From Rhodothermales bacterium (GTDB taxonomy: Bacteria; Bacteroidota; Rhodothermia; Rhodothermales; VXPQ01): a stretch of DNA of 64,000 nt. A program made the position numbers and the translations under genes. The stretch lies in NCBI GenBank assembly GCA_965248175.1, contig OZ252093.1, positions 2,429,449-2,493,448 on the forward strand. The letters are read 5' to 3'. The notes below the pieces were generated by a model. The model had not been told where the DNA came from and searched no databases. It saw nothing but the letters and a program-made list of their open reading frames with translations. Positions 1-64,000 of this stretch are shown here, piece after piece; position 1 is the stretch's first letter; every line of letters begins with the position of its first letter.

Positions 1-1140
1 TGCCGGCATCGCCTTGCCCCGGGTATGCCCGAACAGCGGGATACGCTCGAACAGATCGAACACGGAGGACGAGGCCAGTGAATTGAGCGACGACGATAAC
101 GTACTCATTGCCGCCGCCACAATACCGGCCAGCAGGAGGCCGGATACGCCCGGCGGCAGCCCCTCGATGATGAACTTCGGAAAAATTTCGTCGCCCCGGG
201 CAAGGCCCAGATCGGCTATGGAAGCCCCTCCATAGTAGCTCCAAAGCAGCAGTCCCACCAACAGAAACAGGGCAAACTGGAATATGGCCATCACGGCAGA
301 ACCGATGAGCGCCTTTTTGCTATCCCGCTCATCCCGACAGGTGAGCAGGCGCTGCACAATGAGTTGATCCGTACCGTGAGAAGCCATGGAAAACACAGCT
401 CCGCCCACCACGGCGGTTACAAAGGCGTACGGAGAAGTTATCCACGTCGAGAGGGACTCATTCGCCGCCATATACAGCACCTGTGTCTTGCCGGCTTCCG
501 CTGCCTGTGCCCACCAATCGCCGGGCACTTGCCCTAACAGTACAATCACCGCCACAATGGCCCCGCCAAGGTACACGGCCATCTGCACCACATCCATCCA
601 TACAACGGCCTTGATGCCCCCTATCAGCGTGTAGACGATGGTGAATAGTGCAATGACGGCAATAATAGATGCGTAGGATATATCCAGTCCCGCCGAGTCC
701 GTAATGACCTTCAGGGGGATGGCCGTAGCGAAGAGGCGCACGCCGTCGGCCAGCAGGCGGGTGACAAGAAACGTCACCGAAGCCGCGCCCCGCATGGTGT
801 CCCCATACCGGTTACCGAGCAAGGCATAGGCAGTGACCAGTTCTCCCTGAAAGTATCTGGGAAGAAAAAATATCGATACGGCTATTCTGCCCAGAAGGTA
901 GCCGAAGGTCAGTTGCAGGAATGTCAGACTGCCGCCGTACGCCACTGCCGGAATGCCGATCACCGTCAGCGTACTCGTTTCGGTCGCCACCACGGAAAAG
1001 CAGACCGCCCACCAGGGCAAATCCCTGTTGCCGAGAAAATAATCCGCGGTGCTTTTTTGCCGCCCCCCGGCTTTGATGCCGAATGCGACCACGCCAGCCA
1101 GATACAGGACGATAACGACGTAATCGAGGGTGGTCAGCAT
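1..1140 (-). CDS. sodium:solute symporter (SSF) family permease; C-terminal part lies outside the window
   Basis: Absent from the ORF track because there is no stop inside the window. Reverse-strand ATG at 1138-1140. My translation MLTTLDYVVIVLYLAGVVAFGIKAGGRQKSTADYFLGNRDLPWWAVCFSVVATETSTLT...FSMASHGTDQLIVQRLL... stays open for all 380 codons down to base 1. Multi-span hydrophobic protein with SSF-like blocks. Confidence 0.8.
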   Translation of the reverse strand, partial: MLTTLDYVVIVLYLAGVVAFGIKAGGRQKSTADYFLGNRDLPWWAVCFSVVATETSTLTVIGIPAVAYGGSLTFLQLTFGYLLGRIAVSIFFLPRYFQGELVTAYALLGNRYGDTMRGAASVTFLVTRLLADGVRLFATAIPLKVITDSAGLDISYASIIAVIALFTIVYTLIGGIKAVVWMDVVQMAVYLGGAIVAVIVLLGQVPGDWWAQAAEAGKTQVLYMAANESLSTWITSPYAFVTAVVGGAVFSMASHGTDQLIVQRLLTCRDERDSKKALIGSAVMAIFQFALFLLVGLLLWSYYGGASIADLGLARGDEIFPKFIIEGLPPGVSGLLLAGIVAAAMSTLSSSLNSLASSSVFDLFERIPLFGHTRGKAMPA

Positions 1141-1152
1141 GGCGATGGCAGG

Positions 1153-3303
<2,151 letters not shown>

Positions 3304-3315
3304 CTATGCTGGCCG

Positions 3316-4584
3316 CTATCGTTGGATGGAAGAGAACCAGGAGCGAAGCGCGTCACGAGTCAGAACCACCATGTCTTCGCCGGTCGGTGGGGATACCGGA
3401 TAGGTCATGCCTTCCACCTGCACCGTAACGCTATCGAGCTGCTGCTCCAGTATGATGCGATCCGCCATGCGGAACGTCATCGAACCTCCGCGGCTTATCC
3501 AGTACGGGCGCCGCAGATCGTTATCCACCGTCACCCGGATCGGCGCCACGCTACCCTTGTCCGCCACGATCACGATATTCAGCGTATCGGGAAGGGATTG
3601 TATGGGGATGTCGTTCGCCGGGACCGTGGCATCGGCCATACCGTTCGCCGGGACCGTGGCATCGGCCATACCGTTCGCCGGGACCGTGGCATCGGCCATA
3701 CCGTTCGCCGGGATCGCTGCATCGGCCATACCGTTCGCCGGGATCGCTGCATCGGTCATACCGTCTGCCGGGACCGTGGCATCGGTCACATCGTTCGCCG
3801 GAGCGACTCGCGTCAGGCCCCAGACGCCCAGCCCGATCACTACAACGAGCACGCCAAGAAATATCCACCGGGGATCCGGCCTGCTACCGGCGGGCGCCTG
3901 CGCGTCTGCGCCTGTTGAAGCCTTGGAGGAAGTCCCGGCAGAAGTTCTTCGGGGGGAAGGCGCCTTGGGCGATGAGATTTCTCGGGCGGCAGATGTCTTC
4001 GCCAATGGGGCTTCCCGGGCAGCAGGCTGTTCAGTAGACGAAGCCGCCGAATCGGGCACTTCGGAATCGGGTACTTCGGAATCGGGCACTTCGGAATCGG
4101 GTACCTCGGAATCACTCTGCCGGGTTGGTTCAGCAGATTCTTCATGCGGGATTTTGGTGGATTCCTGCCCGGTCTGCTCTGACGAAGTCGCCTCAGTTAC
4201 CTGATCCGATTCAGGAGCAGCGGGTTCCTTCCGGCCTGTTTTCTTCTTTTGCTTCGGGCTCTCCTCCTGATGCTCTTCCTCGGGCTCGCCCAGATACGCT
4301 TGGGCCAGCGAGCCGGTATATCGTCCCTTCATCGCCAATTCGAACGCCTCCAGCGCCATCTCCACATCCATATTCAGATACTCTGCGTATCCACGCACGA
4401 AGAGCCGGAGGTATACCTTGCTGAACTGAGAATGACCGATAAGCGCATCGTGCTCGAAACGCTTGATCATATCGTACGCCATCTTGGTGGCATCGTGTAT
4501 ATCGGCCAAAGAAACGCCGCGATCTCTGCGGATACGACGCAGGTCCCGGGCAAATCGTGTTCCGCGTTCAGCTTCGCCAGACAT
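3316..4584 (-). CDS. RodZ-like cytoskeleton/HTH membrane protein with two internal tandem-repeat tracts
   Basis: N-terminal HTH (FARDLRRIRRDRGVSLADIHDATKM), acidic low-complexity linker, one TM helix (WIFLGVLVVVIGLGVWGL) and a C-terminal beta-rich domain as in RodZ/DUF4115 proteins. Confidence 0.7.
   Translation of the reverse strand: MSGEAERGTRFARDLRRIRRDRGVSLADIHDATKMAYDMIKRFEHDALIGHSQFSKVYLRLFVRGYAEYLNMDVEMALEAFELAMKGRYTGSLAQAYLGEPEEEHQEESPKQKKKTGRKEPAAPESDQVTEATSSEQTGQESTKIPHEESAEPTRQSDSEVPDSEVPDSEVPDSEVPDSAASSTEQPAAREAPLAKTSAAREISSPKAPSPRRTSAGTSSKASTGADAQAPAGSRPDPRWIFLGVLVVVIGLGVWGLTRVAPANDVTDATVPADGMTDAAIPANGMADAAIPANGMADATVPANGMADATVPANGMADATVPANDIPIQSLPDTLNIVIVADKGSVAPIRVTVDNDLRRPYWISRGGSMTFRMADRIILEQQLDSVTVQVEGMTYPVSPPTGEDMVVLTRDALRSWFSSIQR
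3611..3802. repeat. 30-bp tandem repeat, about 6.4 copies, in frame inside the RodZ-like gene
   Basis: Unit tcgttcgccgggaccgtggcatcggccata repeated head to tail from 3611; encodes (P)ANGMADA(T/A)(V/I) decapeptides just after the TM helix. Confidence 0.95.
4047..4115. repeat. 15-bp tandem repeat, about 4.6 copies, in frame inside the RodZ-like gene
   Basis: Unit cggaatcggg(c/t)actt repeated; encodes SEVPD x4-5 in the cytoplasmic linker. Confidence 0.95.
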
Positions 4585-4852
4585 ATATGAGATACTCTCT
4601 GCTTAAGTGCGCTGTACAATATCTGCCGAAGACCCGACAGGCCAGCCCCTGGCATTGGAGAAATCGAGAACGCCTGCCGGGAGACCTTCCAGGGGGCCGC
4701 TATCGCCCCCGAACCGGAAAGATATAAAAGCCGGGGTGCATGGAAAAGCGAAACCGGGAGGAAGATGCGAATTATTAGGGGGGGCAAGGGGTATGAACTA
4801 TCGTTTCGCAAACGGGTTTGTTACCGGCGTACGCATTCACGGTATCCTCAAT

Positions 4853-5992
4853 ATGGCCATGACCCCTCCGCAAATCCGGTCTGTTCGTATCCAGGGCTTC
4901 CGCTCGCTGGCGGACTGCGAACTCCAGAACCTGGGCATGGCAACCGTCCTGATCGGTCCCAATGGAGCCGGCAAGTCCAATTTTATCCGCTTCTTCGAGA
5001 TGATGAGTTGGATGCTGAAATCCCGGAAGCTTGGGGATTTCGTTGCAATGCATGGAGGCGCAAGCGATCAGTTGTTCGGCGGAAGTGAAAAAACGACCCG
5101 GATAAAGGCCACTATATCCCTGCAAACAGAAAAGGGACTGAACGACTACAGGTTCGAATTGGGGCACGGTCATCCCGACCGGCTGATCTTTATGAACGAA
5201 GCTTTCCGATTCAGCCGTACGGGCTCGTCCACACCCGCTGATTGGCAGCATCTCGAAAGCGGTCACCCGGAAGCCCAAATCGTCGAAGCCGCCCAATCGT
5301 CGGAATATCTTCCGGATGTCAATCGGACAACCGCACGGGCTATTGTCCGTCTCCTGCGGGATTGCGCGGTGTACCAATTCCACGACACATCCGACACGTC
5401 CAGTTTCAAGAAGCGATGGGATGCATCCGATAACAACTATCTGCGCTCGCACGGTGGCAATCTGGCTTCTATCCTGCACCGATTGGAGCAGGAAGACATA
5501 AAAAGATTCAACCTGATCTGCCGGCACATTACACGCATTTTGCCTGTGTTCGAACGCTTCGAGATCGAAGAAAGCTACGGGAAGGTGTTACTACGCTGGG
5601 TAGCGAAGGGCATGGACCAAACGCTCGGACCTCATCTCACTTCCGATGGTTCGCTACGGTTCTTTGCGCTCGTGACCTTGCTGAATCTTCCTCAGGAGAT
5701 GCTACCCAGCGTTCTTTTACTGGACGAGCCGGAACTTGGCCTGCATCCTGCCGCTATCTCTCTGATCGGCGACATGATCAAAGGCCTCGCCACAGAACGG
5801 CAAATCATCGTGGCGACGCAATCTCCCCTACTCGTTGATCTCTTTGGCCTCGACGAAATCATCGTGCTTGAAATGGAGGATGGTAAAACGCAGTTCAGAT
5901 CGCTTCCGCAAACTGAATATCAACATTGGCTTGACAGTAATTTCACCACGGGCGAACTCTGGCGGAAAAACGTTCTGGGAGGGCGTCCGTGA
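4853..5992 (+). CDS. ABC/SMC-like AAA ATPase (AAA_15/AAA_21-type), first gene of a two-gene cassette
   Basis: Walker A LIGPNGAGKSNF, signature-like TSDGSLRFFAL, Walker B VLLLDEPELGLHP, then IVATQSPLLVD. The ORF track starts at 4607, but the family-typical N-terminus (IRSVRIQGFRSL) favours Met 4853/4859; 4793 is also possible. Confidence 0.85.
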   Translation: MAMTPPQIRSVRIQGFRSLADCELQNLGMATVLIGPNGAGKSNFIRFFEMMSWMLKSRKLGDFVAMHGGASDQLFGGSEKTTRIKATISLQTEKGLNDYRFELGHGHPDRLIFMNEAFRFSRTGSSTPADWQHLESGHPEAQIVEAAQSSEYLPDVNRTTARAIVRLLRDCAVYQFHDTSDTSSFKKRWDASDNNYLRSHGGNLASILHRLEQEDIKRFNLICRHITRILPVFERFEIEESYGKVLLRWVAKGMDQTLGPHLTSDGSLRFFALVTLLNLPQEMLPSVLLLDEPELGLHPAAISLIGDMIKGLATERQIIVATQSPLLVDLFGLDEIIVLEMEDGKTQFRSLPQTEYQHWLDSNFTTGELWRKNVLGGRP

Positions 5993-6636
5993 TCCGTCTG
6001 GCAATATCCGTGGAGGGGCAGACCGAGGAGGAATTCGTCAAGAAAATTCTTGTAGGCCCTCTCAGGACAAAGAAAGTCAAGGCGACGCCAATTCTTCTCG
6101 GCCGCGCCGGAGAAAAAATCAAAGGGGAAGGCGGCGGAGACGTTTCAGTTGCACGGCTCACCGAGGATATGGCGTGTCTTTATGAATCTTATGATTTCGT
6201 CACATCGCTGGTCGATTTCTACGGATTTCGCGACAAGGGAGACAAATCGGTCGAAGAATTGGAACAGCATGTGCGCCAGAAAATAAACGATAAAATTGGC
6301 CGAAATTGGAACGAAACGAGAATATTCCCCTATGTCCAGCGCCACGAGGTAGAGGGTTTATTGTTTTCCAGAGTGGATGTTTTTGAAAGCTTGCCTTATG
6401 CTTCAAAGGAATCGGTTAATAAACTGCGAAAAATTCGTTCGGATTTTAAGACTCCGGAAGATATAAACGACAGCAGGAAAACCGCTCCGAGTAAACGGAT
6501 CATGCAACTCATACCGCGTTACAGAAAACGCGGGGATAGTCCTCTTCTTGCCGAGCAAATCGGACTTGAGACGATTCGCGCCGAATGTCCCCGATTTAAT
6601 GCCTGGGTGGAGCATATGGAAGCGCTGGGTTCGTGA
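5989..6636 (+). CDS. DUF4276 family protein (Toprim-like by motif pattern), second gene of the cassette
   Basis: 215 aa. GTG start overlaps the upstream stop (GTGA at 5989-5992). MIRLAISVEGQTEEEFVKKIL...SLVDFYGFRD...VEGLLF matches my memory of DUF4276 proteins. Confidence 0.8.
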   Translation: MIRLAISVEGQTEEEFVKKILVGPLRTKKVKATPILLGRAGEKIKGEGGGDVSVARLTEDMACLYESYDFVTSLVDFYGFRDKGDKSVEELEQHVRQKINDKIGRNWNETRIFPYVQRHEVEGLLFSRVDVFESLPYASKESVNKLRKIRSDFKTPEDINDSRKTAPSKRIMQLIPRYRKRGDSPLLAEQIGLETIRAECPRFNAWVEHMEALGS

Positions 6637-6755
6637 GGTTGTTCCTGTTATACTGATAACTGACAATTACTAAACTACTTCACACATCTCCCCGGATCCG
6701 TGTCTTTCTCCTTGCGTAAAATATACCTTTGGATTGCCTTCACGCAAGCCCACCC

Positions 6756-6829
6756 AGGCCCGTAGCTCAATTTGGCAGAGCAACTGACTCTTAATCAGTG
6801 GGTTGGGGGTTCGAGTCCCCCCGGGCCTA
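6756..6829 (+). tRNA. tRNA-Lys (anticodon CTT)
   Basis: Manual cloverleaf: acceptor AGGCCCG/CGGGCCT, D arm GCTC-AATTTGGCA-GAGC, anticodon arm ACTGA-CTCTTAA-TCAGT, 5-nt variable loop, T arm GGGGG-TTCGAGT-CCCCC, discriminator A. No encoded CCA. Confidence 0.9.
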
Positions 6830-6897
6830 CACGATTCCTCTCCGGCGCGTCTCCCCCGGGCCTACACGATTCCTCTCCGGCGCGTCTCCCCCGGGCC
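6818..6897. repeat. 35-bp perfect tandem direct repeat (2 full copies + 10 bp) starting inside the 3' end of tRNA-Lys
   Basis: cccccgggcctacacgattcctctccggcgcgtct at 6818-6852 and 6853-6887, then cccccgggcc at 6888-6897. The first 12 nt are the last 12 nt of the tRNA. Confidence 0.95.
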
Positions 6898-7043
6898 CCC
6901 TCGCCTCTTCAGAGCGTCTCCCCTCGTGCGCCCCAGCCTCTTCGGGGCGCCTTCCGACAGGTTATCCACTTCGCCTGATCGCCTGGCCCCCTTCCGCCAC
7001 CCCCGTGCGTCTCGCACCCCCCCTTGCAGGAATCCGGAGACCC

Positions 7044-7442
7044 TCATCCACCCAGCAGGGTAACCCCGTCAAGTTCCGCAGCTTTTCTGTCAAACGTGCA
7101 AAGGAAGTCGGCTCCAGCCCGTTCGGCAGCCGCCAGAATCATGAGGTCGGCAAAACCCGCACCGCTCTCGCGATAACGAACGGCACAGCGAACCACATCC
7201 CGACTCGCTTCAACAACAAGGTGCTCCGTTGCCGTCAGTTCTTCCAGCACCATGGCAATGTCGTCGCGGGAGCACTTGTAGGCCCGTTCCAGTACCCAAA
7301 CCAGCTCCAGAACAACCTCTCGGCTAATAAAGCCGGGGGATTCCTTTGCGAGGTTCTCCAAAACTTTCCTGGCGATCACACCCTGCTCCGGGTCGTCGCA
7401 CACCAGGTACCGAACAAGCACATTGGTATCCAGGGCAATCAT
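7044..7442 (-). CDS. vapC: PIN-domain toxin VapC
   Basis: MIALDTNVLVRYL... with acidic PIN residues (D5, E in SREVVLEL, FADLMI, TFDR). The ORF-track N-terminal extension is discarded; the start overlaps the vapB stop (ATGA at 7439-7442). Confidence 0.85.
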   Translation of the reverse strand: MIALDTNVLVRYLVCDDPEQGVIARKVLENLAKESPGFISREVVLELVWVLERAYKCSRDDIAMVLEELTATEHLVVEASRDVVRCAVRYRESGAGFADLMILAAAERAGADFLCTFDRKAAELDGVTLLGG

Positions 7443-7672
7443 TGCTCGCACGCCCCCTCGGCTATAGCCTCCTCCATTTCCTCCAGGGAAACGGCAGGGC
7501 CCTCGCACTTGAGCACCCCGAAAAGCCGACCGATCGGGCGCACCGGTACAATACGCACCTCGCCATCAAAAACAAGGTAATTCACTTTATCCCCTGCTTT
7601 TATCCCAAGCATTTGGCGAATGAGCTTTGGTAATGTTGTTTGCCCTTTGCTGGAAATAGTGGACGAAAGCAT
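7439..7672 (-). CDS. vapB: AbrB/MazE/SpoVT-type antitoxin VapB
   Basis: 77 aa from Met at 7672: MLSSTISSKGQTTLPKLIRQMLGIKAGDKVNYLVFDGEVRIVPV, a swapped-hairpin AbrB-like fold signature, directly upstream of and overlapping vapC. Confidence 0.8.
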   Translation of the reverse strand: MLSSTISSKGQTTLPKLIRQMLGIKAGDKVNYLVFDGEVRIVPVRPIGRLFGVLKCEGPAVSLEEMEEAIAEGACEQ

Positions 7673-7704
7673 GACAATTTGTCTTTTGTTCAGAATTTCA
7701 TAAG

Positions 7705-7734
7705 ATTCCTTGTAATATACAAAATACAAGGAAT
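7705..7734. promoter_or_regulatory. 10-bp perfect inverted repeat (ATTCCTTGTA-N10-TACAAGGAAT), candidate VapB operator
   Basis: Palindrome arms at 7705-7714 and 7725-7734, 33-62 bp upstream of the vapB start in an AT-rich stretch. Confidence 0.5.
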
Positions 7735-7767
7735 TAATCAATTTTACCAGTAAAAAGCTGTAACGCC

Positions 7768-8694
7768 CTACTTTTTCCTCTTCGGTGCACGATTGCCCCG
7801 CCCCAGCGATTCCCCGCAGAAAACGCAAAAGACGGCTTCGGGATGCCGAGTCTCCTCGCCACAGGCCGTGCACTCCTTCCATGCGGACTCACCTCTTCCG
7901 TAAGACCGCCCGACTTCCACTCCGACGATACCCGTCGGAACCGCAATAATGGCGTACCCGGTGAACATCAGCAGCACCGCTATCATCTGGCCGAGCGGCG
8001 TCAACGGCGCAATGTCCCCATATCCGACGGTGGTTACCGTCACGATGGCCCAGTATACCCCGCGCGGAATGCTCGTAAAGCCTGCGTCGGCCCCCTCGAT
8101 GACATACATGAGCGATCCCACAATCACGACGATCAGGGAGACAGCCAGCATGAAGACCACAATCTTGCGGCGACCCGCCCGCAGCGCCGTGTACAGCACA
8201 TCTTCCGCTCCAAGAAACCGCACCAGTTTGAGCACGCGAAACACCCGCAAGACGCGCAGCACCCGGATCGTAAGAAGGAACCGACCGGCCGGGAATATGA
8301 TACTGAGAAACGTCGGCAGAATGGCGAGAAGATCGACCACACCGAAGAAACTTGTCGCATAACGCCTGGTGTTCCGGGCGCTGTAGAGCCGCAGCGTGTA
8401 TTCCACCGTAAAAAGGATGGTGAATATCCACTCGAGGATAGCCAGTTCGGCGCCCCACTGCTCAGATATGGCAACCACGCTGTCCAGCATGACCGCCACG
8501 ATACTCAACAGGATCGCCACGATGAGCACCATGTCGAATAAATGTCCCGCCGGGGTGTCGTTCCCGAAAATGAAGACCCCCATGCGATCCCGGAACGGCG
8601 AACGTCGGGATTCAGCGGGTGCATTACGAGTGTCGGATGCGGCGGACGAATCGGAAGTGTCCGGCATATCGGTTGCGTTGTTTGTATCGGACAT
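7768..8694 (-). CDS. voltage-gated K+ channel family protein with C-terminal zinc-ribbon tail
   Basis: K+ selectivity filter TVGYGD and S4-like RVLRVLRVFRVLKLVRFLG. Tail is CTACGEETRHPEAVFCVFCGESL. Start is uncertain: Met 8694 is preferred, while 8766/8805 would overlap the upstream gene. Confidence 0.85.
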   Translation of the reverse strand: MSDTNNATDMPDTSDSSAASDTRNAPAESRRSPFRDRMGVFIFGNDTPAGHLFDMVLIVAILLSIVAVMLDSVVAISEQWGAELAILEWIFTILFTVEYTLRLYSARNTRRYATSFFGVVDLLAILPTFLSIIFPAGRFLLTIRVLRVLRVFRVLKLVRFLGAEDVLYTALRAGRRKIVVFMLAVSLIVVIVGSLMYVIEGADAGFTSIPRGVYWAIVTVTTVGYGDIAPLTPLGQMIAVLLMFTGYAIIAVPTGIVGVEVGRSYGRGESAWKECTACGEETRHPEAVFCVFCGESLGRGNRAPKRKK

Positions 8695-8752
8695 GTCAGA
8701 TGGGGCGAATGGGGAAAATGAACCGGGAATGCCGGACAGGCCGCGACGGCAA

Positions 8753-9868
8753 CTACGTCTGCCCATCTGGCGCAATCCCTTTCCGCTTACGAGCGGACAA
8801 AACATAAAACGCGGCTGTACCGGAAGCGACCAGCACCAGCGGTGTTATAAAATACAATGCAGCCCACCCGTTTTTCACGAAGGAAATACCTGTGCCTGCA
8901 TCCATACCAGCCGCCAGCAAAAGACAGACCGTATACGCCACATAATACACCGCCAGCATCCCTCCTTCCCAGCGGGATATTCTTCCGCCCGAAAAAAAGA
9001 GGGGCAAACACGCCAGCGACGCGAATGCCATAACGGGGAGATCGAATCGAATGACCTCTGGAGAAAGCGCAATGCCGCCGGCAGACAATGCGCCTGCCGC
9101 CCCAAGCACGCCCAGCAGGTTGAACAGATTGCTCCCGACCACATTGCCCACAGCCATGTCGCGTTCGCCCCGCAGGGTGGCTACAACGGACGTGGCGACC
9201 TCCGGCAAGGAGGTTCCCGCAGCCACAACGGTAAGGCCAATGACCAGGTCACTCACGCCGAGGTCTACGGCAATCGCCGTGGCTCCGCTCACGATCCATT
9301 GCGAAGCGGGAATGAGAAGGACGAAACCTGCTGTCAGGAAAACCACGTCCCGGGAACGCAAGGCAGGTCCGGGTCCGGCGCCCGCCGCAGTGTTTACGTC
9401 TGAAGCCTCCTCCTCCGTCGTTCCTTCCCGCCGCCCTCTCCATATCTTCCATGCGATATACGTTACGAGCACGAGGCACAGAGCTGCTCCCTCCAGCCTG
9501 CCAAGACGGTGATCCATTCCCAGCCCCAGGACTGCCGCGGATGCCCCAACCATCAAAAGCAAATCGGTGCGCAGCATCCGCCGCGTAGCGACAAGCGGCG
9601 CCGCCAGCGCCGAAACGCCCAGAATGAAAAGCGTATTGAAAATGTTGCTGCCCACAACATTGCCGACGGCAATAGCGGTCTCTCCGGACAGCGCAGCCTG
9701 GAGCACCACGGCGAATTCGGGGGCGCTGGTGCCCAGCGCCACGACGGTCAGGCCCACCACCAGCGGGGCCATGCCCAGGGCTCGCGCCAGCCGCGAGGCT
9801 CCCCGCACAAACAACTCGGCCCCGCCAATCAGCAAGACCATACCGGCAATACATTGCAGATACGCCAT
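8753..9868 (-). CDS. Ca2+/cation antiporter (CaCA, YrbG-like)
   Basis: Two alpha-repeat motifs, GNVVGSNIFN and GNVVGSNLFN, in a 10-11 TM protein. Start taken at MAYLQCIAGMVLL. Confidence 0.85.
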   Translation of the reverse strand: MAYLQCIAGMVLLIGGAELFVRGASRLARALGMAPLVVGLTVVALGTSAPEFAVVLQAALSGETAIAVGNVVGSNIFNTLFILGVSALAAPLVATRRMLRTDLLLMVGASAAVLGLGMDHRLGRLEGAALCLVLVTYIAWKIWRGRREGTTEEEASDVNTAAGAGPGPALRSRDVVFLTAGFVLLIPASQWIVSGATAIAVDLGVSDLVIGLTVVAAGTSLPEVATSVVATLRGERDMAVGNVVGSNLFNLLGVLGAAGALSAGGIALSPEVIRFDLPVMAFASLACLPLFFSGGRISRWEGGMLAVYYVAYTVCLLLAAGMDAGTGISFVKNGWAALYFITPLVLVASGTAAFYVLSARKRKGIAPDGQT

Positions 9869-10190
9869 ACGCTCGGGTGTATTCTCGGTCCGGAATGATT
9901 GCAAACATACAGATTTTTCACCAGGAAACACGCGTTCGCTCTAAACTTCCCTTATGACATACTGTATCTTTTGGCCGCTTGAAACCACCGGCCGCCAAAC
10001 ACGCAATCAGCGCCCCCATCACCTGCCCCGGAGTATCCCGGGCAGGGCTACTGTGGGGCATAATATTCCGGGGATTAGCGAATTACCCCATATATTTTCA
10101 TATTGTTTATATCATCGACGAGCAAGGGAGCAATCTCTGAGGTAACGCGAAACAAGGCGATAAAAAGGGTTATCCAGGGTCGACACATCG

Positions 10191-10268
10191 TTGCCCAGCG
10201 GCGCGTACGTCTACCGGTTGCAGGCGCAAGACAAAATCATGGTGCAAATCATGATGCTCGTCAAGTGA
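10191..10268 (+). pseudogene. orphan 3' tail (last 25 codons + stop) of an S8 protease/T9SS sorting domain
   Basis: ttgcccagcggcgcgtacgtctaccggttgcaggcgcaagacaaaatcatggtgcaaatcatgatgctcgtcaagtga is near-identical to 12386-12463. It reads LPSGAYVYRLQAQDKIMVQIMMLVK* with no upstream ORF. Confidence 0.8.
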
Positions 10269-10292
10269 ACCGGCAGCGTTCTAAAATCTCCG

Positions 10293-10328
10293 TATCTTTA
10301 GCATATTCCCTATCTTTAGCATATTCCC
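10293..10328. repeat. 18-bp perfect tandem duplication (tatctttagcatattccc x2) upstream of protease copy 1
   Basis: 10293-10310 equals 10311-10328. Each unit carries TATCTTTA, close to the Bacteroidetes -7 box TAnnTTTG. Confidence 0.9.
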
Positions 10329-10390
10329 TGGTCTGGAAAATAGCATGGTGACAGGGCATCCGGCATCAGCCGTTCAATGCACATCTCGTC

Positions 10391-12463
10391 ATGAAACATA
10401 TTTGCCCGCTTTCTCCAACCCCCTTGTGGCTGTTTTTGTTGATCCTCGGGGTCTTCGGTGCAGAGCAGGTTTCAGGACAGGCGCCGCAGCAGTCTTTTAC
10501 TCATGCCGCTGCGCCGGATCGGGCTGATCCCTCGGCGGAATCCGTAGCCTACTGGATCTTTCTGGATGGGAAACCGGATGCGCCTCCGGTCGAAATAAAC
10601 GCGCGGGCCCGGGCGCGCCGAGTGCGCCGCGGCCAGCCGTATGCCGCCGAGCTGGACAAAAGCGTCTCCCCAACATACATCCGTATACTCGAAGGGCTGG
10701 GAGTGCAAATCCGGGCGGAAAGCCGCTGGCTCAATGCGGTGAGCGCGGAGTTGACGCAGGAATTGCTCGCCCGGATCCGAGAAATGGATTTTGTGCGGGA
10801 CATACGCCCGCTGGTGCGGCGTACCGCTACGTTTCCGGAACCGGTTCCGGGGACGGCGCCTGTGTCAAAGACGGCAGACCATCACTACGGCTCTTCCCGA
10901 ACGCAGCTTGCCTTGATGAACGCGATCGAACCGCTTGAGCGAGGCATCAATGGCAAAGGGGTACGTATCGGGTTTCTCGACTCGCCGTTCTCCGAATTCA
11001 ACCATACGGCATTCGATTCCCTGAAAAGCGATAACCGCCTCATTGCCATAAGGAATTTTACGGGGCAAACGGACGATACCAACACGCACGGCATGCGGGT
11101 AGCTTCCGTGGCCGTAGGGTATCAGGAAGGGCAGTTGATAGGCCCGGCGCATGAAGCCGAAGTGCTTGCAGCTATCACGGAATATGTGCCCACGGAGACA
11201 AATCGGGAGGAGGACAATCTCGTCGCCGGCCTCGAGTGGCTGGAGAGCGAGGGGGCGGATGTTGTCAATATCTCCCTCGGTTATACGGAGTTCGACGATG
11301 GACAAAATGACTACGCCGTGAGTGATCTCGACGGCGACACGAGGATCACGACGATCGCCGTGGATCAGGCGGCGGCGCTCGGCGTGGTCGTGGTAACGAG
11401 CGCGGGAAACTCGGGTTGTTCGAGTCCGGCCCTTTGCTGGTACTATATCTCCACGCCCGCCGATGCGGATTCTGTGATTGCGGTAGGAGGCGTTGAGCCC
11501 GATTCATCCCGCTATTCTTCCGGTTCGTTCGGTCCCACGGCCGACGGCCGCATCAAACCGGACGTTTCCGCCATGGGCACCGCTGTATACACTGCCCACT
11601 CTACCAACCAGTTTTCCTACAGGCGCGGCACATCGTACTCCGGCCCGCTCGTAGCGGCGGTCGCCGCGCAAATATTACAGGTCAATCCGGGGCTTTCCCC
11701 AATAGATGTGCGCGACATTTTGCGCATGACGGCCCATCAATCGGCAGCTCCGGACAACTCGCTGGGCTGGGGCATCGTAAACGCCGATGCGGCGGTCAAG
11801 ATGGCGGAAAGTTTGATCAATCCGCCGCCTCCGCCTCCTCCGCCACCACCACCGCCTCCGCCGAGCACGATTGCGGATGCCCCGGAGAATCTACAGGCCT
11901 TTGCGGGGAATGCACAGGTGATATTCAGTTGGAATGCGCCGAGCAACGACGGCGGAGCAGACATCACCGGCTACGCCTACCGGTACAAAGAAAGCGGCGG
12001 AGACTTGACTGCCTATACGGACATTCCCGAAAGCGGCCCTGGTGAAGCAAACGCCCGCAGCTATACGGTCACAGGGCTCACGAACGGACTCGAGTATGTC
12101 TTCCATGTGCAGGCAGTGAACGAGCATGGCGGGGGGCTGCCCGAAGAGGTGACGGTGACACTGCCCAGCAGAGTGAACACAGAAAGCGAGGAGCTACCGA
12201 CCGAGGTGGTGCTTTGGGGCAACTATCCGAACCCGTTCAATCCGGAGACCACCATACGGTATGCATTGCCGCAGGCAGGCAACGTACGTCTTGCGGTGTA
12301 CGACCTGCTTGGTCACGAAGTGGCGGTGCTCGTCGACGAACCGAAACCCGCAGGCCATCATGCGACGCGCTTCGATGCAGGCGATCTGCCCAGCGGTGCG
12401 TACGTCTACCGGTTGCAGGCGCAAGACAAAATCATGGTGCAAATCATGATGCTCGTCAAGTGA
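10391..12463 (+). CDS. secreted S8 (subtilisin-like) serine peptidase with poly-Pro linker, FN3 domain and T9SS C-terminal sorting domain
   Basis: Signal peptide; triad contexts GFLDSPF (Asp), THGMRVASVAVG (His), GTSYSGPLVAAVAAQ (Ser) and SAGNSG. Then a PPPPPPPPPPPPPPP tract, an FN3-like block (NLQAFAGNAQVIFSWNAPSNDGGADITGY...) and a C-terminal NYPNPFNPETTIRY...YVYRLQA sorting domain. Confidence 0.93.
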   Translation: MKHICPLSPTPLWLFLLILGVFGAEQVSGQAPQQSFTHAAAPDRADPSAESVAYWIFLDGKPDAPPVEINARARARRVRRGQPYAAELDKSVSPTYIRILEGLGVQIRAESRWLNAVSAELTQELLARIREMDFVRDIRPLVRRTATFPEPVPGTAPVSKTADHHYGSSRTQLALMNAIEPLERGINGKGVRIGFLDSPFSEFNHTAFDSLKSDNRLIAIRNFTGQTDDTNTHGMRVASVAVGYQEGQLIGPAHEAEVLAAITEYVPTETNREEDNLVAGLEWLESEGADVVNISLGYTEFDDGQNDYAVSDLDGDTRITTIAVDQAAALGVVVVTSAGNSGCSSPALCWYYISTPADADSVIAVGGVEPDSSRYSSGSFGPTADGRIKPDVSAMGTAVYTAHSTNQFSYRRGTSYSGPLVAAVAAQILQVNPGLSPIDVRDILRMTAHQSAAPDNSLGWGIVNADAAVKMAESLINPPPPPPPPPPPPPPSTIADAPENLQAFAGNAQVIFSWNAPSNDGGADITGYAYRYKESGGDLTAYTDIPESGPGEANARSYTVTGLTNGLEYVFHVQAVNEHGGGLPEEVTVTLPSRVNTESEELPTEVVLWGNYPNPFNPETTIRYALPQAGNVRLAVYDLLGHEVAVLVDEPKPAGHHATRFDAGDLPSGAYVYRLQAQDKIMVQIMMLVK

Positions 12464-12490
12464 ACCTCACATCCTTCCTTACCCATATCC

Positions 12491-13555
12491 ATGAAACGTT
12501 TCTTGTTCCACCGGAAACAGCCTGGAGCGTGTCTTGTGCGCACCGTACTGACTGTCGTCGTCGCTGCCGCTCTTTCCGTTCCCGTACTCGCCCAGAATGC
12601 TCAGCAGCAGCGCTCCACTGCCGAGCGGATGGCCGGCGCTGCAAATCGATTCATCGACACGCTGGATACCGATCAGCGAGCCATGGCCGTGCTGCCGTTC
12701 GACGACGAGGAACGGTACAATTTTCATTTCGTCCCCATCGAACGCAACGGACTACCTCTCAAGCAAATGACTCAGGAACAACGCAGCGCTGCGCACGACT
12801 TGCTGCGAAGCGCCCTGAGCTCGCAGGGGTACCTGAAGGCTACCAGCGTCATACAACTGGAGCGTGTGCTCGAAATCCTTGAGCGCAGCGCCCACCGCGA
12901 CCGTGAATTATACTTTGTGACCGTGTTCGGCGAACCCGGCGGAGACGCCCCCTGGGGCTGGCGGTTCGAGGGACACCACCTGTCGCTCAATTACACATCC
13001 GCCATGGGCATCACCGTCACCACACCCGCCTTCTTCGGAGCCAATCCGGGCGAAGTGCGCTCCGGTCCCGGCGCCGGCCTTCGCGTGTTGGCCGCCGAAG
13101 AAGACCTGGGCAGGCAGTTGATACGCATGCTCCCCCCCGATCGGCGCGAACGTGCCATCATTGCCTCTACGGCGCCTTTCGAAATCATCACAGGCGCCGA
13201 CCGGGAAGCGCGTCTGGAACGGTTTGAAGGGCTTCCCGTTGCTGATATGACAGAAGCCGAACGCAGCGTCCTGAAGCAGCTTATCCTTGAATACCTTCGC
13301 AACATGCCGGAGGACGTGGCCGGGCAACGATTTGCAAAGATCCAGGAGGAGTTCGACGCCCTGTGGTTCGCCTGGGCAGGTCCGCTCGAACCCGGCGCGG
13401 GCCACTACTATCGCATTCACGGCCCGGCAGTGCTTTTCGAATACGACAATACGCAGAACAGGGCAAACCATGTGCACAGCATCTGGCGGGATCTCGAAAA
13501 CGATTTCGGCGGAGACCTCCTGCGGCGGCACTACGACGAGCGCACCCACGACTGA
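12491..13555 (+). CDS. DUF3500 domain-containing secreted protein
   Basis: Signal peptide; blocks WGWRFEGHHLSLNY, FFGANP and HYYRIHGPAVLFEYDNTQNRANHVHSIWRD are characteristic of DUF3500. Confidence 0.8.
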   Translation: MKRFLFHRKQPGACLVRTVLTVVVAAALSVPVLAQNAQQQRSTAERMAGAANRFIDTLDTDQRAMAVLPFDDEERYNFHFVPIERNGLPLKQMTQEQRSAAHDLLRSALSSQGYLKATSVIQLERVLEILERSAHRDRELYFVTVFGEPGGDAPWGWRFEGHHLSLNYTSAMGITVTTPAFFGANPGEVRSGPGAGLRVLAAEEDLGRQLIRMLPPDRRERAIIASTAPFEIITGADREARLERFEGLPVADMTEAERSVLKQLILEYLRNMPEDVAGQRFAKIQEEFDALWFAWAGPLEPGAGHYYRIHGPAVLFEYDNTQNRANHVHSIWRDLENDFGGDLLRRHYDERTHD

Positions 13556-13679
13556 TGCGGCGTCTCGTATCTATATCTGCGAATTTCTTCCCCGCCCGAT
13601 CATGCCGTATCTTCAGTAGACACCCTGCTTCAGAGAATAGCATGGTGCAAAGGCATCGCCGTTCAACACACATCTTCTT

Positions 13680-15404
13680 ATGAAACCTGTTTGTAAGCTC
13701 TCCAACATCCCCTTGTGGTTGTTTCTCCTGATCTTAGGGGTCTTTGGCGCAGAGGAGGTTTCAGGGCAGGCGCCGCAGCAGTCTTCTACCCATACTGCTG
13801 CCCCGGATCGGGCTGACTCCTCGGCGGAGCCCGCTGGCTACTGGATCTTTCTGAACGGGAAACCGGATGCGCCTCCGGTCGAAATAAACGAACGGGCTCG
13901 GGCGCGCCGGGCGCGCCGCGGTCAGCCGTATGCCGCCGAACTGGACAGAAGCGTCTCTCCGACATACATCCGTACACTCGAAGAACTCGGAGTGCAAGTC
14001 CGGGCGGAAAGCCGCTGGCTCAATGCGGTGAGCGCAGCGTTGACGGAGGAGTTGCTTGCCCAGGTCCGGGAGATGGATTTTGTGCGGGACGTACGCCCGC
14101 TGGCTCGGCGCACCACCACGTTTCCGGAACCGGTTTCGGGGACGGCGCCTGTGTCGAAAACAGCAGATAATCACTACGGCCCTTCCCGGACGCAGCTTGC
14201 CTTGATGAATGCGATCGCACCGCTCGAGCGAGGTATCAATGGCAAGGGGGTTCGTATCGGGTTTCTCGACACGCCGTTCTCCGGTTTCAACCATTCGGCA
14301 TTCGATTCCCTGAAAAGCGATAACCGCCTCATCGCCATTAAAAATTTCACGGGAAGAACGGACGATGGCGAAACGCACGGAATGAACGTGGCTTCCGTAG
14401 CCGTAGGGTATCAGGAGGGCGAATTAATAGGCCCGGCGCATGCAGCCGAAGTGCTTGCAGCCATCACGGAGTATGACCCCACCGAGACGAATCAGGAGGA
14501 GGACAACCTCGTGGCCGGTATCGAGTGGCTGGAAAGCGAGGGAGCGGATGTGGTCAACATCTCCCTCGGTTATACGACATTCGATCCTGGACAAAATGAC
14601 TACGCCGTGAGCGATCTCGACGGCGATACGGGGATCACGACGATCGCCGTGGATCGGGCGGCGGCGCTCGGCGTGGTCGTGGTAACCAGCGCGGGCAACT
14701 CGGGTTGTTCGAGTCCGGCGCGTTGCTGGTATTATATCTCCACGCCCGCCGATGCGGATTCTGTAATCACAGTAGGGGCCGTTACCCGCGATTCGGCCCG
14801 CGCTTCGTTCAGTTCGTTCGGCCCCACGGCCGACGGGCGCACAAAGCCGGACGTTTCCGCCATGGGCGTCTTCGTTTATCTTGCCCGCCCCGGCGCTCGG
14901 TTCGGGTACGGGAACGGTACCTCGTTCTCCGGCCCGCTCGTAGCAGCGGTCGCCGCGCAAATGTTACAGGTCAATCCGGATCTTGCCCCGATGAATGTGC
15001 GCGACATTTTACGCATGACGGCCCATCAATCGACAGCTCCGGACAACTCGCTGGGCTGGGGCATCGTAAACGCCGACGCGGCGATCAAGATGGCGGAAAG
15101 CCTGATCGATCCACTGTCCTCGCCTGTCACAGAATTACCGACCGAGACAGCGCTTCTGGGTAACTATCCGAATCCGTTCAATCCGGAGACGACGATACGG
15201 TATGCGCTGCCGCAGGCCGGCAAGGTGCATCTTGCGATATACAACCTGCTCGGTCACGAAGTAGCGGTGCTCGTGGACGAACCGAAATCCGCAGGCAATT
15301 ATACAACGCGCTTCGATGCAGGCGATCTGCCCAGCGGCGCGTACATCTACCGGTTGCAGACGCAAGACAAGATCATGGCCAAAACCATGATACTCGTAAA
15401 GTGA
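13680..15404 (+). CDS. secreted S8 serine peptidase paralog (no poly-Pro/FN3) with T9SS sorting domain
   Basis: By eye roughly 80-90 percent identical to the 10391-12463 product through propeptide and catalytic domain (THGMNVASVAVG, GTSFSGPLVAAVAAQ). Goes directly into NYPNPFNPETTIRY...YIYRLQT. Confidence 0.93.
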   Translation: MKPVCKLSNIPLWLFLLILGVFGAEEVSGQAPQQSSTHTAAPDRADSSAEPAGYWIFLNGKPDAPPVEINERARARRARRGQPYAAELDRSVSPTYIRTLEELGVQVRAESRWLNAVSAALTEELLAQVREMDFVRDVRPLARRTTTFPEPVSGTAPVSKTADNHYGPSRTQLALMNAIAPLERGINGKGVRIGFLDTPFSGFNHSAFDSLKSDNRLIAIKNFTGRTDDGETHGMNVASVAVGYQEGELIGPAHAAEVLAAITEYDPTETNQEEDNLVAGIEWLESEGADVVNISLGYTTFDPGQNDYAVSDLDGDTGITTIAVDRAAALGVVVVTSAGNSGCSSPARCWYYISTPADADSVITVGAVTRDSARASFSSFGPTADGRTKPDVSAMGVFVYLARPGARFGYGNGTSFSGPLVAAVAAQMLQVNPDLAPMNVRDILRMTAHQSTAPDNSLGWGIVNADAAIKMAESLIDPLSSPVTELPTETALLGNYPNPFNPETTIRYALPQAGKVHLAIYNLLGHEVAVLVDEPKSAGNYTTRFDAGDLPSGAYIYRLQTQDKIMAKTMILVK

Positions 15405-15431
15405 ATCGCAAACAGGCGATCGCCCCGTATC

Positions 15432-16226
15432 TTATACCTGCGAATAGCCCGTCGGACGGAGCATGTAGCTGCTGATAGCCGACACGGTTTCGGCGTAATA
15501 CGGATCGGCGCTGAGCGTCCTCCAATCCGGATGGGCTATGAACTTCGCCCACGCCTCGTCTTTGGCAGCCATGTTCTCGAAAACAAGCATGTACGTCAGG
15601 TTCGGCAGCAGCTCCCCGGCGAGCGCCTCTCCGAAAAAGACGGGGTGCAGGCCTACTTCGCGGAAGATCGGAATCTCGCCGTTGTTGAACATCTCGATCT
15701 TGCGGATGCCCGCCTCGTCGCTGGGGCTTTCGTAGACGCGCAATTCGAACAGCCGCCCGCCTGAAGCAATCGGCGTCTCCATCACCGGCATATCGTCGAA
15801 CGCCTTGAAAAGCGAACTCTCGTACCGGGCATAGGACGGATCGGCCATGGAGCGCTTCAGGAAGCCCTCGCCGGCCTGCATGTACGCCTCGTCCTCCGCC
15901 AGGCGCCGGCGTACGGTCGTCGCCGACTCAAGGTCCGCATGGGGCAGAAGCACGTACACCGAAGGAGCATTCGGACCGTGCATGACCGTGAATACGCCTA
16001 CCGGCTCGACCCCGAGACGGTTCAGCGCGGGTATGGCCACATCTCCCCAGAAAGCATGGAAAGCGCCCTGCTGGGACACGTTGCGCAAACGGTACCGGCG
16101 CAGTTCGTAGTACTGCGACGAATGAGCGGTACTACGCGTTATGGCGCCGAGAGCGGTATGCGGCGCCACAAGAGGCGCGAGAGCCGCCGGAACGGCAGAG
16201 GCGAGCAAAGTACGTCTGTTTATCAT
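15432..16226 (-). CDS. NIPSNAP family protein with Tat-type signal
   Basis: MINRRTLLASAVPAALAPL twin-arginine leader, plus two NIPSNAP-like halves (YYELRRYRL..., LFELRVYES...). Confidence 0.7.
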   Translation of the reverse strand: MINRRTLLASAVPAALAPLVAPHTALGAITRSTAHSSQYYELRRYRLRNVSQQGAFHAFWGDVAIPALNRLGVEPVGVFTVMHGPNAPSVYVLLPHADLESATTVRRRLAEDEAYMQAGEGFLKRSMADPSYARYESSLFKAFDDMPVMETPIASGGRLFELRVYESPSDEAGIRKIEMFNNGEIPIFREVGLHPVFFGEALAGELLPNLTYMLVFENMAAKDEAWAKFIAHPDWRTLSADPYYAETVSAISSYMLRPTGYSQV

Positions 16227-16331
16227 CTTCAGGAATTGTTTTCGGGTCTTCTTTTACAGGGCGAACGACCGGCCCTAATATCAGAACCGGCCGCCCAGCG
16301 GCGTCACAGCGCCGCAGCAGCTGCTCCATGG

Positions 16332-17255
16332 CTACATGGAGACTTCAAAGGCAATAAGCTGGTTGGACATCATCACGGGCACATACAACATCTTTGTGTC
16401 GGCAACGAATTCCACATCGGCAGTGCCCTGCCCCGGAGTACGCAATAGGGTCAACCCCTCTCCTTCACGGAAATGCAGCAAGCGGCCGCCGCCCCAGTCC
16501 GACACGAACAGACCGCCCATGCCGTCCGGCTCCACCGCGTCCAGTGCGCCCTCCGGCTCGGTTCCATGCAGTGCGCGCACGCTCTGATCCGCAAACGAGA
16601 TCGCTTGCAGGTAGCGGCCCTGACCCGGCTCTTCCGCCGTGGAGTCGCTGGCGACGATGTACAGCTCGTCGCCTACTACATGCACCCCGTTCGGCACCAG
16701 CACATTGTCGTGCGCAAGCCAGACATCAAAGGAACCGTCCTGCAACGCATAGACCTTGCTGAAACGCGAATCGGATACGTAGACTGCGCCGTCCTCGCCC
16801 ACGGTCACATCGTTCAGGTAGACCTCATCCCCTTCCACAACATGCTCGGCCATAATCTCTCCGGAATCGAGATCGATTTCAAGGAGCGTGTTCTCGTCCG
16901 CCACATACAGGCGATCCCCGCCGAGCGCAATGCCCTTCGGGGCGGCCAGGTCGCTCACCCACATGGAATCTACTATCATACCATCCGGAGACACCTTGGC
17001 TATGTTGCCCGGCCCGTCAAAATTGATATTCGACACGTACAGCATGTCTCGAGCCGCATCGTAGACCACCGATTCGGGTCGATTAAGCCCCTCTTCGAGG
17101 AGCCATACTTCCGTGAGTACGACCGGTGCAGGCTGCTCCTCGGCAGGCATTCCATCATGGGCAGCCGACTGACACCCGATGACGAATACGGTCAACAGTA
17201 CAAAAGCGAGGGCGAAGGAAGCGCCCCGGGAAACGAAGTTTCTGTGCAATAACAT
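16332..17255 (-). CDS. beta-propeller lipoprotein (SMP-30/gluconolactonase/LRE-like or NHL-like)
   Basis: Start chosen at MLLHRNF... with lipobox VIGC. Repeated blade-like segments (LYVSN, LYVAD, VYVSD, LYIVAS, LFVSD). Confidence 0.6.
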   Translation of the reverse strand: MLLHRNFVSRGASFALAFVLLTVFVIGCQSAAHDGMPAEEQPAPVVLTEVWLLEEGLNRPESVVYDAARDMLYVSNINFDGPGNIAKVSPDGMIVDSMWVSDLAAPKGIALGGDRLYVADENTLLEIDLDSGEIMAEHVVEGDEVYLNDVTVGEDGAVYVSDSRFSKVYALQDGSFDVWLAHDNVLVPNGVHVVGDELYIVASDSTAEEPGQGRYLQAISFADQSVRALHGTEPEGALDAVEPDGMGGLFVSDWGGGRLLHFREGEGLTLLRTPGQGTADVEFVADTKMLYVPVMMSNQLIAFEVSM

Positions 17256-17428
17256 TTTATACGTCGCAAAGGCGACTGTTTTGTGGGAATGGGGTGGACA
17301 GGCAGAAAAACAAAGGCGAATACAACGCGCAGTAGCACGCTCGCGGAATCTCCGCAAACGCGCCACAGACACAAGACCGCAGCAAAAGATACGACAGGGA
17401 GAGGAATGCGGCTACATTGCGCGTCCGG

Positions 17429-18988
17429 TTACTTCGCCGCACCCTGCTGCGCTTCCAGATACCAGTCCGGTGTGCCGAACCAGTCGTGCATTTCCTGTTC
17501 GAATGGCGCCACTACGTACTCCGGTTCGGGATAGACGCCCCGGTCGCCCGTGTCGGCAATCCAGGCATCCAGTGCAGCCCGCATCGCGGTGAGCGCCGCC
17601 CGGTCCTCGGGATTCCCGGAATCCGCCAGGTTTTCGAGTTCGTGCGGATCCGCCTGCGTGTCGTACAACTCCTCGTACGGCGCCGGCTCCATCAGCCGGG
17701 CTGGTGCGCCGGTGAGAACCCCCTCCTCATACAGCCGGCGCATGAGAGGTTTCACGAGAAAGCACTTCTCCTTGTACCGGTTGAACGTCAGAAACCCGTC
17801 GCGGGGGTAATAATTCCGGATGTAGTGGTAGCGACCATCGCGCACCGATCGAAGGCGGGCCACCGTCTCGTCGATGCGGTCGCGGGCGCTGAAAGCGTAC
17901 GCACGCGCCGGGTCGGGTCGATCCCCCAGAAAGTTCAGGCTTTGCATACTGAGAGGGCGTTCGACGCCCGCCATCCAGAGCGTCGTGGCCGTCAGGTCGA
18001 GCAGGCTGACCACTCCGTCGTACACGCCGCCGGGGCTGTATTGGGGCGGGGCGGGAAAACGGTCCGGCCAGCGGACAATCATCGGCACATGGATACCCAC
18101 GTCCCATACCCAATGGATGCCGCGCGCTTCGAGACGCCCGTTGTCCCCGAAAAACACGATAATGGTATTGTCCGCCATCCCCTCTTCCTGCAACGCCTCG
18201 AGAATCCATCCCACCCGCACGTCCATTCCTGAAACCGAGTTGAGATACCGGGCCCATTCCTCGCGCACGACCGGATGATCCGGGTAATACGGGGGCGGAT
18301 TGACGTTCTCGGGGGTGGCAATCTGCGGGTGCCAGTCTTCTCCGACCCACGTCACGCGCTCCTTCTCCCCGGATTTGCGGTCGTAGATGTCGTACTCCGC
18401 CTCCGGCGTGTTGATCATGGCGAAGAACGGCTGGTTCGATTTCAGTTTCGACCAGTCGGAGGTGTCGTACAGGGGGCCTTCGTTCACAAAATTCAGGTCG
18501 AGCTTGCCGGTGCCGACCTCGCGATCTCCGATATGCGTAATGTTGGCCGTGTAATACCCCACGTCCGCAAGGCGATGGGTAAGCGGGCGGACCCCGTCCG
18601 GCAAACGATAGTCGTCGTCCCGGTGCGACCGCATATGGTGCATATCGGTCGTCGTCTGGTACATGCCCGTCATGAACGCGGAGCGGCTCGGCGCACACAC
18701 CGGCGAGGTCGAGTATACGTTCGTGAAGCGCAGCCCTTCACGCGCCAGACCGTCCAGATTGGGCGTGGCCACATTCTCCATTCCGTAGACGCCCAGATCG
18801 AGCGCCATATTCTCGCCCACGATCCAGAGGATGTTCGGGCGATCCGGTTGCAACGCGATGCGTTCGGCGCGGGCGGGGTTATGATATCCCGGCGCTGCTC
18901 CGGCGGCAAAGGCGCTCCCGGCGCAAAGAATGGCCGAAAACACTGCTACGCAAGCGGTTTTGGGGATTAATCTCAACAAGAATCTCAT
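17429..18988 (-). CDS. sulfatase (formylglycine-dependent arylsulfatase family)
   Basis: Signal peptide and the C-x-P-S-R motif in SPVCAPSRSAFMTGMY. 519 aa. Confidence 0.92.
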   Translation of the reverse strand: MRFLLRLIPKTACVAVFSAILCAGSAFAAGAAPGYHNPARAERIALQPDRPNILWIVGENMALDLGVYGMENVATPNLDGLAREGLRFTNVYSTSPVCAPSRSAFMTGMYQTTTDMHHMRSHRDDDYRLPDGVRPLTHRLADVGYYTANITHIGDREVGTGKLDLNFVNEGPLYDTSDWSKLKSNQPFFAMINTPEAEYDIYDRKSGEKERVTWVGEDWHPQIATPENVNPPPYYPDHPVVREEWARYLNSVSGMDVRVGWILEALQEEGMADNTIIVFFGDNGRLEARGIHWVWDVGIHVPMIVRWPDRFPAPPQYSPGGVYDGVVSLLDLTATTLWMAGVERPLSMQSLNFLGDRPDPARAYAFSARDRIDETVARLRSVRDGRYHYIRNYYPRDGFLTFNRYKEKCFLVKPLMRRLYEEGVLTGAPARLMEPAPYEELYDTQADPHELENLADSGNPEDRAALTAMRAALDAWIADTGDRGVYPEPEYVVAPFEQEMHDWFGTPDWYLEAQQGAAK

Positions 18989-19045
18989 GGTCGGACAACT
19001 TCTGGGACGGACGGCGACGTACAGGAACGGTTCATGCCTGCGCTA

Positions 19046-19945
19046 TTACCGGTGGAACACCTCGGACACGAAACGCAACACTTCCGGAAGCGATTCTCTC
19101 CAGTACGACCACGAATGGGCCCCGTCCCGAATCCGAAATTCGTGCGGAATCTCCCGGCGGCGCATTTCGATGTGTATCAGCGAATTTCCCTCGTAGAGAA
19201 AATCGTCGTCCCCGCAGTCGATGTACCAGCGCACGGCCTTGATATCGTCTTCGGGGAGCGCCTTGACCAGTTCGACAGCATTGTGCCGGGCTATCCAGGC
19301 CATGATCTCCTCGTCGGAAAACGTCCCGTCCTGGTCCCGCCACCGGTTGAAATCCTCCACGGTGGACGGCCCCACGTACGCGCTGAGCGGCGCCGATGAG
19401 GAGAACAGGTCGGGCCGGTGCATCGCATACATGAAACTGCCCCCGCCTCCCATGGACAGGCCCGCCACGGCGCGGAACTGCTTCTCCCCCTTGATCCGGT
19501 AGGTCGATTCCACGTACGGCATCAGCTCCTCGAAAAAGAAATCTTCGTACCGCCAGTCCCCGCCGGCAGTATTGAAATAGCCCCGGCGCCCCGTGTTGGC
19601 GTCCGGCATGACGATAACCATAGGGGTCGCCATGCCCTTGGCAAACGCCTTGTCGGCGATATGCCGCACCTCGCCGAACTGTATCCATCCGGTCTGGTCG
19701 TCTCCGGCTCCGTGGAGCAGATACAGCACGGGGTAGCTTCGCTCGGAAACGTCGTAATCCGGCGGCAGGTACACGGCGTACTTCCGCTCGCCGTCAAGAA
19801 TATCGCTGTGCATGGAGAGGTTGTCGTAGACCGTGCCGCGTTCGGCGCTCTGGGAAGAAGCGTCCTGGGAAAAGATAACCGGAAAAAGCGCCGCCGCGCA
19901 GCATAACGCCGCGTACGCGCTGGACCGTTTTAGAAAAAAAAGCAT
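19046..19945 (-). CDS. secreted alpha/beta hydrolase, putative esterase family
   Basis: Start reset to MLFFLKRSSAYAALCCAAALF (cat at 19943-19945). YPVLYLLHGAGDDQTGW and nucleophile elbow GLSMGG. Confidence 0.8.
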   Translation of the reverse strand: MLFFLKRSSAYAALCCAAALFPVIFSQDASSQSAERGTVYDNLSMHSDILDGERKYAVYLPPDYDVSERSYPVLYLLHGAGDDQTGWIQFGEVRHIADKAFAKGMATPMVIVMPDANTGRRGYFNTAGGDWRYEDFFFEELMPYVESTYRIKGEKQFRAVAGLSMGGGGSFMYAMHRPDLFSSSAPLSAYVGPSTVEDFNRWRDQDGTFSDEEIMAWIARHNAVELVKALPEDDIKAVRWYIDCGDDDFLYEGNSLIHIEMRRREIPHEFRIRDGAHSWSYWRESLPEVLRFVSEVFHR

Positions 19946-19958
19946 GGTAAAAACAGAA

Positions 19959-20936
19959 TTATCCTTTGAGTGAGGCCAGGTAGTCGTAACTGGTTTGCAG
20001 CATATCCATGGGATCGGGCGCCAAGTCCCGCTCGACGTAGAAATGCTCGACGCCGGAGGCTTTCGCCTCACCGACAATGGTGGAAATGTCCAGCACCCCC
20101 GCGCCCACCGAAGCGATGAACGGAAAGAGTTCCATCCACTCGTTGGGATTGTCCCCGTTGCCCTCGAAGCGCACGAGTTCGGCCATGTCCTTGACATGCA
20201 TGAGGCGGTAATGGTCGGGCCAGTTTTGCAGGTACTCGACGGGATCGGCCCCACCGGCCACGGTCCAGTAGATGTCCATTTCAAGGGACACGACAGACGG
20301 GTCAACGCGCTCCAGCATGACATTAATCGGAATAGAGCCTTCCATGTCCGTCAGCCCGTAGCCGTGGTTGTGATACAGGAACCGGAATCCGCGTTCGTCG
20401 GCGCGCCGTCCGATTTCGTTGAATTCGTCCGCGAGGCGGCGGTAATCGTCCAGCGTGGCGCGCTCCTCCTCAGGGATCGCCGCAATGCCCGCATACTTGG
20501 CGCCAAGAATCCGGGCCGCTTCGCCCGTTTCGTCGATCCGCTCGCGCAGCGTGCCCAGGTCGATATGCAGGGACGGTACGGAAAGGCCGACCTCATCGAG
20601 CAGACTCCGCAGAGCCTCCGGCTCCATGCCGAAATAGCCGCTGCCGCTGAAACCCAGTTGCGGGGTGATTCCCGCCCACATTTCATGCGCAGCAGGCACG
20701 CTGAACGGGTACGGCCCGTAGATTTCTATTTCCTTGTAGCCGATGTCGGCCAAAAGACGCATCGTTCCCTCAAAATCCTGTTCCAGGAGGTGAGGAATGG
20801 AAAACAGGCCAAGGCCCACGCGCTCTACAAGCGTCGTCTCCACAGGGGCATCTTCAGAGGCCCCGGAACATCCCGTTACGTACAGGCTGGCGGCGCCGGC
20901 TCCCAGCAGATTAAAAAAAGAACGACGATTGATCAT
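19959..20936 (-). CDS. sugar phosphate isomerase/epimerase (xylose isomerase-like TIM barrel) with Tat signal/lipobox
   Basis: MINRRSFFNLLGAGAASLYVTGCSG leader; TIM-barrel AP_endonuc_2-like blocks (YKEIEIYGP, LYHNHGYG, HVKD). Confidence 0.8.
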   Translation of the reverse strand: MINRRSFFNLLGAGAASLYVTGCSGASEDAPVETTLVERVGLGLFSIPHLLEQDFEGTMRLLADIGYKEIEIYGPYPFSVPAAHEMWAGITPQLGFSGSGYFGMEPEALRSLLDEVGLSVPSLHIDLGTLRERIDETGEAARILGAKYAGIAAIPEEERATLDDYRRLADEFNEIGRRADERGFRFLYHNHGYGLTDMEGSIPINVMLERVDPSVVSLEMDIYWTVAGGADPVEYLQNWPDHYRLMHVKDMAELVRFEGNGDNPNEWMELFPFIASVGAGVLDISTIVGEAKASGVEHFYVERDLAPDPMDMLQTSYDYLASLKG

Positions 20937-20996
20937 GAGTTCGGGGAATCGGGTTGCAGGGGTGGCGGCGACCGGGGGTGGTCATGCGAAAAGTTT

Positions 20997-21482
20997 TCAG
21001 CCCTCGTCCAGCGCAAGGGGCGCGGCGCCGTACAGGTGGGTAAACCGGATACAATGAATGATGACGGATTGAAAATGGCTGATATCGAGGTCCGCTTCCA
21101 GGGCATAGGTCTGGGCGCCGGATCTCGATTGCAATTCGCCCACGACATGGGCGCCGGTCACCATCACATTATCGTTGTCGGCTTCGGCCGTGCCGGTCGG
21201 CGTAAGCACCACATGGAGGTCCGGTCCCCAGTCTGTCTGGAATGTTTCCGACAGAACGAGGCGGAGGCCTGCCCCGGTATCCTCGATCTGGTACGCACCG
21301 CTTGTCTCCTGGCCGCCCTTATCGGTGAACGATCCGGAGGCGACGATATCTGCTGACTCCGCAATATCGTCTGAGGAAGACGCATCTTCGGACGCGCTCG
21401 CCCCTCCGCCGCATGCAGCGAGCGCAAAACAGGCCCCGCACATAAGCATCGAAAGAAAAATTCCGGACAAACGGTGTTTCAT
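20997..21482 (-). CDS. DM13-domain lipoprotein
   Basis: Start reset to MKHRLSGIFLSMLMCGACFALAACGG (cat at 21480-21482). GSFTDKGGQETSGAYQIE...LSETFQTDWGPDLHVVL...VIIHC resembles the DM13 pattern. Confidence 0.6.
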   Translation of the reverse strand: MKHRLSGIFLSMLMCGACFALAACGGGASASEDASSSDDIAESADIVASGSFTDKGGQETSGAYQIEDTGAGLRLVLSETFQTDWGPDLHVVLTPTGTAEADNDNVMVTGAHVVGELQSRSGAQTYALEADLDISHFQSVIIHCIRFTHLYGAAPLALDEG

Positions 21483-21755
21483 GACGGCTATACGCTGAAT
21501 AAAGTAGGGCGCTTCACGCAGCCCCCCGGCGGATGGTTCCGTACAGGAGGCTACCGAATTGCTTCGATAATACGGGTTCGCACGATAACAAGCGAACGGA
21601 TCGCCGGCCCGGAGCGCCGCAGTATAGAGGCAGTATAGAGTATGTCGAGTGGGCAGCACCCGATCATTTGCAAGAAGGAGCATTTTTTCGCCCCGGTCGT
21701 ACGCAGGCCCACCCTCTTACACATCATTTCATAGCTTGCACAAAACATTAACAAA

Positions 21756-22619
21756 ATGAGTGAACACGTTGCTCAAGAAGGTATTATCCGGTTGTATCAA
21801 TGCACAGATGGCCCGCTCGCCGAAGTGGACGGGCGCTTCTTCGCCATCGAGGATGCCGGTTGGGACGAGCTATTCAACGACCCCTCGCTGCGCGAGCGCC
21901 TGGCACGGTATGCCCGCAATACCCCGGAAACCGAAACGCCTCGTCCGGACGACCTGCTTGCCCCCATCGGACATCAGGAAGTCTGGGCGGCCGGCGTGAC
22001 CTACTGGCGCAGCAGGACGGCCCGCATGGCCGAATCCGAAGAGACCGCCGACGCATACGACCGGGTGTATACCGCGGCGCGCCCCGAGATTTTCTTCAAG
22101 GCAACGCCGCACCGGGTAGCGGGCCCCGGTCAGGCCGTGCGGATCCGCCGGGATACGCGCTGGAGCGTACCGGAACCGGAACTGGCCGTGGCCATCAACA
22201 CAGCCGGCGAAGCGTTCGGATACGCCATAGGCAACGACATGAGCGCACGGGACATCGAGGGAGAAAATCCGCTGTACCTGCCGCAGGCCAAGGTATACGA
22301 CCAGTGCTGCGGACTGGGGCCGTGCATCCTCGTTTCCGAAGAACCCCCAGGGCCGGATACGTCGATCCGTCTGATCGTGGAACGCGGCGGCGCCGTCGCA
22401 TGCGAAGGCGCGACGACGCTCAGCGAACTGCGGCGTTCGATCGAGGAGCTGGTCACCTACCTGTTTCGCGACAACTCATTCCCGGACGGCTGTTTTTTGC
22501 TCACCGGCACCGGCATCGTGCCTCACGACGACTTCACGCTGGCGCCGGGGGATCGCATCCGGATCGCCATCGACCCCATCGGCGTACTGGACAATTACGT
22601 CGTGCAGGACGCCGCATAG
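21756..22619 (+). CDS. fumarylacetoacetate hydrolase (FAH) family protein
   Basis: 287 aa with FAH-fold blocks (EIFFKATP, VPEPELAVAI, IGNDMSARDIE, GTG...GD.I). Confidence 0.8.
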   Translation: MSEHVAQEGIIRLYQCTDGPLAEVDGRFFAIEDAGWDELFNDPSLRERLARYARNTPETETPRPDDLLAPIGHQEVWAAGVTYWRSRTARMAESEETADAYDRVYTAARPEIFFKATPHRVAGPGQAVRIRRDTRWSVPEPELAVAINTAGEAFGYAIGNDMSARDIEGENPLYLPQAKVYDQCCGLGPCILVSEEPPGPDTSIRLIVERGGAVACEGATTLSELRRSIEELVTYLFRDNSFPDGCFLLTGTGIVPHDDFTLAPGDRIRIAIDPIGVLDNYVVQDAA

Positions 22620-22629
22620 GCCGCGCTAC

Positions 22630-24570
22630 TCATACATCCAGCGCGTCCGCATCCGCGGCGTGGTTCATGATGAAACGGAACCGCGCAGAGGCGTCCTTGC
22701 CCATGAGGTCCGCCATCGTGCGCTCGGTGCCGAGCCGCTCGTCCTCGCCGATACACACCTGCAACAGCATGCGTTTCTCGGGGTCGAGGGTCGTTTCCCG
22801 GAGCGTCGCGGGCATCATTTCTCCGAGGCCCTTGAAGCGCTGCACCATGACCTCGCGCCGCCCTTTTGCGCCCCGCTCGATCTTGTGCAGGATGCGATCC
22901 TTATCGCCATCGTCGAGCGCCCACCAGGTATCCTTGCCCGCATCCAGTCTGTACAGTGGCGGTTGCGCGATGTACGCGAAACCCTCCGTGATAAGCGGGC
23001 GCATATACCGGTAGAAAAACGTCAGGAGCAAGGTGGCGATGTGGTGCCCGTCCGAATCCGCGTCCATGAGCAGGATGACCTTGTGGTACCGGAGGCGGGT
23101 CAGGTCGATCTCGTCGCCCATGCCGCAGCCCAGCGCCTGGACCACGTTCGACAGTTCTTTATTCTCCCGCACCTTGTTCGCCGCGTGCTGTTCCGCATTC
23201 AGCACTTTGCCGCGCAGTGGCAGCACGGCCTGAAATGCGCGGTCCCTCCCCTGCTTGGCCGAACCCCCGGCGGAATCTCCTTCCACAATGAACAGTTCGC
23301 TCTTTGCCGGATCGGTCGAAGAACAGTCCGCCAGTTTTCCGGGCAGATTGAGCCGGTGGCTGATACTTGTCTTGCGGCGGACATCGCGGGCGGCGGTGCG
23401 TGAGGCGCGGCGGGCCTTCGCAGATTGTATGACGCGCGCGGCGATGGCCTCACCCGTCGTGGGGTGCGCATTCAGAAACCGCTCCAACTCGAGGCGCATG
23501 GCGCCGGCAACAACCGATCGGGCGCCCGGGTTGTTCAGTTTTTCCTTGGTCTGCCCCTGAAACTGCGGTTCGACCATGAACAGATTCAGGATAGCGACAA
23601 GGCCCTCCCGGATATCGTCCGCCGAAATGTCGAGGTTCTTCGGCAGCATGTCGTGCGTTTCCATGTAGGCGCGCACGGCGCTGCGCACCGCATCACGGAA
23701 TCCCTGTTCATGGGTGCCTCCTTCCTCCGTGGGAATGCTGTTGACGAAGGAGCGGACATGCTCGCGGGGCGCCTCCGTCCACTGAAGCGCCACCTCCACA
23801 CGCGCGCCGTCCGTCATGCCTTGCTGGCGCACCAGAAACTGTTCCTCGTGCACGGACCGCTCGCCCAGCCCCTTCACCCGTTCGGTCAGAAATTCCGAAA
23901 TCCCCCCCTCGTGGCGGTATTCGCGGCGGACACCGGTAATCCCGTTCCTGAATACGATGCACAGCGCAGCGTTCAGGTACGTCTTCACTTCAAGGCTTTG
24001 CCCGATAGCCTCGGCGTCGAACGCCACGGATTCAAAAACCTCCGGGTCGGGCCGGAAATGGATCGACGTGCCCGTCCCGCGGCCGTTTTCGCGCACCTTG
24101 CGCACCGTGGAAAGCGGGACACCTCTTGCGTAGCGTTGCTCCCAGACGGCGCCGTCGCGACGGACTGTCACCGTCATCTCCTCCGATAAGGCATTCACTA
24201 CCGATGCGCCCACGCCGTGAAGCCCCCCTGACGCGATGTAATTCGTCTGGTCGAACTTGCCGCCCGCGTGCAGGGTCGTCATAATGAGTTGCAGGGCGGA
24301 GATTTTTTTCGAGGGATGTTCGTCTACCGGAATGCCCCGCCCGTTGTCCGACACCGTGACGCTGCGCCCGTCCTCGTGGAGCATCACCTCTATGTGGGAC
24401 GCATAGCCGTTGGTGGCCTCGTCCACCGCGTTATCGACGATTTCCCAAAGCAGGTGATGCAGGCCCGACTTGCCCGTGCCGCCGACGTACATCCCCGGAC
24501 GCTTGCGCACGGGATCCAGCCCTTCGAGGACCTGGATGTCGGCGCCCGTATATGTCCGTACTTCGCTCAT
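22630..24570 (-). CDS. parE: DNA topoisomerase IV subunit B (type IIA, GHKL ATPase + Toprim)
   Basis: True start [32 protein letters not shown] at 24570 (ATGA overlap with the partner's stop). Toprim EGDSAGG and PLRGKVLN. The 882-aa ORF in the track is an artefactual 5' extension over parC. Confidence 0.85.
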
Positions 24571-26885
24571 AACCGTATTTCCACCGGTTCGGGAACGATG
24601 CGGGCCACATGACCCCGCTTGATGATGGCCTTGCCCCTGTTGCCGCGCCGAGCGACCTCGAACTTGGTGGTACGCACCGTCTCGATGCGCCCCCGGCTCG
24701 TTTCGATCTTCAGGCCGTCGCGGGCCGCGTTGGAAAGCGTGCAACCGAGTACGCAGTCGCCCGCACTCAAACGCATGGCGATGACCCCTTTCGCTGCGCT
24801 CTTGAACGTCGGAATCTGGGAAACGGGGAAAATGAGCACATACCCGGCTCTGGACGCCATACAAACGTTCTCGTCTCCTGCCGCCGGTTCGGCGCCGATG
24901 ACTTCGTCCCCGTCTTCCAGTTTGGCGTAGGTCCGCCCTTTCCGGGTCGAAGGATCCGCAAAACCGTCCATCGGCAGGCGCACGCCCTGCCCCCCGGCAG
25001 TGATCGCCACGAGGAGCGGATCCGTTTTGGCGGCGGCGTGCCCGTTTTTCGGAAACAGTTCCGGTACGGCTTCCGACACGGCGATCGGCTTCGGAAGCGC
25101 CCGCGTATCGAACGAAACGACCCCGACCACATGCTCCTTGTCCGAGAAATCGAAGAATTTCTGGACAGGATCCCCATAGCCGGTCGTATTCGGCAACGTG
25201 TCCGCCCGGAGCGAATAACACCGCCCGAAGTTGGTAAAGAAGCCCACCGCGCCGCGGGTGGAGGCAGGCAGTATCCACCCTACCCCGTCGCCGTCACGGA
25301 CGCGGATGCTGTCGATATCCGTGTAGGTGCGCTGCCGCTTGATCCATCCGTCGCGTGTTACGATGGCGTAGCAGTCTTCGGCGACGATATAGTCTTCGGC
25401 GGCGTATTCGATTACCCTGTCCGGGCCCGCTATGTGCGTCTTGCGGTCTGTGCCGAACGCACTGGCTGCCTCCTGGATTTCCATGCGCACCAGCGCCCAC
25501 TGCTTGTCCTCGGAAGCGAGAATGGCGCGGACATCCGCAGCGCGCGCCAGCTTGTCTTCCAGCTCCCGGCGGATTTCCTCGATCTCCATCCGGGCCAGTC
25601 TGTAGAGTTTGATTTCGAGGATGGCGTCGGCCTGTTCCTGGTCGAGGACGAACCGGTGCATGAGCCGCCCGGCCGCATCCTTCCGGTCCGCGGACGCACG
25701 GATGAGCTTGATAGCCTCGTCGAGGGCGTCGAAGAGTTTCTCGAAGCCGCGCAGGATGTGAATGCGCCGTTCGAGCCGTTCGAGCGCGTAGCGGAGGCGG
25801 CGTACCACAACCTCCAGGCGGAAGGTCAGAAAGGCCCGCAGCGCCTCGGGGAGATTTACCTTCTTCGGAGCAGGGATCAGCGGGTTCTCCGTCGGCACGA
25901 GGCACGTCATATCGACGTGGTAACGCTTTTGCAGATCGGTGTGGCGGAGCAGGTACGCGATGGCCGCTTCCGGATCGGCGCCTCGCCGAAGTTCCAGCAC
26001 CACGCGTATGTCGTCCGTCGATTCATCGCGCACGTCGGAGAGCTGCGGTACGCGCTCGTTGACGATGTGCTCGGCGATCTTCTCTACGAGCGTGGCCTTG
26101 TTGACCATGTAGGGAACGGAAGTAATAACGATCCGGCTCTTCCCCTCCATGCCGTAGTCGCCGCGTAATTCCACGGCCCCCTCCCCGGTCCGGTGTATCT
26201 CCAGCAACTCGGCGGGTGTGTTCAGAATGCGTCCGGCAGTGGGGAAATCCGGCCCCGGCACGTGCTGCGCCAGTTCTTCGACAGGCGCTTCCGGATGGTC
26301 GATCACATGAACCAGCGCATCCGCTACCTCGCGCAGGTTATGCGGGGGGATTTTCGTGGCCATGCCCACGGCGATCCCGTCCGCCCCGTTGACGAGGAGA
26401 TTCGGGATGCGTGACGGGAGCACGACGGGCTCGTTGTAGCTGCCGTCGAAATTGGGCCGGAAATCCACGGTGTCCTGCCGGATTTCTTCCAGCATTTCCA
26501 CGGCCAGCGCGCGCAGCTTGACCTCCGTGTAGCGCATCGCGGCGGGATTGTCCCCGTCGATGGAGCCGAAGTTGCCGTGCCCGTCCACCAGCGGGTCGCG
26601 CAAGGAGAAATCCTGGGCCATCCGCACCATCGCGTCGTAAATAGCCGTGTCGCCGTGGGGGTGGTACTTGCCCATCACCTCTCCCACGACCGCCGCGCTC
26701 TTGCGGTACCGGGCATCGGGGGTAAGCCGCAGGTTGGCGTACATGGCGTACAGGATGCGCCGCTGCACGGGCTTGAGGCCATCGCGGATATCCGGCAGGG
26801 CGCGGCTCATGATGACGGACAGCGCGTAGCTCAGATAGCGCTCCCGGGCCGTTTCCTGCAGGGATATGGTTTCGACGATGGGCAT
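24567..26885 (-). CDS. parC: DNA topoisomerase IV subunit A
   Basis: [21 protein letters not shown] and AAMRYTE (catalytic Tyr). There is no GyrA-box (QRRGGKG) at the start of the C-terminal domain. The C-terminal tail [26 protein letters not shown] resembles E. coli ParC ERGRRGTLMRGLQRIDRVEI. Confidence 0.82.
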
Positions 26886-27055
26886 TGAGGGATGCTTTAC
26901 GGGCCGCTAGAGGTGTGCGGGGCGGGATTCAGAGGGTACACGGTGTCTGGAGGGAGCGGGGATATGCCGGACGTACCGGCAGATATGTCGGCGGATATGC
27001 CAAGCACAATAACAGATATAAAATTATAAGATATTGCGGGCATTCGTTGTAATCG

Positions 27056-27250
27056 TTACCTTGCACCATAGCGGCGTGCCTCACGATGTAGTGCCTGTAT
27101 CAGGCGGCAAAGTCTGGCAATAACGGCCCCATAAGGTGGAAGGTACGAATTGGAGATGGGAAATTCCAGTGTAATATCGCCACAAATAGCGGCGAGGGCT
27201 GCCTTTGCCTTGAACGAAGGAATACGGGTTCTGCGCGTTCGCTTTGACAT
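27056..27250 (-). pseudogene. IS3-family OrfA-like (HTH transposase) fragment
   Basis: MSKRTRRTRIPSFKAKAALAAICGDITLEF... resembles IS3 OrfA N-termini (MSKRTRRTF.PEFK..A). It decays after about 30 residues and no OrfB follows. Confidence 0.45.
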
Positions 27251-27493
27251 GGAATCTCGTCGGGTTGATTGAATCGGAGACAAGGTCGCAACACTACGTC
27301 TTGATTCCGCCAAAATCTGTCCAATCAAACCGAAGCATCTCTCTGTTTGATTGACCGTGCCTTGACAGGCATAATCTGAAGTTTGGATATTGGCACTGCG
27401 AGAGCCCGCTCTCAAGTACAGACGGTTCATAGCATAGTAACTTCTATAGATTTGACGATGGAATTCATTCACCAGCCTACCGCGGCCCAACGG

Positions 27494-27619
27494 TTAGACG
27501 ACTATCTGAAAAATAACCTTGTCGGCGTAGCAGTGATCGCATCCGGCGCTGACCTTCGTGCAGCCCGTAACCGGGTTCCAGGTGCTGTTCGTCCACTCGA
27601 TGGCGCTTTTCAGAGACAT
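27494..27619 (-). pseudogene. 5' fragment of a DUF5131 (phage Gp37/Gp68-like) gene
   Basis: [35 protein letters not shown] matches the conserved N-terminus (IEWT..TWNP..GC...S.GC..CYA), then stops after about 40 codons instead of about 250. Confidence 0.6.
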
Positions 27620-27693
27620 GCGGTTCTGTTCAGGATCGGTCGAGTTGGAAACGGTTGAATTTGATTTCGATAGACACAGTAAATATATGTACA

Positions 27694-28892
27694 ATATATA
27701 TAGGATACTCTGATCAATCCATCACTGGGAGTCGAATTGAAGATTCGAGATCGGGGAAGGGCGATTTCAGGTTGGACAGGGGCCGTCAGGGGTCGGATTC
27801 AAGGCCGAATCTACGATATTGTTGCGTTTTAGCGCCCCGGACGCCTCAAAACGCGGCGCCCGGGCATACCTATCCCGCGACAGCTATCAATTTCTTGCGC
27901 GCCATGAAGAAATTCGCCAGCGCAAACAGCGTATAGACCTGCGCCGCGTTCTTGCGCAACCCGCGGTAGCGCGTCTTGCGGTAGCCCCAAAGGTGCTTGA
28001 CCACCCCGAAGGGATGCTCTACGCGAGCACGAGTGCGGTTGCTCTTGCGATTGAACGAAGCGTCCGCGCACGTCAGTTTCCTGCCTCTGGCCGCCTTGCG
28101 CAACACGCGCCAGGCGACGCCTTGCGACTCGGCGCGCTCCTTGCGCTTTCGGCACGCGTAGCCCTTGTCGCCGTAGATCGTCTTCTCCTCGCCGTGAAGA
28201 CACTGCTCCATCATCGTCACGTCGTGCACGTTCGCCGCCGTTACTTCTACGCTGTGCACATAGCCCTGCGTGTCCGTGCCGATATGCGCTTTCATCCCGA
28301 AATGCCACTTGTTCGCCTTACGAGTGGACTTCATCTGAGGATCGCGCTGACCAGAGCGGTTCTTCGTAGACGTCGGAGCAGAAATGATCGTCGCGTCCAC
28401 GATACTGCCCTCGCGAACCATGATGCCACAAGAACGAAGGTGCTTGCCGCTAATCGACAGAAGCGTCTTCGTCAACTCGCGCTCTTCAAGCCAGTGACGA
28501 AACTTGCATATCGTCGTCTCGTCCGGCGCGTAGCCCGCCTCCAGACGAGCGAAACGACGCATCGCAATATTGTCGTGCAGGGCGTCTTCCATGCCCGGAT
28601 CCGAATGCCCGAACCATTGCTGCATGAAGTAGATTCGAAGCATCACCTCAAGACCGACCGGAGGACGCCCCTTGGCGCCCTTCGGATAGAAAGACTCCAA
28701 TTCCAAAAGAAAAACCTTCCAGGGAAGCACCGCATCCATCTGCTCCAAAAATCGCTGGTTACGCGTCTTTCTCCTCCGGCTTTGGTAGGTCACGTCCTCG
28801 AATGAAAACTGGAGCATCGGATCTTCCTCGCTTGGTGATGGACTATATCGTAAAATACAAACCGGGCCTTAATCAGAGTATCCTATATATAT
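27694..28892 (-). mobile_element. IS5-family insertion sequence (1199 bp) with perfect 21-bp terminal inverted repeats and 4-bp TSD
   Basis: Left inverted repeat (IRL) atatatataggatactctgat at 27694-27714 equals the reverse complement of 28872-28892. TACA flanks both ends (27690-27693 and 28893-28896). Confidence 0.9.
27870..28817 (-). CDS. IS5-family DDE transposase
   Basis: 315 aa collinear with E. coli IS5 InsH as I remember it (FEDV.YQSRRRKTRNQRFLEQMDAVLPW, DATII.APSSTKN, WHFGMKAHIG, ARVEHPFG..K). Confidence 0.95.
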   Translation of the reverse strand: MLQFSFEDVTYQSRRRKTRNQRFLEQMDAVLPWKVFLLELESFYPKGAKGRPPVGLEVMLRIYFMQQWFGHSDPGMEDALHDNIAMRRFARLEAGYAPDETTICKFRHWLEERELTKTLLSISGKHLRSCGIMVREGSIVDATIISAPTSTKNRSGQRDPQMKSTRKANKWHFGMKAHIGTDTQGYVHSVEVTAANVHDVTMMEQCLHGEEKTIYGDKGYACRKRKERAESQGVAWRVLRKAARGRKLTCADASFNRKSNRTRARVEHPFGVVKHLWGYRKTRYRGLRKNAAQVYTLFALANFFMARKKLIAVAG

Positions 28893-29104
28893 TACAAAGT
28901 TTCGGAGAAATAATCTATTCGGGCATAGGACACGCAAGCGGAACCGGCGTTCCGGGTAGCCGCGCACTGCTTCGCCCTATTGTCCGATTCCCTTGAAAAA
29001 AACGCCCGGCTCGCAAGCCTAACAGGGAACGTTAACGCCCCTTTCGCTTTTGTTTCCGACCCCGCCCTTACTACGTTTTGTCCCGTCGCATGGAGGCTGG
29101 CGCA

Positions 29105-30002
29105 ATGAACACAGAAAATCCGGCAATGCTCCAGGACGACAAGGTCGTCGTTTACGAAACGCCCGATGGCGAGATGCGCGTAGATGTGCGGCTTGACCGG
29201 GAGACTGTCTGGCTGACGCAGCGGCAGATGGCGGAATTGTTCGGACGTGATCGCTCGGTCGTGACCAAGCATATTCGTAACATATTCAAAGAAGGAGAAC
29301 TGGAGCCCGAGGCAACTTGTGCAAAATTTGCACAAGTTCAATCCGAGGGAGGACGAGCTGTTTCGCGCAAGGTAGAGCACTTTAATCTCGATGTGATCAT
29401 CTCGGTCGGCTACCGGGTCAATTCGAAGCGGGGCGTACAGTTCCGGCAATGGGCAACCCGCACCCTGCGCGATCACCTGGTGCGCGGCTACACCTTGCAT
29501 AAGCAGCGGCTTGCGGAGCGCGGCCTGAGAGAAGCCAGAGAAACGCTTGATCTCCTCGCCCAAACTTTCCGGAATCAGGCGCTTGTGGACAACACTGGGC
29601 AGGCTACGCCGACGCCTGGCGCCTGCTCCTGGAGTACGACGAGGATCGACTGGCGACGCCGCCCGGTTCGAAGCCATCCGTCGGCGTACTGGATCATGAC
29701 AGCGCCACCCAGGCGATTGCGAAATTCAAGCAGGAATTGATGTCGCGCAACGAGGCGTCGCCTCTTTTCGGCAATCCTCGCGGCGATGCGCTGGAGGGAA
29801 TTCTCGGCAGCATTGAGCAGACCATGTTCGGCGTATCGGCTCCCTCCTCTTTCTCCTATACCTGAAGCAGGAAGGCGTAGAGCATCGACTCAATCCCCAA
29901 GCCCTGACAGCGCTCACGCTGCTCATCGCCGAAAGCGCACCCGCCGGCAAGGACCTGATGACCCGTCTTATTATCAATCTGTTGGCGGAGCCTGTCGGAT
30001 GA
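29105..30002 (+). pseudogene. RhuM-family / Fic-DOC-like gene, frame broken twice
   Basis: Frame 1: MNTENP...VVYETPDGEMRVDVRLDRETVWLTQRQMAELFGRDRSVVTKHIRNIFKEGEL...QWATRTLRDHLVRGYTL, running to about 29604. Frame 2 (29605-29865): YADAWRLLLEYDEDRLATPPGSKPSVGVLDHDSATQAIAKFKQEL...GNPRGDALEGILGSIEQTMFG. Frame 3 (29844-30002): LLFLLYLKQEGVEHRLNPQALTALTLLIAESAPAGKDLMTRLIINLLAEPVG*. Confidence 0.7.
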
Positions 30003-30035
30003 ACGGATTGCCCAGCTTTCCAAGGCCACAACCCC

Positions 30036-31040
30036 CTACCCCTCCTGCTTCAACCCCCGCGCCATGAGTTCCTCGACGGCGTCCCGGGGCGTCATCCCCT
30101 CGAAAAGGATGTGGTAGACGGCTTCGGTAATGGGCATCTCGACATGATGCCGGGCCGCAAGGCGGTACACCGAATCGGCGGTGCTCATGCCTTCCGCCAC
30201 CATGTTCATCTCCTGCTGGATGGCTTCCGGACTGGCGCCCTGGCCGATACGCTCACCGACGTACCGGTTGCGGCTATGGCGGCTCATGCAAGTGACCACA
30301 AGGTCGCCGAGTCCGGCAAGGCCCGCAAAGGTACTCTCCCTGGCGCCCATCGCAAGACCCAGGCGCTGGATTTCCGCCAGCCCGCGCGTCACGATGGCGG
30401 ACTTGGTGTTGTCGCCATACCCGAGCCCGTCGCCAATACCGGCAGCCAGCGCCATGACATTCTTTACGGAACCGGCAACCTCAACGCCCAGCAGGTCGTG
30501 GTTGCGATACACCCGGAAGCGCGGCGCGGCGAATACGGACTGTATCTCCTCGACAGTATCCTCGGAATGGGCGGCGGCAACGACCGTGGTGGGTTTTTCC
30601 TCCGCGACTTCCTCGGCGTGGCTGGGGCCGGACAGTACCCCGATCCGTTCCGGCGGCACGGACTGCAACACATCGGCAAGAACGCTCGTCGTCGTATAAA
30701 GCGAACTCATCTCAATGCCCTTGGCCACCGATACATAGACAAGGTCGCTTCTGGTCTCGCCCCTCACCTGCATGGCGCAGGCGCGCACAGCCTGAGCAGG
30801 CATGGCGAAAACCCACATGTCACGGTCCTGCACGGCCTCCCGGATATCCGACGTAATGGAAATACTGTCCGGAAGCAGCGCGGTCGACAGATAGGTGGGA
30901 TTATGCCGGGTGCGGCGCATTTCGTCGGCAGCTTCCGGGCGCCGGGCCCAGAGCATGACGTCGTGGCCCGATTTCGCAAGCAGGATGGCAAGCGCCGTCC
31001 CCCAGCTACCCGCTCCCAACATGGCAATGCGTCTGGTCAC
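30036..31040 (-). CDS. gpsA: NAD(P)H-dependent glycerol-3-phosphate dehydrogenase
   Basis: IAMLGAGSWGTALAILLA Rossmann motif; collinear GpsA blocks (GPSHAEEV, NRYVGERIGQG). Confidence 0.95.
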   Translation of the reverse strand: MTRRIAMLGAGSWGTALAILLAKSGHDVMLWARRPEAADEMRRTRHNPTYLSTALLPDSISITSDIREAVQDRDMWVFAMPAQAVRACAMQVRGETRSDLVYVSVAKGIEMSSLYTTTSVLADVLQSVPPERIGVLSGPSHAEEVAEEKPTTVVAAAHSEDTVEEIQSVFAAPRFRVYRNHDLLGVEVAGSVKNVMALAAGIGDGLGYGDNTKSAIVTRGLAEIQRLGLAMGARESTFAGLAGLGDLVVTCMSRHSRNRYVGERIGQGASPEAIQQEMNMVAEGMSTADSVYRLAARHHVEMPITEAVYHILFEGMTPRDAVEELMARGLKQEG

Positions 31041-31055
31041 GACGATGCCCTCTCG

Positions 31056-31739
31056 CTACAACTCGCCACGGCCCTTCATGCCTTGCGCCGGGCGGAAGGA
31101 ACGGATCCGATTCTCCGTTCCCCTGAATAAGCGGCGTATGTTGGTCCGGTGCGCAACAATAATGCCCACCGTGATCGCAATCCCGAAAACAAGCAGGCTC
31201 GGATCAACCCTCTCTATGTCGAATACATAGCGCCGGATAGCCACCACGGACGGGAAAGCCGCTGCCGCAGAAAGCGAGGCCAGCGAAACGTACCGTGAAG
31301 AAAGCAGCACGATCAGGAAGATAGCCAGGGTAATCCCCATGGTGGCCGGCGTCAGGGCAAACAGTACCCCGGCAGCGGTGTTTACGCCCTTGCCTCCTCG
31401 AAAACCGGCCCACACCGGATATATATGTCCGATAATCGCCGCCACACCCGCCAGGAGCCGCACGACCACTTCCATTTGCCAGACGGCAAACCCTGCAGGA
31501 AGCGCATCCAGCCGGAGCGATGCGATGACGCCGGCGGCCAGCAGTCCCTTACCCAGGTCCACGAGCGAGGCAAGCACCCCGGCTTTCCATCCGAGCACCC
31601 GGAAAACGTTTGTTGCCCCGGCATTGCTGCTCCCGTGCAGGCGGATATCCACGCCGTGCATCCATTTGCCTATCCAGACACTGCCGGGTACGGAACCCAC
31701 CAGATAGCTCAGGATCACAATAACAGCGAGAGACAACAT
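31056..31739 (-). CDS. plsY: glycerol-3-phosphate acyltransferase PlsY
   Basis: Start reset to MLSLAVIVILSYLVGSVPGS. GSSNAGATNVFRVLG and FRGGKGV motifs. Confidence 0.93.
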   Translation of the reverse strand: MLSLAVIVILSYLVGSVPGSVWIGKWMHGVDIRLHGSSNAGATNVFRVLGWKAGVLASLVDLGKGLLAAGVIASLRLDALPAGFAVWQMEVVVRLLAGVAAIIGHIYPVWAGFRGGKGVNTAAGVLFALTPATMGITLAIFLIVLLSSRYVSLASLSAAAAFPSVVAIRRYVFDIERVDPSLLVFGIAITVGIIVAHRTNIRRLFRGTENRIRSFRPAQGMKGRGEL

Positions 31740-31924
31740 GGCGCGAGGAAGGCAGGAAATTACTTCGGGTATATGTGAACACGCCGAGCGCCCCAACAGG
31801 TTTCCGGGGCTGCTGTACGAGAGCAATGATTACACGTGCGTAACAGTATCGATTCCGGCCTCCGGAAGGGTATACGGGGGAAACCGGCAGTGGATTCGTT
31901 TCTGTCTCTCCAGGGGGTTCCCGT

Positions 31925-33124
31925 TCACACCTGATCCAGTGCCTGCACGAGGTCTGCCGCGATGTCCTCCGGGTCTTCGATACCTACCGAAAGCCGCACC
32001 AGGTTGTCGCCGATACCCAGCTGCGCTCGCCGCTTTGGACCGATATTCTTGTGCGTCGTGGTAGCCGGATGCGTCATCAGCGAGTGGACATCGCCGAGAC
32101 TCGTTGCGCAAACCACCAACTGCAGAGCATTGGCGAACCGGAAGACGGCGGCCTCATCGGCGTCGCGTATCTCGAAACTCACCATGCCGCCGTATAGGGT
32201 ATCGCCGTCGGAACCGCGGTCGAACAGATTCTCTGCAACCGCCTTGTCGGGATGGCTGTCGAGTCCGGGATAATGTACTGCCTCGACCCAGGGATGCTCT
32301 TCGAGCACTTGCGCCACATGCAAGGCGTTCCGGCAGTGTTCTTCCATGCGCATTGGAAGCGTCTTGATGCCCCGCATTGTCAAAAACGAATGAAAAGGAC
32401 CGAGATTCGGACCCAGATGGCGACCCAACTCCTGCATCCAGTCCGCATGGGCTTCACGACAGACCGTTACCCCGCCCAGCACATCCGCATGGCCTGCAAG
32501 GTACTTGGTGGCGCTGTGCATGACGATATCGGCGCCGACATCGAAAGGCCGGTTCAGGATGGGCGTGGTGAAGGTGGCGTCCACCACTACGGGCACGCCA
32601 TGACGTTTGGCGATAGCGCAGATGGCGCCCAGCGGCGTTACCCTGATGAGCGGGTTTGAGACGGTCTCTACAAGGATGCACCCGGTATCGACCTCTTCAA
32701 GCGCTGCTTCGAACGCCTCCGGATTGTAAGGATCCACATAGCGGGTCATCACCTCCTGCTGCTCCATGAGTTGCAGGAGCTGGAAGGTCTCTCCGAACAG
32801 CACTTCCGCAGTCAGGATGGAAGAAGGACGGTCCCTGAGCGCCGTGAGCAGGGCGATGTGCAAGGCCGCCATGCCTGAACTGCACGCCAGCGCACTGTCG
32901 CCGCCCTCCAGCGCAGCCACCTGGCGTTGCAAAGCAGCAGCGGTCGGATTGCCGTAGCGCTGGTAGACGAAGCCCTCCATTTCCCCGTTGGCGACCGCCG
33001 TCATGTCGGCGGCCCGCCGGTAATGGAAACTGGCTGCTGTTTCGATGGCAGGCGCCGAGGGGGCGTACGGCGCATCTCCGCGCTCCGGCATACACCCGTG
33101 GATGGCGAGCGTACTCTGTTTCAT
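31925..33124 (-). CDS. Cys/Met-metabolism PLP-dependent enzyme (cystathionine gamma-synthase / O-acylhomoserine sulfhydrylase / gamma-lyase family)
   Basis: YQRYGNPT and PLP-lysine context HSATKYLAGHADVLGG. 399 aa. Confidence 0.9.
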   Translation of the reverse strand: MKQSTLAIHGCMPERGDAPYAPSAPAIETAASFHYRRAADMTAVANGEMEGFVYQRYGNPTAAALQRQVAALEGGDSALACSSGMAALHIALLTALRDRPSSILTAEVLFGETFQLLQLMEQQEVMTRYVDPYNPEAFEAALEEVDTGCILVETVSNPLIRVTPLGAICAIAKRHGVPVVVDATFTTPILNRPFDVGADIVMHSATKYLAGHADVLGGVTVCREAHADWMQELGRHLGPNLGPFHSFLTMRGIKTLPMRMEEHCRNALHVAQVLEEHPWVEAVHYPGLDSHPDKAVAENLFDRGSDGDTLYGGMVSFEIRDADEAAVFRFANALQLVVCATSLGDVHSLMTHPATTTHKNIGPKRRAQLGIGDNLVRLSVGIEDPEDIAADLVQALDQV

Positions 33125-34299
33125 ACGGCTTCCAGCGCTTGTTCGAGGTCTGCAAGAATATCGTCGATGTCTTCCGCGCCGATGGACAGGCGGACCAGCC
33201 CGTCCGTGATGCCCAGTTGCGCCCGGCGTTCGGGCGAGAGCATCCGGTGCGTCGCGCTGGCCGGGTGCAGCGCCAGCGTGGTCAGATCCCCAATGCTGGC
33301 CGATGTAGCGGCAAGGCGCAGCCGGTCCAGAAAAGCGTAGGCGCCGTCCTGCCCGCCGCGTACATCGACGCCTACAGCGCCGCCTGCCTGCCCCGCAGGG
33401 AACAGTCTCGCTACGACTTCTGCGTCCGGGTGATCCGGATTCCCCGGATACAGGATCCGCTCGATGGCCGGATGCCCGGCCAGTCGCTCAGCCACCAGCC
33501 GGGCGTTTTCGCAGTGCCGTCTCATGCGCAGCGATAGCGTCTTGATCCCCCGCATGACCAGGAATGCCTCGAACGGCCCCGGGTTGGGACCGAGACACCG
33601 GTACACTTGCCTGAGCGCCTCGTGGTGTTCTTCCTGGGCAACCACCGCGCCAGCCAGCACATCCCCGTGGCCTGCAAGGTACTTGGTGGCGCTGTGGATG
33701 ACCATATCTGCGCCATGCTCTATGGGCTTCAGGAGCAGCGGAGTGAACGTGTTGTCCACGAGAAAAAGAGCGCCGGCGTCGTGGGCGATCTCTGCGAGGC
33801 GGTCCAGGTCCGCCACACGCAGACACGGGTTGGACAATGTCTCCATGATGAGCAGAGCGGGACGGATTTCAAGCACGGCTTCGCGCACCGCTTCCAGGTC
33901 GCAAAAGTCGCAGAACCGGACATCGATGCCCGACGGCCTCAGCACGCTTGAAAGCAGTTCGAGACTGCCCCCATAGAGCACATCAGCGGCCACAATCGCC
34001 TGACGACGATCCAGGAGCGCCGTCATGATAGCGAGATGCACCGCTCCCATACCGGAGGCTGTGGCGAACGCTCCGTCCATGCCTTCGAGCGTGGCAATCT
34101 GCTCTTCGAGCGCCCCTGCGCTGGGGTTGCTTATCCGCGAGTACACCTCTCCGGTGCGTTCCTCTGCGAACACCTCGGCAAGGTCCTCTATGCGTTCGTA
34201 GAAGAAGCTCGACGAAGAATAGACCGGGGTCGCCACCGGGATGTAGTCGCCGAGCCGCTTACGGTCACCGGCGTGTACGAGCTTGGTTTGGAGTTTCAT
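33121..34299 (-). CDS. second Cys/Met-metabolism PLP-dependent enzyme (tandem paralog)
   Basis: Start taken at MKLQTKLVHAGD. YSRISNPS and HSATKYLAGHGDVLAG. Its stop overlaps the downstream paralog's start (33121-33124). Confidence 0.9.
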   Translation of the reverse strand: MKLQTKLVHAGDRKRLGDYIPVATPVYSSSSFFYERIEDLAEVFAEERTGEVYSRISNPSAGALEEQIATLEGMDGAFATASGMGAVHLAIMTALLDRRQAIVAADVLYGGSLELLSSVLRPSGIDVRFCDFCDLEAVREAVLEIRPALLIMETLSNPCLRVADLDRLAEIAHDAGALFLVDNTFTPLLLKPIEHGADMVIHSATKYLAGHGDVLAGAVVAQEEHHEALRQVYRCLGPNPGPFEAFLVMRGIKTLSLRMRRHCENARLVAERLAGHPAIERILYPGNPDHPDAEVVARLFPAGQAGGAVGVDVRGGQDGAYAFLDRLRLAATSASIGDLTTLALHPASATHRMLSPERRAQLGITDGLVRLSIGAEDIDDILADLEQALEAV

Positions 34300-34582
34300 A
34301 GGTGTATAGAGCAACCGGCCTGTTTCGGGACGCATGGGAAAAGTCGCGGGTGCGTACGTCCCCGACAATCACGCCTGCCAAGGTACGAAATCCAGCCCTT
34401 CGTATGCACGATATGGAAACCCTCTGGCAGATGCTGCCGCGGGCGCCTTGCGTCGGGCTTAGACAGGACGAAGGCGATGCAACATACGCCTGTGGCCTTG
34501 CCGGGTCAAGATAACCCGGGTTGCCCCGCTTTCACTACCCGGATAACCTGAACCGGGCAGGCAAGCCGCCCATAAGATAACC

Positions 34583-34933
34583 CTATCTGACAATGGTCAT
34601 GGTTTTTGTCAGCGTCTTCGCGCCACTGCCGATCGTCAGGCGGTAGACGTAGGTTCCCGTCGGCAGCCCTCCGGCATCGAATCGGGCCCTGTGCTCCCCT
34701 TGCGGCAGTACGGAATCCACGAGGGTTGCGACAAATCTGCCGGCCACATCGAATACTTCAAGGCGTACGGGGCCGGACTCGTCCAGATAATAGACGATCT
34801 CCGTGGACGGATTGAACGGGTTCGGGTAGTTCTGGGCCAGGGTCGAGGTTTCAGGAAGCTCATCCGCACGATCGACGGACGTTACCCCCTCGACCGCCGT
34901 GAAGGTAAAGGAGGCCGTACCGGTATTAGGGAG
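34583..34933 (-). pseudogene. orphan T9SS C-terminal sorting domain fragment (116 codons, no start)
   Basis: My reverse-strand translation: LPNTGTASFTFTAVEGVTSVDRADELPETSTLAQNYPNPFNPSTEIVYYLDESGPVRLEVFDVAGRFVATLVDSVLPQGEHRARFDAGGLPTGTYVYRLTIGSGAKTLTKTMTIVR*. An in-frame TGA lies immediately upstream (34934-36), and there is no ATG/GTG/TTG before the domain. Confidence 0.75.
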
Positions 34934-35020
34934 TCAGTTCGTCAAGTATCGGAACGAAGGGAGCGTATTGCGTCAGCAGCTCTGCAATGGGTTTAAACGT
35001 GTCTATAAAATCCATTTATA

Positions 35021-36298
35021 GGGGGATTATATAGATAGGTGAAACTTTTCGGGGGCCGGTTACGTACTAAAGAGTAAACAAATCGGAAAAGAAAATGGCT
35101 TATCGGGCGCCCGGACGCAATCACAGAAACGGAATCACGGTCATTGAACTGGCAGAATGTTTCCCCGATGAGGATGCTGCTCGACGCTGGTTCGAGGCGG
35201 TTGTTTGGCCCGATGGTCGATTTTGTCCGCGCTGCAAGGGAGCCGATACATACGAAGGAACGCACAAGACGATGCCTTACCGGTGCAGGGATTGCAACAG
35301 AACGTTTTCCGTACGCACGAAAACGGCGTTGGAATCAAGCAAGGCGCCGCTGAAAAAGTGGGTTTGGGCCATCTACCTTGAAATGACCAGCTTGAAGGGT
35401 ATCTCGAGCATGAAACTGCATCGGGACATTGGGGTAACGCAAACGACGGCGTGGTTCATGCTCCAGCGTATCCGCGAGGCGTTCGCTCCTGCGATAGCCG
35501 AAGCGTTTGAAGGTCCGGTAGAGGTTGATGAAACGTACGTGGGCGGCAAGGAAGCGAACAAGCACGCATCGAAGAAACTACATGCGGGGCGCGGACCGGT
35601 AGGCAAGGCTGCGGTCGTAGGCGCGAAGGACAGGGCCACGAATCGGGTTGTCGCAAAGGTTGTAGACAATACCACCGGCGAAACGCTGCAAGGCTTCGTG
35701 CTTGACCACATGGAATATGGCGCCAAGGTCTATACAGACGATCACCGGGGCTATGTCGGGCTGAAGTATCTGTACGAGCATGAGAGCGTTCAACACAGTG
35801 TCAAGGAGTACGTAAACGGTATGGTCCATACGAACGGGGTGGAATCGTTCTGGGCAACGTTGAAGCGGAGCGTCAACGGCGTGTATCACCATCTGTCGCA
35901 CAAACACCTGCAACGCTACGTGAACCAGTTTTGCGGCAAGCACAATGTCCGGGGCCTCGATACCATCGACCAGATGGAACACGTGGCGGGCTGTCTGGTG
36001 GGCAAGCGCATTATGTACAAAGACCTGATCACTTGACCCTGTACATGCCTCACACATGTTTCAGGAGTAAGCCATGCGGCATGGAATACCTCATGGCATA
36101 TCTGGCAGCATGATGAAACCCGAACCAGACAAGCCGAAGCGAGACCCCACCGCCCCGGAGATTGCCCATTGCTCGAATCCGCGATACGGCGCAATGACGA
36201 TTGCCGAGGCGACACGGTTGTTCATGCGAGAAGGGTGAAAAGGCAACGATTCACCCGGAGACCCCAAACCCGGCGTTCACCTATCTATATAATCCCCC
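35021..36298 (+). mobile_element. IS1595-family insertion sequence (about 1.28 kb) with perfect 23-bp inverted repeats and 8-bp TSD
   Basis: gggggattatatagataggtgaa at 35021-35043 equals the reverse complement of 36276-36298. CATTTATAG is present at both junctions (35013-35021 and 36298-36306), so boundaries are +/-1 nt. Confidence 0.85.
35095..36036 (+). CDS. IS1595-family (ISXO2-like) transposase
   Basis: N-terminal zinc ribbon CPRCKG...YRCRDCNRTFSVRT, then a DDE block (VEVDETYVGG...VYTDDHRGY...TNGVESFW..LKR). Confidence 0.9.
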   Translation: MAYRAPGRNHRNGITVIELAECFPDEDAARRWFEAVVWPDGRFCPRCKGADTYEGTHKTMPYRCRDCNRTFSVRTKTALESSKAPLKKWVWAIYLEMTSLKGISSMKLHRDIGVTQTTAWFMLQRIREAFAPAIAEAFEGPVEVDETYVGGKEANKHASKKLHAGRGPVGKAAVVGAKDRATNRVVAKVVDNTTGETLQGFVLDHMEYGAKVYTDDHRGYVGLKYLYEHESVQHSVKEYVNGMVHTNGVESFWATLKRSVNGVYHHLSHKHLQRYVNQFCGKHNVRGLDTIDQMEHVAGCLVGKRIMYKDLIT

Positions 36299-36718
36299 AT
36301 TTATAGTATTGCTGTCCATGACAAAAGTCACCTTGGCATCACTGTCGAAGACATAATGAGAAGGTAATGGAGGAAGGGTCACCAAAAGAGGTATTACTGC
36401 TATAAGGCTATCTGTTGACTCGTTTACCTCAAATGTAATCAAATTATCAATCGAGATGTCGTCTGTCGATATACTATCCTTGGGTGAAAAATACAAATTG
36501 AGTGTATCGCCTTGCGGCGTTTCAAGGAATGTCATGGTACCCAGGTCCAGGTATTTGTCTATTTCCCCGGATCGGTCCCCCGAATCATCCTCGATCTCCG
36601 ATAATTTCCAGGTTCCTAACAACCTTTCTTTATCGGACAGGGTCTGCGCAGATGCGGACCATGATACCGAAAACATAACGGATAGGATTATCCCAAAAGC
36701 AAGCGATTTCTTTGTCAT
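36281..36718 (-). CDS. small secreted hypothetical protein (lipocalin-like GTWKL motif); 3' end rewritten by the IS1595 insertion
   Basis: Signal peptide MTKKSLAFGIILSVMFSVSWSASAQ. Low-GC ORF. The last codons (..NGGLYR*) are read from inside the IS right end. Confidence 0.5.
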   Translation of the reverse strand: MTKKSLAFGIILSVMFSVSWSASAQTLSDKERLLGTWKLSEIEDDSGDRSGEIDKYLDLGTMTFLETPQGDTLNLYFSPKDSISTDDISIDNLITFEVNESTDSLIAVIPLLVTLPPLPSHYVFDSDAKVTFVMDSNTINGGLYR

Positions 36719-37168
36719 GGCTCTGGGCCTCACTGTAGTGTTAATTAGACAAATAGAGGGAACGCCAGAAACTCCGGGAATCCGTCCCGCTCCGTTGCGG
36801 GCACATCATCCCCGCATGTAGCGGGATTCCAGCGTCAATGTCATGGTAGCAAACCGGATTCCGGATACCGGGAAACGAATGTGTGAGGGCAGGGGCCGTT
36901 CCGATAAGCCATTGTATGACGCTCGTTCCGGGGGGCCTTGATCTCCGCTCGCACGAAGTCCTCCGGCACAACGCTTTGCTCCAGCAAATGCTTGTAATCC
37001 ACTACGTTTCCCCTGGTTCAGGTTAGGTTATCATGGAGAATATAGCATATAGAAACAGGATTGCAAAGGGAGAGATTGACGATCAGGCAAAGGCGAACAA
37101 GTGCCCCTGAACAATCGCCTCATCCGGCCAACCCTGCATGTTCTCAGGCTATCAGGCCGCACGCTCTG

Positions 37169-38167
37169 TCACAACACACAAATCTTCCCGATCTTCCGGG
37201 GTTGCTCACGGAGGTTCTCAAGGATGCGCACGGCGCGATCCGCCTCGCTTGCCGGGACAACGGCAAGCAGCCCCATGCCGAGATTGAACGTGCGCCGCAA
37301 ATCGTCTTCCGGGACGTCTCCGAGGTCCTGAATCAACCGGAAAAGAGGCGGGCGGTCCCAGGCATCGTAGTCGATGTCGAATGTCAGGCCTTCCGGGATG
37401 ATGCGCGGTGTATTGCCGGGAATGCCGCCGCCTGTAACGTGTACGAAACCCTGCCCCACCCCTTGTTCGAGCAGGGCGCGGATGGGCCTGAGATAGGACC
37501 GGTGTACGGCGAGCAGCGCCTCACCGATACTCGTCCCACCCAATGCCTCCGGGCGATCCCCGGGATCGAAGTGCGAAAATAACACGGCGCGGGCCAGCGA
37601 ATAGCCGTTCGTGTGCAGGCCGGTTGAGGGCAGGCCCAGCAGCACATCGCCCGCCTCGATGGCCGACCCATCGACGATCTGCGCCTTTTCGACCACGCCC
37701 ACGATGGCGCCGGCGAGATCGTACTCGCCCTCGCCGTAGAGACCCGGCATTTCCGCCGTCTCCCCTCCGATTAGCGCACATTCGTTCTCTTTGCAGGCAC
37801 TCGCCATGCCCCGGACCACCGCTTCCGCCACATCCGGATCAAGCGTGCCCGTCGAGAAATAATCCAGAAAGAACAGTGGGCTGGCGCCGCACACGGCAAT
37901 ATCGTTTACGCAGTGGTTGACAAGATCCTGCCCCACTGTGTCGTGGCGACCCGTACGGAACGCTACCTTAAGTTTCGTGCCGACCCCATCCACCGAGGAG
38001 ACAAGCAGAGGGCGGTCGTACCCGTCGCCCAGTTCGAAGAAGGCGCCGAAGGCGCCGATGTCCGCAGCCACACCCCTCGTGAAGGTTTCCCGTACGAGCG
38101 GCTTGATGCGGCGCAAGGTTTCTTCGCCTGCGTCAATGTCTACACCGGCGTCGCGATACGTAGTCAT
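37169..38167 (-). CDS. purM: phosphoribosylformylglycinamidine cyclo-ligase (AIR synthetase)
   Basis: MTTYRDAGVDIDAGEE..., DGVGTK, GGETAEMPG. Confidence 0.96.
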   Translation of the reverse strand: MTTYRDAGVDIDAGEETLRRIKPLVRETFTRGVAADIGAFGAFFELGDGYDRPLLVSSVDGVGTKLKVAFRTGRHDTVGQDLVNHCVNDIAVCGASPLFFLDYFSTGTLDPDVAEAVVRGMASACKENECALIGGETAEMPGLYGEGEYDLAGAIVGVVEKAQIVDGSAIEAGDVLLGLPSTGLHTNGYSLARAVLFSHFDPGDRPEALGGTSIGEALLAVHRSYLRPIRALLEQGVGQGFVHVTGGGIPGNTPRIIPEGLTFDIDYDAWDRPPLFRLIQDLGDVPEDDLRRTFNLGMGLLAVVPASEADRAVRILENLREQPRKIGKICVL

Positions 38168-38182
38168 TCCCTTTTCCTGAAG

Positions 38183-39046
38183 TTATCCGCGTGAACGGAA
38201 GGCGGTGCGCCCGAACCTCGCCTGAATGCGGACCTGCATCCGGCTTCGGGCCGAAAGCGCGATCGGCCTGGTCCATACATCATACTCGCGCCGCCGAATT
38301 TCGTGCAGAGCTTCCAGCGCGCCCAGCCACCATCGCTTGAACGCACCGGCCTTGCTGCGCGGCAATTCGAGAGCAAGAGGCTCGGCCAACGCAAAGGCGT
38401 TCTTGGCGCGAATGGTTTGTTTCCACAAAAGCCGTTTCATGGACTCGTCTACCCGCCCCTCGAGGAGCTGCTCGCGCGAAACGCCGTGCTGGACAAGATC
38501 GGTCTCGGTAATGAAAAAACGCCCTTCGGCCACATCGCGTTTCAGAGCCATAAGACGACCTGTCCAGAAAAAACCGCGGGCCAATTCGTCAATGTAGTTG
38601 CGTTGCCACGATCCGGAGATACCTGCAAGGTGGGCGAGCAGGCGAGCGTGCGGACAAACCCATCCAGCCATGAAATCGTTGACCGCGCGGTCATCCGGAA
38701 AACACGCAGGCCCCGCCCACACCCGGGCCGCCGATACTTGCTCGGCCAGCAATGCACGGGGTAATCCTGCCGCCTCGCAAGCGGCAAGAGCCTGATTTGC
38801 CACAGCCTCCGGAATGACACGGAGCGGCTTGCCCGCCATAAGGCGATCACATTCCTCGTCGAAAAAGGCGTCGGCAGGAGACCCGGACGGCGACGCGGAC
38901 GGCAAGGCAAGTAACAAGGCAGGCCGGGCAAGCGCCTGATGAAAATCCCATAGCGCCTGGGCATGTGGAAGTTGCCTGTGGTTCCAGCCATCAAGGTAGA
39001 ATGGCATGGGCAGGGGATCCAGGGTATCGGGCGAAGAAACCGGCAA
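38183..39046 (-). CDS. divergent squalene/phytoene synthase family protein
   Basis: FFDEECD (DxxxD-like), ALKRDVAEGRFFITETDL (second Asp-rich region context) and a C-terminal YDVW...R pattern typical of the SQS_PSY fold. Assignment is by pattern only. Confidence 0.5.
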   Translation of the reverse strand: MPVSSPDTLDPLPMPFYLDGWNHRQLPHAQALWDFHQALARPALLLALPSASPSGSPADAFFDEECDRLMAGKPLRVIPEAVANQALAACEAAGLPRALLAEQVSAARVWAGPACFPDDRAVNDFMAGWVCPHARLLAHLAGISGSWQRNYIDELARGFFWTGRLMALKRDVAEGRFFITETDLVQHGVSREQLLEGRVDESMKRLLWKQTIRAKNAFALAEPLALELPRSKAGAFKRWWLGALEALHEIRRREYDVWTRPIALSARSRMQVRIQARFGRTAFRSRG

Positions 39047-39091
39047 GGAACAGGATGTATTGTTTTCGATTTTTTCGCCGATCCGTACTAC

Positions 39092-40402
39092 CTACGCAAC
39101 AAGATACGGACGCAGAGCCTCCACGGAAGGTAATACTTCCTCGACCGCCGTACCCTGCGTCCCGATCGCCGCCAGCCGATCTGGAACATCCGGTTCGAAG
39201 CCGAGCGCAGCATGTACCGTTTCGGGAAACTTGGCGGGATGCGCCGTAGCCAGCACCACGACAGGCCCCTGTAGCGCGCCAGGTTCGCGCTGACGACGCA
39301 CCGCCTCAAGGCCTACCGCCGTGTGCGGATCGGCCACATAGCCGGTGGTCTCGTAGACCCGACGCATGGACGCAACGGTATCTTCGTCGAGAACACGCTC
39401 TGCACGTATCAGCCGCTGCATAGCCGGACGATCCAGCAAGGCCTGGAGCCTTTCGAAATTGCTGGGTGCGCCGACATCCATCGCATTGGAAAGAGTTCGA
39501 ACCGTAGGAGCGAATCCAGCGTCTTCTCCAGACAGAAAGCGGGGGAAGAAATCGTTGGCGTTGTGCGCCGCAAGAAAGCCCGCCACCGGCAATCCGGACA
39601 AGTGCGCAAGCACTCCCCCCGTCAGGTTACCGAGGTTGCCGCTCGGCACGCAAAACCACGGTTTTTCTGCAGGAAACCGGTTCGCCGCGAGCACATAATA
39701 CATCATCTGCGGCAGTAAACGACCGATATTGATGGAGTTGGCGGAAGAAAGGCCTGCCCCGGCAAACGCCGGATGGACAAACGCTTCTTTTGCCATACGC
39801 TGGCAGTCGTCGAAATCCCCGGTCACACGCAGTGCCTGTACGCCCGGCCTTGACGCAATCAACTGCTGTTCCTGTACCCGGCTTACCTTGTCCTTCGGGT
39901 AAAGCAGTACGACTCGGATCCGGTCCTGCCCGGCGAACCCGTCGGCCACGGCGCTGCCCGTATCGCCCGATGTAGCCACAAGAATCGTCGCATTTTCACC
40001 CCGCTGCTCCAGAAAATAACCCATCCAGCGAGCCATGGTCCGCGCCCCGAAATCCTTGAAGGAGAGCGTGGGGCCATGAAACAGTTCCAGCACGAAGGTA
40101 TCGCTCCACAGCCCGCCCCCCGTTGGGGCGAGGGGTACGAGAGGCGCCGGGAAATCGAGCGCATCCCGGACAATGCGTTCCTGGTCGGGAGCAGGAATTT
40201 CGTCGCCGATCCAGCCTGCGAACACCCTGCAGGCCATGTCCGGGGGCGTATCTCCCTCGAATAGGTGCGCAAAAGGTATGCGAGGTGGATTTTCGGGCAC
40301 ATACAAGCCCCCGTCGGGCGCCAGACCTCGCAAGAGCGCTTCCCCGAACGATACGCTTTCCGTACCCGGTGTACTGCGCGTGCTGCGGTAAGGAATCGCC
40401 AT
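39092..40402 (-). CDS. thrC: threonine synthase
   Basis: Start reset to MAIPYRSTRS.... GLAPDGGLYVP, PLP-lysine context TLSFKDFGAR, SGDTGSA. Confidence 0.93.
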   Translation of the reverse strand: MAIPYRSTRSTPGTESVSFGEALLRGLAPDGGLYVPENPPRIPFAHLFEGDTPPDMACRVFAGWIGDEIPAPDQERIVRDALDFPAPLVPLAPTGGGLWSDTFVLELFHGPTLSFKDFGARTMARWMGYFLEQRGENATILVATSGDTGSAVADGFAGQDRIRVVLLYPKDKVSRVQEQQLIASRPGVQALRVTGDFDDCQRMAKEAFVHPAFAGAGLSSANSINIGRLLPQMMYYVLAANRFPAEKPWFCVPSGNLGNLTGGVLAHLSGLPVAGFLAAHNANDFFPRFLSGEDAGFAPTVRTLSNAMDVGAPSNFERLQALLDRPAMQRLIRAERVLDEDTVASMRRVYETTGYVADPHTAVGLEAVRRQREPGALQGPVVVLATAHPAKFPETVHAALGFEPDVPDRLAAIGTQGTAVEEVLPSVEALRPYLVA

Positions 40403-40409
40403 GAACTTG

Positions 40410-41381
40410 CTACGCGGGCTGCTGCACGCGCACGCTGTGCTCCACCATATCGACGACACCTGTATCGTTCACTTCGGCTACCACCCCATCGGCCTTGACA
40501 CGCTCGGATATGCTTGCGGCCAGCATGGCGTCCCGTATCAAGACGGCTTGTTCCGCGGAAGGCGCAAGGGCAAACATAGCCGGCCCCGAACCGGTCAGCG
40601 CACACCCGAACGCACCGGCCTCGAGCGCTGCGCTCCGCACGGCATGATAACAGGGCACCAGGGAAGCACGCACCGGCTCTACGAGGCGATCCCGCATCAT
40701 GCACTGCCCAACGGTTTCCCAATCGCCGCACCGGTACGCATCCACCAGAAACGCCAGCTCGGAAGCATTGCCGGCGGCGTCCTTGAGCGGCACGCGGTCC
40801 GGCAACATTTCGCGGGCCTTCTTGGTGAGCACCTGCACCGCCGGAAGAATAAGAGCAATATGAAGCGAACCGGGCAGTTCTATACGCCGGTAGCGAGAAG
40901 CATCGCTCGACGAAACCAGAATGAGCCCCCCCAGTAGCGCGGGAAGCGCATTATCCCCATGCCGCCCGCCGGAAGCGATGTCTTCGGCCTCGAGTACGGC
41001 TTCGATAAGAGCCTCCTTTCCGAAAGGCCGCCCGAAGAGCATGTTCACGGCCCAGGCGCCGGCCACGGCGCTGGCTGCAGAGCCACCGATCCCGGAGCCG
41101 AGTGGGATCCCTTTCGTGAGGGTAAGCTCGACTCCTTCGTCCGTGCCGAGCAAATCCAACACCCCCTTTGCTGCAATGACCGCCGTGTTCTTTGAGGAAT
41201 CCTCGAGTGCCTCCCAGGGTACGGCGCCCGGCTCATGCTTGAGCCGAATGCCCGGGTATTCCGTACGGCGCGCCCGAACCACATCGCCGATCCCGGAAAT
41301 GCACAAGCCGAGCGCGTCGAATCCCGGTCCGAGATTGGACAAGGAAGCCGGACCAAAAACCTCTATATGACGAAATGACAT
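40410..41381 (-). CDS. thrB: homoserine kinase
   Basis: GHMP kinase motifs NLGPGFDALG and PLGSGIGGSAAS. Confidence 0.93.
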   Translation of the reverse strand: MSFRHIEVFGPASLSNLGPGFDALGLCISGIGDVVRARRTEYPGIRLKHEPGAVPWEALEDSSKNTAVIAAKGVLDLLGTDEGVELTLTKGIPLGSGIGGSAASAVAGAWAVNMLFGRPFGKEALIEAVLEAEDIASGGRHGDNALPALLGGLILVSSSDASRYRRIELPGSLHIALILPAVQVLTKKAREMLPDRVPLKDAAGNASELAFLVDAYRCGDWETVGQCMMRDRLVEPVRASLVPCYHAVRSAALEAGAFGCALTGSGPAMFALAPSAEQAVLIRDAMLAASISERVKADGVVAEVNDTGVVDMVEHSVRVQQPA

Positions 41382-41443
41382 GTAAACCTTTGCCTTATAT
41401 TAAAGAACATAACACCTTGTAAGAGAACGGGTTATGCAACGAA

Positions 41444-42913
41444 TCATCGTATCCTTGGAAGATCACCCGCTCCCTTTTCGGGCAGCGTAGTCGCTTCCTC
41501 GCGCAGGAAAGTATCCACGCCGCGGGCCGCTTCCCGCCCTTCTGCGATGGCCCATACTACCAGCGACTGTCCCCGACGCATATCTCCCGCCGCAAACACG
41601 CCGGGACGCGACGACATGTAGTTTTCGTCCGTCCGGACATTGCCCCGTTCGTCCAGCTCGATACCCAGTTGGGCAATAACGCCGTCCGGCTCCGGCCCCA
41701 CATAGCCAACCGCAAGAAGCACGAGATCGGCCGGCCACAGGTGCTCGGAATTCGGCTGCTCTACGAATCGCATGCGCCCGGAAGCGTCCTTTTTCGGTAA
41801 CACGTTAACCGTGCGCAGTTCCTGCACGCACCCGTCGTCGCCGCTGAATTCTTTTGTCAGTACACTCCAGTGGCGATCTACTCCCTCCTCATGGGATGTG
41901 GTCGTCTGGAAAATCATGGGCATGAACGGCCAGGGCTGATGGGGCGGACGATCCTCGGGCGGCGTCGGAAGCAATTCGAATTGCGTGATGGAGTTTGCTC
42001 CCTGCCTGTTGGCGGTACCCACGCAATCGCTCCCCGTATCGCCGCCGCCTATCACAATAACGTCCTTGCCGGCAGCAGTGATCGGGGCAACATGATCCAT
42101 GGCATCGCCCGCATTGATCTTGTTCTGCCGCCAGAGATAATCCCATGCGAAATGGATGCCGGCCAACTCCCGGCCCGGAACCGGCATGTCGTGCGCCTTC
42201 GTGGCTCCCCCGGTAAGTACTACGGCGCAAAAATCGTCGAGCGCAGTTACGGGGTAATTCTTGCCCACTTCGGCATTCGTAACGAACTCGACCCCTTCCT
42301 CGCGCATCACATCGATCCGGCGATCCACAATCCATTTCTCGAGCTTGAAATCCGGGATACCGTAGCGCAGCAGCCCGCCGATGCGATCGTCCCTTTCAAA
42401 CACGGTAACCGAATGACCCGCCTTATTGAGCTGGTCGGCGGCGGCAAGCCCGGCGGGGCCCGACCCTACTACAGCCACTTTCCTGCCCGTCCTTACCGCC
42501 GGCGGACACGGCGCATACCAGTCCTCTTTCCAGGCCCTGTCGGAGATGCTTTTTTCGATCTGCTCGATCGTCACCGGTGGCTCGTTGATGCCGAGCACAC
42601 AGGCCGACTCACACGGCGCGGGACATATTCTGCCCGTAAACTCCGGAAAATTGTTCGTCGCGCGCAGCCTCCCGAACGCCGCTTCCCATTCGTCCTGGTA
42701 CACCAGGTCGTTCCAGTCCGGAATGATGTTGCCGAGCGGACACCCGGCCTGACAGAAAGGCACCCCGCAATCCATGCAACGCGCAGCCTGCCGCTTCACC
42801 TTCCGGACAGGAAGCTCCAGATACACATCGCGATAGTCGCGCTTGCGTTCCTCCACCGGGCGCCGGGGAGCCAGCTCCCGGGGGTATTCCATAAATCCCG
42901 TTATTTTACCCAT
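41444..42913 (-). CDS. gltD: glutamate synthase small subunit (NADPH)
   Basis: Start reset to MGKITGFMEYPRE (cat at 42911-42913). Fe-S Cys cluster CMDCGVPFC...GCP and the dinucleotide fold VAVVGSGPAGLAAA. Confidence 0.93.
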   Translation of the reverse strand: MGKITGFMEYPRELAPRRPVEERKRDYRDVYLELPVRKVKRQAARCMDCGVPFCQAGCPLGNIIPDWNDLVYQDEWEAAFGRLRATNNFPEFTGRICPAPCESACVLGINEPPVTIEQIEKSISDRAWKEDWYAPCPPAVRTGRKVAVVGSGPAGLAAADQLNKAGHSVTVFERDDRIGGLLRYGIPDFKLEKWIVDRRIDVMREEGVEFVTNAEVGKNYPVTALDDFCAVVLTGGATKAHDMPVPGRELAGIHFAWDYLWRQNKINAGDAMDHVAPITAAGKDVIVIGGGDTGSDCVGTANRQGANSITQFELLPTPPEDRPPHQPWPFMPMIFQTTTSHEEGVDRHWSVLTKEFSGDDGCVQELRTVNVLPKKDASGRMRFVEQPNSEHLWPADLVLLAVGYVGPEPDGVIAQLGIELDERGNVRTDENYMSSRPGVFAAGDMRRGQSLVVWAIAEGREAARGVDTFLREEATTLPEKGAGDLPRIR

Positions 42914-42941
42914 GTACTTCTGATCCCTTGCAAACTCCCGT

Positions 42942-45900
42942 CTATACGACGGCATGTTCCGGCATAATCGCCAGCCCCGCTTCTTCCTCCAGCCGGAGGA
43001 GGGCATTCCGATATTCGACCGGCATGATCTTGATGAATTCCTCCAGCGAGGCTTCCCAGTTTTCAAGAACCCATTCCGCCACGGAGCTGCCCGTAAGTCG
43101 ATAGTGTTTCTCCACCATCGCATGCAGTTCCTCCATGTCGGCAGGATCTTCCACCCTTTCGATATCCACCATCTTGCCGTTGCAACGCAACGTCCTGAAC
43201 TCCAGGGTACCGTCGAGAACGTACGCCACACCTCCGCTCATGCCCGCTGCAAAATTGCGCCCGGTGGGGCCAAGCACCACCACGCGGCCACCGGTCATAT
43301 ACTCGCACCCGTGATCGCCGAGGCCCTCGACCACAGCATGCACGCCGCTGTTGCGGACACCGAAACGTTCGCCGGCTCGTCCGCGCACGAACACTTCCCC
43401 GCTCGTGGCGCCGTACAGCGACACATTGCCGATAATGATGTTGCTATGCGCGTTGTACCCGGCATTTTCCGGCGGCTGGATAATCAGGCGAGAACCGGAA
43501 AGCCCCTTGCCGAAATAATCGTTCGCATCGCCCTTCAGATGGACGGTAATGCCTGCAGCCCCAAAGGCGAAGAAACTCTGCCCGCCGGAGCCGGTCATGT
43601 TGATACGGATCGTATCGTCAGGAAGACGCCCGCCCGGATACCGCTTGCTCACCTCGGCAGAGAGCAACGTTCCGACAGTCCGGTTGACATTCCGAATAGC
43701 GATGTCGAACTCAACCGGGGTCTTTGTTTCGAGCGCCGGACGAGCCATTTCGATCAGGCGATGATCCAGTGCCTTCTCAATGCCGTGATCCTGCTTTGTT
43801 GTATGGAACTTGCGCAGTGCTTCGGGAACCTCCGGCTTGACGAGGACCGGCGAAAGGTCCAGGTGCCTGGCTTTCCAATGATCGACATCCGAGCGAACTT
43901 TCAATCGCTGAACCTGTCCGGTCATTTCAGCCATCGTGCGGAACCCGAGGCGGGCCATGATCTTGCGCAACTCTTCCGCGACGAAGTGGAAATAATTGAT
44001 CACATCTTCCGGCTGACCCTCGAATTTCTTCCGAAGCTCCGGATCCTGTGTGGCTATACCGACAGGACACGTATTCAGGTGGCATTTACGCATCATGATG
44101 CAGCCTATCGCTACCAGCGGCGCCGTCGAGAAGCCGAATTCGTCCGCGCCCAGCAGGCACGCGATCGCCACGTCGAGCCCGGTCTTGAGTTGCCCGTCGC
44201 ATTCCACCCGAATGCGGCTCCGGAGCCCATTCCGGACAAGCACCTGATGCGTTTCGGACAGGCCAAGCTCCCAGGGTAGCCCTGCGTGCATGATGGAAGT
44301 TTGCGGAGAAGCGCCGGTCCCTCCGTCGTGGCCGGAAATCAGCACGACGTCGGCCTTGCCCTTGGCCACGCCGGCGGCGACCGTGCCTACGCCCACCTCA
44401 GAGACAAGCTTAACCGTAACCCGTGCATCCGGATTCGAATTCTTGAGATCGTGGATCAATTGCGCCAGGTCCTCGATCGAATAAATGTCGTGGTGCGGAG
44501 GCGGGGAAATGAGGCCTACATAGGGAGTCGAGTGGCGCGTCTTCGCAATCCACGGGTACACTTTTTCACCCGGCAATTGTCCGCCTTCGCCCGGCTTGGC
44601 CCCCTGGGCCATCTTGATCTGAATCTCGTCGGCACTCGTCAGGTAGTCGATGGTCACGCCAAAACGCCCCGAGGCAACCTGCTTGATCACGCTCCGCTTT
44701 TCGCTGCGGCGATCATACCGCTCCGGGTCTTCACCGCCTTCGCCGGTGTTGCTCCTGGCCCCGAGGCGATTCATGGCAATGGCAAGCGTCTCGTGGGTTT
44801 CCTTCGAAATGGACCCGTACGACATAGCGCCCGTCTTGAACCGCTTGACGATCTCCGTCCACGGCTCTACTTCATCAAGCGGTACGGGCATTGCCCCCTC
44901 TTCGTCGAGCAAAAGCAAACCGCGCAGTGTGCCGAGCTGCTGCGTCTGATCGTTGATCCGCCTGGAATACTCCTCGTAGGTAGAGGCCTCCCCGGAGCGC
45001 ACTGCTTGCTGCAGGCGAGTGATCGTCATGGGATTGAACAAATGGTGTTCCCCGTTGCGCCGCCAGAGATAACGCCCGCCCGCGTCCAAACCCTTCGAAA
45101 AAAGAAGGCGGACATCCGGCCAGGCCTGACGATGACGCATCATCGTCTCCTCGGCAATCGTATCGAGATCAATGCCGCCTATGCGACTCGCCGTGCCCGT
45201 GAAATACCGATCGATGAGATCCTGCGCCAGACCGACTGCCTCAAAGATTTGCGCGCCCCGGTAACTCTGCACCGTGGAAATACCCATCTTCGACATCACC
45301 TTCAGAACCCCCTTTCCGACCGATGCGATGTAGCCGACTCTTGCCTCTATATCGGAAATGTCTTCTCTTTCGAGCAAGCGTTCGATCACCTGCAAGGCCA
45401 GCCACGGGTTCACGGCATCGGCGCCGTACCCGATAAGCGTGCAGAAATGATGGACCTCCCGGGGCTCCCCACTTTCAACCACGATGGAAGCGCGGGTGCG
45501 AAGGCCCTTGCGAATCAGGCGATGATGTACGGCGCCGGTAGCAATCAATGCCGGAATGGGCGCCATATCCGGACCGGCAGCCCGATCCGACAACAACAGC
45601 ACAGACCAACCTTCACGCACCAGCCGCTCCGCCTCTTCGCACAAATGGTCGAGCGCCTTGCGAAGCCCCTCCCCCCCACTATCGGCTTCGAAGACAATGT
45701 CGATCTTCTGCGTCTTCAATTCCTCGATTCCCGAATTCGGGATGCGCGCAAGATCCCGATCCGACAGAATGGGCTGCTTCAGAATCAGTTTGCGGCAATG
45801 CTGTGGCGTCTCCTTGAAAAGATCGAGCTCGGCGCCCAGTTGCGTGAACAGGGACGTCACCATCTCTTCGCGGATAGCATCCAGCGGAGGGTTCGTCACT

Positions 45901-47474
45901 TGGGCAAACAACTGTCGAAAATAGTCGTACAGGAGGCGCGACTTATCCGACAGCACGGCGAGGGGCGTATCGTCTCCCATCGAACCAAGGGCTTCCTTGC
46001 CATGCAACCCCATGGGCTTCATGAGGAGGCGCTCGTCTTCGAGCGTGTAGCCGAACATTTTCTCCCGAACATGGAGTTCCTCGGGAGGATACCGGGCCGG
46101 CCTCCCGTAATCCGGCAAATCCTGCATGCGCACAGCGTGATCCCGGAGCCACTCGATGTAGGGGCGGCGGGTGGCCAGCGTTTGCTTGATCTCCTCGTCT
46201 TCAATGATCCGGTGCTCTTCCAGATCGACCAGAAACATCTTGCCGGGCTGCAAGCGCCCCTTCGATACCACGTCGGCCGGATCCGTATTGAGAACACCCG
46301 TCTCGGAGGCAAGAATGACGAGGCCGTCCTTCGTGACCGTAAACCGGGAGGGGCGCAACCCATTGCGATCGAGAATAGCGCCGATGTACCGGCCGTCCGT
46401 AAAGGGCAACACGGCCGGACCGTCCCACGGCTCTATCAAACAGGAATGGTACTCGTAAAAGGCGCGCTTCTCCTCGCTCATCTCCCGGGTGTACTCCCAG
46501 GCTTCCGGCACCAGCATCATCATGGCGTGCGGAAGCGAACGGCCCGTGAAGTACAACAGTTCGAGCGCATTATCCAGAATTGCCGAGTCGCTGGCGCCCT
46601 CGGTCAGTATGGGCAAGAGCTTCTTCATGTCCTCGCCGAAGAGCTCCGACTCGAACATCGACTGCCGCGCGTTCATCCAGTTGATATTACCCCGGAGTGT
46701 GTTGATCTCACCGTTGTGGCACAAAAAGCGGAAAGGCTGCGCCAGCGGCCATTGCGGGAGCGTATTCGTCGAAAATCGCGCATGCACCATCGCAAGTGCG
46801 CTCTTCATGCGAGGATCAACGAGGTCGGTATAAAATTGGGGCAAGTCCTCGGACAGCAACATCCCCTTATACACGATCGTGCGCGAGGATAGCGAGGAGA
46901 TATAAAATTCGCTCGCCCCCGGCATATCCGCCCCTGCTATGGTATGTTCGACCACCTTGCGAAGGACATACAGTTTGCGTTCAAACGCATCCTGATCCGC
47001 TGTTTGCTTCCCACACCCTATAAACACCTGCCAGAGTTCGGGCTGCATTTTTGCAGAGGCTTCTCCCACGGAATCCGGACAAATCGGCACGCGGCGCCAG
47101 CCAAGAAACTCTTGCCCTTCCGCCCGAACGATTTCCTCGACAGCATTCCTGCAAAATGCCTGCGCACCGGCGTCCCGGGGTAAAAAAACCATGCCGGCCG
47201 CATATTCCCCTGGCGTGCGTACGCCGGCGCCGAGTTCTTCCAGCACGGGCGCCAGGAATTCGTGCGGCGTCTGAAGAAGAATGCCCATTCCGTCGCCTGT
47301 CCGGTCATCGCATCCGCATGCCGAGCGATGTGCCAGATTGTTCAGCATTTCGAGCCCCTTCTGCACAATATCGTGGACCGGTTCGTTCTGCACATTGCAA
47401 ACGAAACCAACGCCGCACGCGTCGTGCTCGTAAAACGAGTCGTAAAGACCTTCGCGGATACGTGGAAACTGCAT
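42942..47474 (-). CDS. gltB: glutamate synthase large subunit
   Basis: 1510 aa. N-terminal amidotransferase [12 protein letters not shown]/3Fe-4S domain and C-terminal GXGXG domain. Confidence 0.97.
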
Positions 47475-47498
47475 AATGCCTCGGTACTGCGTCCTTCT

Positions 47499-49136
47499 TC
47501 AATCCTGCTGAACGAGGGTTTCCTTCATGGAGTGGATCGGCTTGGCGCCTTCTCGCATCAACGCATACCGGATACCGTCTGCGATAGCCTGCCAACTTGC
47601 TTCCAGAATGTTGATGGAAACGCCTACCGTATTCCATGTCTCGTTCCCGTTCTTATGCTCAACGAGCACGCGGACATACGCCGCCGTGCCGTCTTCGGGG
47701 CTCACCACACGCACCTTGTAATCGGCGAGATGCACCTGTTCGAGACTCGGATAAAAGGCGATCAACACGCCGCGCAATGCGTTCGACAGGGCATCTACCG
47801 GCCCCACGCCTTCGGCCACGAGCAATTCCCTTCGGCCATCAACGCGAAGCGCTACCGTCGCTTGGGTGGCATCTGCACCCGCATCGCTGAGCTCACTCTG
47901 GACCCGGAGTCGTTCCAGAGAAAAGAACTCTGCTTCCTCGCCTTGAATCTGCCGGAGCAGTAATTCGAACGAAGCTTCGGCGCCCTCGAATTCGTACCCG
48001 AGATGCTCAAGGTCCTTGATGCGCTTTACGGCGCGTGCCGCCTCGTCTGCTTTGCCCAGGTTAAGGCCCAGCTCCTTTGCCTTGTAGCGTACGTTGCTGC
48101 GCCCGGATAAATCAGACACGAGCACCCGGCGCTTGTTGCCGACCTGTTCGGGCATGAGATGCTCGTAGGCTGCCGGCTCCTTCATCACCGCCGACACATG
48201 GATGCCGCCTTTGTGGGCGAATGCGCTCCGACCCACATACGCCGACCGCCCCACCGGGTCGAGGTTCGCCACCTCGTATACGAAATGTGAGAGATCCGTG
48301 AGTTCACGCATTCTATCCGGCGCAACACACGCGTATCCGAGTTTGAGCTGGAGTCCCGGGACAATCGCGGTCAGATCCGCGTTGCCACAGCGTTCTCCGA
48401 TGCCATTGATCGTCCCCTGCACATGCCGGGCGCCGGCCTGCACCGCTATGATCGAATTGGCCGCAGCACATCCGGAGTCATTGTGCGCATGAATGCCGAG
48501 CCCTGCTTCGAATCGGCCCGCTACATCCCCCACGATCCGGCCCAGCGTGCCGGGCAGCGTGCCTCCGTTCGTATCGCACAGGGCCAACACGTCCGCACCC
48601 GCCGAAGCAGCGGCCTCCAGTGTTTCCAGCGCATAGACCCGGTCGTTCAGGTACCCGTCGAAAAAATGCTCTGCATCGTACACCACATGCTTGCCGTGCG
48701 CCTTCAGGTACTCTACGGACGAGCGGATCAGCTCAAGGTTTTCCTCCCTGGTTACGCCCAGGGCCACTTCCACATGGAGCATCCAGCTTTTGCCGAAGAG
48801 GGAAACCACCGGGGTTTCCGCCGCCAGCATGGCCTGCAGATTGGGATCGTCCTCCGGAGCGTACTGTACGCGGCGCGTGGAGCCAAAAGCACAGATGCGC
48901 GCCTGCACCCAATCCACGTCCCGCGCCAATTCGAAAAATTCCTGGTCTTTCGGATTCGAACCGGGCCAGCCCCCCTCGATGATGCCAATGCCGAAGTGAT
49001 CAAGACGTTTTGCGATCCGCAACTTGTCGCGGGCTGTCAGTGAAACGTGCTCGCCCTGTGTACCATCGCGAAGCGTGGTGTCGAAGAGCTCCACAAGGAC
49101 CGGTTCGTCGGCATGTTCTGGCATGAAGGTATCCAT
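47499..49136 (-). CDS. cimA: citramalate synthase (LeuA-family, CimA-type)
   Basis: ELFDTTLRDGTQGEHVSLT...IIEGGWPGSNPKD N-terminus and a LeuA-dimer C-terminal regulatory domain. Distinct from the leuA further upstream in the same operon. Confidence 0.8.
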   Translation of the reverse strand: MDTFMPEHADEPVLVELFDTTLRDGTQGEHVSLTARDKLRIAKRLDHFGIGIIEGGWPGSNPKDQEFFELARDVDWVQARICAFGSTRRVQYAPEDDPNLQAMLAAETPVVSLFGKSWMLHVEVALGVTREENLELIRSSVEYLKAHGKHVVYDAEHFFDGYLNDRVYALETLEAAASAGADVLALCDTNGGTLPGTLGRIVGDVAGRFEAGLGIHAHNDSGCAAANSIIAVQAGARHVQGTINGIGERCGNADLTAIVPGLQLKLGYACVAPDRMRELTDLSHFVYEVANLDPVGRSAYVGRSAFAHKGGIHVSAVMKEPAAYEHLMPEQVGNKRRVLVSDLSGRSNVRYKAKELGLNLGKADEAARAVKRIKDLEHLGYEFEGAEASFELLLRQIQGEEAEFFSLERLRVQSELSDAGADATQATVALRVDGRRELLVAEGVGPVDALSNALRGVLIAFYPSLEQVHLADYKVRVVSPEDGTAAYVRVLVEHKNGNETWNTVGVSINILEASWQAIADGIRYALMREGAKPIHSMKETLVQQD

Positions 49137-49209
49137 TTTGACTGCTGATTGCCCGTGGTGGTATCACTCATGGCGACAGCTCATAGCGGGCCACACCCTG
49201 TTCGATGCG

Positions 49210-49773
49210 TCAGGTCGGCATAAATCCAGCCTGTCTTGCGAATTCGAAGACATTGCCTGCTTTCAGTATCTCGGCCACATCCCCAAGCGGTTTGAGCAGA
49301 AATTCCTCTTCTGTCGTGCGGTTGGAAAGCTTGCCGAGCGTCGTATCGATTTCGAGGAGATCGCCCGTACGCACACGCTCGACCAGTCGCTCGATCGACT
49401 CGAATGGAACGATAAACCCTCCGTCCACCGCATTGCGGTAAAAGATGCGGGCGTAGCTTTCAGCCACAACGGCAGTGCATCCGGCTTCCTGCAACGCAAA
49501 CGGGGCATGCTCCCGCGAAGACCCGCACCCGAAGTTCGAACCGCCCACCACGATCGTATAGGCGCTCCGAAATGTATCATCCTCGGTAAACGGCCGGGTC
49601 CCGTAAGGAAGTCCTTGCTGACCCTGCGGCACGCCACTGAGCGCATAGCGCCCGTAATACTTGCGTTCTTCCGGGTCGGACAGACTGTATACCAGGTGCT
49701 CCGCCGGGATGATTTGATCCGTATCGATGGCGTCCCCTACTACGTAGGCCGCCCCCTTGATCGTCTTGTTCAT
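49210..49773 (-). CDS. leuD: 3-isopropylmalate dehydratase small subunit
   Basis: Start reset to MNKTIKGAAYVVGDAIDTDQIIP. GSNFGCGSSREHAP. ATGA overlap with the leuC stop. Confidence 0.93.
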   Translation of the reverse strand: MNKTIKGAAYVVGDAIDTDQIIPAEHLVYSLSDPEERKYYGRYALSGVPQGQQGLPYGTRPFTEDDTFRSAYTIVVGGSNFGCGSSREHAPFALQEAGCTAVVAESYARIFYRNAVDGGFIVPFESIERLVERVRTGDLLEIDTTLGKLSNRTTEEEFLLKPLGDVAEILKAGNVFEFARQAGFMPT

Positions 49774-51062
49774 ACCAGCACCTCGCGAGGATCCGTAATG
49801 ACTCCGGAAAGCGCCGAGGCCGCCACCGTGAAGGGAGACGCCAGATACACCGAAGCGTTCTTGCTGCCCATGCGTCCGGGAAAGTTCCGATTCGTGGTGG
49901 AGATCACGACTTCCGTGCCGTGTGTCCTCCCAAACGTGTCTGACGGTCCGCCGAGGCACGCTGCGCAGGAAGCCTGACCGAGTTTGCAACCGGATCGTTC
50001 GAAGATATCGTACAACGTGTCGCCTTCGACACTCGTCGTGTGTAACTGCTTGCCGATCCAGGTCGTCGCCGGCACGATGTAGGTGTCGATGACCACCTCT
50101 TGCCCCCGCAGGATGCCCGCCACCGCCACGAAATCCTCCAGCTTACCGCCGGTGCAACTACCGACGTACGCACGATCCAGGCGCGTCCCGGCAACTTCCG
50201 ACACCGTCGCCCGGTTGTCCGGGCTGTGCGGCTTCGCCACAAGCGGTTCGATGTCCTCAACGCGGTAGGTTTTGAGCGTATGATACCGGGAATCCTGATC
50301 ACCGTAGACGGGCTCAAACTCCCTATCGGTGCGCGCCCGTACATACTCGAAGGTTTTTTCGTCGGCAGGAATGATCCCGTTCTTCCCCCCCGCTTCGATC
50401 GCCATGTTCGTCAACGTCATGCGCTCGTGGACCGGCAGATCGTAGACAGCTTCTCCGTCGAATTCGAGAGCGCGGTATGTACCCCCATCCGTTCCGATGT
50501 CGCCGATGACCTGCAGGATGAGGTCCTTCGCCATCAGGTACGGCGGGAGAGACCCCTCGAACACGAATCGCATCGTTTCGGGGACCTTGAGCCAGAGCTT
50601 ACCGGTGCCCATGATCAATGCGGCGTCCGTGTTGCCCACCCCGGTCGAGAACATGCCAAATGCACCGGAAGTGCACGTGTGACTGTCCGTACCGATCAGC
50701 AGCGAACCCGGCAGGTTGAACCCTTCCTCGGCCAGCGCCATGTGGCATACGCCCTTGTAGCTCGGCGTACCCGGATCATAGTAATACGGGAGATCGTGCT
50801 CAGCGGCAAAGGCCCGGAGCAAGTCCACATTCCGGTTCGCGTGGTGGTTCTTCGTAAAGATGTAGTGATCGGGAATGATCACCAGTTTCTCCTTGTCCCA
50901 CGGCGCCGCATCGGCTCCGAATTCACGGCGGAAGATATCGATGGTCGGGGGGCCGCACACATCGTGCGTCATGAGAATGTCCACATCCACCCAGATGTTA
51001 TCCCCGGGCGCCACCCGATCCCGACCTGCGTGCCGCGCCAGTATTTTCTCTGTAATCGTCAT
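49770..51062 (-). CDS. leuC: 3-isopropylmalate dehydratase large subunit
   Basis: Aconitase-family blocks DHYIF, GTDSHT and Cys ligands (GSCTGG, SCAACLGG). 430 aa. Confidence 0.95.
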   Translation of the reverse strand: MTITEKILARHAGRDRVAPGDNIWVDVDILMTHDVCGPPTIDIFRREFGADAAPWDKEKLVIIPDHYIFTKNHHANRNVDLLRAFAAEHDLPYYYDPGTPSYKGVCHMALAEEGFNLPGSLLIGTDSHTCTSGAFGMFSTGVGNTDAALIMGTGKLWLKVPETMRFVFEGSLPPYLMAKDLILQVIGDIGTDGGTYRALEFDGEAVYDLPVHERMTLTNMAIEAGGKNGIIPADEKTFEYVRARTDREFEPVYGDQDSRYHTLKTYRVEDIEPLVAKPHSPDNRATVSEVAGTRLDRAYVGSCTGGKLEDFVAVAGILRGQEVVIDTYIVPATTWIGKQLHTTSVEGDTLYDIFERSGCKLGQASCAACLGGPSDTFGRTHGTEVVISTTNRNFPGRMGSKNASVYLASPFTVAASALSGVITDPREVLV

Positions 51063-52669
51063 GCTACGCCTCCCTCGAACGAACTCATGATGCCATTGCC
51101 GACAAAGGTCATGTTCTCCTCGTCGGATCGCCAGGTTTCCAGATTGTTGAGCGCATCGATGTAGGCATCCGCAGATGCACGAATCACATCCGTATTTTGC
51201 GCCTGCCCCCTGAAAAAGGCCCCGCTCTCCCGGATGAGCACCGTCACTTCGCCAATGGCGCCGGCCCCTTCGGTAACGGATCGAATAGAGTAGCTCTCCA
51301 GGTTGTGCGAACTGCCGAGCGCATGATTGATGGCCCGATACACAGCATCCACAGGGCCGTCGCCCGTCCCCTGCGCGGTCAACCGCTCCTCAACAGGAAC
51401 ATTGAACACCTCCACCTCTGCCTTCGGCTGCTTGCCGGTGGCAACCGTAACGTACAGGTTATCGAGCCGGTAATGCTGTAAAACCGCATGCTCCGCATTC
51501 CCATGCACAAGGTGAATCAGATCCGCATCGTGGATTTCTTTCTTGCGATCCGCAAGGCGAACAAACAACTGGTAGACAACATCCTTGCGGGAATCCTCGA
51601 CATGCAGACCCATCCGCTTCAGACGGCTGAAAAAGCCGTGGCGTCCGGAATGTCGCCCCAAACGTATTTGTTCGCTCGTCTGGCCCACATCCTCCGCCTG
51701 CATGATTTCGTAGGTATCCCGGCGCTTCAGCACCCCATGCTGGTGAATGCCGGCTTCGTGGCTAAAGGCGTTGCGCCCCACAATAGCCTTGTTCGGCGGC
51801 ACCGGAAATCCCGTCGCCACCGACACCAGGCGACTTGTTTCCGTAAGGTGCGTGGCCTCAATGTCTGTGTCGACGCCGAATTGCTCGAGCCGAACACGCA
51901 GCGCCATCACTACTTCCTCCAGCGCGGCATTACCGGCCCGCTCGCCAATGCCGTTGATCGTACATTCGATCTGCCGTGCGCCCGTACACACGGCGGCGAT
52001 GGAATTGGCCACGGCTAAGCCGAGGTCGTCGTGACAGTGGGTCGAGAGCACAACATCCTTCGTCGATCGTACGCCCTTGCGAACGGTCTCGAACATGCGC
52101 GCATACTCGGTGGGTGTGCAATAGCCGGTCGTATCCGGAATGTTGATGGTGGTAGCGCCCTCCTCGATCGCCGCTGCAATCACCTCGCAAAGGAAACCGT
52201 GATCCGTGCGCCCCGCGTCCTCTGCGCTGAACTCTATATCGTCGGTATACGTCCGCGCCAGTTGCACGGCTTCGCGAGCCATCCGCACGACGCTCTGGCG
52301 TTTCTCGGGCAACGTCTTCCCGTACTTGTTGCTGCCAAACTTTGCATCTATGTGAATGTCGCTGGTGGCGATGAACGTATGAATCCGCGTGCGTTTCCCT
52401 CCGATCAGCGACTTGCCGGCGGCATGCACATCGTCTTCGAGTGCACGGGCAAGCGCGCAGATCACGGGGCCCTGCACGTCGCGCACGATGCTCGCCACGG
52501 CCTCGAACTGGGCCGGAGACGAAATCGGAAAGCCGGCTTCGATCACACCCACGTTCAGTTTTACGAGTTGCCGGGCGATGCGGACCTTCTCATGGATCGT
52601 CATGGACGCTCCCGGCGCTTGCTCGCCGTCACGCAACGTCGTATCGAATATGGTTACTTTGTCTTTCAT
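51059..52669 (-). CDS. leuA: 2-isopropylmalate synthase
   Basis: IFDTTLRDGEQAPG, HCHDDLGLAVANS and a C-terminal LeuA allosteric domain. Confidence 0.93.
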   Translation of the reverse strand: MKDKVTIFDTTLRDGEQAPGASMTIHEKVRIARQLVKLNVGVIEAGFPISSPAQFEAVASIVRDVQGPVICALARALEDDVHAAGKSLIGGKRTRIHTFIATSDIHIDAKFGSNKYGKTLPEKRQSVVRMAREAVQLARTYTDDIEFSAEDAGRTDHGFLCEVIAAAIEEGATTINIPDTTGYCTPTEYARMFETVRKGVRSTKDVVLSTHCHDDLGLAVANSIAAVCTGARQIECTINGIGERAGNAALEEVVMALRVRLEQFGVDTDIEATHLTETSRLVSVATGFPVPPNKAIVGRNAFSHEAGIHQHGVLKRRDTYEIMQAEDVGQTSEQIRLGRHSGRHGFFSRLKRMGLHVEDSRKDVVYQLFVRLADRKKEIHDADLIHLVHGNAEHAVLQHYRLDNLYVTVATGKQPKAEVEVFNVPVEERLTAQGTGDGPVDAVYRAINHALGSSHNLESYSIRSVTEGAGAIGEVTVLIRESGAFFRGQAQNTDVIRASADAYIDALNNLETWRSDEENMTFVGNGIMSSFEGGVA

Positions 52670-52824
52670 TGGAGGGGTTCCTCGACTGTTCCTTTACAAG
52701 TGGTGCGTAGGGGCTATCGCATGCGCCCGATGCGTCAACGACAAGAAGTCGTCCCGCCCATGATGCGCCGGGCGCCTTGTAAGTCGAAGAAAATCAAGAT
52801 GGTCAATCCGTACAATGCGGCGTG

Positions 52825-53946
52825 TCATGCGGCCACCTCCACCTTCTGCTCCTTGCTCGCAGTCTGCCGTACATGGTCGGCAATGCACGCACCCATCTCT
52901 TCGGTGGACACGAGCCTGCAACCCTCTTCCTGCATATCGGCCGTTCGTACGCCCCCCAAAAAGGTCTCACTCACGGCCCTGCGAATTGCCGTTGCCGCAT
53001 CCGCCTCGCCCAGTTCCTCAAGCATCATGGCGGCGCTGAGCACAGCGGCCACGGGATTAGCCTTCCCTTCGCCAGCAATGTCGGGGGCACTGCCGTGCAC
53101 CGGCTCGAACAACCCTACGGCACCGCCTACCGAAGCCGACGGCAACACGCCGAGCGAACCCGGCAACGTCGCTGCCAGATCGGAGAGAATATCGCCGAAC
53201 AGATTCGCTGTCACCACCACATCGAAGTCCGATGGGCGTCGCACGATCTGCATGGCGGCGTTGTCGATATACAAATGCTCCAGTTCTATGTCGGGATAGC
53301 CGGCGCTATGCACCTGTGTCACGACATCGTTCCACAGTTGGGATACCTCCAGTACGTTGGCCTTATCCACCGACGTGACTCGTCTGCGACGACGACGCGC
53401 CCAGGTAAACGCCACATGAGCGATACGCTCGATTTCCGCCGCCGAGTAACGCATCGTGTTAAGGGCTTCCTTGCCCTGTGTGCCCTCGACCAGCCCCTTC
53501 GGCTCTGCGAAATAAATTCCGCCGGTCAGTTCGCGCACGATCATCATATCCGTGCCCGCAACAACCTCCCGCCTGAGGGGCGAAGCACCCGCCAGAAAAT
53601 CCGGCACAGTCACCGGACGCAGGTTCGCATACACGCCAAGCGTCTTGCGCAAACCCAGCAGGCCAGCCTCCGGACGCAGGTCGCCATGAAGATCATCCCA
53701 GGCAGGCCCTCCAACGGCCCCAAGCAACACGGCATCCGACTCGAGGCAGGCTATTGCCGTAGCTTCCGGTAATGGCGTACCGAACGCATCGATGGCACTG
53801 CCCCCTATGAAAAATTCCTCGGACGCGACGGCGAACCCAAACCGCTCACCCGCCTCCGCAAGGATACGGAGCGCTTCACGGGTAACTTCCGGCCCGACGC
53901 CGTCGCCCGGCAAACAGGCGATGCGGTATGTCCTCTTGCCAGTCAA
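52825..53946 (-). CDS. leuB: 3-isopropylmalate dehydrogenase
   Basis: IACLPGDGVGPEV, NLFGDILSD. Confidence 0.96.
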   Translation of the reverse strand: MTGKRTYRIACLPGDGVGPEVTREALRILAEAGERFGFAVASEEFFIGGSAIDAFGTPLPEATAIACLESDAVLLGAVGGPAWDDLHGDLRPEAGLLGLRKTLGVYANLRPVTVPDFLAGASPLRREVVAGTDMMIVRELTGGIYFAEPKGLVEGTQGKEALNTMRYSAAEIERIAHVAFTWARRRRRRVTSVDKANVLEVSQLWNDVVTQVHSAGYPDIELEHLYIDNAAMQIVRRPSDFDVVVTANLFGDILSDLAATLPGSLGVLPSASVGGAVGLFEPVHGSAPDIAGEGKANPVAAVLSAAMMLEELGEADAATAIRRAVSETFLGGVRTADMQEEGCRLVSTEEMGACIADHVRQTASKEQKVEVAA

Positions 53947-53948
53947 GT

Positions 53949-54965
53949 CTATACGGCTTTCGCTTCCTCTTGTTGTTCACCGCGCAGCCAACTCATCATG
54001 CTGCGCAGCCGCTTACCGATCTGTTCGATCGGATGCTCCCTGGACCTGCCGCGCAAGGCAAGCAGCTGCTTGCCCCCGGCTTTATTCTCGGCAATCCATT
54101 CTTTTGCAAACGTTCCATCCTGTATTTCGACAAGAATCTGCCGCATGCGCTCGCGAACCGAGTCATCAATGAGCCGCGGGCCGCGTGTGTAATTACCGTA
54201 CTCGGCCGTATCGCTGATCGAGTAGTTCATGTATTCCAGCCCGCCGTCGTAAATCAGATCGACAATGAGCTTGAGTTCGTGCAGGCACTCGAAATACGCC
54301 AGTTCGGGGGGATACCCGGCTTCGGTCAGCGTTTCGAACCCGGCCTTGATGAGTTCTTCGGCGCCGCCGCAGAGTACAGCCTGTTCCCCGAAGAGGTCGG
54401 TTTCCGTCTCATCCTTGAAGGTTGTTTCGATGACCCCTGCCCGGATGCCGCCTATGCCTTCCGCATAACTCAGCGCCATATCCAGTGCAGCGCCCGAAGC
54501 GTCCTGCGCAACAGCCACCAGACAAGGCACTCCCTTGCCTTCCTCGAATACGCGGCGCGCCAGATGGCCCGGCGATTTGGGAGCCACCATGAACACATCG
54601 ACACCTTCCGGCGGCGTGATCTGCCCATAGTGAATGTTGAACCCGTGCCCGAAAACCAGGGACTTGCCCGGCGTCATATGCTCGGCCATGTGGGCCTCGT
54701 ACACCTGCTTCTGATGCTGATCCGGCACCAGCATCACAACCAGATCACCCCATGCAGTCGCTTCGGAAATGCTCATGACGCGCAGGCCTTTTTCGGCGGC
54801 TTCCGCGCGCGAGGAAGAACCCTCGCGCAGCCCGACCGCCACGTCGACGCCGCTGTCATGCAGGTTCAGGGCATGAGCATGTCCCTGGCTTCCGTATCCT
54901 ATAACGGCTACACGCCGAGACCGGACGAGATCGGGATTGGCCCGATAGTGAACGTTAACTCCCAT
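53949..54965 (-). CDS. ilvC: ketol-acid reductoisomerase (class I)
   Basis: Start reset to MGVNVHY.... [17 protein letters not shown]. Confidence 0.95.
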
Positions 54966-55030
54966 TTGTGTGATATTTTCGTTTGCAGGTGGTATGTGCG
55001 GGCCGCTTGCGACCCTTGCGAAAAACCGGC

Positions 55031-55609
55031 TCAATCGCCGAAAAGCAGCGCTCGTTTCATGGCCACGCGGCCACTCCGCGCAACTTCCTCAATGCCGTAG
55101 CGGTGCATCATCCCGACGAAGGCATTGATTTTCCTGGTGGGTCCGGCGATTTCGAAGGTCATCGTGTCCGTTGTGATATCCACGACCTTACCATGGAAAA
55201 TCTTGAGCGTGTCAAGTAGTTCAACACGGTTGTCAGAGGTATACCCGATCTTCAGCAAGCACAACTCGCGCTCGACGTACTCCTCTGATGTTAAATCCTC
55301 CACCTCCAGCACATCGATCAACCGGTTCAATTGACGGTTCACCTGGGAAATGGTGCGGTCTTCCCCCGTTGTGACAATGGTCATCCGGGAAACCGAGGAC
55401 TCATCCGTTTTCCCGACCGTCACGCTTTCGAGACTGAAGCCGCGGGCAGAGAACAAATTGATGACGCGGTTCAGCGCCCCAAGCGAATTCTCGAGCAAAA
55501 CGGCAATGATATGCCGGTGGCGGTGCGTTTTCTCGCCCGGCCCGATGGGTTCCCCTTGGCCCTTCTTCCGGATAATCTGTTGCGGGGTCAGTGTGTCGTG
55601 CTCACTCAT
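55031..55609 (-). CDS. ilvN: acetolactate synthase small (regulatory) subunit
   Basis: ACT domain [31 protein letters not shown]. Confidence 0.92.
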
Positions 55610-55633
55610 GGCGACTTCCTTATGGAATTTTCG

Positions 55634-57394
55634 TCATACGAAGGCGTCAGGCGTCAGGCGCTTCGTGATCATTTCGCTGGTGGAGGCGCCCGCAGGCACC
55701 ATCGGGAACACCATTTCCTCCTTGGTGACACGAAATTCCATCACAGCCGGGCGATCAGTGACGGCCCATGCCTTCCGGATAATCTCGTCGACTTCGTCCG
55801 GGGTCTCCGCTCGCAGGCCTACGCAGTGATGCGCCTCCGCAAGCTTGACGAAATCCGGATTTGTATCGGACAGATCGGTATGGCTGAAGCGCTCATTGTG
55901 GAACAATTCCTGCCATTGCCGCACCATGCCCAGAAAATTATTGTTTATGATGACCACCTTGATCGGCAGCCCGTGCGCGGCGGCGACGCATAGTTCCTGC
56001 GCATTCATGATGAAGCCACCATCACCGCTGATCGAAACAACCGTCTTGTCAGGCCTGCCGAAGGCGGCGCCCATTGCTGCAGGCAAACTAAAACCCATCG
56101 TGCCAAGACCACCCGACGTAATGTGCGTGCGCGGATGCAAGAACTGAAAATACTGAGCCGCCCACATCTGATGCTGGCCCACATCCGTCACTATGATCGC
56201 TTCCCCCTGCGTATGGCGCCGAAGGCGCTCGAGTACATACTGTGCACGGAGGCACCTGTCGGCCTGATCATACATCAGCGGGCATTCCTCTTTCCATGCT
56301 TCCACCTGTTCGAGCCATTCCCCGGTATTACACGGCTCAATTAGAGGCTCGAGACGCGTGAGTGCATCGAGAACATCCCCAATAATGGCGCAATCCACAT
56401 AAACATTCTTGGAGACCGAAGACGGATCGATATCGATATGGATGATCTTCGCATGCGGCGCCCAGGATTCGAGCTTACCCGTTACCCGATCGTCAAACCG
56501 TGCCCCGACAGCGATCAATAGATCGGAGTGCTGCACCGCCATGTTGGCGTACCATGTGCCATGCATACCCAGCATACCCACCGAAAGCTCGTCGTTCTCG
56601 GGAAACGCTCCGAGTCCGTGGAGGGTGGTTGTGACCGGAATGCGCGCCTTGCGGGCAATCCGGGTCAATACGTCCGCCCCATTCGAATTGATTGCCCCGC
56701 CGCCCACATAGAAAAGAGGCTTCTTCGCCTCAGCAATCATGGCCGCGGCGCGACGGATTTTGGCTTCATCGCCCTTGTCTTTGAAGCGATAGCCGCGCAG
56801 GTTGATTTCCTTCGGGTATTCGAATTCGGTTTCGGCCAGAAGCACGTCCTTGGGCAAATCCACGACGACAGGGCCAGGCCGCCCCGTGCGGGCAATGTAA
56901 TAGGCCTTTTTCACAGCCGAGGCCAAATCCCGCACATCGCACACCAGGAAGCTATGCTTCGTGATACTGCGGGTGATGCCGATCGTATCGCACTCCTGAA
57001 ACGCGTCGTTCCCGATGAGTTGGGTCGGCACTTGCCCGGTGAAAACAACAATGGGCACCGAATCCATATACGCGTCCGCAATGCCGGTAACCGTGTTGGT
57101 GGCGCCGGGCCCGCTGGTTACAAGCACCGTACCCACCTTACCGGTTGCCTTTGCGTATCCCTCGGCAGCGTGGGCGCCGCCTTGCTCATGCCGCACCAGC
57201 ACATGCTTGAATTTCGGCTGGATGCGAGCCATCTCATCATAGATTTTGATGACGGCCCCCCCAGGGTAACCGAACACCACCTCTACGCCCTCTGCATCCA
57301 GCGAACGCAGAAAAATCTCCGCACCGCTCATGCGTTGTGCGCCGTTAACCGACGACGCATGTTGCGGTATACTGTTTCCTTGCATATCAGGCAT
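55634..57394 (-). CDS. ilvB: acetolactate synthase large subunit
   Basis: ThDP enzyme: SGAEIFLRSLDAEGVEVVFGYPGG and GLGTMGFSLPAAMGA...SGDGGF. Start at MPDMQG (57394) or at the Met of MSGAEIF. Confidence 0.95.
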   Translation of the reverse strand: MPDMQGNSIPQHASSVNGAQRMSGAEIFLRSLDAEGVEVVFGYPGGAVIKIYDEMARIQPKFKHVLVRHEQGGAHAAEGYAKATGKVGTVLVTSGPGATNTVTGIADAYMDSVPIVVFTGQVPTQLIGNDAFQECDTIGITRSITKHSFLVCDVRDLASAVKKAYYIARTGRPGPVVVDLPKDVLLAETEFEYPKEINLRGYRFKDKGDEAKIRRAAAMIAEAKKPLFYVGGGAINSNGADVLTRIARKARIPVTTTLHGLGAFPENDELSVGMLGMHGTWYANMAVQHSDLLIAVGARFDDRVTGKLESWAPHAKIIHIDIDPSSVSKNVYVDCAIIGDVLDALTRLEPLIEPCNTGEWLEQVEAWKEECPLMYDQADRCLRAQYVLERLRRHTQGEAIIVTDVGQHQMWAAQYFQFLHPRTHITSGGLGTMGFSLPAAMGAAFGRPDKTVVSISGDGGFIMNAQELCVAAAHGLPIKVVIINNNFLGMVRQWQELFHNERFSHTDLSDTNPDFVKLAEAHHCVGLRAETPDEVDEIIRKAWAVTDRPAVMEFRVTKEEMVFPMVPAGASTSEMITKRLTPDAFV

Positions 57395-57649
57395 TGATCC
57401 CGACCGGTTTTTTTCCTTCGTTATTTGGCGCTCCAACGAGCGGCTCGCACAATGCGCAGGCCATGCACAAGTAACAAGCCATACGGATAGACTTGTTAAA
57501 ATACGAACCACTGGCTTCAGCGTTCAGGTACGTTTCTGTGAGGGAGTACATGGGCATCTTGTTAACGTGCGGCGTGAAGGCCAATCCTTCACTGCCCGAT
57601 TGATGCCATCATGCATACTGGAGAAGTGCGAAGGATCGGCCGGTCCCGG
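57395..57649 (-). promoter_or_regulatory. about 255-nt leader between the leader-peptide stop and ilvB, with mutually exclusive pairing segments
   Basis: In transcript sense, CCUUCGCAC (57626-57634), GUGAAGG (57586-57592) and CCUUCAC (57574-57580) can pair 1:2 or 2:3. I could not identify a clean terminator hairpin with a U-run. Confidence 0.35.
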
Positions 57650-57793
57650 CTAAACCGTAATAATAATGAGACCGAGGAGGAGAACAACCGACGCAAACCG
57701 CCCGTCGGCAACGCATGCCGTTCCCCGCAGGACACGACAAATGTCCTTGCCTGTGCGCCGAAGCGCTATCTGTTTGCGGGAGTGTTGCGTCAT
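57650..57793 (-). CDS. candidate ilv-leu leader peptide (47 aa) ending VVLLLGLIIITV
   Basis: Below the ORF-track size cutoff. My translation from cat 57791-57793: MTQHSRKQIALRRTGKDICRVLRGTACVADGRFASVVLLLGLIIITV*. Ten of the last 12 codons are Val/Leu/Ile. Confidence 0.5.
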   Translation of the reverse strand: MTQHSRKQIALRRTGKDICRVLRGTACVADGRFASVVLLLGLIIITV

Positions 57794-58331
57794 GGTCCGA
57801 GCCATAGTTGGTCTGCCCTTATGCCTTTCCTATTCGTAAACGTATATACGCTCTCTGTCATCAAACGATCCGTCACGGGAGCGATACGCCGAACGGAGCA
57901 TTACCGGATAAAACAGGGCAACTAACGCTACAGTCTATATAATAACGCAATTTCGGACGAACCTATCAAGTGAAAAACAGGATGTTTTGCAAGTTATTCA
58001 TTACGAAAACACTCGCCCTTGTGGCTTCACAAACACTTCATGCCCTCTAATGGGCTAAAAAAGCGCTTTTTTTCAAAACAGGGCTTTTCGGAAAGAGGTT
58101 TTATGCGATCATCTATTGAAGTATTGGGTGATTATTGTCTAATTTAATAAGGTGTTTTGCAGGATTTCTTCACTTATCAGTAAAAATGACGTCGCTTGCC
58201 AAGAACTCGCTCCGGGCATGTGGTCTGGCGTTGTTCCCTGCGCATTGCCCTGAAAGTCGGGGAGCAGACGGCCCCTCGCCGAGCACTCTGTACCCGGACA
58301 GCATCATAAACAACCACACTGGTTATCCGTC

Positions 58332-59015
58332 ATGAAGAAACTTCTTACCATCCTCTCTCTGGTGTTCGCCCTTTCCTGGTCCCTGCCCGCGTCCGCGCAG
58401 GAATTCAGCTTCGGCGCCGATATCGTAAGCCGTTATGTATGGAGGGGCATCGATTTCGGTGAATCCGCCAGCGTCCAGCCCTCGCTCACTTTGAGTTCCG
58501 GCGGACTGGAGATAGGAACCTGGGCATCGTATGCCACGAACCCCGGTTCGGCCGGCTCTAACGAACACGACCTGTGGATCGGTTATTCCGCCGGCGCCTT
58601 CTCTGTGGGCATCACGGACTACTATTTCCCGAACGGTGGCGTCGAGTTCTCCAACTTTGATGGCGACGGTGAGGGAGCACACGTGATCGAACCCTATTTC
58701 TCGTTCGGAGGCACGGATTCTTTTCCAGTGACACTCTATGCCGCATACAACGCCTACAACGACCCGGATAATTCGCTGTATATCAATGCATCGATGCCCT
58801 TCGCCGTAGGCGGAATGGAGATGTCGTTCGGAATCGGCGCTTCGGCAGGCGAGAGTGCGTGGTACTTGACCGAGGGATTCAGCATCATTGACATGGTGCT
58901 TGGCGCCTCGAAGAGCATTCCGATCACAGACAAGTTCGAGTTACCCGTAAGTATCTCGTACATACTGAATCCCACAGAAGACAAGAGCTTCCTCGTTTTT
59001 GGAATCTCCCTGTAG
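58332..59015 (+). CDS. TorF-family putative outer-membrane porin (Gcw_chp beta-barrel)
   Basis: Signal peptide MKKLLTILSLVFALSWSLPASAQ. SRYVWRGIDFGESASVQPSLTL..GLEIGTWASY matches the family pattern. Confidence 0.7.
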   Translation: MKKLLTILSLVFALSWSLPASAQEFSFGADIVSRYVWRGIDFGESASVQPSLTLSSGGLEIGTWASYATNPGSAGSNEHDLWIGYSAGAFSVGITDYYFPNGGVEFSNFDGDGEGAHVIEPYFSFGGTDSFPVTLYAAYNAYNDPDNSLYINASMPFAVGGMEMSFGIGASAGESAWYLTEGFSIIDMVLGASKSIPITDKFELPVSISYILNPTEDKSFLVFGISL

Positions 59016-59173
59016 TCCGTGCGGAAGTCCTCGCTGTCCAGGCAGGTTATCGCGAGGAAAAAACAGAAGCGCCCCGGCCCTTGTACAGGCGTCGGGGCCC
59101 TTCATTATTTCTCGGGATACGGGAAGTCACTGCCTGCAACCCGCTGACCTATCCCCGATCTGCTTCCGTTCCC

Positions 59174-59872
59174 TTACGCCAGCCCTTCGTACTGTTTGGA
59201 AAGGCGCTGGAGCATTGCGCGGGTCCGCATCGCGCCGGCGCTTTCCCGCCGCATATCCGCAACAAGTCGTTTCAGATCGTCGAACGTATCCACATCGTAC
59301 CATTCCGGAAGCGTCTGCAACGAGGCGCCGCATGAGGCAACGCGGGCGGTGGTCTGTTCGAAAACAGCCCCGTGGCTGTAGGTCATCCCTTCGAAAATCT
59401 CCGGAAACGATTCGTTCATGCCGATCAGATAAAACCCTCCGTCTCCGGTGGGACCGAGCACCACGGCGCCCTGCGCTTCGAGGAAAGCAAAACCCTCCTT
59501 TATCCATGCGGAAGGCAGCGTGGGGTGATCTGTCCCTATCAGGATAACACGGCGGCGCCCTGCGGCGAACGTTTCTCCGAAAGCCTGCTTCATACGCTCC
59601 CCGAGGCCCTCCCCCCTTTGGCGAAATACGTTCCCGGTCCATTGGGGGAAAATATCCCCACGCCGGATTGCTATGCCCGTCCCCGGCGGCGGCTCGTCAA
59701 GCGCCAGGTACAGACGAAGCGTTACCCCGAGGTCCTGGTACTGATCCAATGCATCCTGCAGAAAAGCTCCGTAGAGACGGGCAGCGTCCTCCGGGGAAAG
59801 CGGCGGCGTCAGGCGGGTTTTGACCCGGCCGGGAACCGGAGGTTTTGCAAACACAATAAGGGCAGCGCTCAT
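59174..59872 (-). CDS. DUF2064 / TIGR04282-type glycosyltransferase-like protein
   Basis: ALIVFAKPPVPGRVKTRLTPPLSPEDAARLYGAFLQD is the typical N-terminus. Confidence 0.75.
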   Translation of the reverse strand: MSAALIVFAKPPVPGRVKTRLTPPLSPEDAARLYGAFLQDALDQYQDLGVTLRLYLALDEPPPGTGIAIRRGDIFPQWTGNVFRQRGEGLGERMKQAFGETFAAGRRRVILIGTDHPTLPSAWIKEGFAFLEAQGAVVLGPTGDGGFYLIGMNESFPEIFEGMTYSHGAVFEQTTARVASCGASLQTLPEWYDVDTFDDLKRLVADMRRESAGAMRTRAMLQRLSKQYEGLA

Positions 59873-61026
59873 GGGGCTTCGGGCATGCGGATCATCCGGC
59901 GCAAGACACGATCAAGCGCTTCGGTAGCCCGGTCCACCTCTTCGTCCGTCGTGCTATTGCCTACAGAAAAACGCAGGAAGGCCGCCGCGGTATCACGATC
60001 CAGCCCCATTGCAAGCAGCACATGGCTGGGTTCGAGGGCCCCGCTCGTACACGCAGAGCCGGCGGATACGCAGATGTTTTCCATATCCATGTTCAGGAGC
60101 AGCATTTCCCCATCAATGGGTCGGCCGTGTACGGGTGGAACGACCACACCGAGAATATGCGGCGCTGCCTCGCCTGTACCGCAAGGGGTGACGATGCGGA
60201 CCCCTGCTCCGGCTACTGCTTGTATACCATTGCGGAGCCGGTCCCGCATCGCTTCGGCATGCCGCTTGCGGGATTCCCCTTCGGCAAAGGCGAGTTCCAG
60301 CGCTCTGGCAAAACCGGCAATGCCCGCCACATTTTCCGTACCCGCCCGACGCCCTCGTTCCTGCTTGCCCCCCCGGAGCACAGGCCCCACATCGACCCCG
60401 GCACGTACGAACAGGGCGCCAATGCCCTTCGGGCCATAAAACTTGTGTCCCGAGACCGTCATCAGATCCGCTTCAGGGATCATGGCGTAGCCCACCGTCT
60501 GCACCGCATCGCAGTGGAACGTCAGGCCGCGCGCATGGCATACCTCGGCGATTTCACGAACCGGCGACAGGGCGCCCGTCTCGTTGTTCGCATGCATGAT
60601 GGATACAAGCGTCACCCCGGCGCATGCCTCGCTGTCGAGCTCGCGGACAATGTTCTCGACGGAAACCACGCCGTACCTGCCTGGCTTCAGCAGGCGAACG
60701 GTCTTGCCAAAAGATTGCAGGGCTTCCCCGGAACGAAGCACGGATTCGTGCTCGGCAGCACAGGTCAGCACACCCCCGGATGCGGCCCCAAGGGCCATGT
60801 TGTTGGACTCCGTGCCCCCGCTCGTGAAAACGATCTCTCCCGGTTCGGCGCCCAGGAGAGCCGCTACCTTCTCGCGACATTCCTCGATAGCGAAACGCGC
60901 CTGCCTGCCCAGAGCGTGCACCGAAGAGGCATTGCCGAACTGCGCCCCGAAAAAAGGCTGCATGGCCTCAAGCACGCGCGCGTCAAGCGGCGTCGTGGCG
61001 GCATGGTCGAGATAGACGGGATTCAT
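59869..61026 (-). CDS. cysteine desulfurase (class V aminotransferase, NifS/IscS-like)
   Basis: VYLDHAATTP, PLP-lysine context SGHKFYGPKGIGALF, active-site loop SAGSACTSG. Confidence 0.9.
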   Translation of the reverse strand: MNPVYLDHAATTPLDARVLEAMQPFFGAQFGNASSVHALGRQARFAIEECREKVAALLGAEPGEIVFTSGGTESNNMALGAASGGVLTCAAEHESVLRSGEALQSFGKTVRLLKPGRYGVVSVENIVRELDSEACAGVTLVSIMHANNETGALSPVREIAEVCHARGLTFHCDAVQTVGYAMIPEADLMTVSGHKFYGPKGIGALFVRAGVDVGPVLRGGKQERGRRAGTENVAGIAGFARALELAFAEGESRKRHAEAMRDRLRNGIQAVAGAGVRIVTPCGTGEAAPHILGVVVPPVHGRPIDGEMLLLNMDMENICVSAGSACTSGALEPSHVLLAMGLDRDTAAAFLRFSVGNSTTDEEVDRATEALDRVLRRMIRMPEAP

Positions 61027-61371
61027 GATGCGAACGGTTTACGGCACCGGGGTGCAACATGTCAAAATACCCTTTTTCGCACCCTCAACGAAAACCCATT
61101 TCGACGGTTACTAAAGATATTTGAGATTTTTCGGGAAATGCAAACATAATTCAGGGGCCGAGTCCCCATACGGTCAGGGGCGGAAAACGCCATTCACGGA
61201 AATTGCATAATAACGTCGGTTTGTAAGAGGTTTTTTCACTCGACGAACGATCGCATTCATGTGGAAACGTACCGGCTGTTCACACGGTACCAAAATCGCC
61301 TCGAAGTGCAGTAACGCTGTTTCGTGTCTGCTGCATACCGTAATCTTTGGGTTTTTGACGTGAGTTCAGGC

Positions 61372-64000
61372 ATGAGTACTGCCGTTTCCCTGCACCATTC
61401 CTTACAGGGGTTCGCCGCTTCCGTAACCGAGAAATCCAACCAGTTTGTCGCAGGAGAGCCGGAGGAGCAACTGCGCGCTCCGTTCGAGCGCTTTATGCAC
61501 GAAGCGGCTATCGGATTAGGCTGTGATATCGTCTGCACGGGCGAGGCGCCCTTGCCGGATCGTCTCGGCCGTCCCGATTACGCCATCCACCTGAATCAGT
61601 TACTGGCCGGATACGTCGAGCTCAAGGCGCCTGGCGTCGGCGCTGACGACAGAAAATTCGGAGAACGTAACCGCAAGCAATTCCAGCGTTTCTCGTCCGT
61701 TCCGAATATACTCTACACGGACGGCAACGAATGGGCGTTATATCGAAACGGCGAGCGCATTGGTGCGGTTGTTCGTCTCTCTGGCGATATTGCTACAGAG
61801 GGATCAAGCGCTGTAACTGCTGAGGACGCAGGCGCCGTGCAGCGTCTCCTGGGCAATTTTCTTTCGTGGGGTCCACACATTCCTTTGGACCGCACAGGAA
61901 ATGTCGAACTAAAGGGATTCGCCGAATTGCTGGCTCCTCTCTGCCGCATGTTGCGTGACGACGTGTCCGATGCGCTCAATGACGCCGCGTCTCCTCTGGT
62001 GCATCTTGCGGAAGACTGGCGGCAGCTCCTGTTTCCTGACGCCTCGGACAACCAGTTCGCCGACGCCTACGCCCAGACGGTTGCTTTTGCTTTGCTACTG
62101 GCCCGCAGTGAAGGAGCCGATCCGCTTACGCTCGAAAGTGCAGAGAAAACCCTCAATGTGCAGCACAGCCTGTTGTCGCGGGCTTTGAAAATTCTGACGG
62201 ATGACCAGGCCCGCTCCGATATTGCCGCATCGCTCGACTTGCTATTGCGCGTCATCGCTGTCGTACCGCTTGCGGCATTAGCGGGCCCTAGGGATCCCTG
62301 GCTCTATTTTTACGAAGATTTCCTCGCCGCATACGATGATAAACTGCGCAAGGACGCGGGAGTCTATTACACTCCGGTCGAGGTGGTCCGCGCCCAAGTG
62401 CGTCTAATCGACAATTTGCTGGGTTCTCGCCTCGGGAAACAATGGGGATTCGCGGACGAAGATGTGGTGACCCTGGATCCGGCAGTGGGAACGGGTACCT
62501 ATCTGCTCGGTGTGATCGAACATACTCTTGGCCGGATCGGGAAGGAACAGGGCAAGGGGGCTATTCCCGGAATGGCCACCAAACTGGCGCGGAACCTGTA
62601 CGGTTTCGAATTGATGGTCGGTCCCTATGCCGTCACAGAATTGCGCGTCAGTCGCGCCCTTGCCGACCGGGGCGCTTCGCTTTCTCAAGTAGGCGGCGTG
62701 CATATTTATCTGACGGACACGCTCGAAAGCCCTGAAGCCGAGTTACGTAATCAAGCATTCTATTTGCAGCCCATTTCGGATCAGCACCAGAAGGCGCTGG
62801 AGATCAAGAAGGGGGTATCTGTGATGGTTTGTCTGGGCAATCCGCCTTACGATCGCCATGAAGCGGCCACAAAAGACAATAAGGCCCGCACCGGGCATTG
62901 GGTGCGTTGGGGCGATGGCAAGGCCGACGGGAAAGCTATTCTGAGCAGTTTTCTCGATCCCGTGAAAAAAGCCGGACACGGCGGCCATCTCAAAAATCTG
63001 TACAACCTGTACGTCTATTTCTGGCGCTGGGCATTATGGAAGGTTTTCGAGCACGAGAACGGTCCGGGCGTGGTCAGTTTCATCAGTGCATCGAGTTATC
63101 TCGACGGCATTGCTTTCGGCGGGATGCGCGAACATATGCGCCGGCTTTGCGACGAGGTATGGATACTCGATCTCGGCGGCGAGGGGCGTGGCGCTCGCCA
63201 GAGCGAGAATGTATTCGATATCCAGATGCCTGTGGCTATTGCCGTGGCGTTGCGCTCGGACAAGGCGAAGAAGAAAAAACCCTCTCCGGCGAATCCTACG
63301 TTTTTCGACCAGCGACCGGAAGCGGGTGAGGGGAAGCAGGTCAAACCTGCCCGGGTCCGTTACGCCCGCATTGAGGGCACGCGCAAGGAGAAACTCGCTG
63401 CGCTTGATGGTATAGACAGTTTCGCCAATATCCAATGGGAGGAGTGTGCGGACGATTGGCAGGCTCCGTTTCGCCCGCCGGGTAAGGGGGATTACTTTAC
63501 CTGGCCTCTTCTAACGAACCTGATGCCGTGGCAGCACTCGGGTATACAGTTGAAACGAACCTGGCCTATTGCGCCGGATCAGGCAACGCTCGAACGTCGA
63601 TGGAGCGCATTGTTGGGGGCAGAAAATAGAGCAGAAGCATTCAAGGAAACACGGGATCGCAAGATTGATTCGATATGCTTTCCGCTTCTTGAGAGAAATC
63701 CGGAACCTCTTCTGCCTTTGGCAAACTTACCCAAAGGTACGTCATTACCTCGCATGGAGCGTTATGCCTACCGGTCATTCGACCGACAGTGGTTTTTTGT
63801 TGATACGCGTTTGGGCGATTACCTTCGCCCTGACCTTTGGCGCGCCCATAGTGAACGACAGGTATATTTGACGAGTTTGTTTTCCGACCCGATAGGACCG
63901 GGTCTAGCAGTAACAGCTTGCGCATATTTGCCTGATCTTCATCATTTCTCCGGGCGTGGCGGCAAGGATACAGTTCCTCTCTATTGTTCTGCCGACACAT
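61372..64000 (+). CDS. fused PD-(D/E)xK nuclease / N6-adenine DNA methyltransferase, MmeI-like type IIG (type ISP C-terminal-domain-like); 3' end outside the window
   Basis: Not in the ORF track (no stop before the window end); my translation from ATG 61372 is open for 876 codons. GRPDYAIHLNQLLAGYVELKAPG (D...ExK, 61575-61626) followed by NILYTDGNEWALYRNGE. Methyltransferase motif I is VVTLDPAVGTGTYL and motif IV is CLGNPPYD (62839-62850). The late block YAYRSFDRQWFFVDTRL is as in the type ISP C-terminal domain. Confidence 0.8.
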   Translation, partial: MSTAVSLHHSLQGFAASVTEKSNQFVAGEPEEQLRAPFERFMHEAAIGLGCDIVCTGEAPLPDRLGRPDYAIHLNQLLAGYVELKAPGVGADDRKFGERNRKQFQRFSSVPNILYTDGNEWALYRNGERIGAVVRLSGDIATEGSSAVTAEDAGAVQRLLGNFLSWGPHIPLDRTGNVELKGFAELLAPLCRMLRDDVSDALNDAASPLVHLAEDWRQLLFPDASDNQFADAYAQTVAFALLLARSEGADPLTLESAEKTLNVQHSLLSRALKILTDDQARSDIAASLDLLLRVIAVVPLAALAGPRDPWLYFYEDFLAAYDDKLRKDAGVYYTPVEVVRAQVRLIDNLLGSRLGKQWGFADEDVVTLDPAVGTGTYLLGVIEHTLGRIGKEQGKGAIPGMATKLARNLYGFELMVGPYAVTELRVSRALADRGASLSQVGGVHIYLTDTLESPEAELRNQAFYLQPISDQHQKALEIKKGVSVMVCLGNPPYDRHEAATKDNKARTGHWVRWGDGKADGKAILSSFLDPVKKAGHGGHLKNLYNLYVYFWRWALWKVFEHENGPGVVSFISASSYLDGIAFGGMREHMRRLCDEVWILDLGGEGRGARQSENVFDIQMPVAIAVALRSDKAKKKKPSPANPTFFDQRPEAGEGKQVKPARVRYARIEGTRKEKLAALDGIDSFANIQWEECADDWQAPFRPPGKGDYFTWPLLTNLMPWQHSGIQLKRTWPIAPDQATLERRWSALLGAENRAEAFKETRDRKIDSICFPLLERNPEPLLPLANLPKGTSLPRMERYAYRSFDRQWFFVDTRLGDYLRPDLWRAHSERQVYLTSLFSDPIGPGLAVTACAYLPDLHHFSGRGGKDTVPLYCSADT

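What the first reader, a model, noticed from the sequence alone, without database searches (positions are those of the whole stretch)
4853..6636. Translationally coupled ABC-type ATPase + DUF4276 (Toprim-like) cassette next to tRNA-Lys: candidate uncharacterised defence module
Seen in sequence:
- ORF1 has Walker A GPNGAGKSN, an SMC/ABC-like signature TSDGSLRFFAL and Walker B VLLLDEPELGLHP.
- ORF2 (215 aa) starts at a GTG that overlaps the ORF1 stop (GTGA, 5989-5992), which suggests co-translation.
- ORF2 opens with a strand followed by acidic residues (IRLAISVEGQTEEEF) and later has SLVDFYGFRD. This layout resembles the Toprim Glu ... DxD arrangement.
- The 1.8 kb is visibly more A+T-rich than its neighbours.
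- It is wedged between a housekeeping rodZ-like gene and tRNA-Lys. The tRNA carries an att-like repeat, and vapBC sits just beyond it.

Established knowledge: an ABC/AAA ATPase with a Toprim-type partner is the architecture of OLD-family nucleases, PARIS (AriA/AriB) and AbiL-type abortive-infection systems. I know of no experimentally assigned function for DUF4276.

Inference: this pair is a stand-alone nucleic-acid-targeting immunity or abortive-infection module of a type not yet characterised.
Basis: partly seen in the sequence, partly recalled or inferred. Interest (0 to 1): 0.8.

Follow-up and report, generated by a model that had tools for sequence, protein, structure and literature searches.

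The report
HEC-01 ATPase plus Toprim-like defence pair
This two-gene cassette is a real, intact copy of an already catalogued candidate anti-phage system (PADLOC "HEC-01": an ABC-type ATPase plus a DUF4276 Toprim-like protein) that was horizontally inserted next to a tRNA-Lys gene, so it is a new member of a known kind, not a new type.

Summary
Two overlapping + strand genes (GTGA at 5989-5992) encode an ABC/SMC-head-type ATPase and a 215-aa DUF4276 protein, in a segment about 7 GC points below the rest of the window.

Corrections:
- The ATPase most likely starts at ATG 4859 (377 aa), not 4853.
- The "DxD" is only D76-F-Y.
- The "att-like repeat" is a 35-bp tandem duplication at the tRNA 3' end. 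It flanks nothing and lies on the other side of the tRNA.

Both proteins match PADLOC's HEC-01A and HEC-01B models over their full length (2e-116, 7.8e-63). HEC-01 is a published "Hma-embedded candidate" described as ABC ATPase + TOPRIM. It gave no protection in one E. coli test and protected against at least one phage in another.

In 80 genomes from many phyla:
- The pair is adjacent in 79.
- The NTGA stop/start overlap is kept in 75.
- The cassette is GC-poorer than its flanks in 79.

Close relatives show the same rodZ–tRNA-Lys site empty. Another Rhodothermales genome carries the same 1.9-kb unit inside a restriction-modification/ATPase island.

My own structural and profile tests of the Toprim link were weak. 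Nuclease activity, trigger and target remain inferred.

Verdict: new member of a known candidate system, of modest interest.

The parts
4795..4858 (+). Conserved 5' leader that travels with the cassette. It contains the short palindrome CGTTT-CGC-AAACG. Promoter or operator role is unknown.
   Evidence: Similarity to L006, which sits at an unrelated genomic locus, begins at window 4795, and the leader is nearly identical there. Similarity to the empty sites in L087 and L088 ends at about 4799-4805. No sigma-70-type promoter was found, which says little for a Bacteroidota genome.
4859..5992 (+). HEC-01A: ABC/SMC-head-type ATPase, 377 aa.
   Evidence: PADLOC HEC-01A model PDLC04175 at 2e-116, covering 1-362 of 363 profile positions. 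Pfam AAA_21 at 1.3e-28. AlphaFold2 model pLDDT 83. Foldseek best hits are PtuA, SMC head and Rad50, at E 3e-15 to 1e-12. The start codon was placed by comparing homologues. dN/dS is 0.07-0.15.
4955..4981 (+). Walker A motif GPNGAGKSN. The catalytic Lys is K39 in 377-aa numbering.
   Evidence: G33, N35, G36, G38, K39 and S40 are invariant in 32 homologues.
5639..5671 (+). ABC signature-like motif TSDGSLRFFAL.
   Evidence: T261 to R267 are invariant.
5711..5749 (+). Walker B and D-loop, VLLLDEPELGLHP.
   Evidence: L288, D289, E290, P291, E292, L293, G294, L295, H296 and P297 are invariant.
5810..5827 (+). H-loop position, VATQSP, with Gln in place of the usual His.
   Evidence: A319, T320, Q321, S322 and P323 are invariant.
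5977..5992 (+). Translational-coupling junction: the Shine-Dalgarno-like GGGAGGG (5977-5983) lies inside the conserved LGGRP codons, followed by the GTGA stop/start overlap (5989-5992).
   Evidence: The NTGA overlap is kept in 75 of 80 loci (GTGA 51, TTGA 17, ATGA 7), with a GGAGG-like stretch upstream.
5989..6636 (+). HEC-01B: DUF4276 protein of 215 aa, the putative Toprim-like metal-dependent nuclease effector.
   Evidence: Pfam DUF4276 at 1.2e-46. PADLOC HEC-01B model PDLC04188 at 7.8e-63. AlphaFold2 model pLDDT 91.8, with beta1(2-8)-alpha-beta2(30-36)-alpha-beta3(70-76)-alpha-beta4 followed by a helical C-terminal half. E9, G10, E13, D76, E122 and E157 are invariant in 98 family representatives. 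dN/dS is 0.23-0.27.
6007..6036 (+). Toprim motif-I-like SVEGQTEEEF (E9, E13), at the end of beta1.
   Evidence: hhalign places it on phage P2 Old residues 394 onward (LLVEGKTET) at E 0.053.
6205..6234 (+). SLVDFYGFRD, with D76 at the end of beta3. This is the position of the Toprim DxD, but here it reads D-F-Y.
6337..6366 (+). QRHEVEGLLF, holding further conserved acidic residues after beta4: E122 is invariant and E120 nearly so.
6637..6674 (+). 3' tail of the transferred unit.
   Evidence: Similarity to L006 ends at window 6674 and similarity to L005 breaks at 6657.
4803..6700 (.). Approximate extent of the segment that is present here but absent from the same site in relatives L087 and L088. 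There, about 128-134 bp of unrelated spacer take its place.
   Evidence: blastn and MAFFT comparison with the empty sites. No target-site duplication, terminal inverted repeat, integrase or transposase was seen.
6756..6830 (+). Context only: the resident tRNA-Lys(CTT) gene. It is also present at the empty sites, so it is not cargo of the cassette.
6818..6897 (+). Context only: a 35-bp tandem duplication (2.3 copies) of the tRNA 3' end plus downstream sequence.
   Evidence: It is single-copy in L004, L005, L087 and L088.

Best explanation
The pair is a stand-alone copy of the HEC-01 type of candidate anti-phage/anti-mobile-element system.

Components:
- Gene A (4859-5992) encodes a compact ABC/SMC-head-like ATPase.
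- Gene B (5989-6636) encodes a DUF4276 protein, a divergent Toprim-like metal-dependent nuclease.
- The two are translated as a unit through a conserved NTGA stop/start overlap preceded by a GGAGG-like stretch. This should keep them in a fixed ratio.

Origin: the roughly 1.9-kb unit (about 4795-6674) was acquired horizontally. It sits in a variable hotspot between the rodZ-like gene and tRNA-Lys of a Rhodothermales genome, probably sponge-associated.

Proposed working, by analogy with OLD, Gabija and PARIS:
1. The ATPase oligomer binds the nuclease partner and keeps it in check.
2. ATP binding or hydrolysis is coupled to sensing of an infection cue, either a phage protein or foreign DNA.
3. 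The Toprim-like partner is then licensed to cut nucleic acid, which stops the invader directly or by abortive infection.

Shown here: family identity, gene architecture, motif conservation, purifying selection, and horizontal, accessory behaviour.

Inferred: physical A:B complex, nuclease activity, trigger, substrate and outcome.
For: Family identity:
- Full-length PADLOC HEC-01A (2e-116) and HEC-01B (7.8e-63) matches.
- Pfam AAA_21 and DUF4276.

ATPase:
- The model matches PtuA, SMC and Rad50 heads at E 1e-12 to 3e-15.
- Walker A, signature and Walker B motifs are invariant.

DUF4276 partner:
- The model is confident (pLDDT 91.8).
- It has a Toprim-like beta-alpha order, with invariant E9 after beta1 and D76 after beta3.
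- OLD-like_TOPRIM is the commonest second Pfam family among 98 representatives (8 members, all sub-threshold).
- hhalign places VEGQTE on P2 Old's VEGKTE.

Comparative genomics:
- The ATPase lies directly upstream of the DUF4276 gene in 79 of 80 loci.
- The NTGA overlap is kept in 75 of 80.
- dN/dS is 0.07-0.27.
- The cassette is GC-poorer than its flanks in 79 of 80 loci, by 6.5 points on average.
- The site is empty in L087 and L088. The same unit at 84% nucleotide identity sits in L006/L085 next to an MmeI-type IIG enzyme, an AAA_15/21+DUF3226 pair and a C5 methylase.
- Among the 129 nearest-gene neighbours 8 are HmaC and 3 are IIG/DrmMI methylases, and among the 129 next-but-one neighbours 4 are HmaB.

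Literature:
- HEC-01 was described as ABC ATPase + TOPRIM with a conserved metal site.
- One HEC-01 representative protected E. coli B against at least one of T4, T5 and T7.
- DUF4276 has been assigned to the Toprim superfamily, with Mad4 as a homologue. Deleting mad4 reduced MADS protection.
Against: - The HEC-01 tested by its discoverers gave no protection against any phage in their E. coli panel.
- The positive report is qualitative and concerns a different representative.
- My structure searches with the ORF2 model found nothing significant. Against PDB, the best OLD hit was 6p74 at E 0.12 and TM 0.28. Against viral proteins nothing was significant.
- A profile search of PDB sequences found nothing.
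- The canonical DxD is reduced to a single Asp.
- Most homologous loci lie among metabolic genes, not in defence islands.
- In this window the only neighbouring accessory module is vapBC.
- No experiment exists for this copy.
Confidence: 0.65

Rival explanations
1. The pair is a selfish toxin-antitoxin-like addiction module. The DUF4276 nuclease is a toxin held in check by the ATPase. The pair persists and spreads because losing it is harmful, and it has no dedicated anti-phage role.
For: - Tight two-gene coupling with a fixed ratio.
- It sits next to another TA pair, vapBC.
- Most copies lie outside defence islands.
- Cross-phylum spread at 50-61% (partner) and 49-74% (ATPase) identity.
- A negative phage panel for HEC-01.
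- The Pfam AAA_21 description refers to AbiEii / type IV TA.
Against: - One HEC-01 protected against phage.
- There is recurrent embedding in Hma and adjacency to restriction-modification genes.
- TA behaviour and abortive-infection defence are not mutually exclusive, so this is partly a matter of emphasis.
Confidence: 0.12
2. The system is directed mainly against plasmids or other non-phage mobile DNA, in the way Wadjet uses an SMC-type ATPase with the Toprim protein JetD, and not against phages.
For: - ABC/SMC-head-like fold.
- Toprim-like partner.
- No phage protection in the original test.
- Absent from 50,697 phage genomes.
Against: - The 377-aa ATPase has no long coiled-coil arms (secondary structure). 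It therefore cannot extrude loops the way JetC does.
- There are no kleisin or KITE partners.
- One HEC-01 did protect against a lytic phage.
Confidence: 0.1
3. The pair has a housekeeping role in DNA repair or RNA processing, such as a RecF/Rad50-like ATPase working with an RNase M5-like Toprim enzyme.
For: - Placement beside ligA and rodZ-like genes in the window.
- Fold similarity to Rad50 and SMC heads.
Against: - Absent from the same site in close relatives (LigA 91% and 87% identical), and found at a different locus in another.
- GC is lower than the flanks in 79 of 80 loci.
- Patchy distribution across phyla.
- No conserved operon partner.
Confidence: 0.04
4. The cassette is a decaying, non-functional remnant.
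For: No promoter was detected by the sigma-70 scan.
Against: - Both reading frames are intact.
- All catalytic motifs are kept.
- dN/dS is 0.07-0.27 against two relatives.
- The sigma-70 scan does not apply to Bacteroidota-type promoters.
Confidence: 0.03

Closest known systems
HEC-01 (Hma-embedded candidate 01; PADLOC-DB v2; Payne et al., bioRxiv 10.1101/2024.01.29.577857)
   Same: Both proteins match the HEC-01A and HEC-01B models over their full length. The architecture is the same: an ABC ATPase gene followed by a DUF4276/TOPRIM gene on one strand.
   Different: This copy is not embedded in an Hma system. It stands alone beside tRNA-Lys and vapBC. It belongs to a highly conserved subgroup found mainly in metagenome-assembled genomes of Rhodothermales, Binatia, Dehalococcoidia, Latescibacterota, Nitrospirales and Proteobacteria.
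PARIS (AriA ABC ATPase + AriB DUF4435 Toprim nuclease)
   Same: A two-gene ABC ATPase + Toprim-superfamily effector. In PARIS the ATPase scaffold releases the nuclease on sensing a phage trigger, and the nuclease degrades tRNA (title and abstract of the PARIS papers). This is the best mechanistic template.
   Different: ORF2 has no match to DUF4435/AriB models at E<0.1. The 'AriA' hit is only the generic AAA_21 profile (5.5e-28, against 2e-116 for HEC-01A). By the PARIS papers' abstracts AriA is 53-55 kDa and AriB 35 kDa; the proteins here are shorter (377 and 215 aa). PARIS is often carried in viral genomes, whereas ORF2 has no homologue in 50,697 phage records.
OLD-family nucleases and Gabija GajA
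   Same: An ABC ATPase combined with a Toprim nuclease. The best PDB sequence hit of ORF1 is the Thermus scotoductus OLD ATPase (8.8e-06). Eight of 98 DUF4276 representatives give sub-threshold OLD-like_TOPRIM hits.
   Different: In phage P2 Old the Toprim motif lies in the C-terminal part of the same 586-aa protein (residue 394 onward), whereas here ATPase and Toprim-like partner are separate genes. DxD is reduced to D-x-Y. Fold similarity to 6p74 is not significant.
MADS (Mad3 ATPase + Mad4 DUF4276 inside an 8-gene methylation-associated system)
   Same: The same two domain types sit side by side. mad3 and mad4 deletions reduce defence. Mad4 is cited as a DUF4276 homologue.
   Different: The NCBIfam MAD3 score is 92 bits against a cut-off of 420. 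ORF2 hits no mad4 model. The mandatory MAD6-8 genes are absent from the neighbourhood.
AbiL (AbiLi ATPase + AbiLii RloB-like) and Menshen (NsnABC)
   Same: An AAA_15/21-type ATPase is paired with a small Toprim-superfamily partner. ORF1 gives weak hits to AbiLi (2.8e-21) and NsnB (2.5e-14).
   Different: ORF2 is not RloB or AbiLii (no hit). There are no NsnA or NsnC genes.

Membership tests
HEC-01 (PADLOC candidate system) | Gene A matches a HEC-01A profile | tested here: met
   PDLC04175 at 2e-116, protein residues 3-379 on profile positions 1-362 of 363.
HEC-01 (PADLOC candidate system) | Gene B matches a HEC-01B profile | tested here: met
   PDLC04188 at 7.8e-63, protein residues 1-213 on profile positions 12-226 of 230.
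HEC-01 (PADLOC candidate system) | A and B are adjacent on one strand | tested here: met
   4-bp GTGA overlap at 5989-5992. The ATPase lies directly upstream of the DUF4276 gene in 79 of 80 relatives, and the NTGA overlap is kept in 75.
HEC-01 (PADLOC candidate system) | Confers defence against phage | not testable with these tools
   Literature only: negative, and positive for another representative.
Pfam DUF4276 (PF14103) | Score above the gathering threshold | tested here: met
   159.8 bits against a cut-off of 30.2, covering profile positions 1-192 of 192.
Toprim superfamily | beta1-alpha-beta2-alpha-beta3-alpha-beta4 core | tested here: met
   The order of secondary-structure elements in the pLDDT 91.8 model is E2-8, H11-26, E30-36, H54-65, E70-76, H88-106, then short strands at 112-117. 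The strand order within the sheet could not be inspected.
Toprim superfamily | Invariant Glu just after beta1 | tested here: met
   E9, in the motif VEGxTE, is invariant in 98 representatives. It aligns with VEGKTE of P2 Old.
Toprim superfamily | DxD motif after beta3 | tested here: not met
   The motif is D76-F77-Y78. D76 is invariant, Y78 is conserved in at least 90% of sequences, and there is no second Asp. The invariant E122 and E157 (E120 in at least 90% of sequences) may compensate, but this is inference.
Toprim superfamily | Significant sequence or structure similarity to a recognised Toprim domain | tested here: inconclusive
   - Foldseek hit to OLD 6p74 at E 0.12, TM 0.28.
- Nothing significant in BFVD.
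- OLD-like_TOPRIM sub-threshold in 8 of 98 representatives, best 0.054.
- hhalign to P2 Old at E 0.053.
ABC ATPase (SMC/Rad50/OLD branch) | Walker A, Q-loop, signature, Walker B and D-loop motifs, plus the ABC fold | tested here: met
   The motifs are invariant. Foldseek matches PtuA, SMC and Rad50 at E 1e-12 to 3e-15. The H-loop His is replaced by the invariant Q321.
PARIS | AriB (DUF4435) effector | tested here: not met
   ORF2 has no DUF4435 or AriB hit at E<0.1 in Pfam or PADLOC.
OLD family nucleases | ATPase and Toprim domains in one polypeptide | tested here: not met
   They are two separate genes here.
MADS | MAD3 equivalog score, and the mandatory MAD6-8 genes nearby | tested here: not met
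   92.4 bits against a cut-off of 420. The neighbours are ligA, rodZ-like, tRNA, vapBC and an ion channel.
tRNA-integrated genomic island | An integrase, and direct repeats of the tRNA 3' end flanking the element on the 3' side of the tRNA | tested here: not met
   - No integrase is present.
- The cassette lies 5' of the tRNA.
- The repeat copies are tandem with nothing between them.
- No target-site duplication is seen at the junctions.

The most novel reading that the evidence does not exclude
HEC-01B may be a second, independent lineage of ATPase-caged Toprim effector that acts on RNA, such as tRNA, and not on DNA. It would use an unusual metal site: a single Asp after beta3 plus the conserved E120/E122/E157 cluster. 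The strongly conserved subgroup seen here (49-74% identity for the ATPase and 50-61% for the partner across at least eight phyla, apparently typical of sponge-symbiont communities) would then be a community-shared cassette exchanged between unrelated symbionts without any mobility gene of its own.
Probability: 0.15. Interest if true: 0.6.

Novelty: new member of a known kind. Interest (0 to 1): 0.3.

Why it matters
HEC-01 is one of the more abundant candidate defence systems in environmental genomes, yet it has contradictory phage tests and no biochemistry.

What this locus adds:
- A natural presence/absence polymorphism with defined borders (about 4803-6700).
- A conserved 5' leader that travels with the cassette.
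- A deeply conserved translational-coupling junction.
- A short list of invariant residues for mutagenesis: K39, D289 and E290 in A; E9, E13, D76, E122 and E157 in B.

It also shows that the canonical Toprim DxD is not kept in this family. That is worth knowing before assuming OLD-like chemistry.

It does not reveal a new kind of system.

Tried and rejected
1. Alternative ORF1 starts at GTG 4607, ATG 4793 and ATG 4853. These were rejected. 4793 is GTG in L005 and absent in L006, 4853 is ATA in L006, and homologue starts converge on 4859.
2. tRNA-integrated island. Rejected.
3. A link between PARIS-style tRNA cleavage and the adjacent tRNA-Lys gene. Rejected as coincidence: the tRNA is present at the empty sites, and only 3 of 80 loci have a tRNA within 1 kb.
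4. Foldseek of the ORF2 model against PDB and BFVD. Nothing significant.
5. Profile search of PDB sequences with the DUF4276 alignment. Nothing.
6. Building an OLD-Toprim profile from phage P2 Old. Its C-terminal part found no plasmid homologue and no PDB relative, so only a single-sequence hhalign was possible.
7. Exact look-up of the window's ORF2. Not on record.
8. Sigma-70 promoter scan. Zero sites, which says little for Bacteroidota.
9. Rfam scan of 4400-7100. Only the tRNA reached its family threshold.
10. Pfam on the ORFs inserted in split ATPase genes (L007, L029) and on the 57-aa ORF of L004. No hits.
11. Search for terminal repeats of the cassette. Only short, chance-level matches.
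Full report
**1. Observation**

- An ORF ends at TGA 5990-5992. It carries Walker A GPNGAGKSN (4955-4981), an ABC-signature-like TSDGSLRFFAL (5639-5671) and Walker B/D-loop VLLLDEPELGLHP (5711-5749).
- A 215-aa ORF starts at GTG 5989, overlapping the stop as GTGA. It carries SVEGQTEEEF and SLVDFYGFRD.
- GC is 0.538 for ORF1 and 0.485 for ORF2, against 0.591 for the rest of the window.
- tRNA-Lys(CTT) is at 6756-6830.
- A PIN/MazE-type vapBC pair lies at 7044-7672 on the - strand, and an HTH_25 rodZ-like gene at 3316-4584 on the - strand.

Three corrections are needed.
- The ATPase start. ATG 4853 is ATA in relative L006, and ATG 4793 is GTG in L005 and absent in L006. The starts of about 75 homologues map onto ATG 4859 or within a few codons of it. 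The modal homologue length is 376-377 aa. I therefore place the gene at 4859-5992 (377 aa).
- The Toprim 'DxD'. It is only D76-F-Y78.
- The 'att-like repeat'. It is a 35-bp tandem repeat at 6818-6897 (2.3 copies, 100% identical). Its unit is the last 13 nt of the tRNA plus 22 nt of downstream sequence. Relatives have one copy, nothing lies between the copies, and the cassette is on the 5' side of the tRNA.

**2. What it is**

- ORF1 matches Pfam AAA_21 at 1.3e-28, and ORF2 matches DUF4276 at 1.2e-46.
- In PADLOC-DB, ORF1 matches HEC-01A full length (PDLC04175, 2e-116) and ORF2 matches HEC-01B (PDLC04188, 7.8e-63).
- The next-best named systems for ORF1 score far lower: AriA (which is the generic AAA_21 profile), mad3, AbiLi, NsnB, Old and GajA, at 1e-28 to 1e-13. 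ORF2 hits only HEC-01B models.
- NCBIfam gives only a sub-threshold MAD3 hit, at 92 bits against a cut-off of 420.

HEC-01 is a published 'Hma-embedded candidate'.
- It was described as an ABC ATPase with a TOPRIM-domain partner whose metal site overlays that of Burkholderia OLD.
- In that study it protected against none of the E. coli phages tested.
- A later study reported that a randomly chosen HEC-01 from a cold-seep genome protected E. coli B against at least one of T4, T5 and T7.
- A 2025 analysis of Menshen assigns DUF4276 and RloB to the Toprim superfamily and names Mad4 of MADS as a DUF4276 homologue.
- mad3 and mad4 deletions reduce MADS protection.

The statement that the type is uncharacterised and that DUF4276 has no functional evidence is out of date, although the biochemistry is still missing.

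**3. Structure and motifs**

*ATPase.*
- The model (pLDDT 83) matches PtuA of Septu and retron systems, SMC heads and Rad50 at E 3e-15 to 1e-12. It is therefore an ABC-type and not an AAA+ ATPase, as the HEC paper also concluded.
- In 32 homologues, Walker A, Q71, the TSDGSLR signature, DEPE and LGLHP are all invariant. The H-loop position is an invariant Gln, in ATQSP.
- The last 15 residues are predicted disordered yet conserved (W368, K370, N371, G374, G375, P377). Part of that constraint is the GGAGG-like ribosome-binding stretch for gene B, which lies in the LGGRP codons.

*DUF4276 partner.*
- The model is confident (pLDDT 91.8). It has a beta-alpha-beta-alpha-beta-alpha-beta N-terminal half and a helical C-terminal half.
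- Across 98 representatives of the whole family (3,844 clusters at 50% identity), the invariant residues are E9, G10, E13, F16, D76, E122, E157, P167 and F203.
- E9 sits at the end of beta1 and D76 at the end of beta3, which are the Toprim positions.

My independent tests of the Toprim link were weak.
- Foldseek against PDB found nothing significant. OLD 6p74 came fifth, at E 0.12 and TM 0.28.
- Nothing was significant in BFVD or in PDB sequences.
- OLD-like_TOPRIM is the only Pfam family recurrently hit below threshold, in 8 of 98 representatives.
- hhalign places ISVEGQTEE on P2 Old LLVEGKTET at E 0.053.

I therefore treat 'Toprim-like' as probable, resting largely on the published analyses. 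The strict DxD criterion is not met.

**4. Comparative genomics**

A scan of one genome per species returned 480 relatives, and the best 80 loci were kept. They come from Rhodothermales, Binatia, Dehalococcoidia/Chloroflexota, Latescibacterota, Nitrospirales, Vicinamibacterales, Alpha- and Gammaproteobacteria and others.
- The ATPase gene lies immediately upstream of the DUF4276 gene in 79 of 80 loci.
- The stop/start overlap is NTGA in 75 of 80: GTGA 51, TTGA 17, ATGA 7.
- The cassette is GC-poorer than its flanks in 79 of 80 loci, by 6.5 points on average.
- Identity to the window is 49-74% for the ATPase and 50-61% for the partner in the loci outside Rhodothermales. That is high for a defence gene and implies recent cross-phylum transfer.

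I then made a crude neighbour census, taking the two nearest called ORFs on each side in about 66 loci.
- Among the nearest genes, HmaC/DUF499 appeared 8 times, IIG/DrmMI-type methylases 3 times and another AAA_15/21 ATPase 3 times.
- Among the next-but-one genes, HmaB appeared 4 times and further AAA_21 ATPases 5 times.
- The rest were diverse metabolic genes. No integrase or transposase was among the frequent families.

This agrees with the original paper: embedding in Hma is recurrent, but most copies are not in classical defence islands. ORF2 has no homologue in 50,697 phage records, and 13 plasmids carry the pair.

**5. This locus**

- The window is syntenic with Rhodothermales genomes L001-L005 at 90-96% nucleotide identity. 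These carry the same cassette and vapBC.
- A genome whose LigA is 91% identical (L087) has rodZ-like, tRNA-Lys and the ion channel, with neither the cassette nor vapBC.
- A genome at 87% LigA identity (L088) has vapBC but no cassette.
- The genome at 78% (L086) has other small genes at the site.
- In L087 and L088, about 128-134 bp of unrelated spacer replace window ~4803-6700. I saw no target-site duplication, terminal inverted repeat or recombinase.
- The L086 genome does carry the cassette elsewhere (L006/L085). There, only window 4795-6674 is similar (84% nucleotide identity), including a 60-bp leader upstream of the start codon. It sits among an MmeI-type IIG restriction-modification gene, an AAA_15/21+DUF3226 pair, DUF6338, and a C5 methylase with a HATPase_c_3 protein.

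The pair therefore moves as a discrete unit of about 1.9 kb. The rodZ–tRNA-Lys interval is a variable hotspot.

- dN/dS against L005 and L006 is 0.07-0.15 for A and 0.23-0.27 for B, so both are under purifying selection.
- Against L005, dS of A (0.117) equals that of ligA (0.117), but dS of B is 0.32. This suggests that the 3' half was exchanged by recombination.

**6. Mechanism**

Most likely (about 0.65) this is a working HEC-01 module.
1. A compact ABC ATPase is co-translated with the partner in a fixed ratio.
2. The ATPase holds a DUF4276 Toprim-like nuclease in check and senses an infection cue.
3. The nuclease is then licensed to cut nucleic acid.

PARIS (scaffold-and-release, tRNA cleavage) and OLD/Gabija (DNA nicking and cleavage) are the templates. 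Everything after 'ATPase + Toprim-like partner under purifying selection in a horizontally moved cassette' is inference. Rivals are a TA-like addiction module, an anti-plasmid role, a housekeeping role, and decay. Their weights are given in the Rival explanations section.

**7. Comparison and novelty**

- Membership in HEC-01 and DUF4276 is met.
- Membership in PARIS, OLD, AbiL, MADS and Menshen fails on defining features: the effector family, the fusion of the two domains, or the accessory genes.

This is a new member of a known candidate kind. Interest is modest. The system is catalogued and its architecture has already been interpreted. What is new here:
- the empty-site evidence and the unit borders;
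- the conserved coupling junction;
- the observation that the DxD is not kept;
- a possible cross-phylum pool in sponge-type communities. This last point rests on taxon names, on one 'Spongia' bin, and on an 89%-identical LigA from sample SB0662, whose other bins are sponge-symbiont Poribacteria. The inference is not verified.

Noticed in passing
window 6818-6953: A 35-bp unit is repeated 2.3 times at 100% identity. The unit is the last 13 nt of tRNA-Lys plus 22 nt downstream. A degenerate 33-nt pair follows at 6888-6953. Relatives L004, L005, L087 and L088 have a single copy. The origin (slippage, or a scar of an excised element) is unknown.
   Followed up: partly
window 3612-3801 and 4049-4113 (rodZ-like gene, - strand): In-frame tandem repeats of 30 bp (6.3 copies) and 15 bp (4.3 copies) encode low-complexity peptide repeats. 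Copy number differs from L005, seen as alignment gaps.
   Followed up: partly
window 5989-6636 compared with L005 10001-10648: Synonymous divergence of gene B (dS 0.32) is about three times that of gene A (0.117) and of ligA (0.117) in the same genome pair. This suggests the effector half was swapped by recombination.
   Followed up: partly
L087 7034-7520, L088 5603-7831, L086 5477-7770: The interval between the ion-channel gene and the rodZ-like gene around tRNA-Lys is a variable hotspot. It is empty in L087, holds vapBC only in L088, and holds unrelated small genes without Pfam hits in L086.
   Followed up: yes
L004/L005 10669-10877: An extra stretch of about 208 bp lies between gene B and tRNA-Lys and is absent from the window. 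In L004 it is called as a 57-aa ORF with no Pfam hit. It may be a fragment of a lost gene.
   Followed up: partly
L085 1871-3613: A second ATPase + small partner pair (AAA_15/21 + DUF3226) lies in the same island as the L006 cassette. The DUF3226 protein also opens with a VEGKDD motif after a first strand (hhalign E 0.22, weak). This hints at a wider class of Toprim-like partners.
   Followed up: partly
L007 8643-10001 and L029 7574-10001: The HEC-01A gene is split at about the same residue (150-156) in a Binatia and a Bryobacterales genome, by inserts of roughly 250 bp and 1.3 kb. The 415-aa ORF in the L029 insert has no Pfam hit.
   Followed up: partly
L049 7615-10001: Two HEC-01A-like ATPase genes (64% and 66% identical to the window's) lie in tandem upstream of a single DUF4276 gene.
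   Followed up: no
window 10391-12463: The S8 peptidase with a Por secretion tail is 690 aa here, against 568-574 aa in relatives. It carries a run of 14 prolines and an fn3 domain.
   Followed up: no
loci L005-L084: The closest relatives of the cassette come almost entirely from metagenome-assembled genomes of taxa typical of sponge microbiomes (Binatia, Latescibacterota, SAR202/Dehalococcoidia, Nitrospirales, Azotimanducaceae, a 'Spongia' bin). The sample origin was not verified.
   Followed up: partly

What the first reader, a model, noticed from the sequence alone, without database searches (positions are those of the whole stretch)
57395..57793. 47-codon leader ORF ending VVLLLGLIIITV upstream of ilvBNC-leu: candidate ribosome-mediated attenuator
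Seen:
- A reverse-strand ORF (57793 to 57650) ends with ten Val/Leu/Ile codons in its last twelve (GTT GTT CTC CTC CTC GGT CTC ATT ATT ATT ACG GTT TAG). It ends about 255 nt before the ilvB start.
- The regulatory codons lie within a possible CGGUC...GACCG hairpin.
- Downstream, the segments CCUUCGCAC, GUGAAGG and CCUUCAC can pair alternatively.

Established knowledge: branched-chain amino acid operons in proteobacteria are controlled by leader peptides rich in the cognate codons. Comparative work, as I recall it, predicted similar attenuators in a few Bacteroidetes/Chlorobi genomes.

Inference: BCAA-sensing attenuation of a roughly 10-20 kb operon.

Caveats: the peptide is longer than classical leaders, and I could not see a canonical terminator with a U-tract.
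Basis: partly seen in the sequence, partly recalled or inferred. Interest (0 to 1): 0.65.

Follow-up and report, generated by a model that had tools for sequence, protein, structure and literature searches.

The report
Branched-chain amino acid leader-peptide RNA switch
A short gene packed with valine, leucine and isoleucine codons sits in front of the ilvB-leu operon next to a conserved two-state RNA switch, a known kind of amino-acid sensor but an undescribed family that seems to hide a start codon rather than stop transcription.

Summary
A 47-codon minus-strand ORF (57793-57650) ends VVLLLGLIIITV. It is the only 12-codon stretch with at least 10 V/L/I in all six frames of the 64 kb.

The ORF and the switch recur upstream of ilvB, or of ilvD-ilvB, in at least 34 loci of Rhodothermota, Ignavibacteriota and Calditrichota. 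Both alternative pairings, A:B and B:C, are kept by compensating changes. Rfam, Pfam and NCBIfam hold no match, and I found no paper describing it.

It is almost certainly a ribosome-sensed leader-peptide attenuator. However, no member has a hairpin with a U-tract after C.

Instead, the B:C state nests inside a helix (P1) that buries the start codons of a second ORF (ORF2, 57557-57387). ORF2 ends at the ilvB start and appears to be a relic of ilvD. In Rhodothermus the equivalent helix covers the ilvB Shine-Dalgarno sequence.

The best reading is translational attenuation relayed to ilvB by coupling or polarity. This output step is inferred, not shown. It is a new variant of a known kind.

The parts
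57939..57969 (-). Predicted promoter: TTGATA (57969-57964), 19-nt spacer, TATTAT (57944-57939). The predicted transcription start is near 57932.
   Evidence: Read from the sequence. The block is conserved in L001 as TTGCTT-19-TATTAT. Rhodothermus loci have TTGACA-17-TTAATT at the same relative place. An RNA contig of run X2 ends at 57926 and no RNA contig covers 57940-58700. This is an inference; the start was not mapped.
57650..57793 (-). Leader ORF1: 47 codons, MTQHSRKQIALRRTGKDICRVLRGTACVADGRFASVVLLLGLIIITV, stop TAG 57652-57650. An alternative ATG lies at 57805.
   Evidence: Homologous ORFs occur in at least 34 loci. There is an in-frame 3-nt indel relative to L001. Strain variants are F>L and V>L, and a 1-nt deletion at 57797 breaks the 57805 frame.
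57653..57688 (-). Regulatory codon run: V V L L L G L I I I T V (3 Val, 4 Leu, 3 Ile).
   Evidence: Unique in the 64 kb, with a Markov expectation of 0.05. Over 28 loci, V+L+I make up 70% of the last 16 residues, with Ala 3.6%, Phe 0.9% and no Met, Trp, Tyr or Cys.
57688..57708 (-). H1: hairpin inside ORF1 just before the run (CCGACG 57708-57703 paired with CGUCGG 57693-57688).
   Evidence: Read from the sequence. L001 has CCGGCG/CGCCGG, a compensatory change. Clade A2 has hairpins of different sequence at the same place. Its role is unknown; it may be a pause hairpin.
57641..57674 (-). H2: hairpin enclosing the last codons and the stop (CGGUCUC 57674-57668 paired with GGGACCG 57647-57641).
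   Evidence: It is kept in L198, L001 and L197 through one-sided changes. Clades A2 and B have UUAGCC/GGCUAA over the stop codon instead.
57628..57641 (-). Segment A (the '2' of a classical attenuator): GGCCGAUCCUUCGC, starting 11 nt after the first base of the stop codon.
   Evidence: The A:B duplex is -27.4 kcal/mol. Covariation over 28 loci is shown. The distance from stop to A is 7-13 nt in all 28 loci.
57602..57615 (-). P1 5' strand: UGCAUG (57615-57610) and GGCAUC (57607-57602). It lies in the loop closed by A:B.
57579..57592 (-). Segment B ('3'): GUGAAGGAUUGGCC. It pairs either with A or with C.
57571..57580 (-). Segment C ('4'): CCUUCAC (57580-57574) plus GCC (57573-57571). Together with B it forms the B:C hairpin, which has no U-tract after it.
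   Evidence: The three-way change CCUUC/GAAGG/CCUUC (window clade) versus CCCC/GGGG/CCCC (other clades) is seen.
57547..57558 (-). P1 3' strand: GAUGCC CAUGUA. It contains both AUGs of ORF2 (57557-57555 and 57551-57549).
   Evidence: P1 cells are 91.7% paired over 10 clade-A loci, against 30-51% for the whole P1 + B:C structure with partners slid. The spacer-to-start duplex has z = -1.6 in the window and -3.2 to -3.8 in L198, L001, L197 and L162.
57387..57557 (-). ORF2: 56 codons (MPMYSLTETYLN...GINA), stop UGA 57389-57387. The stop lies 5 nt after ilvB ATG 57394 and 1 nt before ATG 57385. It is a likely relic of ilvD, kept as a translational relay.
   Evidence: In all 11 clade-A loci ORF2 stops within -7 to +5 nt of the ilvB ATG, as an AUGA overlap in five of them. 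L200 carries an ilvD with an in-frame internal deletion at this position. Relatives have intact ilvD here. ORF2 has no Pfam hit.
57496..57525 (-). T2: weak hairpin GAACGCUG-AAGC-CAGUGGUUC followed by GUAUUUUAA, inside ORF2.
   Evidence: It is present only in the four window-clade loci, with compensatory changes. RNA contigs of three runs break at 57521-57533, while DNA contigs are continuous there. Its role is uncertain.
47499..57394 (-). Controlled operon: ilvB, ilvN, ilvC, leuB, leuA, leuC, leuD and a second LeuA/CimA-like gene. gltB (47474-42942) follows 24 nt later.
   Evidence: Pfam hits, ORF list and IlvB relatives.

Best explanation
This is a ribosome-sensed attenuator for branched-chain amino acids. 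It is built on a two-state RNA switch, and its output is most likely translational.

Anatomy (shown). The transcript starts near 57932. Ribosomes translate leader ORF1 (57793-57650), whose last 12 codons include 3 Val, 4 Leu and 3 Ile. Just after the stop lies segment A. It can pair with segment B about 50 nt downstream (the ON state). Alternatively B pairs with the adjacent segment C (the OFF state).

The B:C hairpin nests inside helix P1. The 3' strand of P1 contains both AUGs of a second ORF (ORF2, 57557-57387). ORF2 ends at the ilvB start codon.

Proposed logic (inferred).
- When charged Val-, Leu- or Ile-tRNA is scarce, the ribosome stalls inside the run. A stays free, so A:B forms as soon as B is transcribed. 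P1 and B:C are not built, and ORF2 is translated. Terminating ribosomes then re-initiate at ilvB and keep the mRNA covered.
- When the amino acids are plentiful, the ribosome runs to the stop codon, 11 nt before A. There it occludes or destabilises A while B and C emerge. B:C and P1 form and the ORF2 AUGs are buried. ilvB is then poorly translated, and the untranslated stretch is open to Rho, to the weak T2 hairpin or to RNases.

What is shown and what is not. Shown: the ORF, the segments, their conservation and covariation, near-equal energies of the two states, and the position of the start codons in P1. Inferred: stalling, the direction of the switch, coupling of ORF2 to ilvB, and any polarity.
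For: 1. The ORF is real and specific.
- The V/L/I run is unique in the 64 kb.
- Homologous leader ORFs with V/L/I-rich ends stand upstream of ilvB or ilvD-ilvB in at least 34 loci of three phyla.
- V+L+I make up 70% of the last 16 residues, with almost no Ala, Phe or Met.
- Changes preserve the frame: an in-frame 3-nt indel against L001 and F>L and V>L strain variants.

2. A:B.
- The duplex is -18.6 to -30.4 kcal/mol in 28 of 28 loci.
- On an alignment not fitted to the structure, 89.8% of cells pair, against 29-58% with partners slid. Five pairs show changes on both sides, and 0 of 500 shuffles reach the covariation score.
- Weak covariance-model hits L012 and L008 carry compensatory changes in the otherwise invariant core, and each has its own V/L/I leader ORF.

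3. B:C and P1 in the window's clade. 88.3% of cells pair, against 30-51% slid. B position 34 changes A to G together with its partners in both C and A.

4. Bistability. ON and OFF energies differ by at most 5 kcal/mol in 14 of 18 loci. The window gives ON -31.1 and OFF -27.2. Stepwise folding gives A:B as soon as B is made.

5. Ribosome geometry. The stop codon is 7-13 nt before A in 28 of 28 loci. In most clades a copy of B lies inside the ORF (GGGAUUGACC, encoding G-I-D; or GGGAUUAU, encoding G-I-I). It can pair with A as in a classical 1:2 helix (z down to -4.8).

6. Output.
- The spacer between A and B pairs with the start region of the first downstream cistron. This covers the ORF2 AUGs in all nine clade-A loci with a short ORF2, at z -1.0 to -3.8. 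It was not seen in L200. In L234 it covers the ilvD AUG, and in L248 an in-frame AUG six codons upstream of it. In the four Rhodothermus loci it covers the ilvB SD GAGG.
- ORF2 ends within -7 to +5 nt of the ilvB ATG in 11 of 11 clade-A loci, as an AUGA overlap in five.
- No U-tract follows C in any of the 28 loci examined in sequence.

7. RNA. Metatranscriptome contigs cover 57521-57926 but nothing in 57940-58700. Their depth in the leader is similar to that in ilvB: 5.7 against 3.9, 6.2 against 3.5-4.8, and 3.1 against 3.7-3.9.
Against: - There is no experiment. Stalling, the direction of switching and ORF2 translation are all inferred.
- A:B and P1 are not strictly exclusive by topology, because together they could form an H-type pseudoknot.
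- A ribosome at the stop codon would cover only about 2-4 nt of A in the window.
- The window clade lacks a significant 1:A partner inside the ORF (z -1.2 to +0.4). Its 'no translation' default is therefore unclear.
- That ORF2 stays open is not significant on its own in these G+C-rich sequences. Shuffles keep it open in 0.4-60% of trials.
- ORF2 has no recognisable SD.
- In the low-G+C Ignavibacteriota and Calditrichota the spacer-to-start duplex is mostly not better than shuffles (z between -2.6 and +1.1; five of seven loci lie between -1.2 and +1.1). The output there may differ.
- Canonical terminators are not enriched in this genome at all (18 found against 17.9 expected; 26 against 19.1). 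The missing U-tract is therefore weak evidence against a transcriptional output.
- The RNA data are assembled contigs at 3-6x depth, without strand information.
Confidence: 0.55

Rival explanations
1. The sensor and the A/B/C switch are the same, but the output is premature transcription termination. This would occur either at the P1 + B:C structure acting as a terminator without a U-tract, or by Rho acting on the C-rich, G-poor RNA downstream. In the window clade the weak T2 hairpin might help.
For: - The four-segment layout is that of classical attenuators.
- Hairpin-plus-U-tract terminators are not enriched in the 40 kb of this genome that I scanned. Termination here may generally be non-canonical or Rho-dependent.
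- RNA downstream of C in Rhodothermus is A/C-rich and G-poor.
- T2 (57525-57496) is conserved in the window clade with compensatory changes.
- RNA contigs of three runs end or begin at 57521-57533, although DNA contigs are continuous there.
Against: - No U-tract follows C in the 28 loci examined, including the A+T-rich Ignavibacteriota, where one would be cheap to evolve.
- T2 is weak (-7.6 to -9.8 kcal/mol) and absent from the sister clade.
- RNA contig depth in the leader and in ilvB is similar, although contig depth is a poor measure.
- The model does not explain why the helix around B:C always ends on a start codon or an SD. It also does not explain why ORF2 ends at the ilvB ATG.
Confidence: 0.3
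2. The conserved RNA is a binding site for a trans-acting factor, that is a protein, a tRNA or a small ligand, as in riboswitches or T-boxes. The V/L/I-rich ORF would be secondary or not translated.
For: - The cores of A (GGUCAAUCC) and B (GGAUUGRCC) are nearly invariant across three phyla. That is more sequence conservation than simple helices usually show.
- For the actinobacterial LEU element, a leader ORF with cognate codons was reported not to act by classical attenuation, and a protein factor was proposed (PMC1262725).
Against: - The invariance has a simpler explanation. Up to four mutually complementary segments (1, A, B, C) must change together.
- There is no conserved unpaired pocket. 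The A-to-B spacer varies from 17 to 48 nt and is not conserved between clades.
- The ORF stays open, its end keeps 10-14 V/L/I of 16 residues in every locus, and the stop-to-A distance is fixed at 7-13 nt. None of these is needed for a factor-binding RNA.
- No Rfam family matches.
Confidence: 0.07
3. ORF1 encodes a small hydrophobic (membrane) peptide with a function of its own. On this view its position before ilvB is incidental and the hairpins are ordinary mRNA structure.
For: In Ignavibacteriota and Calditrichota the hydrophobic end is 20-24 residues long, which is the length of a transmembrane helix.
Against: - In the window the run is only 12 residues.
- The composition is almost purely L, I and V plus G and S. 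Ala is 3.6%, Phe 0.9%, and Met, Trp, Tyr and Cys are absent, unlike membrane helices.
- The N-terminal parts are not conserved between clades.
- The ORF is always immediately upstream of the branched-chain amino acid operon.
- Conserved 'peptide motifs' such as G-I-D-L coincide with RNA segments complementary to A.
- There is no Pfam or NCBIfam match.
Confidence: 0.03

Closest known systems
Classical ribosome-mediated transcription attenuators of enterobacterial ilvGMEDA (IlvL), ilvBN (IvbL) and leu (LeuL) operons. This comparison rests on established knowledge.
   Same: Both have a short leader ORF with a mixed run of Val, Leu and Ile codons in front of branched-chain amino acid genes. Both have successive, mutually exclusive helices (1:2, 2:3, 3:4). 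In both, the stop codon lies close enough to segment 2 for a terminating ribosome to block it.
   Different: Helix 3:4 (B:C) is not followed by a U-tract in any of the 28 loci examined. The leader is longer, at 47 codons in the window and about 31-35 in Rhodothermus. There is no sequence relationship: Rfam, Pfam and NCBIfam give no hit. The OFF state additionally buries a start codon.
Cysteine-responsive poly-Cys leaderless short ORFs of mycobacteria (bioRxiv 10.1101/834739, read)
   Same: An amino-acid-sensing upstream ORF is involved. [quoted passage not shown] More distal genes follow by polarity. That paper excludes transcription termination for its case.
   Different: The amino acid and the phylum differ. 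The mycobacterial ORF is leaderless and pairs directly with the SD. Here a three-segment relay (A/B/C plus P1) is interposed. In the window the sequestered start belongs to a relic ORF (ORF2) rather than to the enzyme gene. Nothing has been tested experimentally here.
Actinobacterial leader peptides without terminators, and the ilvB leaders and uORF of Corynebacterium (PMC1262725, read; PMC10272879 and PMC11857589, seen by title and abstract only)
   Same: These are leader ORFs with cognate codons upstream of ilvB, leuA or cys genes, outside Proteobacteria and Firmicutes. For some of them no terminator is evident, and translational or Rho-dependent outputs were proposed.
   Different: The sequences and structures are unrelated. 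The Corynebacterium ilvBNC leader is modelled with a terminator hairpin. The family found here is confined, as far as searched, to Rhodothermota, Ignavibacteriota and Calditrichota.
Antibiotic-sensing translational attenuation (ermC, cat). This comparison rests on established knowledge, as summarised.
   Same: A ribosome stalled in a leader ORF re-folds the mRNA so that a hidden initiation region becomes accessible.
   Different: The signal there is a drug-bound ribosome and a specific nascent peptide. Here the presumed signal is the supply of charged tRNA for Val, Leu and Ile.

Membership tests
Classical ribosome-mediated transcription attenuator (trp/his/leu/ilv type) | Short translated leader ORF with a run of codons for the pathway's end products | tested here: met
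   Ten of the last 12 codons are V/L/I, a run unique in the 64 kb. The ORF is conserved in at least 34 loci upstream of ilv genes. Translation itself has not been shown.
Classical ribosome-mediated transcription attenuator (trp/his/leu/ilv type) | Mutually exclusive helices 2:3 (antiterminator) and 3:4 | tested here: met
   A:B and B:C share segment B. A:B covaries in 28 loci and B:C in 10 clade-A loci. The two states are near iso-energetic.
Classical ribosome-mediated transcription attenuator (trp/his/leu/ilv type) | Helix 3:4 is an intrinsic terminator: a G+C-rich hairpin directly followed by a U-tract | tested here: not met
   No U-tract follows C in the window or in any of the 28 loci examined. 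The only hairpin with a U-run (T2) lies about 50 nt further on, is weak, and is limited to one clade.
Classical ribosome-mediated transcription attenuator (trp/his/leu/ilv type) | Leader stop codon close to segment 2, so that a terminating ribosome blocks 2:3 | tested here: met
   The distance from stop to A is 11 nt in the window and 7-13 nt in all 28 loci. In the window only about 2-4 nt of A would be covered, so the effect is plausible but marginal.
Classical ribosome-mediated transcription attenuator (trp/his/leu/ilv type) | Segment 1 within the ORF pairs with segment 2 when the leader is not being translated | tested here: inconclusive
   This holds in most clades: GGGAUUGACC or GGGAUGACC inside the ORF is complementary to A (z -2.0 to -4.8 in 12 of the 24 loci outside the window clade). 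It is not significant in the window clade (z -1.2 to +0.4).
Classical ribosome-mediated transcription attenuator (trp/his/leu/ilv type) | Read-through that depends on the amino acid supply | not testable with these tools
   Only assembled metatranscriptome contigs at 3-6x depth from unknown conditions are available.
Translational attenuation by a sensory upstream ORF (erm/cat type; mycobacterial poly-Cys ORFs) | An mRNA structure sequesters the initiation region of the next cistron in the default or replete state | tested here: met
   This is a computational result. P1 pairs 57615-57602 with 57558-57547, which holds both ORF2 AUGs. P1 cells are 91.7% paired over 10 loci. The equivalent helix covers the ilvD AUG in L234, an in-frame AUG six codons upstream of it in L248, and the ilvB SD in Rhodothermus.
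Translational attenuation by a sensory upstream ORF (erm/cat type; mycobacterial poly-Cys ORFs) | The sequestered initiation region is that of the regulated gene itself | tested here: inconclusive
   In the window it belongs to ORF2, not to ilvB. The link to ilvB rests on ORF2 ending within -7 to +5 nt of the ilvB ATG in 11 of 11 clade-A loci. Coupling has not been shown.
Translational attenuation by a sensory upstream ORF (erm/cat type; mycobacterial poly-Cys ORFs) | A ribosome stalled in the sensory ORF releases the initiation region | not testable with these tools
   This needs toeprinting, ribosome profiling or reporter assays.
Described RNA and peptide families (Rfam leaders such as Leu_leader; Pfam and NCBIfam leader peptides IlvL, IvbL, LeuL) | A score above the family threshold | tested here: not met
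   An Rfam 15 scan of 56900-58700 at E up to 10 gave only two chance-level hits on the opposite strand. Thirteen related loci gave only SAM riboswitches and a tRNA. Four leader peptides gave no Pfam or NCBIfam hit at E up to 10.

The most novel reading that the evidence does not exclude
This may be an ancient RNA switch, nearly invariant in sequence and made of up to four mutually complementary segments. It would be shared by Rhodothermota, Ignavibacteriota and Calditrichota. It would read the supply of Val, Leu and Ile through a leader peptide and control the initiation of translation rather than the termination of transcription. In the window's lineage ilvD was lost from the operon, but its start and end were kept as a 56-codon relic ORF.
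Probability: 0.4. Interest if true: 0.72.

Novelty: new variant of a known kind. Interest (0 to 1): 0.62.

Why it matters
Leader-peptide attenuation is a textbook mechanism, but it has been worked out almost entirely in Proteobacteria, Firmicutes and Actinobacteria, and with intrinsic terminators.

Here a single, easily recognised switch governs the main branched-chain amino acid operon in three little-studied phyla. Its signature is GGUCAAUCCC ... GGGAUUGACC placed behind a V/L/I-rich ORF. It is absent from Rfam, Pfam and NCBIfam.

Possible consequences:
- Annotation. It offers an RNA family and a small-ORF family that current pipelines miss.
- Mechanism. It is a natural test case for how attenuation works in bacteria that lack canonical terminators, since its output may be translational.
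- Evolution. It may be an example of a decayed gene kept only as a translational relay.

Several carriers are cultivable, namely Rhodothermus marinus, Caldithrix abyssi and Melioribacter relatives, so the model can be tested directly.

Tried and rejected
- Rfam scans of the window region and of 13 related loci found nothing relevant.
- I tested T2 (57525-57496) as the terminator and rejected it as the general effector. It is weak and confined to the window clade.
- Genome-wide terminator enrichment was meant to calibrate the 'no U-tract' argument. No enrichment was found, so that argument is weak in both directions.
- BLASTP of ORF2 against IlvD gave nothing significant for the window clade (E at least 1). 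The best is a 7-residue VSYFTKS/YSYFVTS match in L001. Only L200 is clearly an ilvD remnant.
- A shuffle test of ORF2 openness was not significant per sequence (0.4-60%). I therefore rest the ORF2 case on its end position in 11 of 11 loci, not on its length.
- A search for a 1:A partner in the window clade gave nothing significant.
- The spacer-to-start duplex in Ignavibacteriota and Calditrichota is mostly not better than shuffles.
- Short V/L/I-ended ORFs in the stretch held upstream of ilvB were absent in L003, L004, L081, L169, L015 (Chlorobaculum) and others, so the element is not universal. Where ilvD precedes ilvB, the region upstream of ilvD may lie outside the locus.
- Most non-Rhodothermales, non-Ignavibacteriota and non-Calditrichota pattern hits were chance matches with no ilv gene nearby.
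Full report
**1. What is at the coordinates**

On the minus strand an ORF runs from ATG 57793 to TAG 57652-57650. It has 47 codons: MTQHSRKQIALRRTGKDICRVLRGTACVADGRFASVVLLLGLIIITV. An in-frame ATG at 57805 would add four residues.

A minor strain variant seen in DNA contigs has a 1-nt deletion at 57797, between the two ATGs. The closest relatives L001 and L197 lack the extension. I therefore take 57793 as the start.

ilvB starts at 57394, not 57395. A second ATG at 57385 is the one gene callers use, giving the 583-aa proteins. [quoted passage not shown]

The run of 10 V/L/I in 12 codons is the only one in all six frames of the 64-kb window. Twenty first-order Markov simulations gave a mean of 0.05.

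Downstream lie ilvB, ilvN, ilvC, leuB, leuA, leuC, leuD and a second LeuA/CimA-like gene, followed by gltB. Upstream, on the other strand, is a Gcw_chp family gene (58332-59015), which leaves a 940-nt intergenic region.

**2. Organism and relatives**

IlvB places the window in an uncultured Rhodothermales lineage. The best species-representative genome is L001 at 89% identity, and a Rhodothermus MAG (L002) is at 75%. Many near-identical proteins exist in metagenome assemblies.

I collected loci around IlvB relatives of graded identity and by two DNA patterns.

**3. The leader ORF is conserved**

Three Rhodothermales clades carry a homologous ORF directly upstream of ilvB.
- Clade A1: window, L198, L001, L197. 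The ORF ends ...VVLLLGLIIITV, ...VVFVLPGLVIITI and similar.
- Clade A2: L161, L182, L227, L162, L163, L164, L205, L200. The ORF ends ...LLISLILITG.
- Clade B, Rhodothermus: L002, L165, L167, L185. The ORF is MTAWVQQ...LLLLSLLVLLISLIG, about 31-35 codons.

Against L001 the ORF differs by an in-frame 3-nt indel. Strain variants in the window population are F>L and V>L.

The same ORF type, ending ...GIIIISLLISILLIG and the like, stands upstream of ilvD-ilvB-ilvN-ilvC-leuB-leuA in other groups:
- other Rhodothermales: L207, L212, L219, L234, L248, L028;
- Ignavibacteriota: L211, L230, L263, L246, L260, L012, L008;
- Calditrichota: L202 (Caldithrix abyssi), L209, L006.

Over 28 loci, V+L+I are 70% of the last 16 residues. 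Ala is 3.6%, Phe 0.9%, and Met, Trp, Tyr and Cys are absent. That composition fits regulatory codons, not a membrane helix.

The element is not universal. The stretch held upstream of ilvB in several Rhodothermales (L003, L004, L081, L169) and in a Chlorobaculum locus (L015) has no short ORF with a V/L/I-rich end.

**4. The RNA switch**

Directly after the stop codon lies segment A. It reads GGCCGAUCCUUCGC in the window (57641-57628) and GGUCAAUCCC elsewhere. About 50 nt further lies segment B, GUGAAGGAUUGGCC (57592-57579), or GGGAUUGACC elsewhere.

*A:B.* The A:B duplex is -18.6 to -30.4 kcal/mol in all 28 loci. The part beyond the invariant core differs in sequence from clade to clade but stays complementary.

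I tested this on a MAFFT alignment that was not fitted to any structure. There 89.8% of cells pair, against 29-58% when partners are slid by 1-3 columns. Five pairs change on both sides, and no shuffle out of 500 reaches the covariation score.

A covariance model built on this helix found further loci. The weak hits L012 and L008 have compensatory changes in the core: GGUC/GACC becomes CCGC/G(A)CGG, and C:G becomes U:A. Each also has its own V/L/I leader ORF. This is independent confirmation.

In the ten clade-A loci the seven inner B:C pairs are almost always formed. Position 34 of B changes A to G together with its partner in C (AU:4, GC:6) and with its partner in A. This three-way covariation is what two alternative helices sharing one strand predict.

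*Energies.* ON (A:B) and OFF (B:C) energies differ by at most 5 kcal/mol in 14 of 18 loci. The window gives -31.1 and -27.2. When the transcript is folded in steps, A:B forms as soon as B exists.

**5. Relation to the ribosome**

The stop codon lies 7-13 nt before A in all 28 loci, and 11 nt in the window. This is the distance at which a terminating ribosome reaches the first bases of A.

In most clades a copy of B lies inside the ORF.
- In A2 it is GGGAUUGACC, encoding G-I-D-L.
- In Ignavibacteriota and Calditrichota it is GGGAUUAU, encoding G-I-I within the Ile run.
- In Rhodothermus it is GGGAUGACC, containing the leader's AUG.

This copy can pair with A like helix 1:2 of classical attenuators (z down to -4.8). 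The window clade has no significant partner of this kind.

**6. What the OFF state does**

No U-tract follows C in any of the 28 loci examined in sequence. Instead, B:C nests inside helix P1.

P1 forms between the A-to-B spacer (UGCAUG 57615-57610 and GGCAUC 57607-57602) and GAUGCC CAUGUA (57558-57547). Over ten clade-A loci 91.7% of P1 cells pair, with a G:C to C:G swap in L162.

The 3' strand of P1 holds two AUGs that open ORF2 (57557-57387, 56 codons).

In all 11 clade-A loci ORF2 ends within -7 to +5 nt of the ilvB ATG.
- In the window its UGA is 5 nt after ATG 57394 and 1 nt before ATG 57385.
- In L161, L182, L227, L163 and L164 the stop overlaps the start as AUGA.

Elsewhere the same kind of helix covers other start signals.
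- In L234 (ilvD first) it covers the ilvD AUG.
- In L248 it covers an AUG six codons upstream of the ilvD start and in frame with it. L207 has the same upstream AUG.
- In Rhodothermus, UCACAGGC after A pairs with GCCUGUGA, which abuts the ilvB SD GAGG (z -1.5 to -3.9).

The common denominator of the OFF state in Rhodothermales is therefore a buried initiation region.

In the low-G+C phyla this duplex is mostly not better than chance. There the leader codons for L-P-L-D (ACCUUCCUUUAGAUAU) are instead complementary to AUAUCUGAAGGU after the hairpin (read). I did not follow this up.

**7. ORF2 as a relic of ilvD**

Relatives have ilvD exactly where the window has ORF2. L200 has, at that place, an ORF whose residues 1-52 match the IlvD N-terminus (E 4.8e-21). 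Its residues 51-107 match the IlvD C-terminus (E down to 2.6e-16). It is therefore an ilvD with an in-frame internal deletion.

The window holds no ilvD. ORF2 has no significant similarity to IlvD and no Pfam hit.

That ORF2 is open is not significant by itself in this G+C-rich DNA. The case rests on where it starts (in P1) and where it ends (at the ilvB ATG) in every clade-A locus.

I infer that the start and end of ilvD were retained as a translational relay after the gene was lost from this position. This is an inference.

**8. Transcript evidence**

Four metatranscriptome runs hold the region, as assembled contigs only. The contigs cover 57521-57858, 57533-57926 and 57628-57858, plus parts of ilvB, at k-mer depths of 3-6. 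None covers 57940-58700.

The outer end, 57926, lies 6 nt inside the start I predict from a TTGATA-19-TATTAT promoter (57969-57939). That promoter is conserved in L001.

Contig depth is similar in the leader and in ilvB.

In three runs the contigs break at 57521-57533, the foot of hairpin T2. DNA contigs of four other runs cross that point without variation. This could be a processing site or the fall-off before a 3' end at T2. At this depth I cannot tell.

**9. Mechanism and rivals**

My best model is ribosome-sensed translational attenuation.
- A stall in the V/L/I run leaves A free, so A:B forms, the ORF2 AUGs stay open, and ilvB is translated by coupling.
- An unhindered run to the stop codon disturbs A, so B:C and P1 form, ORF2 is silent and ilvB is poorly expressed. 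Polarity may add to this.

The main rival keeps the same sensor but ends transcription, at a U-less terminator or through Rho. Canonical terminators are not enriched in this genome (18 against 17.9 expected and 26 against 19.1). The missing U-tract therefore cannot decide between the two.

The other rivals are weak: a factor-binding RNA, a functional hydrophobic peptide, or chance. The ORF, its composition, its fixed distance to A and the covariation all argue against them.

**10. Comparison with what is known**

In logic it is a member of the leader-peptide attenuators. It fails the defining terminator feature of the classical transcriptional family. It matches no described RNA or peptide family.

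The nearest demonstrated mechanism is the mycobacterial poly-Cys short ORF. That ORF frees a sequestered ribosome-binding site, with polarity on distal genes (10.1101/834739). Actinobacterial leaders without terminators are a further parallel (PMC1262725).

Literature searches found no paper that links Rhodothermus, or the Chlorobi in the search terms, to an ilv leader peptide or attenuator. From my own memory these belong to a 2004 comparative study, which I could not read here. It predates the genomes of all three phyla concerned.

**11. Verdict**

The finding is a new, widely conserved variant of a known mechanism. It has an unusual evolutionary twist, and the output step is unproven.

Noticed in passing
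window 57521-57533 (minus-strand transcript): Metatranscriptome contigs of three runs end or begin within this 13-nt stretch, at the 5' foot of hairpin T2. DNA contigs of four other runs are continuous and invariant there. It may be an RNA processing site or a coverage fall-off before a 3' end. Depth is only 3-6x.
   Followed up: partly
L200:1057-1456 (between leader and ilvB): A 133-codon ORF is an ilvD with an in-frame internal deletion: the N-terminal 52 residues are fused to about the last 55. It looks like an intermediate on the way to the short ORF2 of the window clade.
   Followed up: yes
L202, L209, L230, L260 (Calditrichota and Ignavibacteriota), leader codons L-P-L-D and the stretch after the B:C hairpin: The leader sequence ACCUUCCUUUAGAUAU is complementary to a conserved AUAUCUG(A/G)AGG about 10 nt after the B:C hairpin. 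This long-range helix would enclose the whole switch. It was read by eye and not tested statistically.
   Followed up: no
window 57857 and 57797; also 57649, 57683, 57688, 57697, 57699, 57771: Strain polymorphisms in the leader region: an 11-nt insertion (TTCATCAAGGT) behind 57857 in the 5' untranslated part, a 1-nt deletion at 57797, and SNPs that change F>L, R>Q and V>L in the leader peptide.
   Followed up: partly
window 1-20000 and 40001-60000: Hairpin-plus-U-tract terminator-like sites are no more frequent than in shuffled sequence (26 against 19.1 +/- 4.2; 18 against 17.9 +/- 4.3). This suggests the organism makes little use of canonical intrinsic terminators.
   Followed up: partly
window 47499-49136 and 42942-47474 (minus strand): After leuD the operon continues with a second LeuA-like gene (HMGL-like plus LeuA_dimer, about 30% identical to leuA, possibly citramalate synthase). 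Only 24 nt later comes the glutamate synthase large subunit gene.
   Followed up: no
L002, L165, L167, L185 (Rhodothermus), just upstream of the leader AUG: A further hairpin, CAUCCC...GGGAUG, includes the leader's own start codon. Five successive segments are therefore mutually complementary (0:1, 1:A, A:B, B:C). Leader translation itself may be gated.
   Followed up: no
L211:1763-1881, L230:2789-2905, L263:3933-4044: SAM riboswitches (Rfam RF00162, 74-82 bits) lie 0.5-0.6 kb from the ilv leader in three Melioribacteraceae loci. They are unrelated to the finding.
   Followed up: no
L005:2700-2830: A Rhodothermales locus has a degenerate copy of the switch (covariance-model E = 0.02). Its V/L/I frame (…SVDLLLLIFG) has no ATG, GTG or TTG start codon. 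It is possibly a decaying attenuator.
   Followed up: partly
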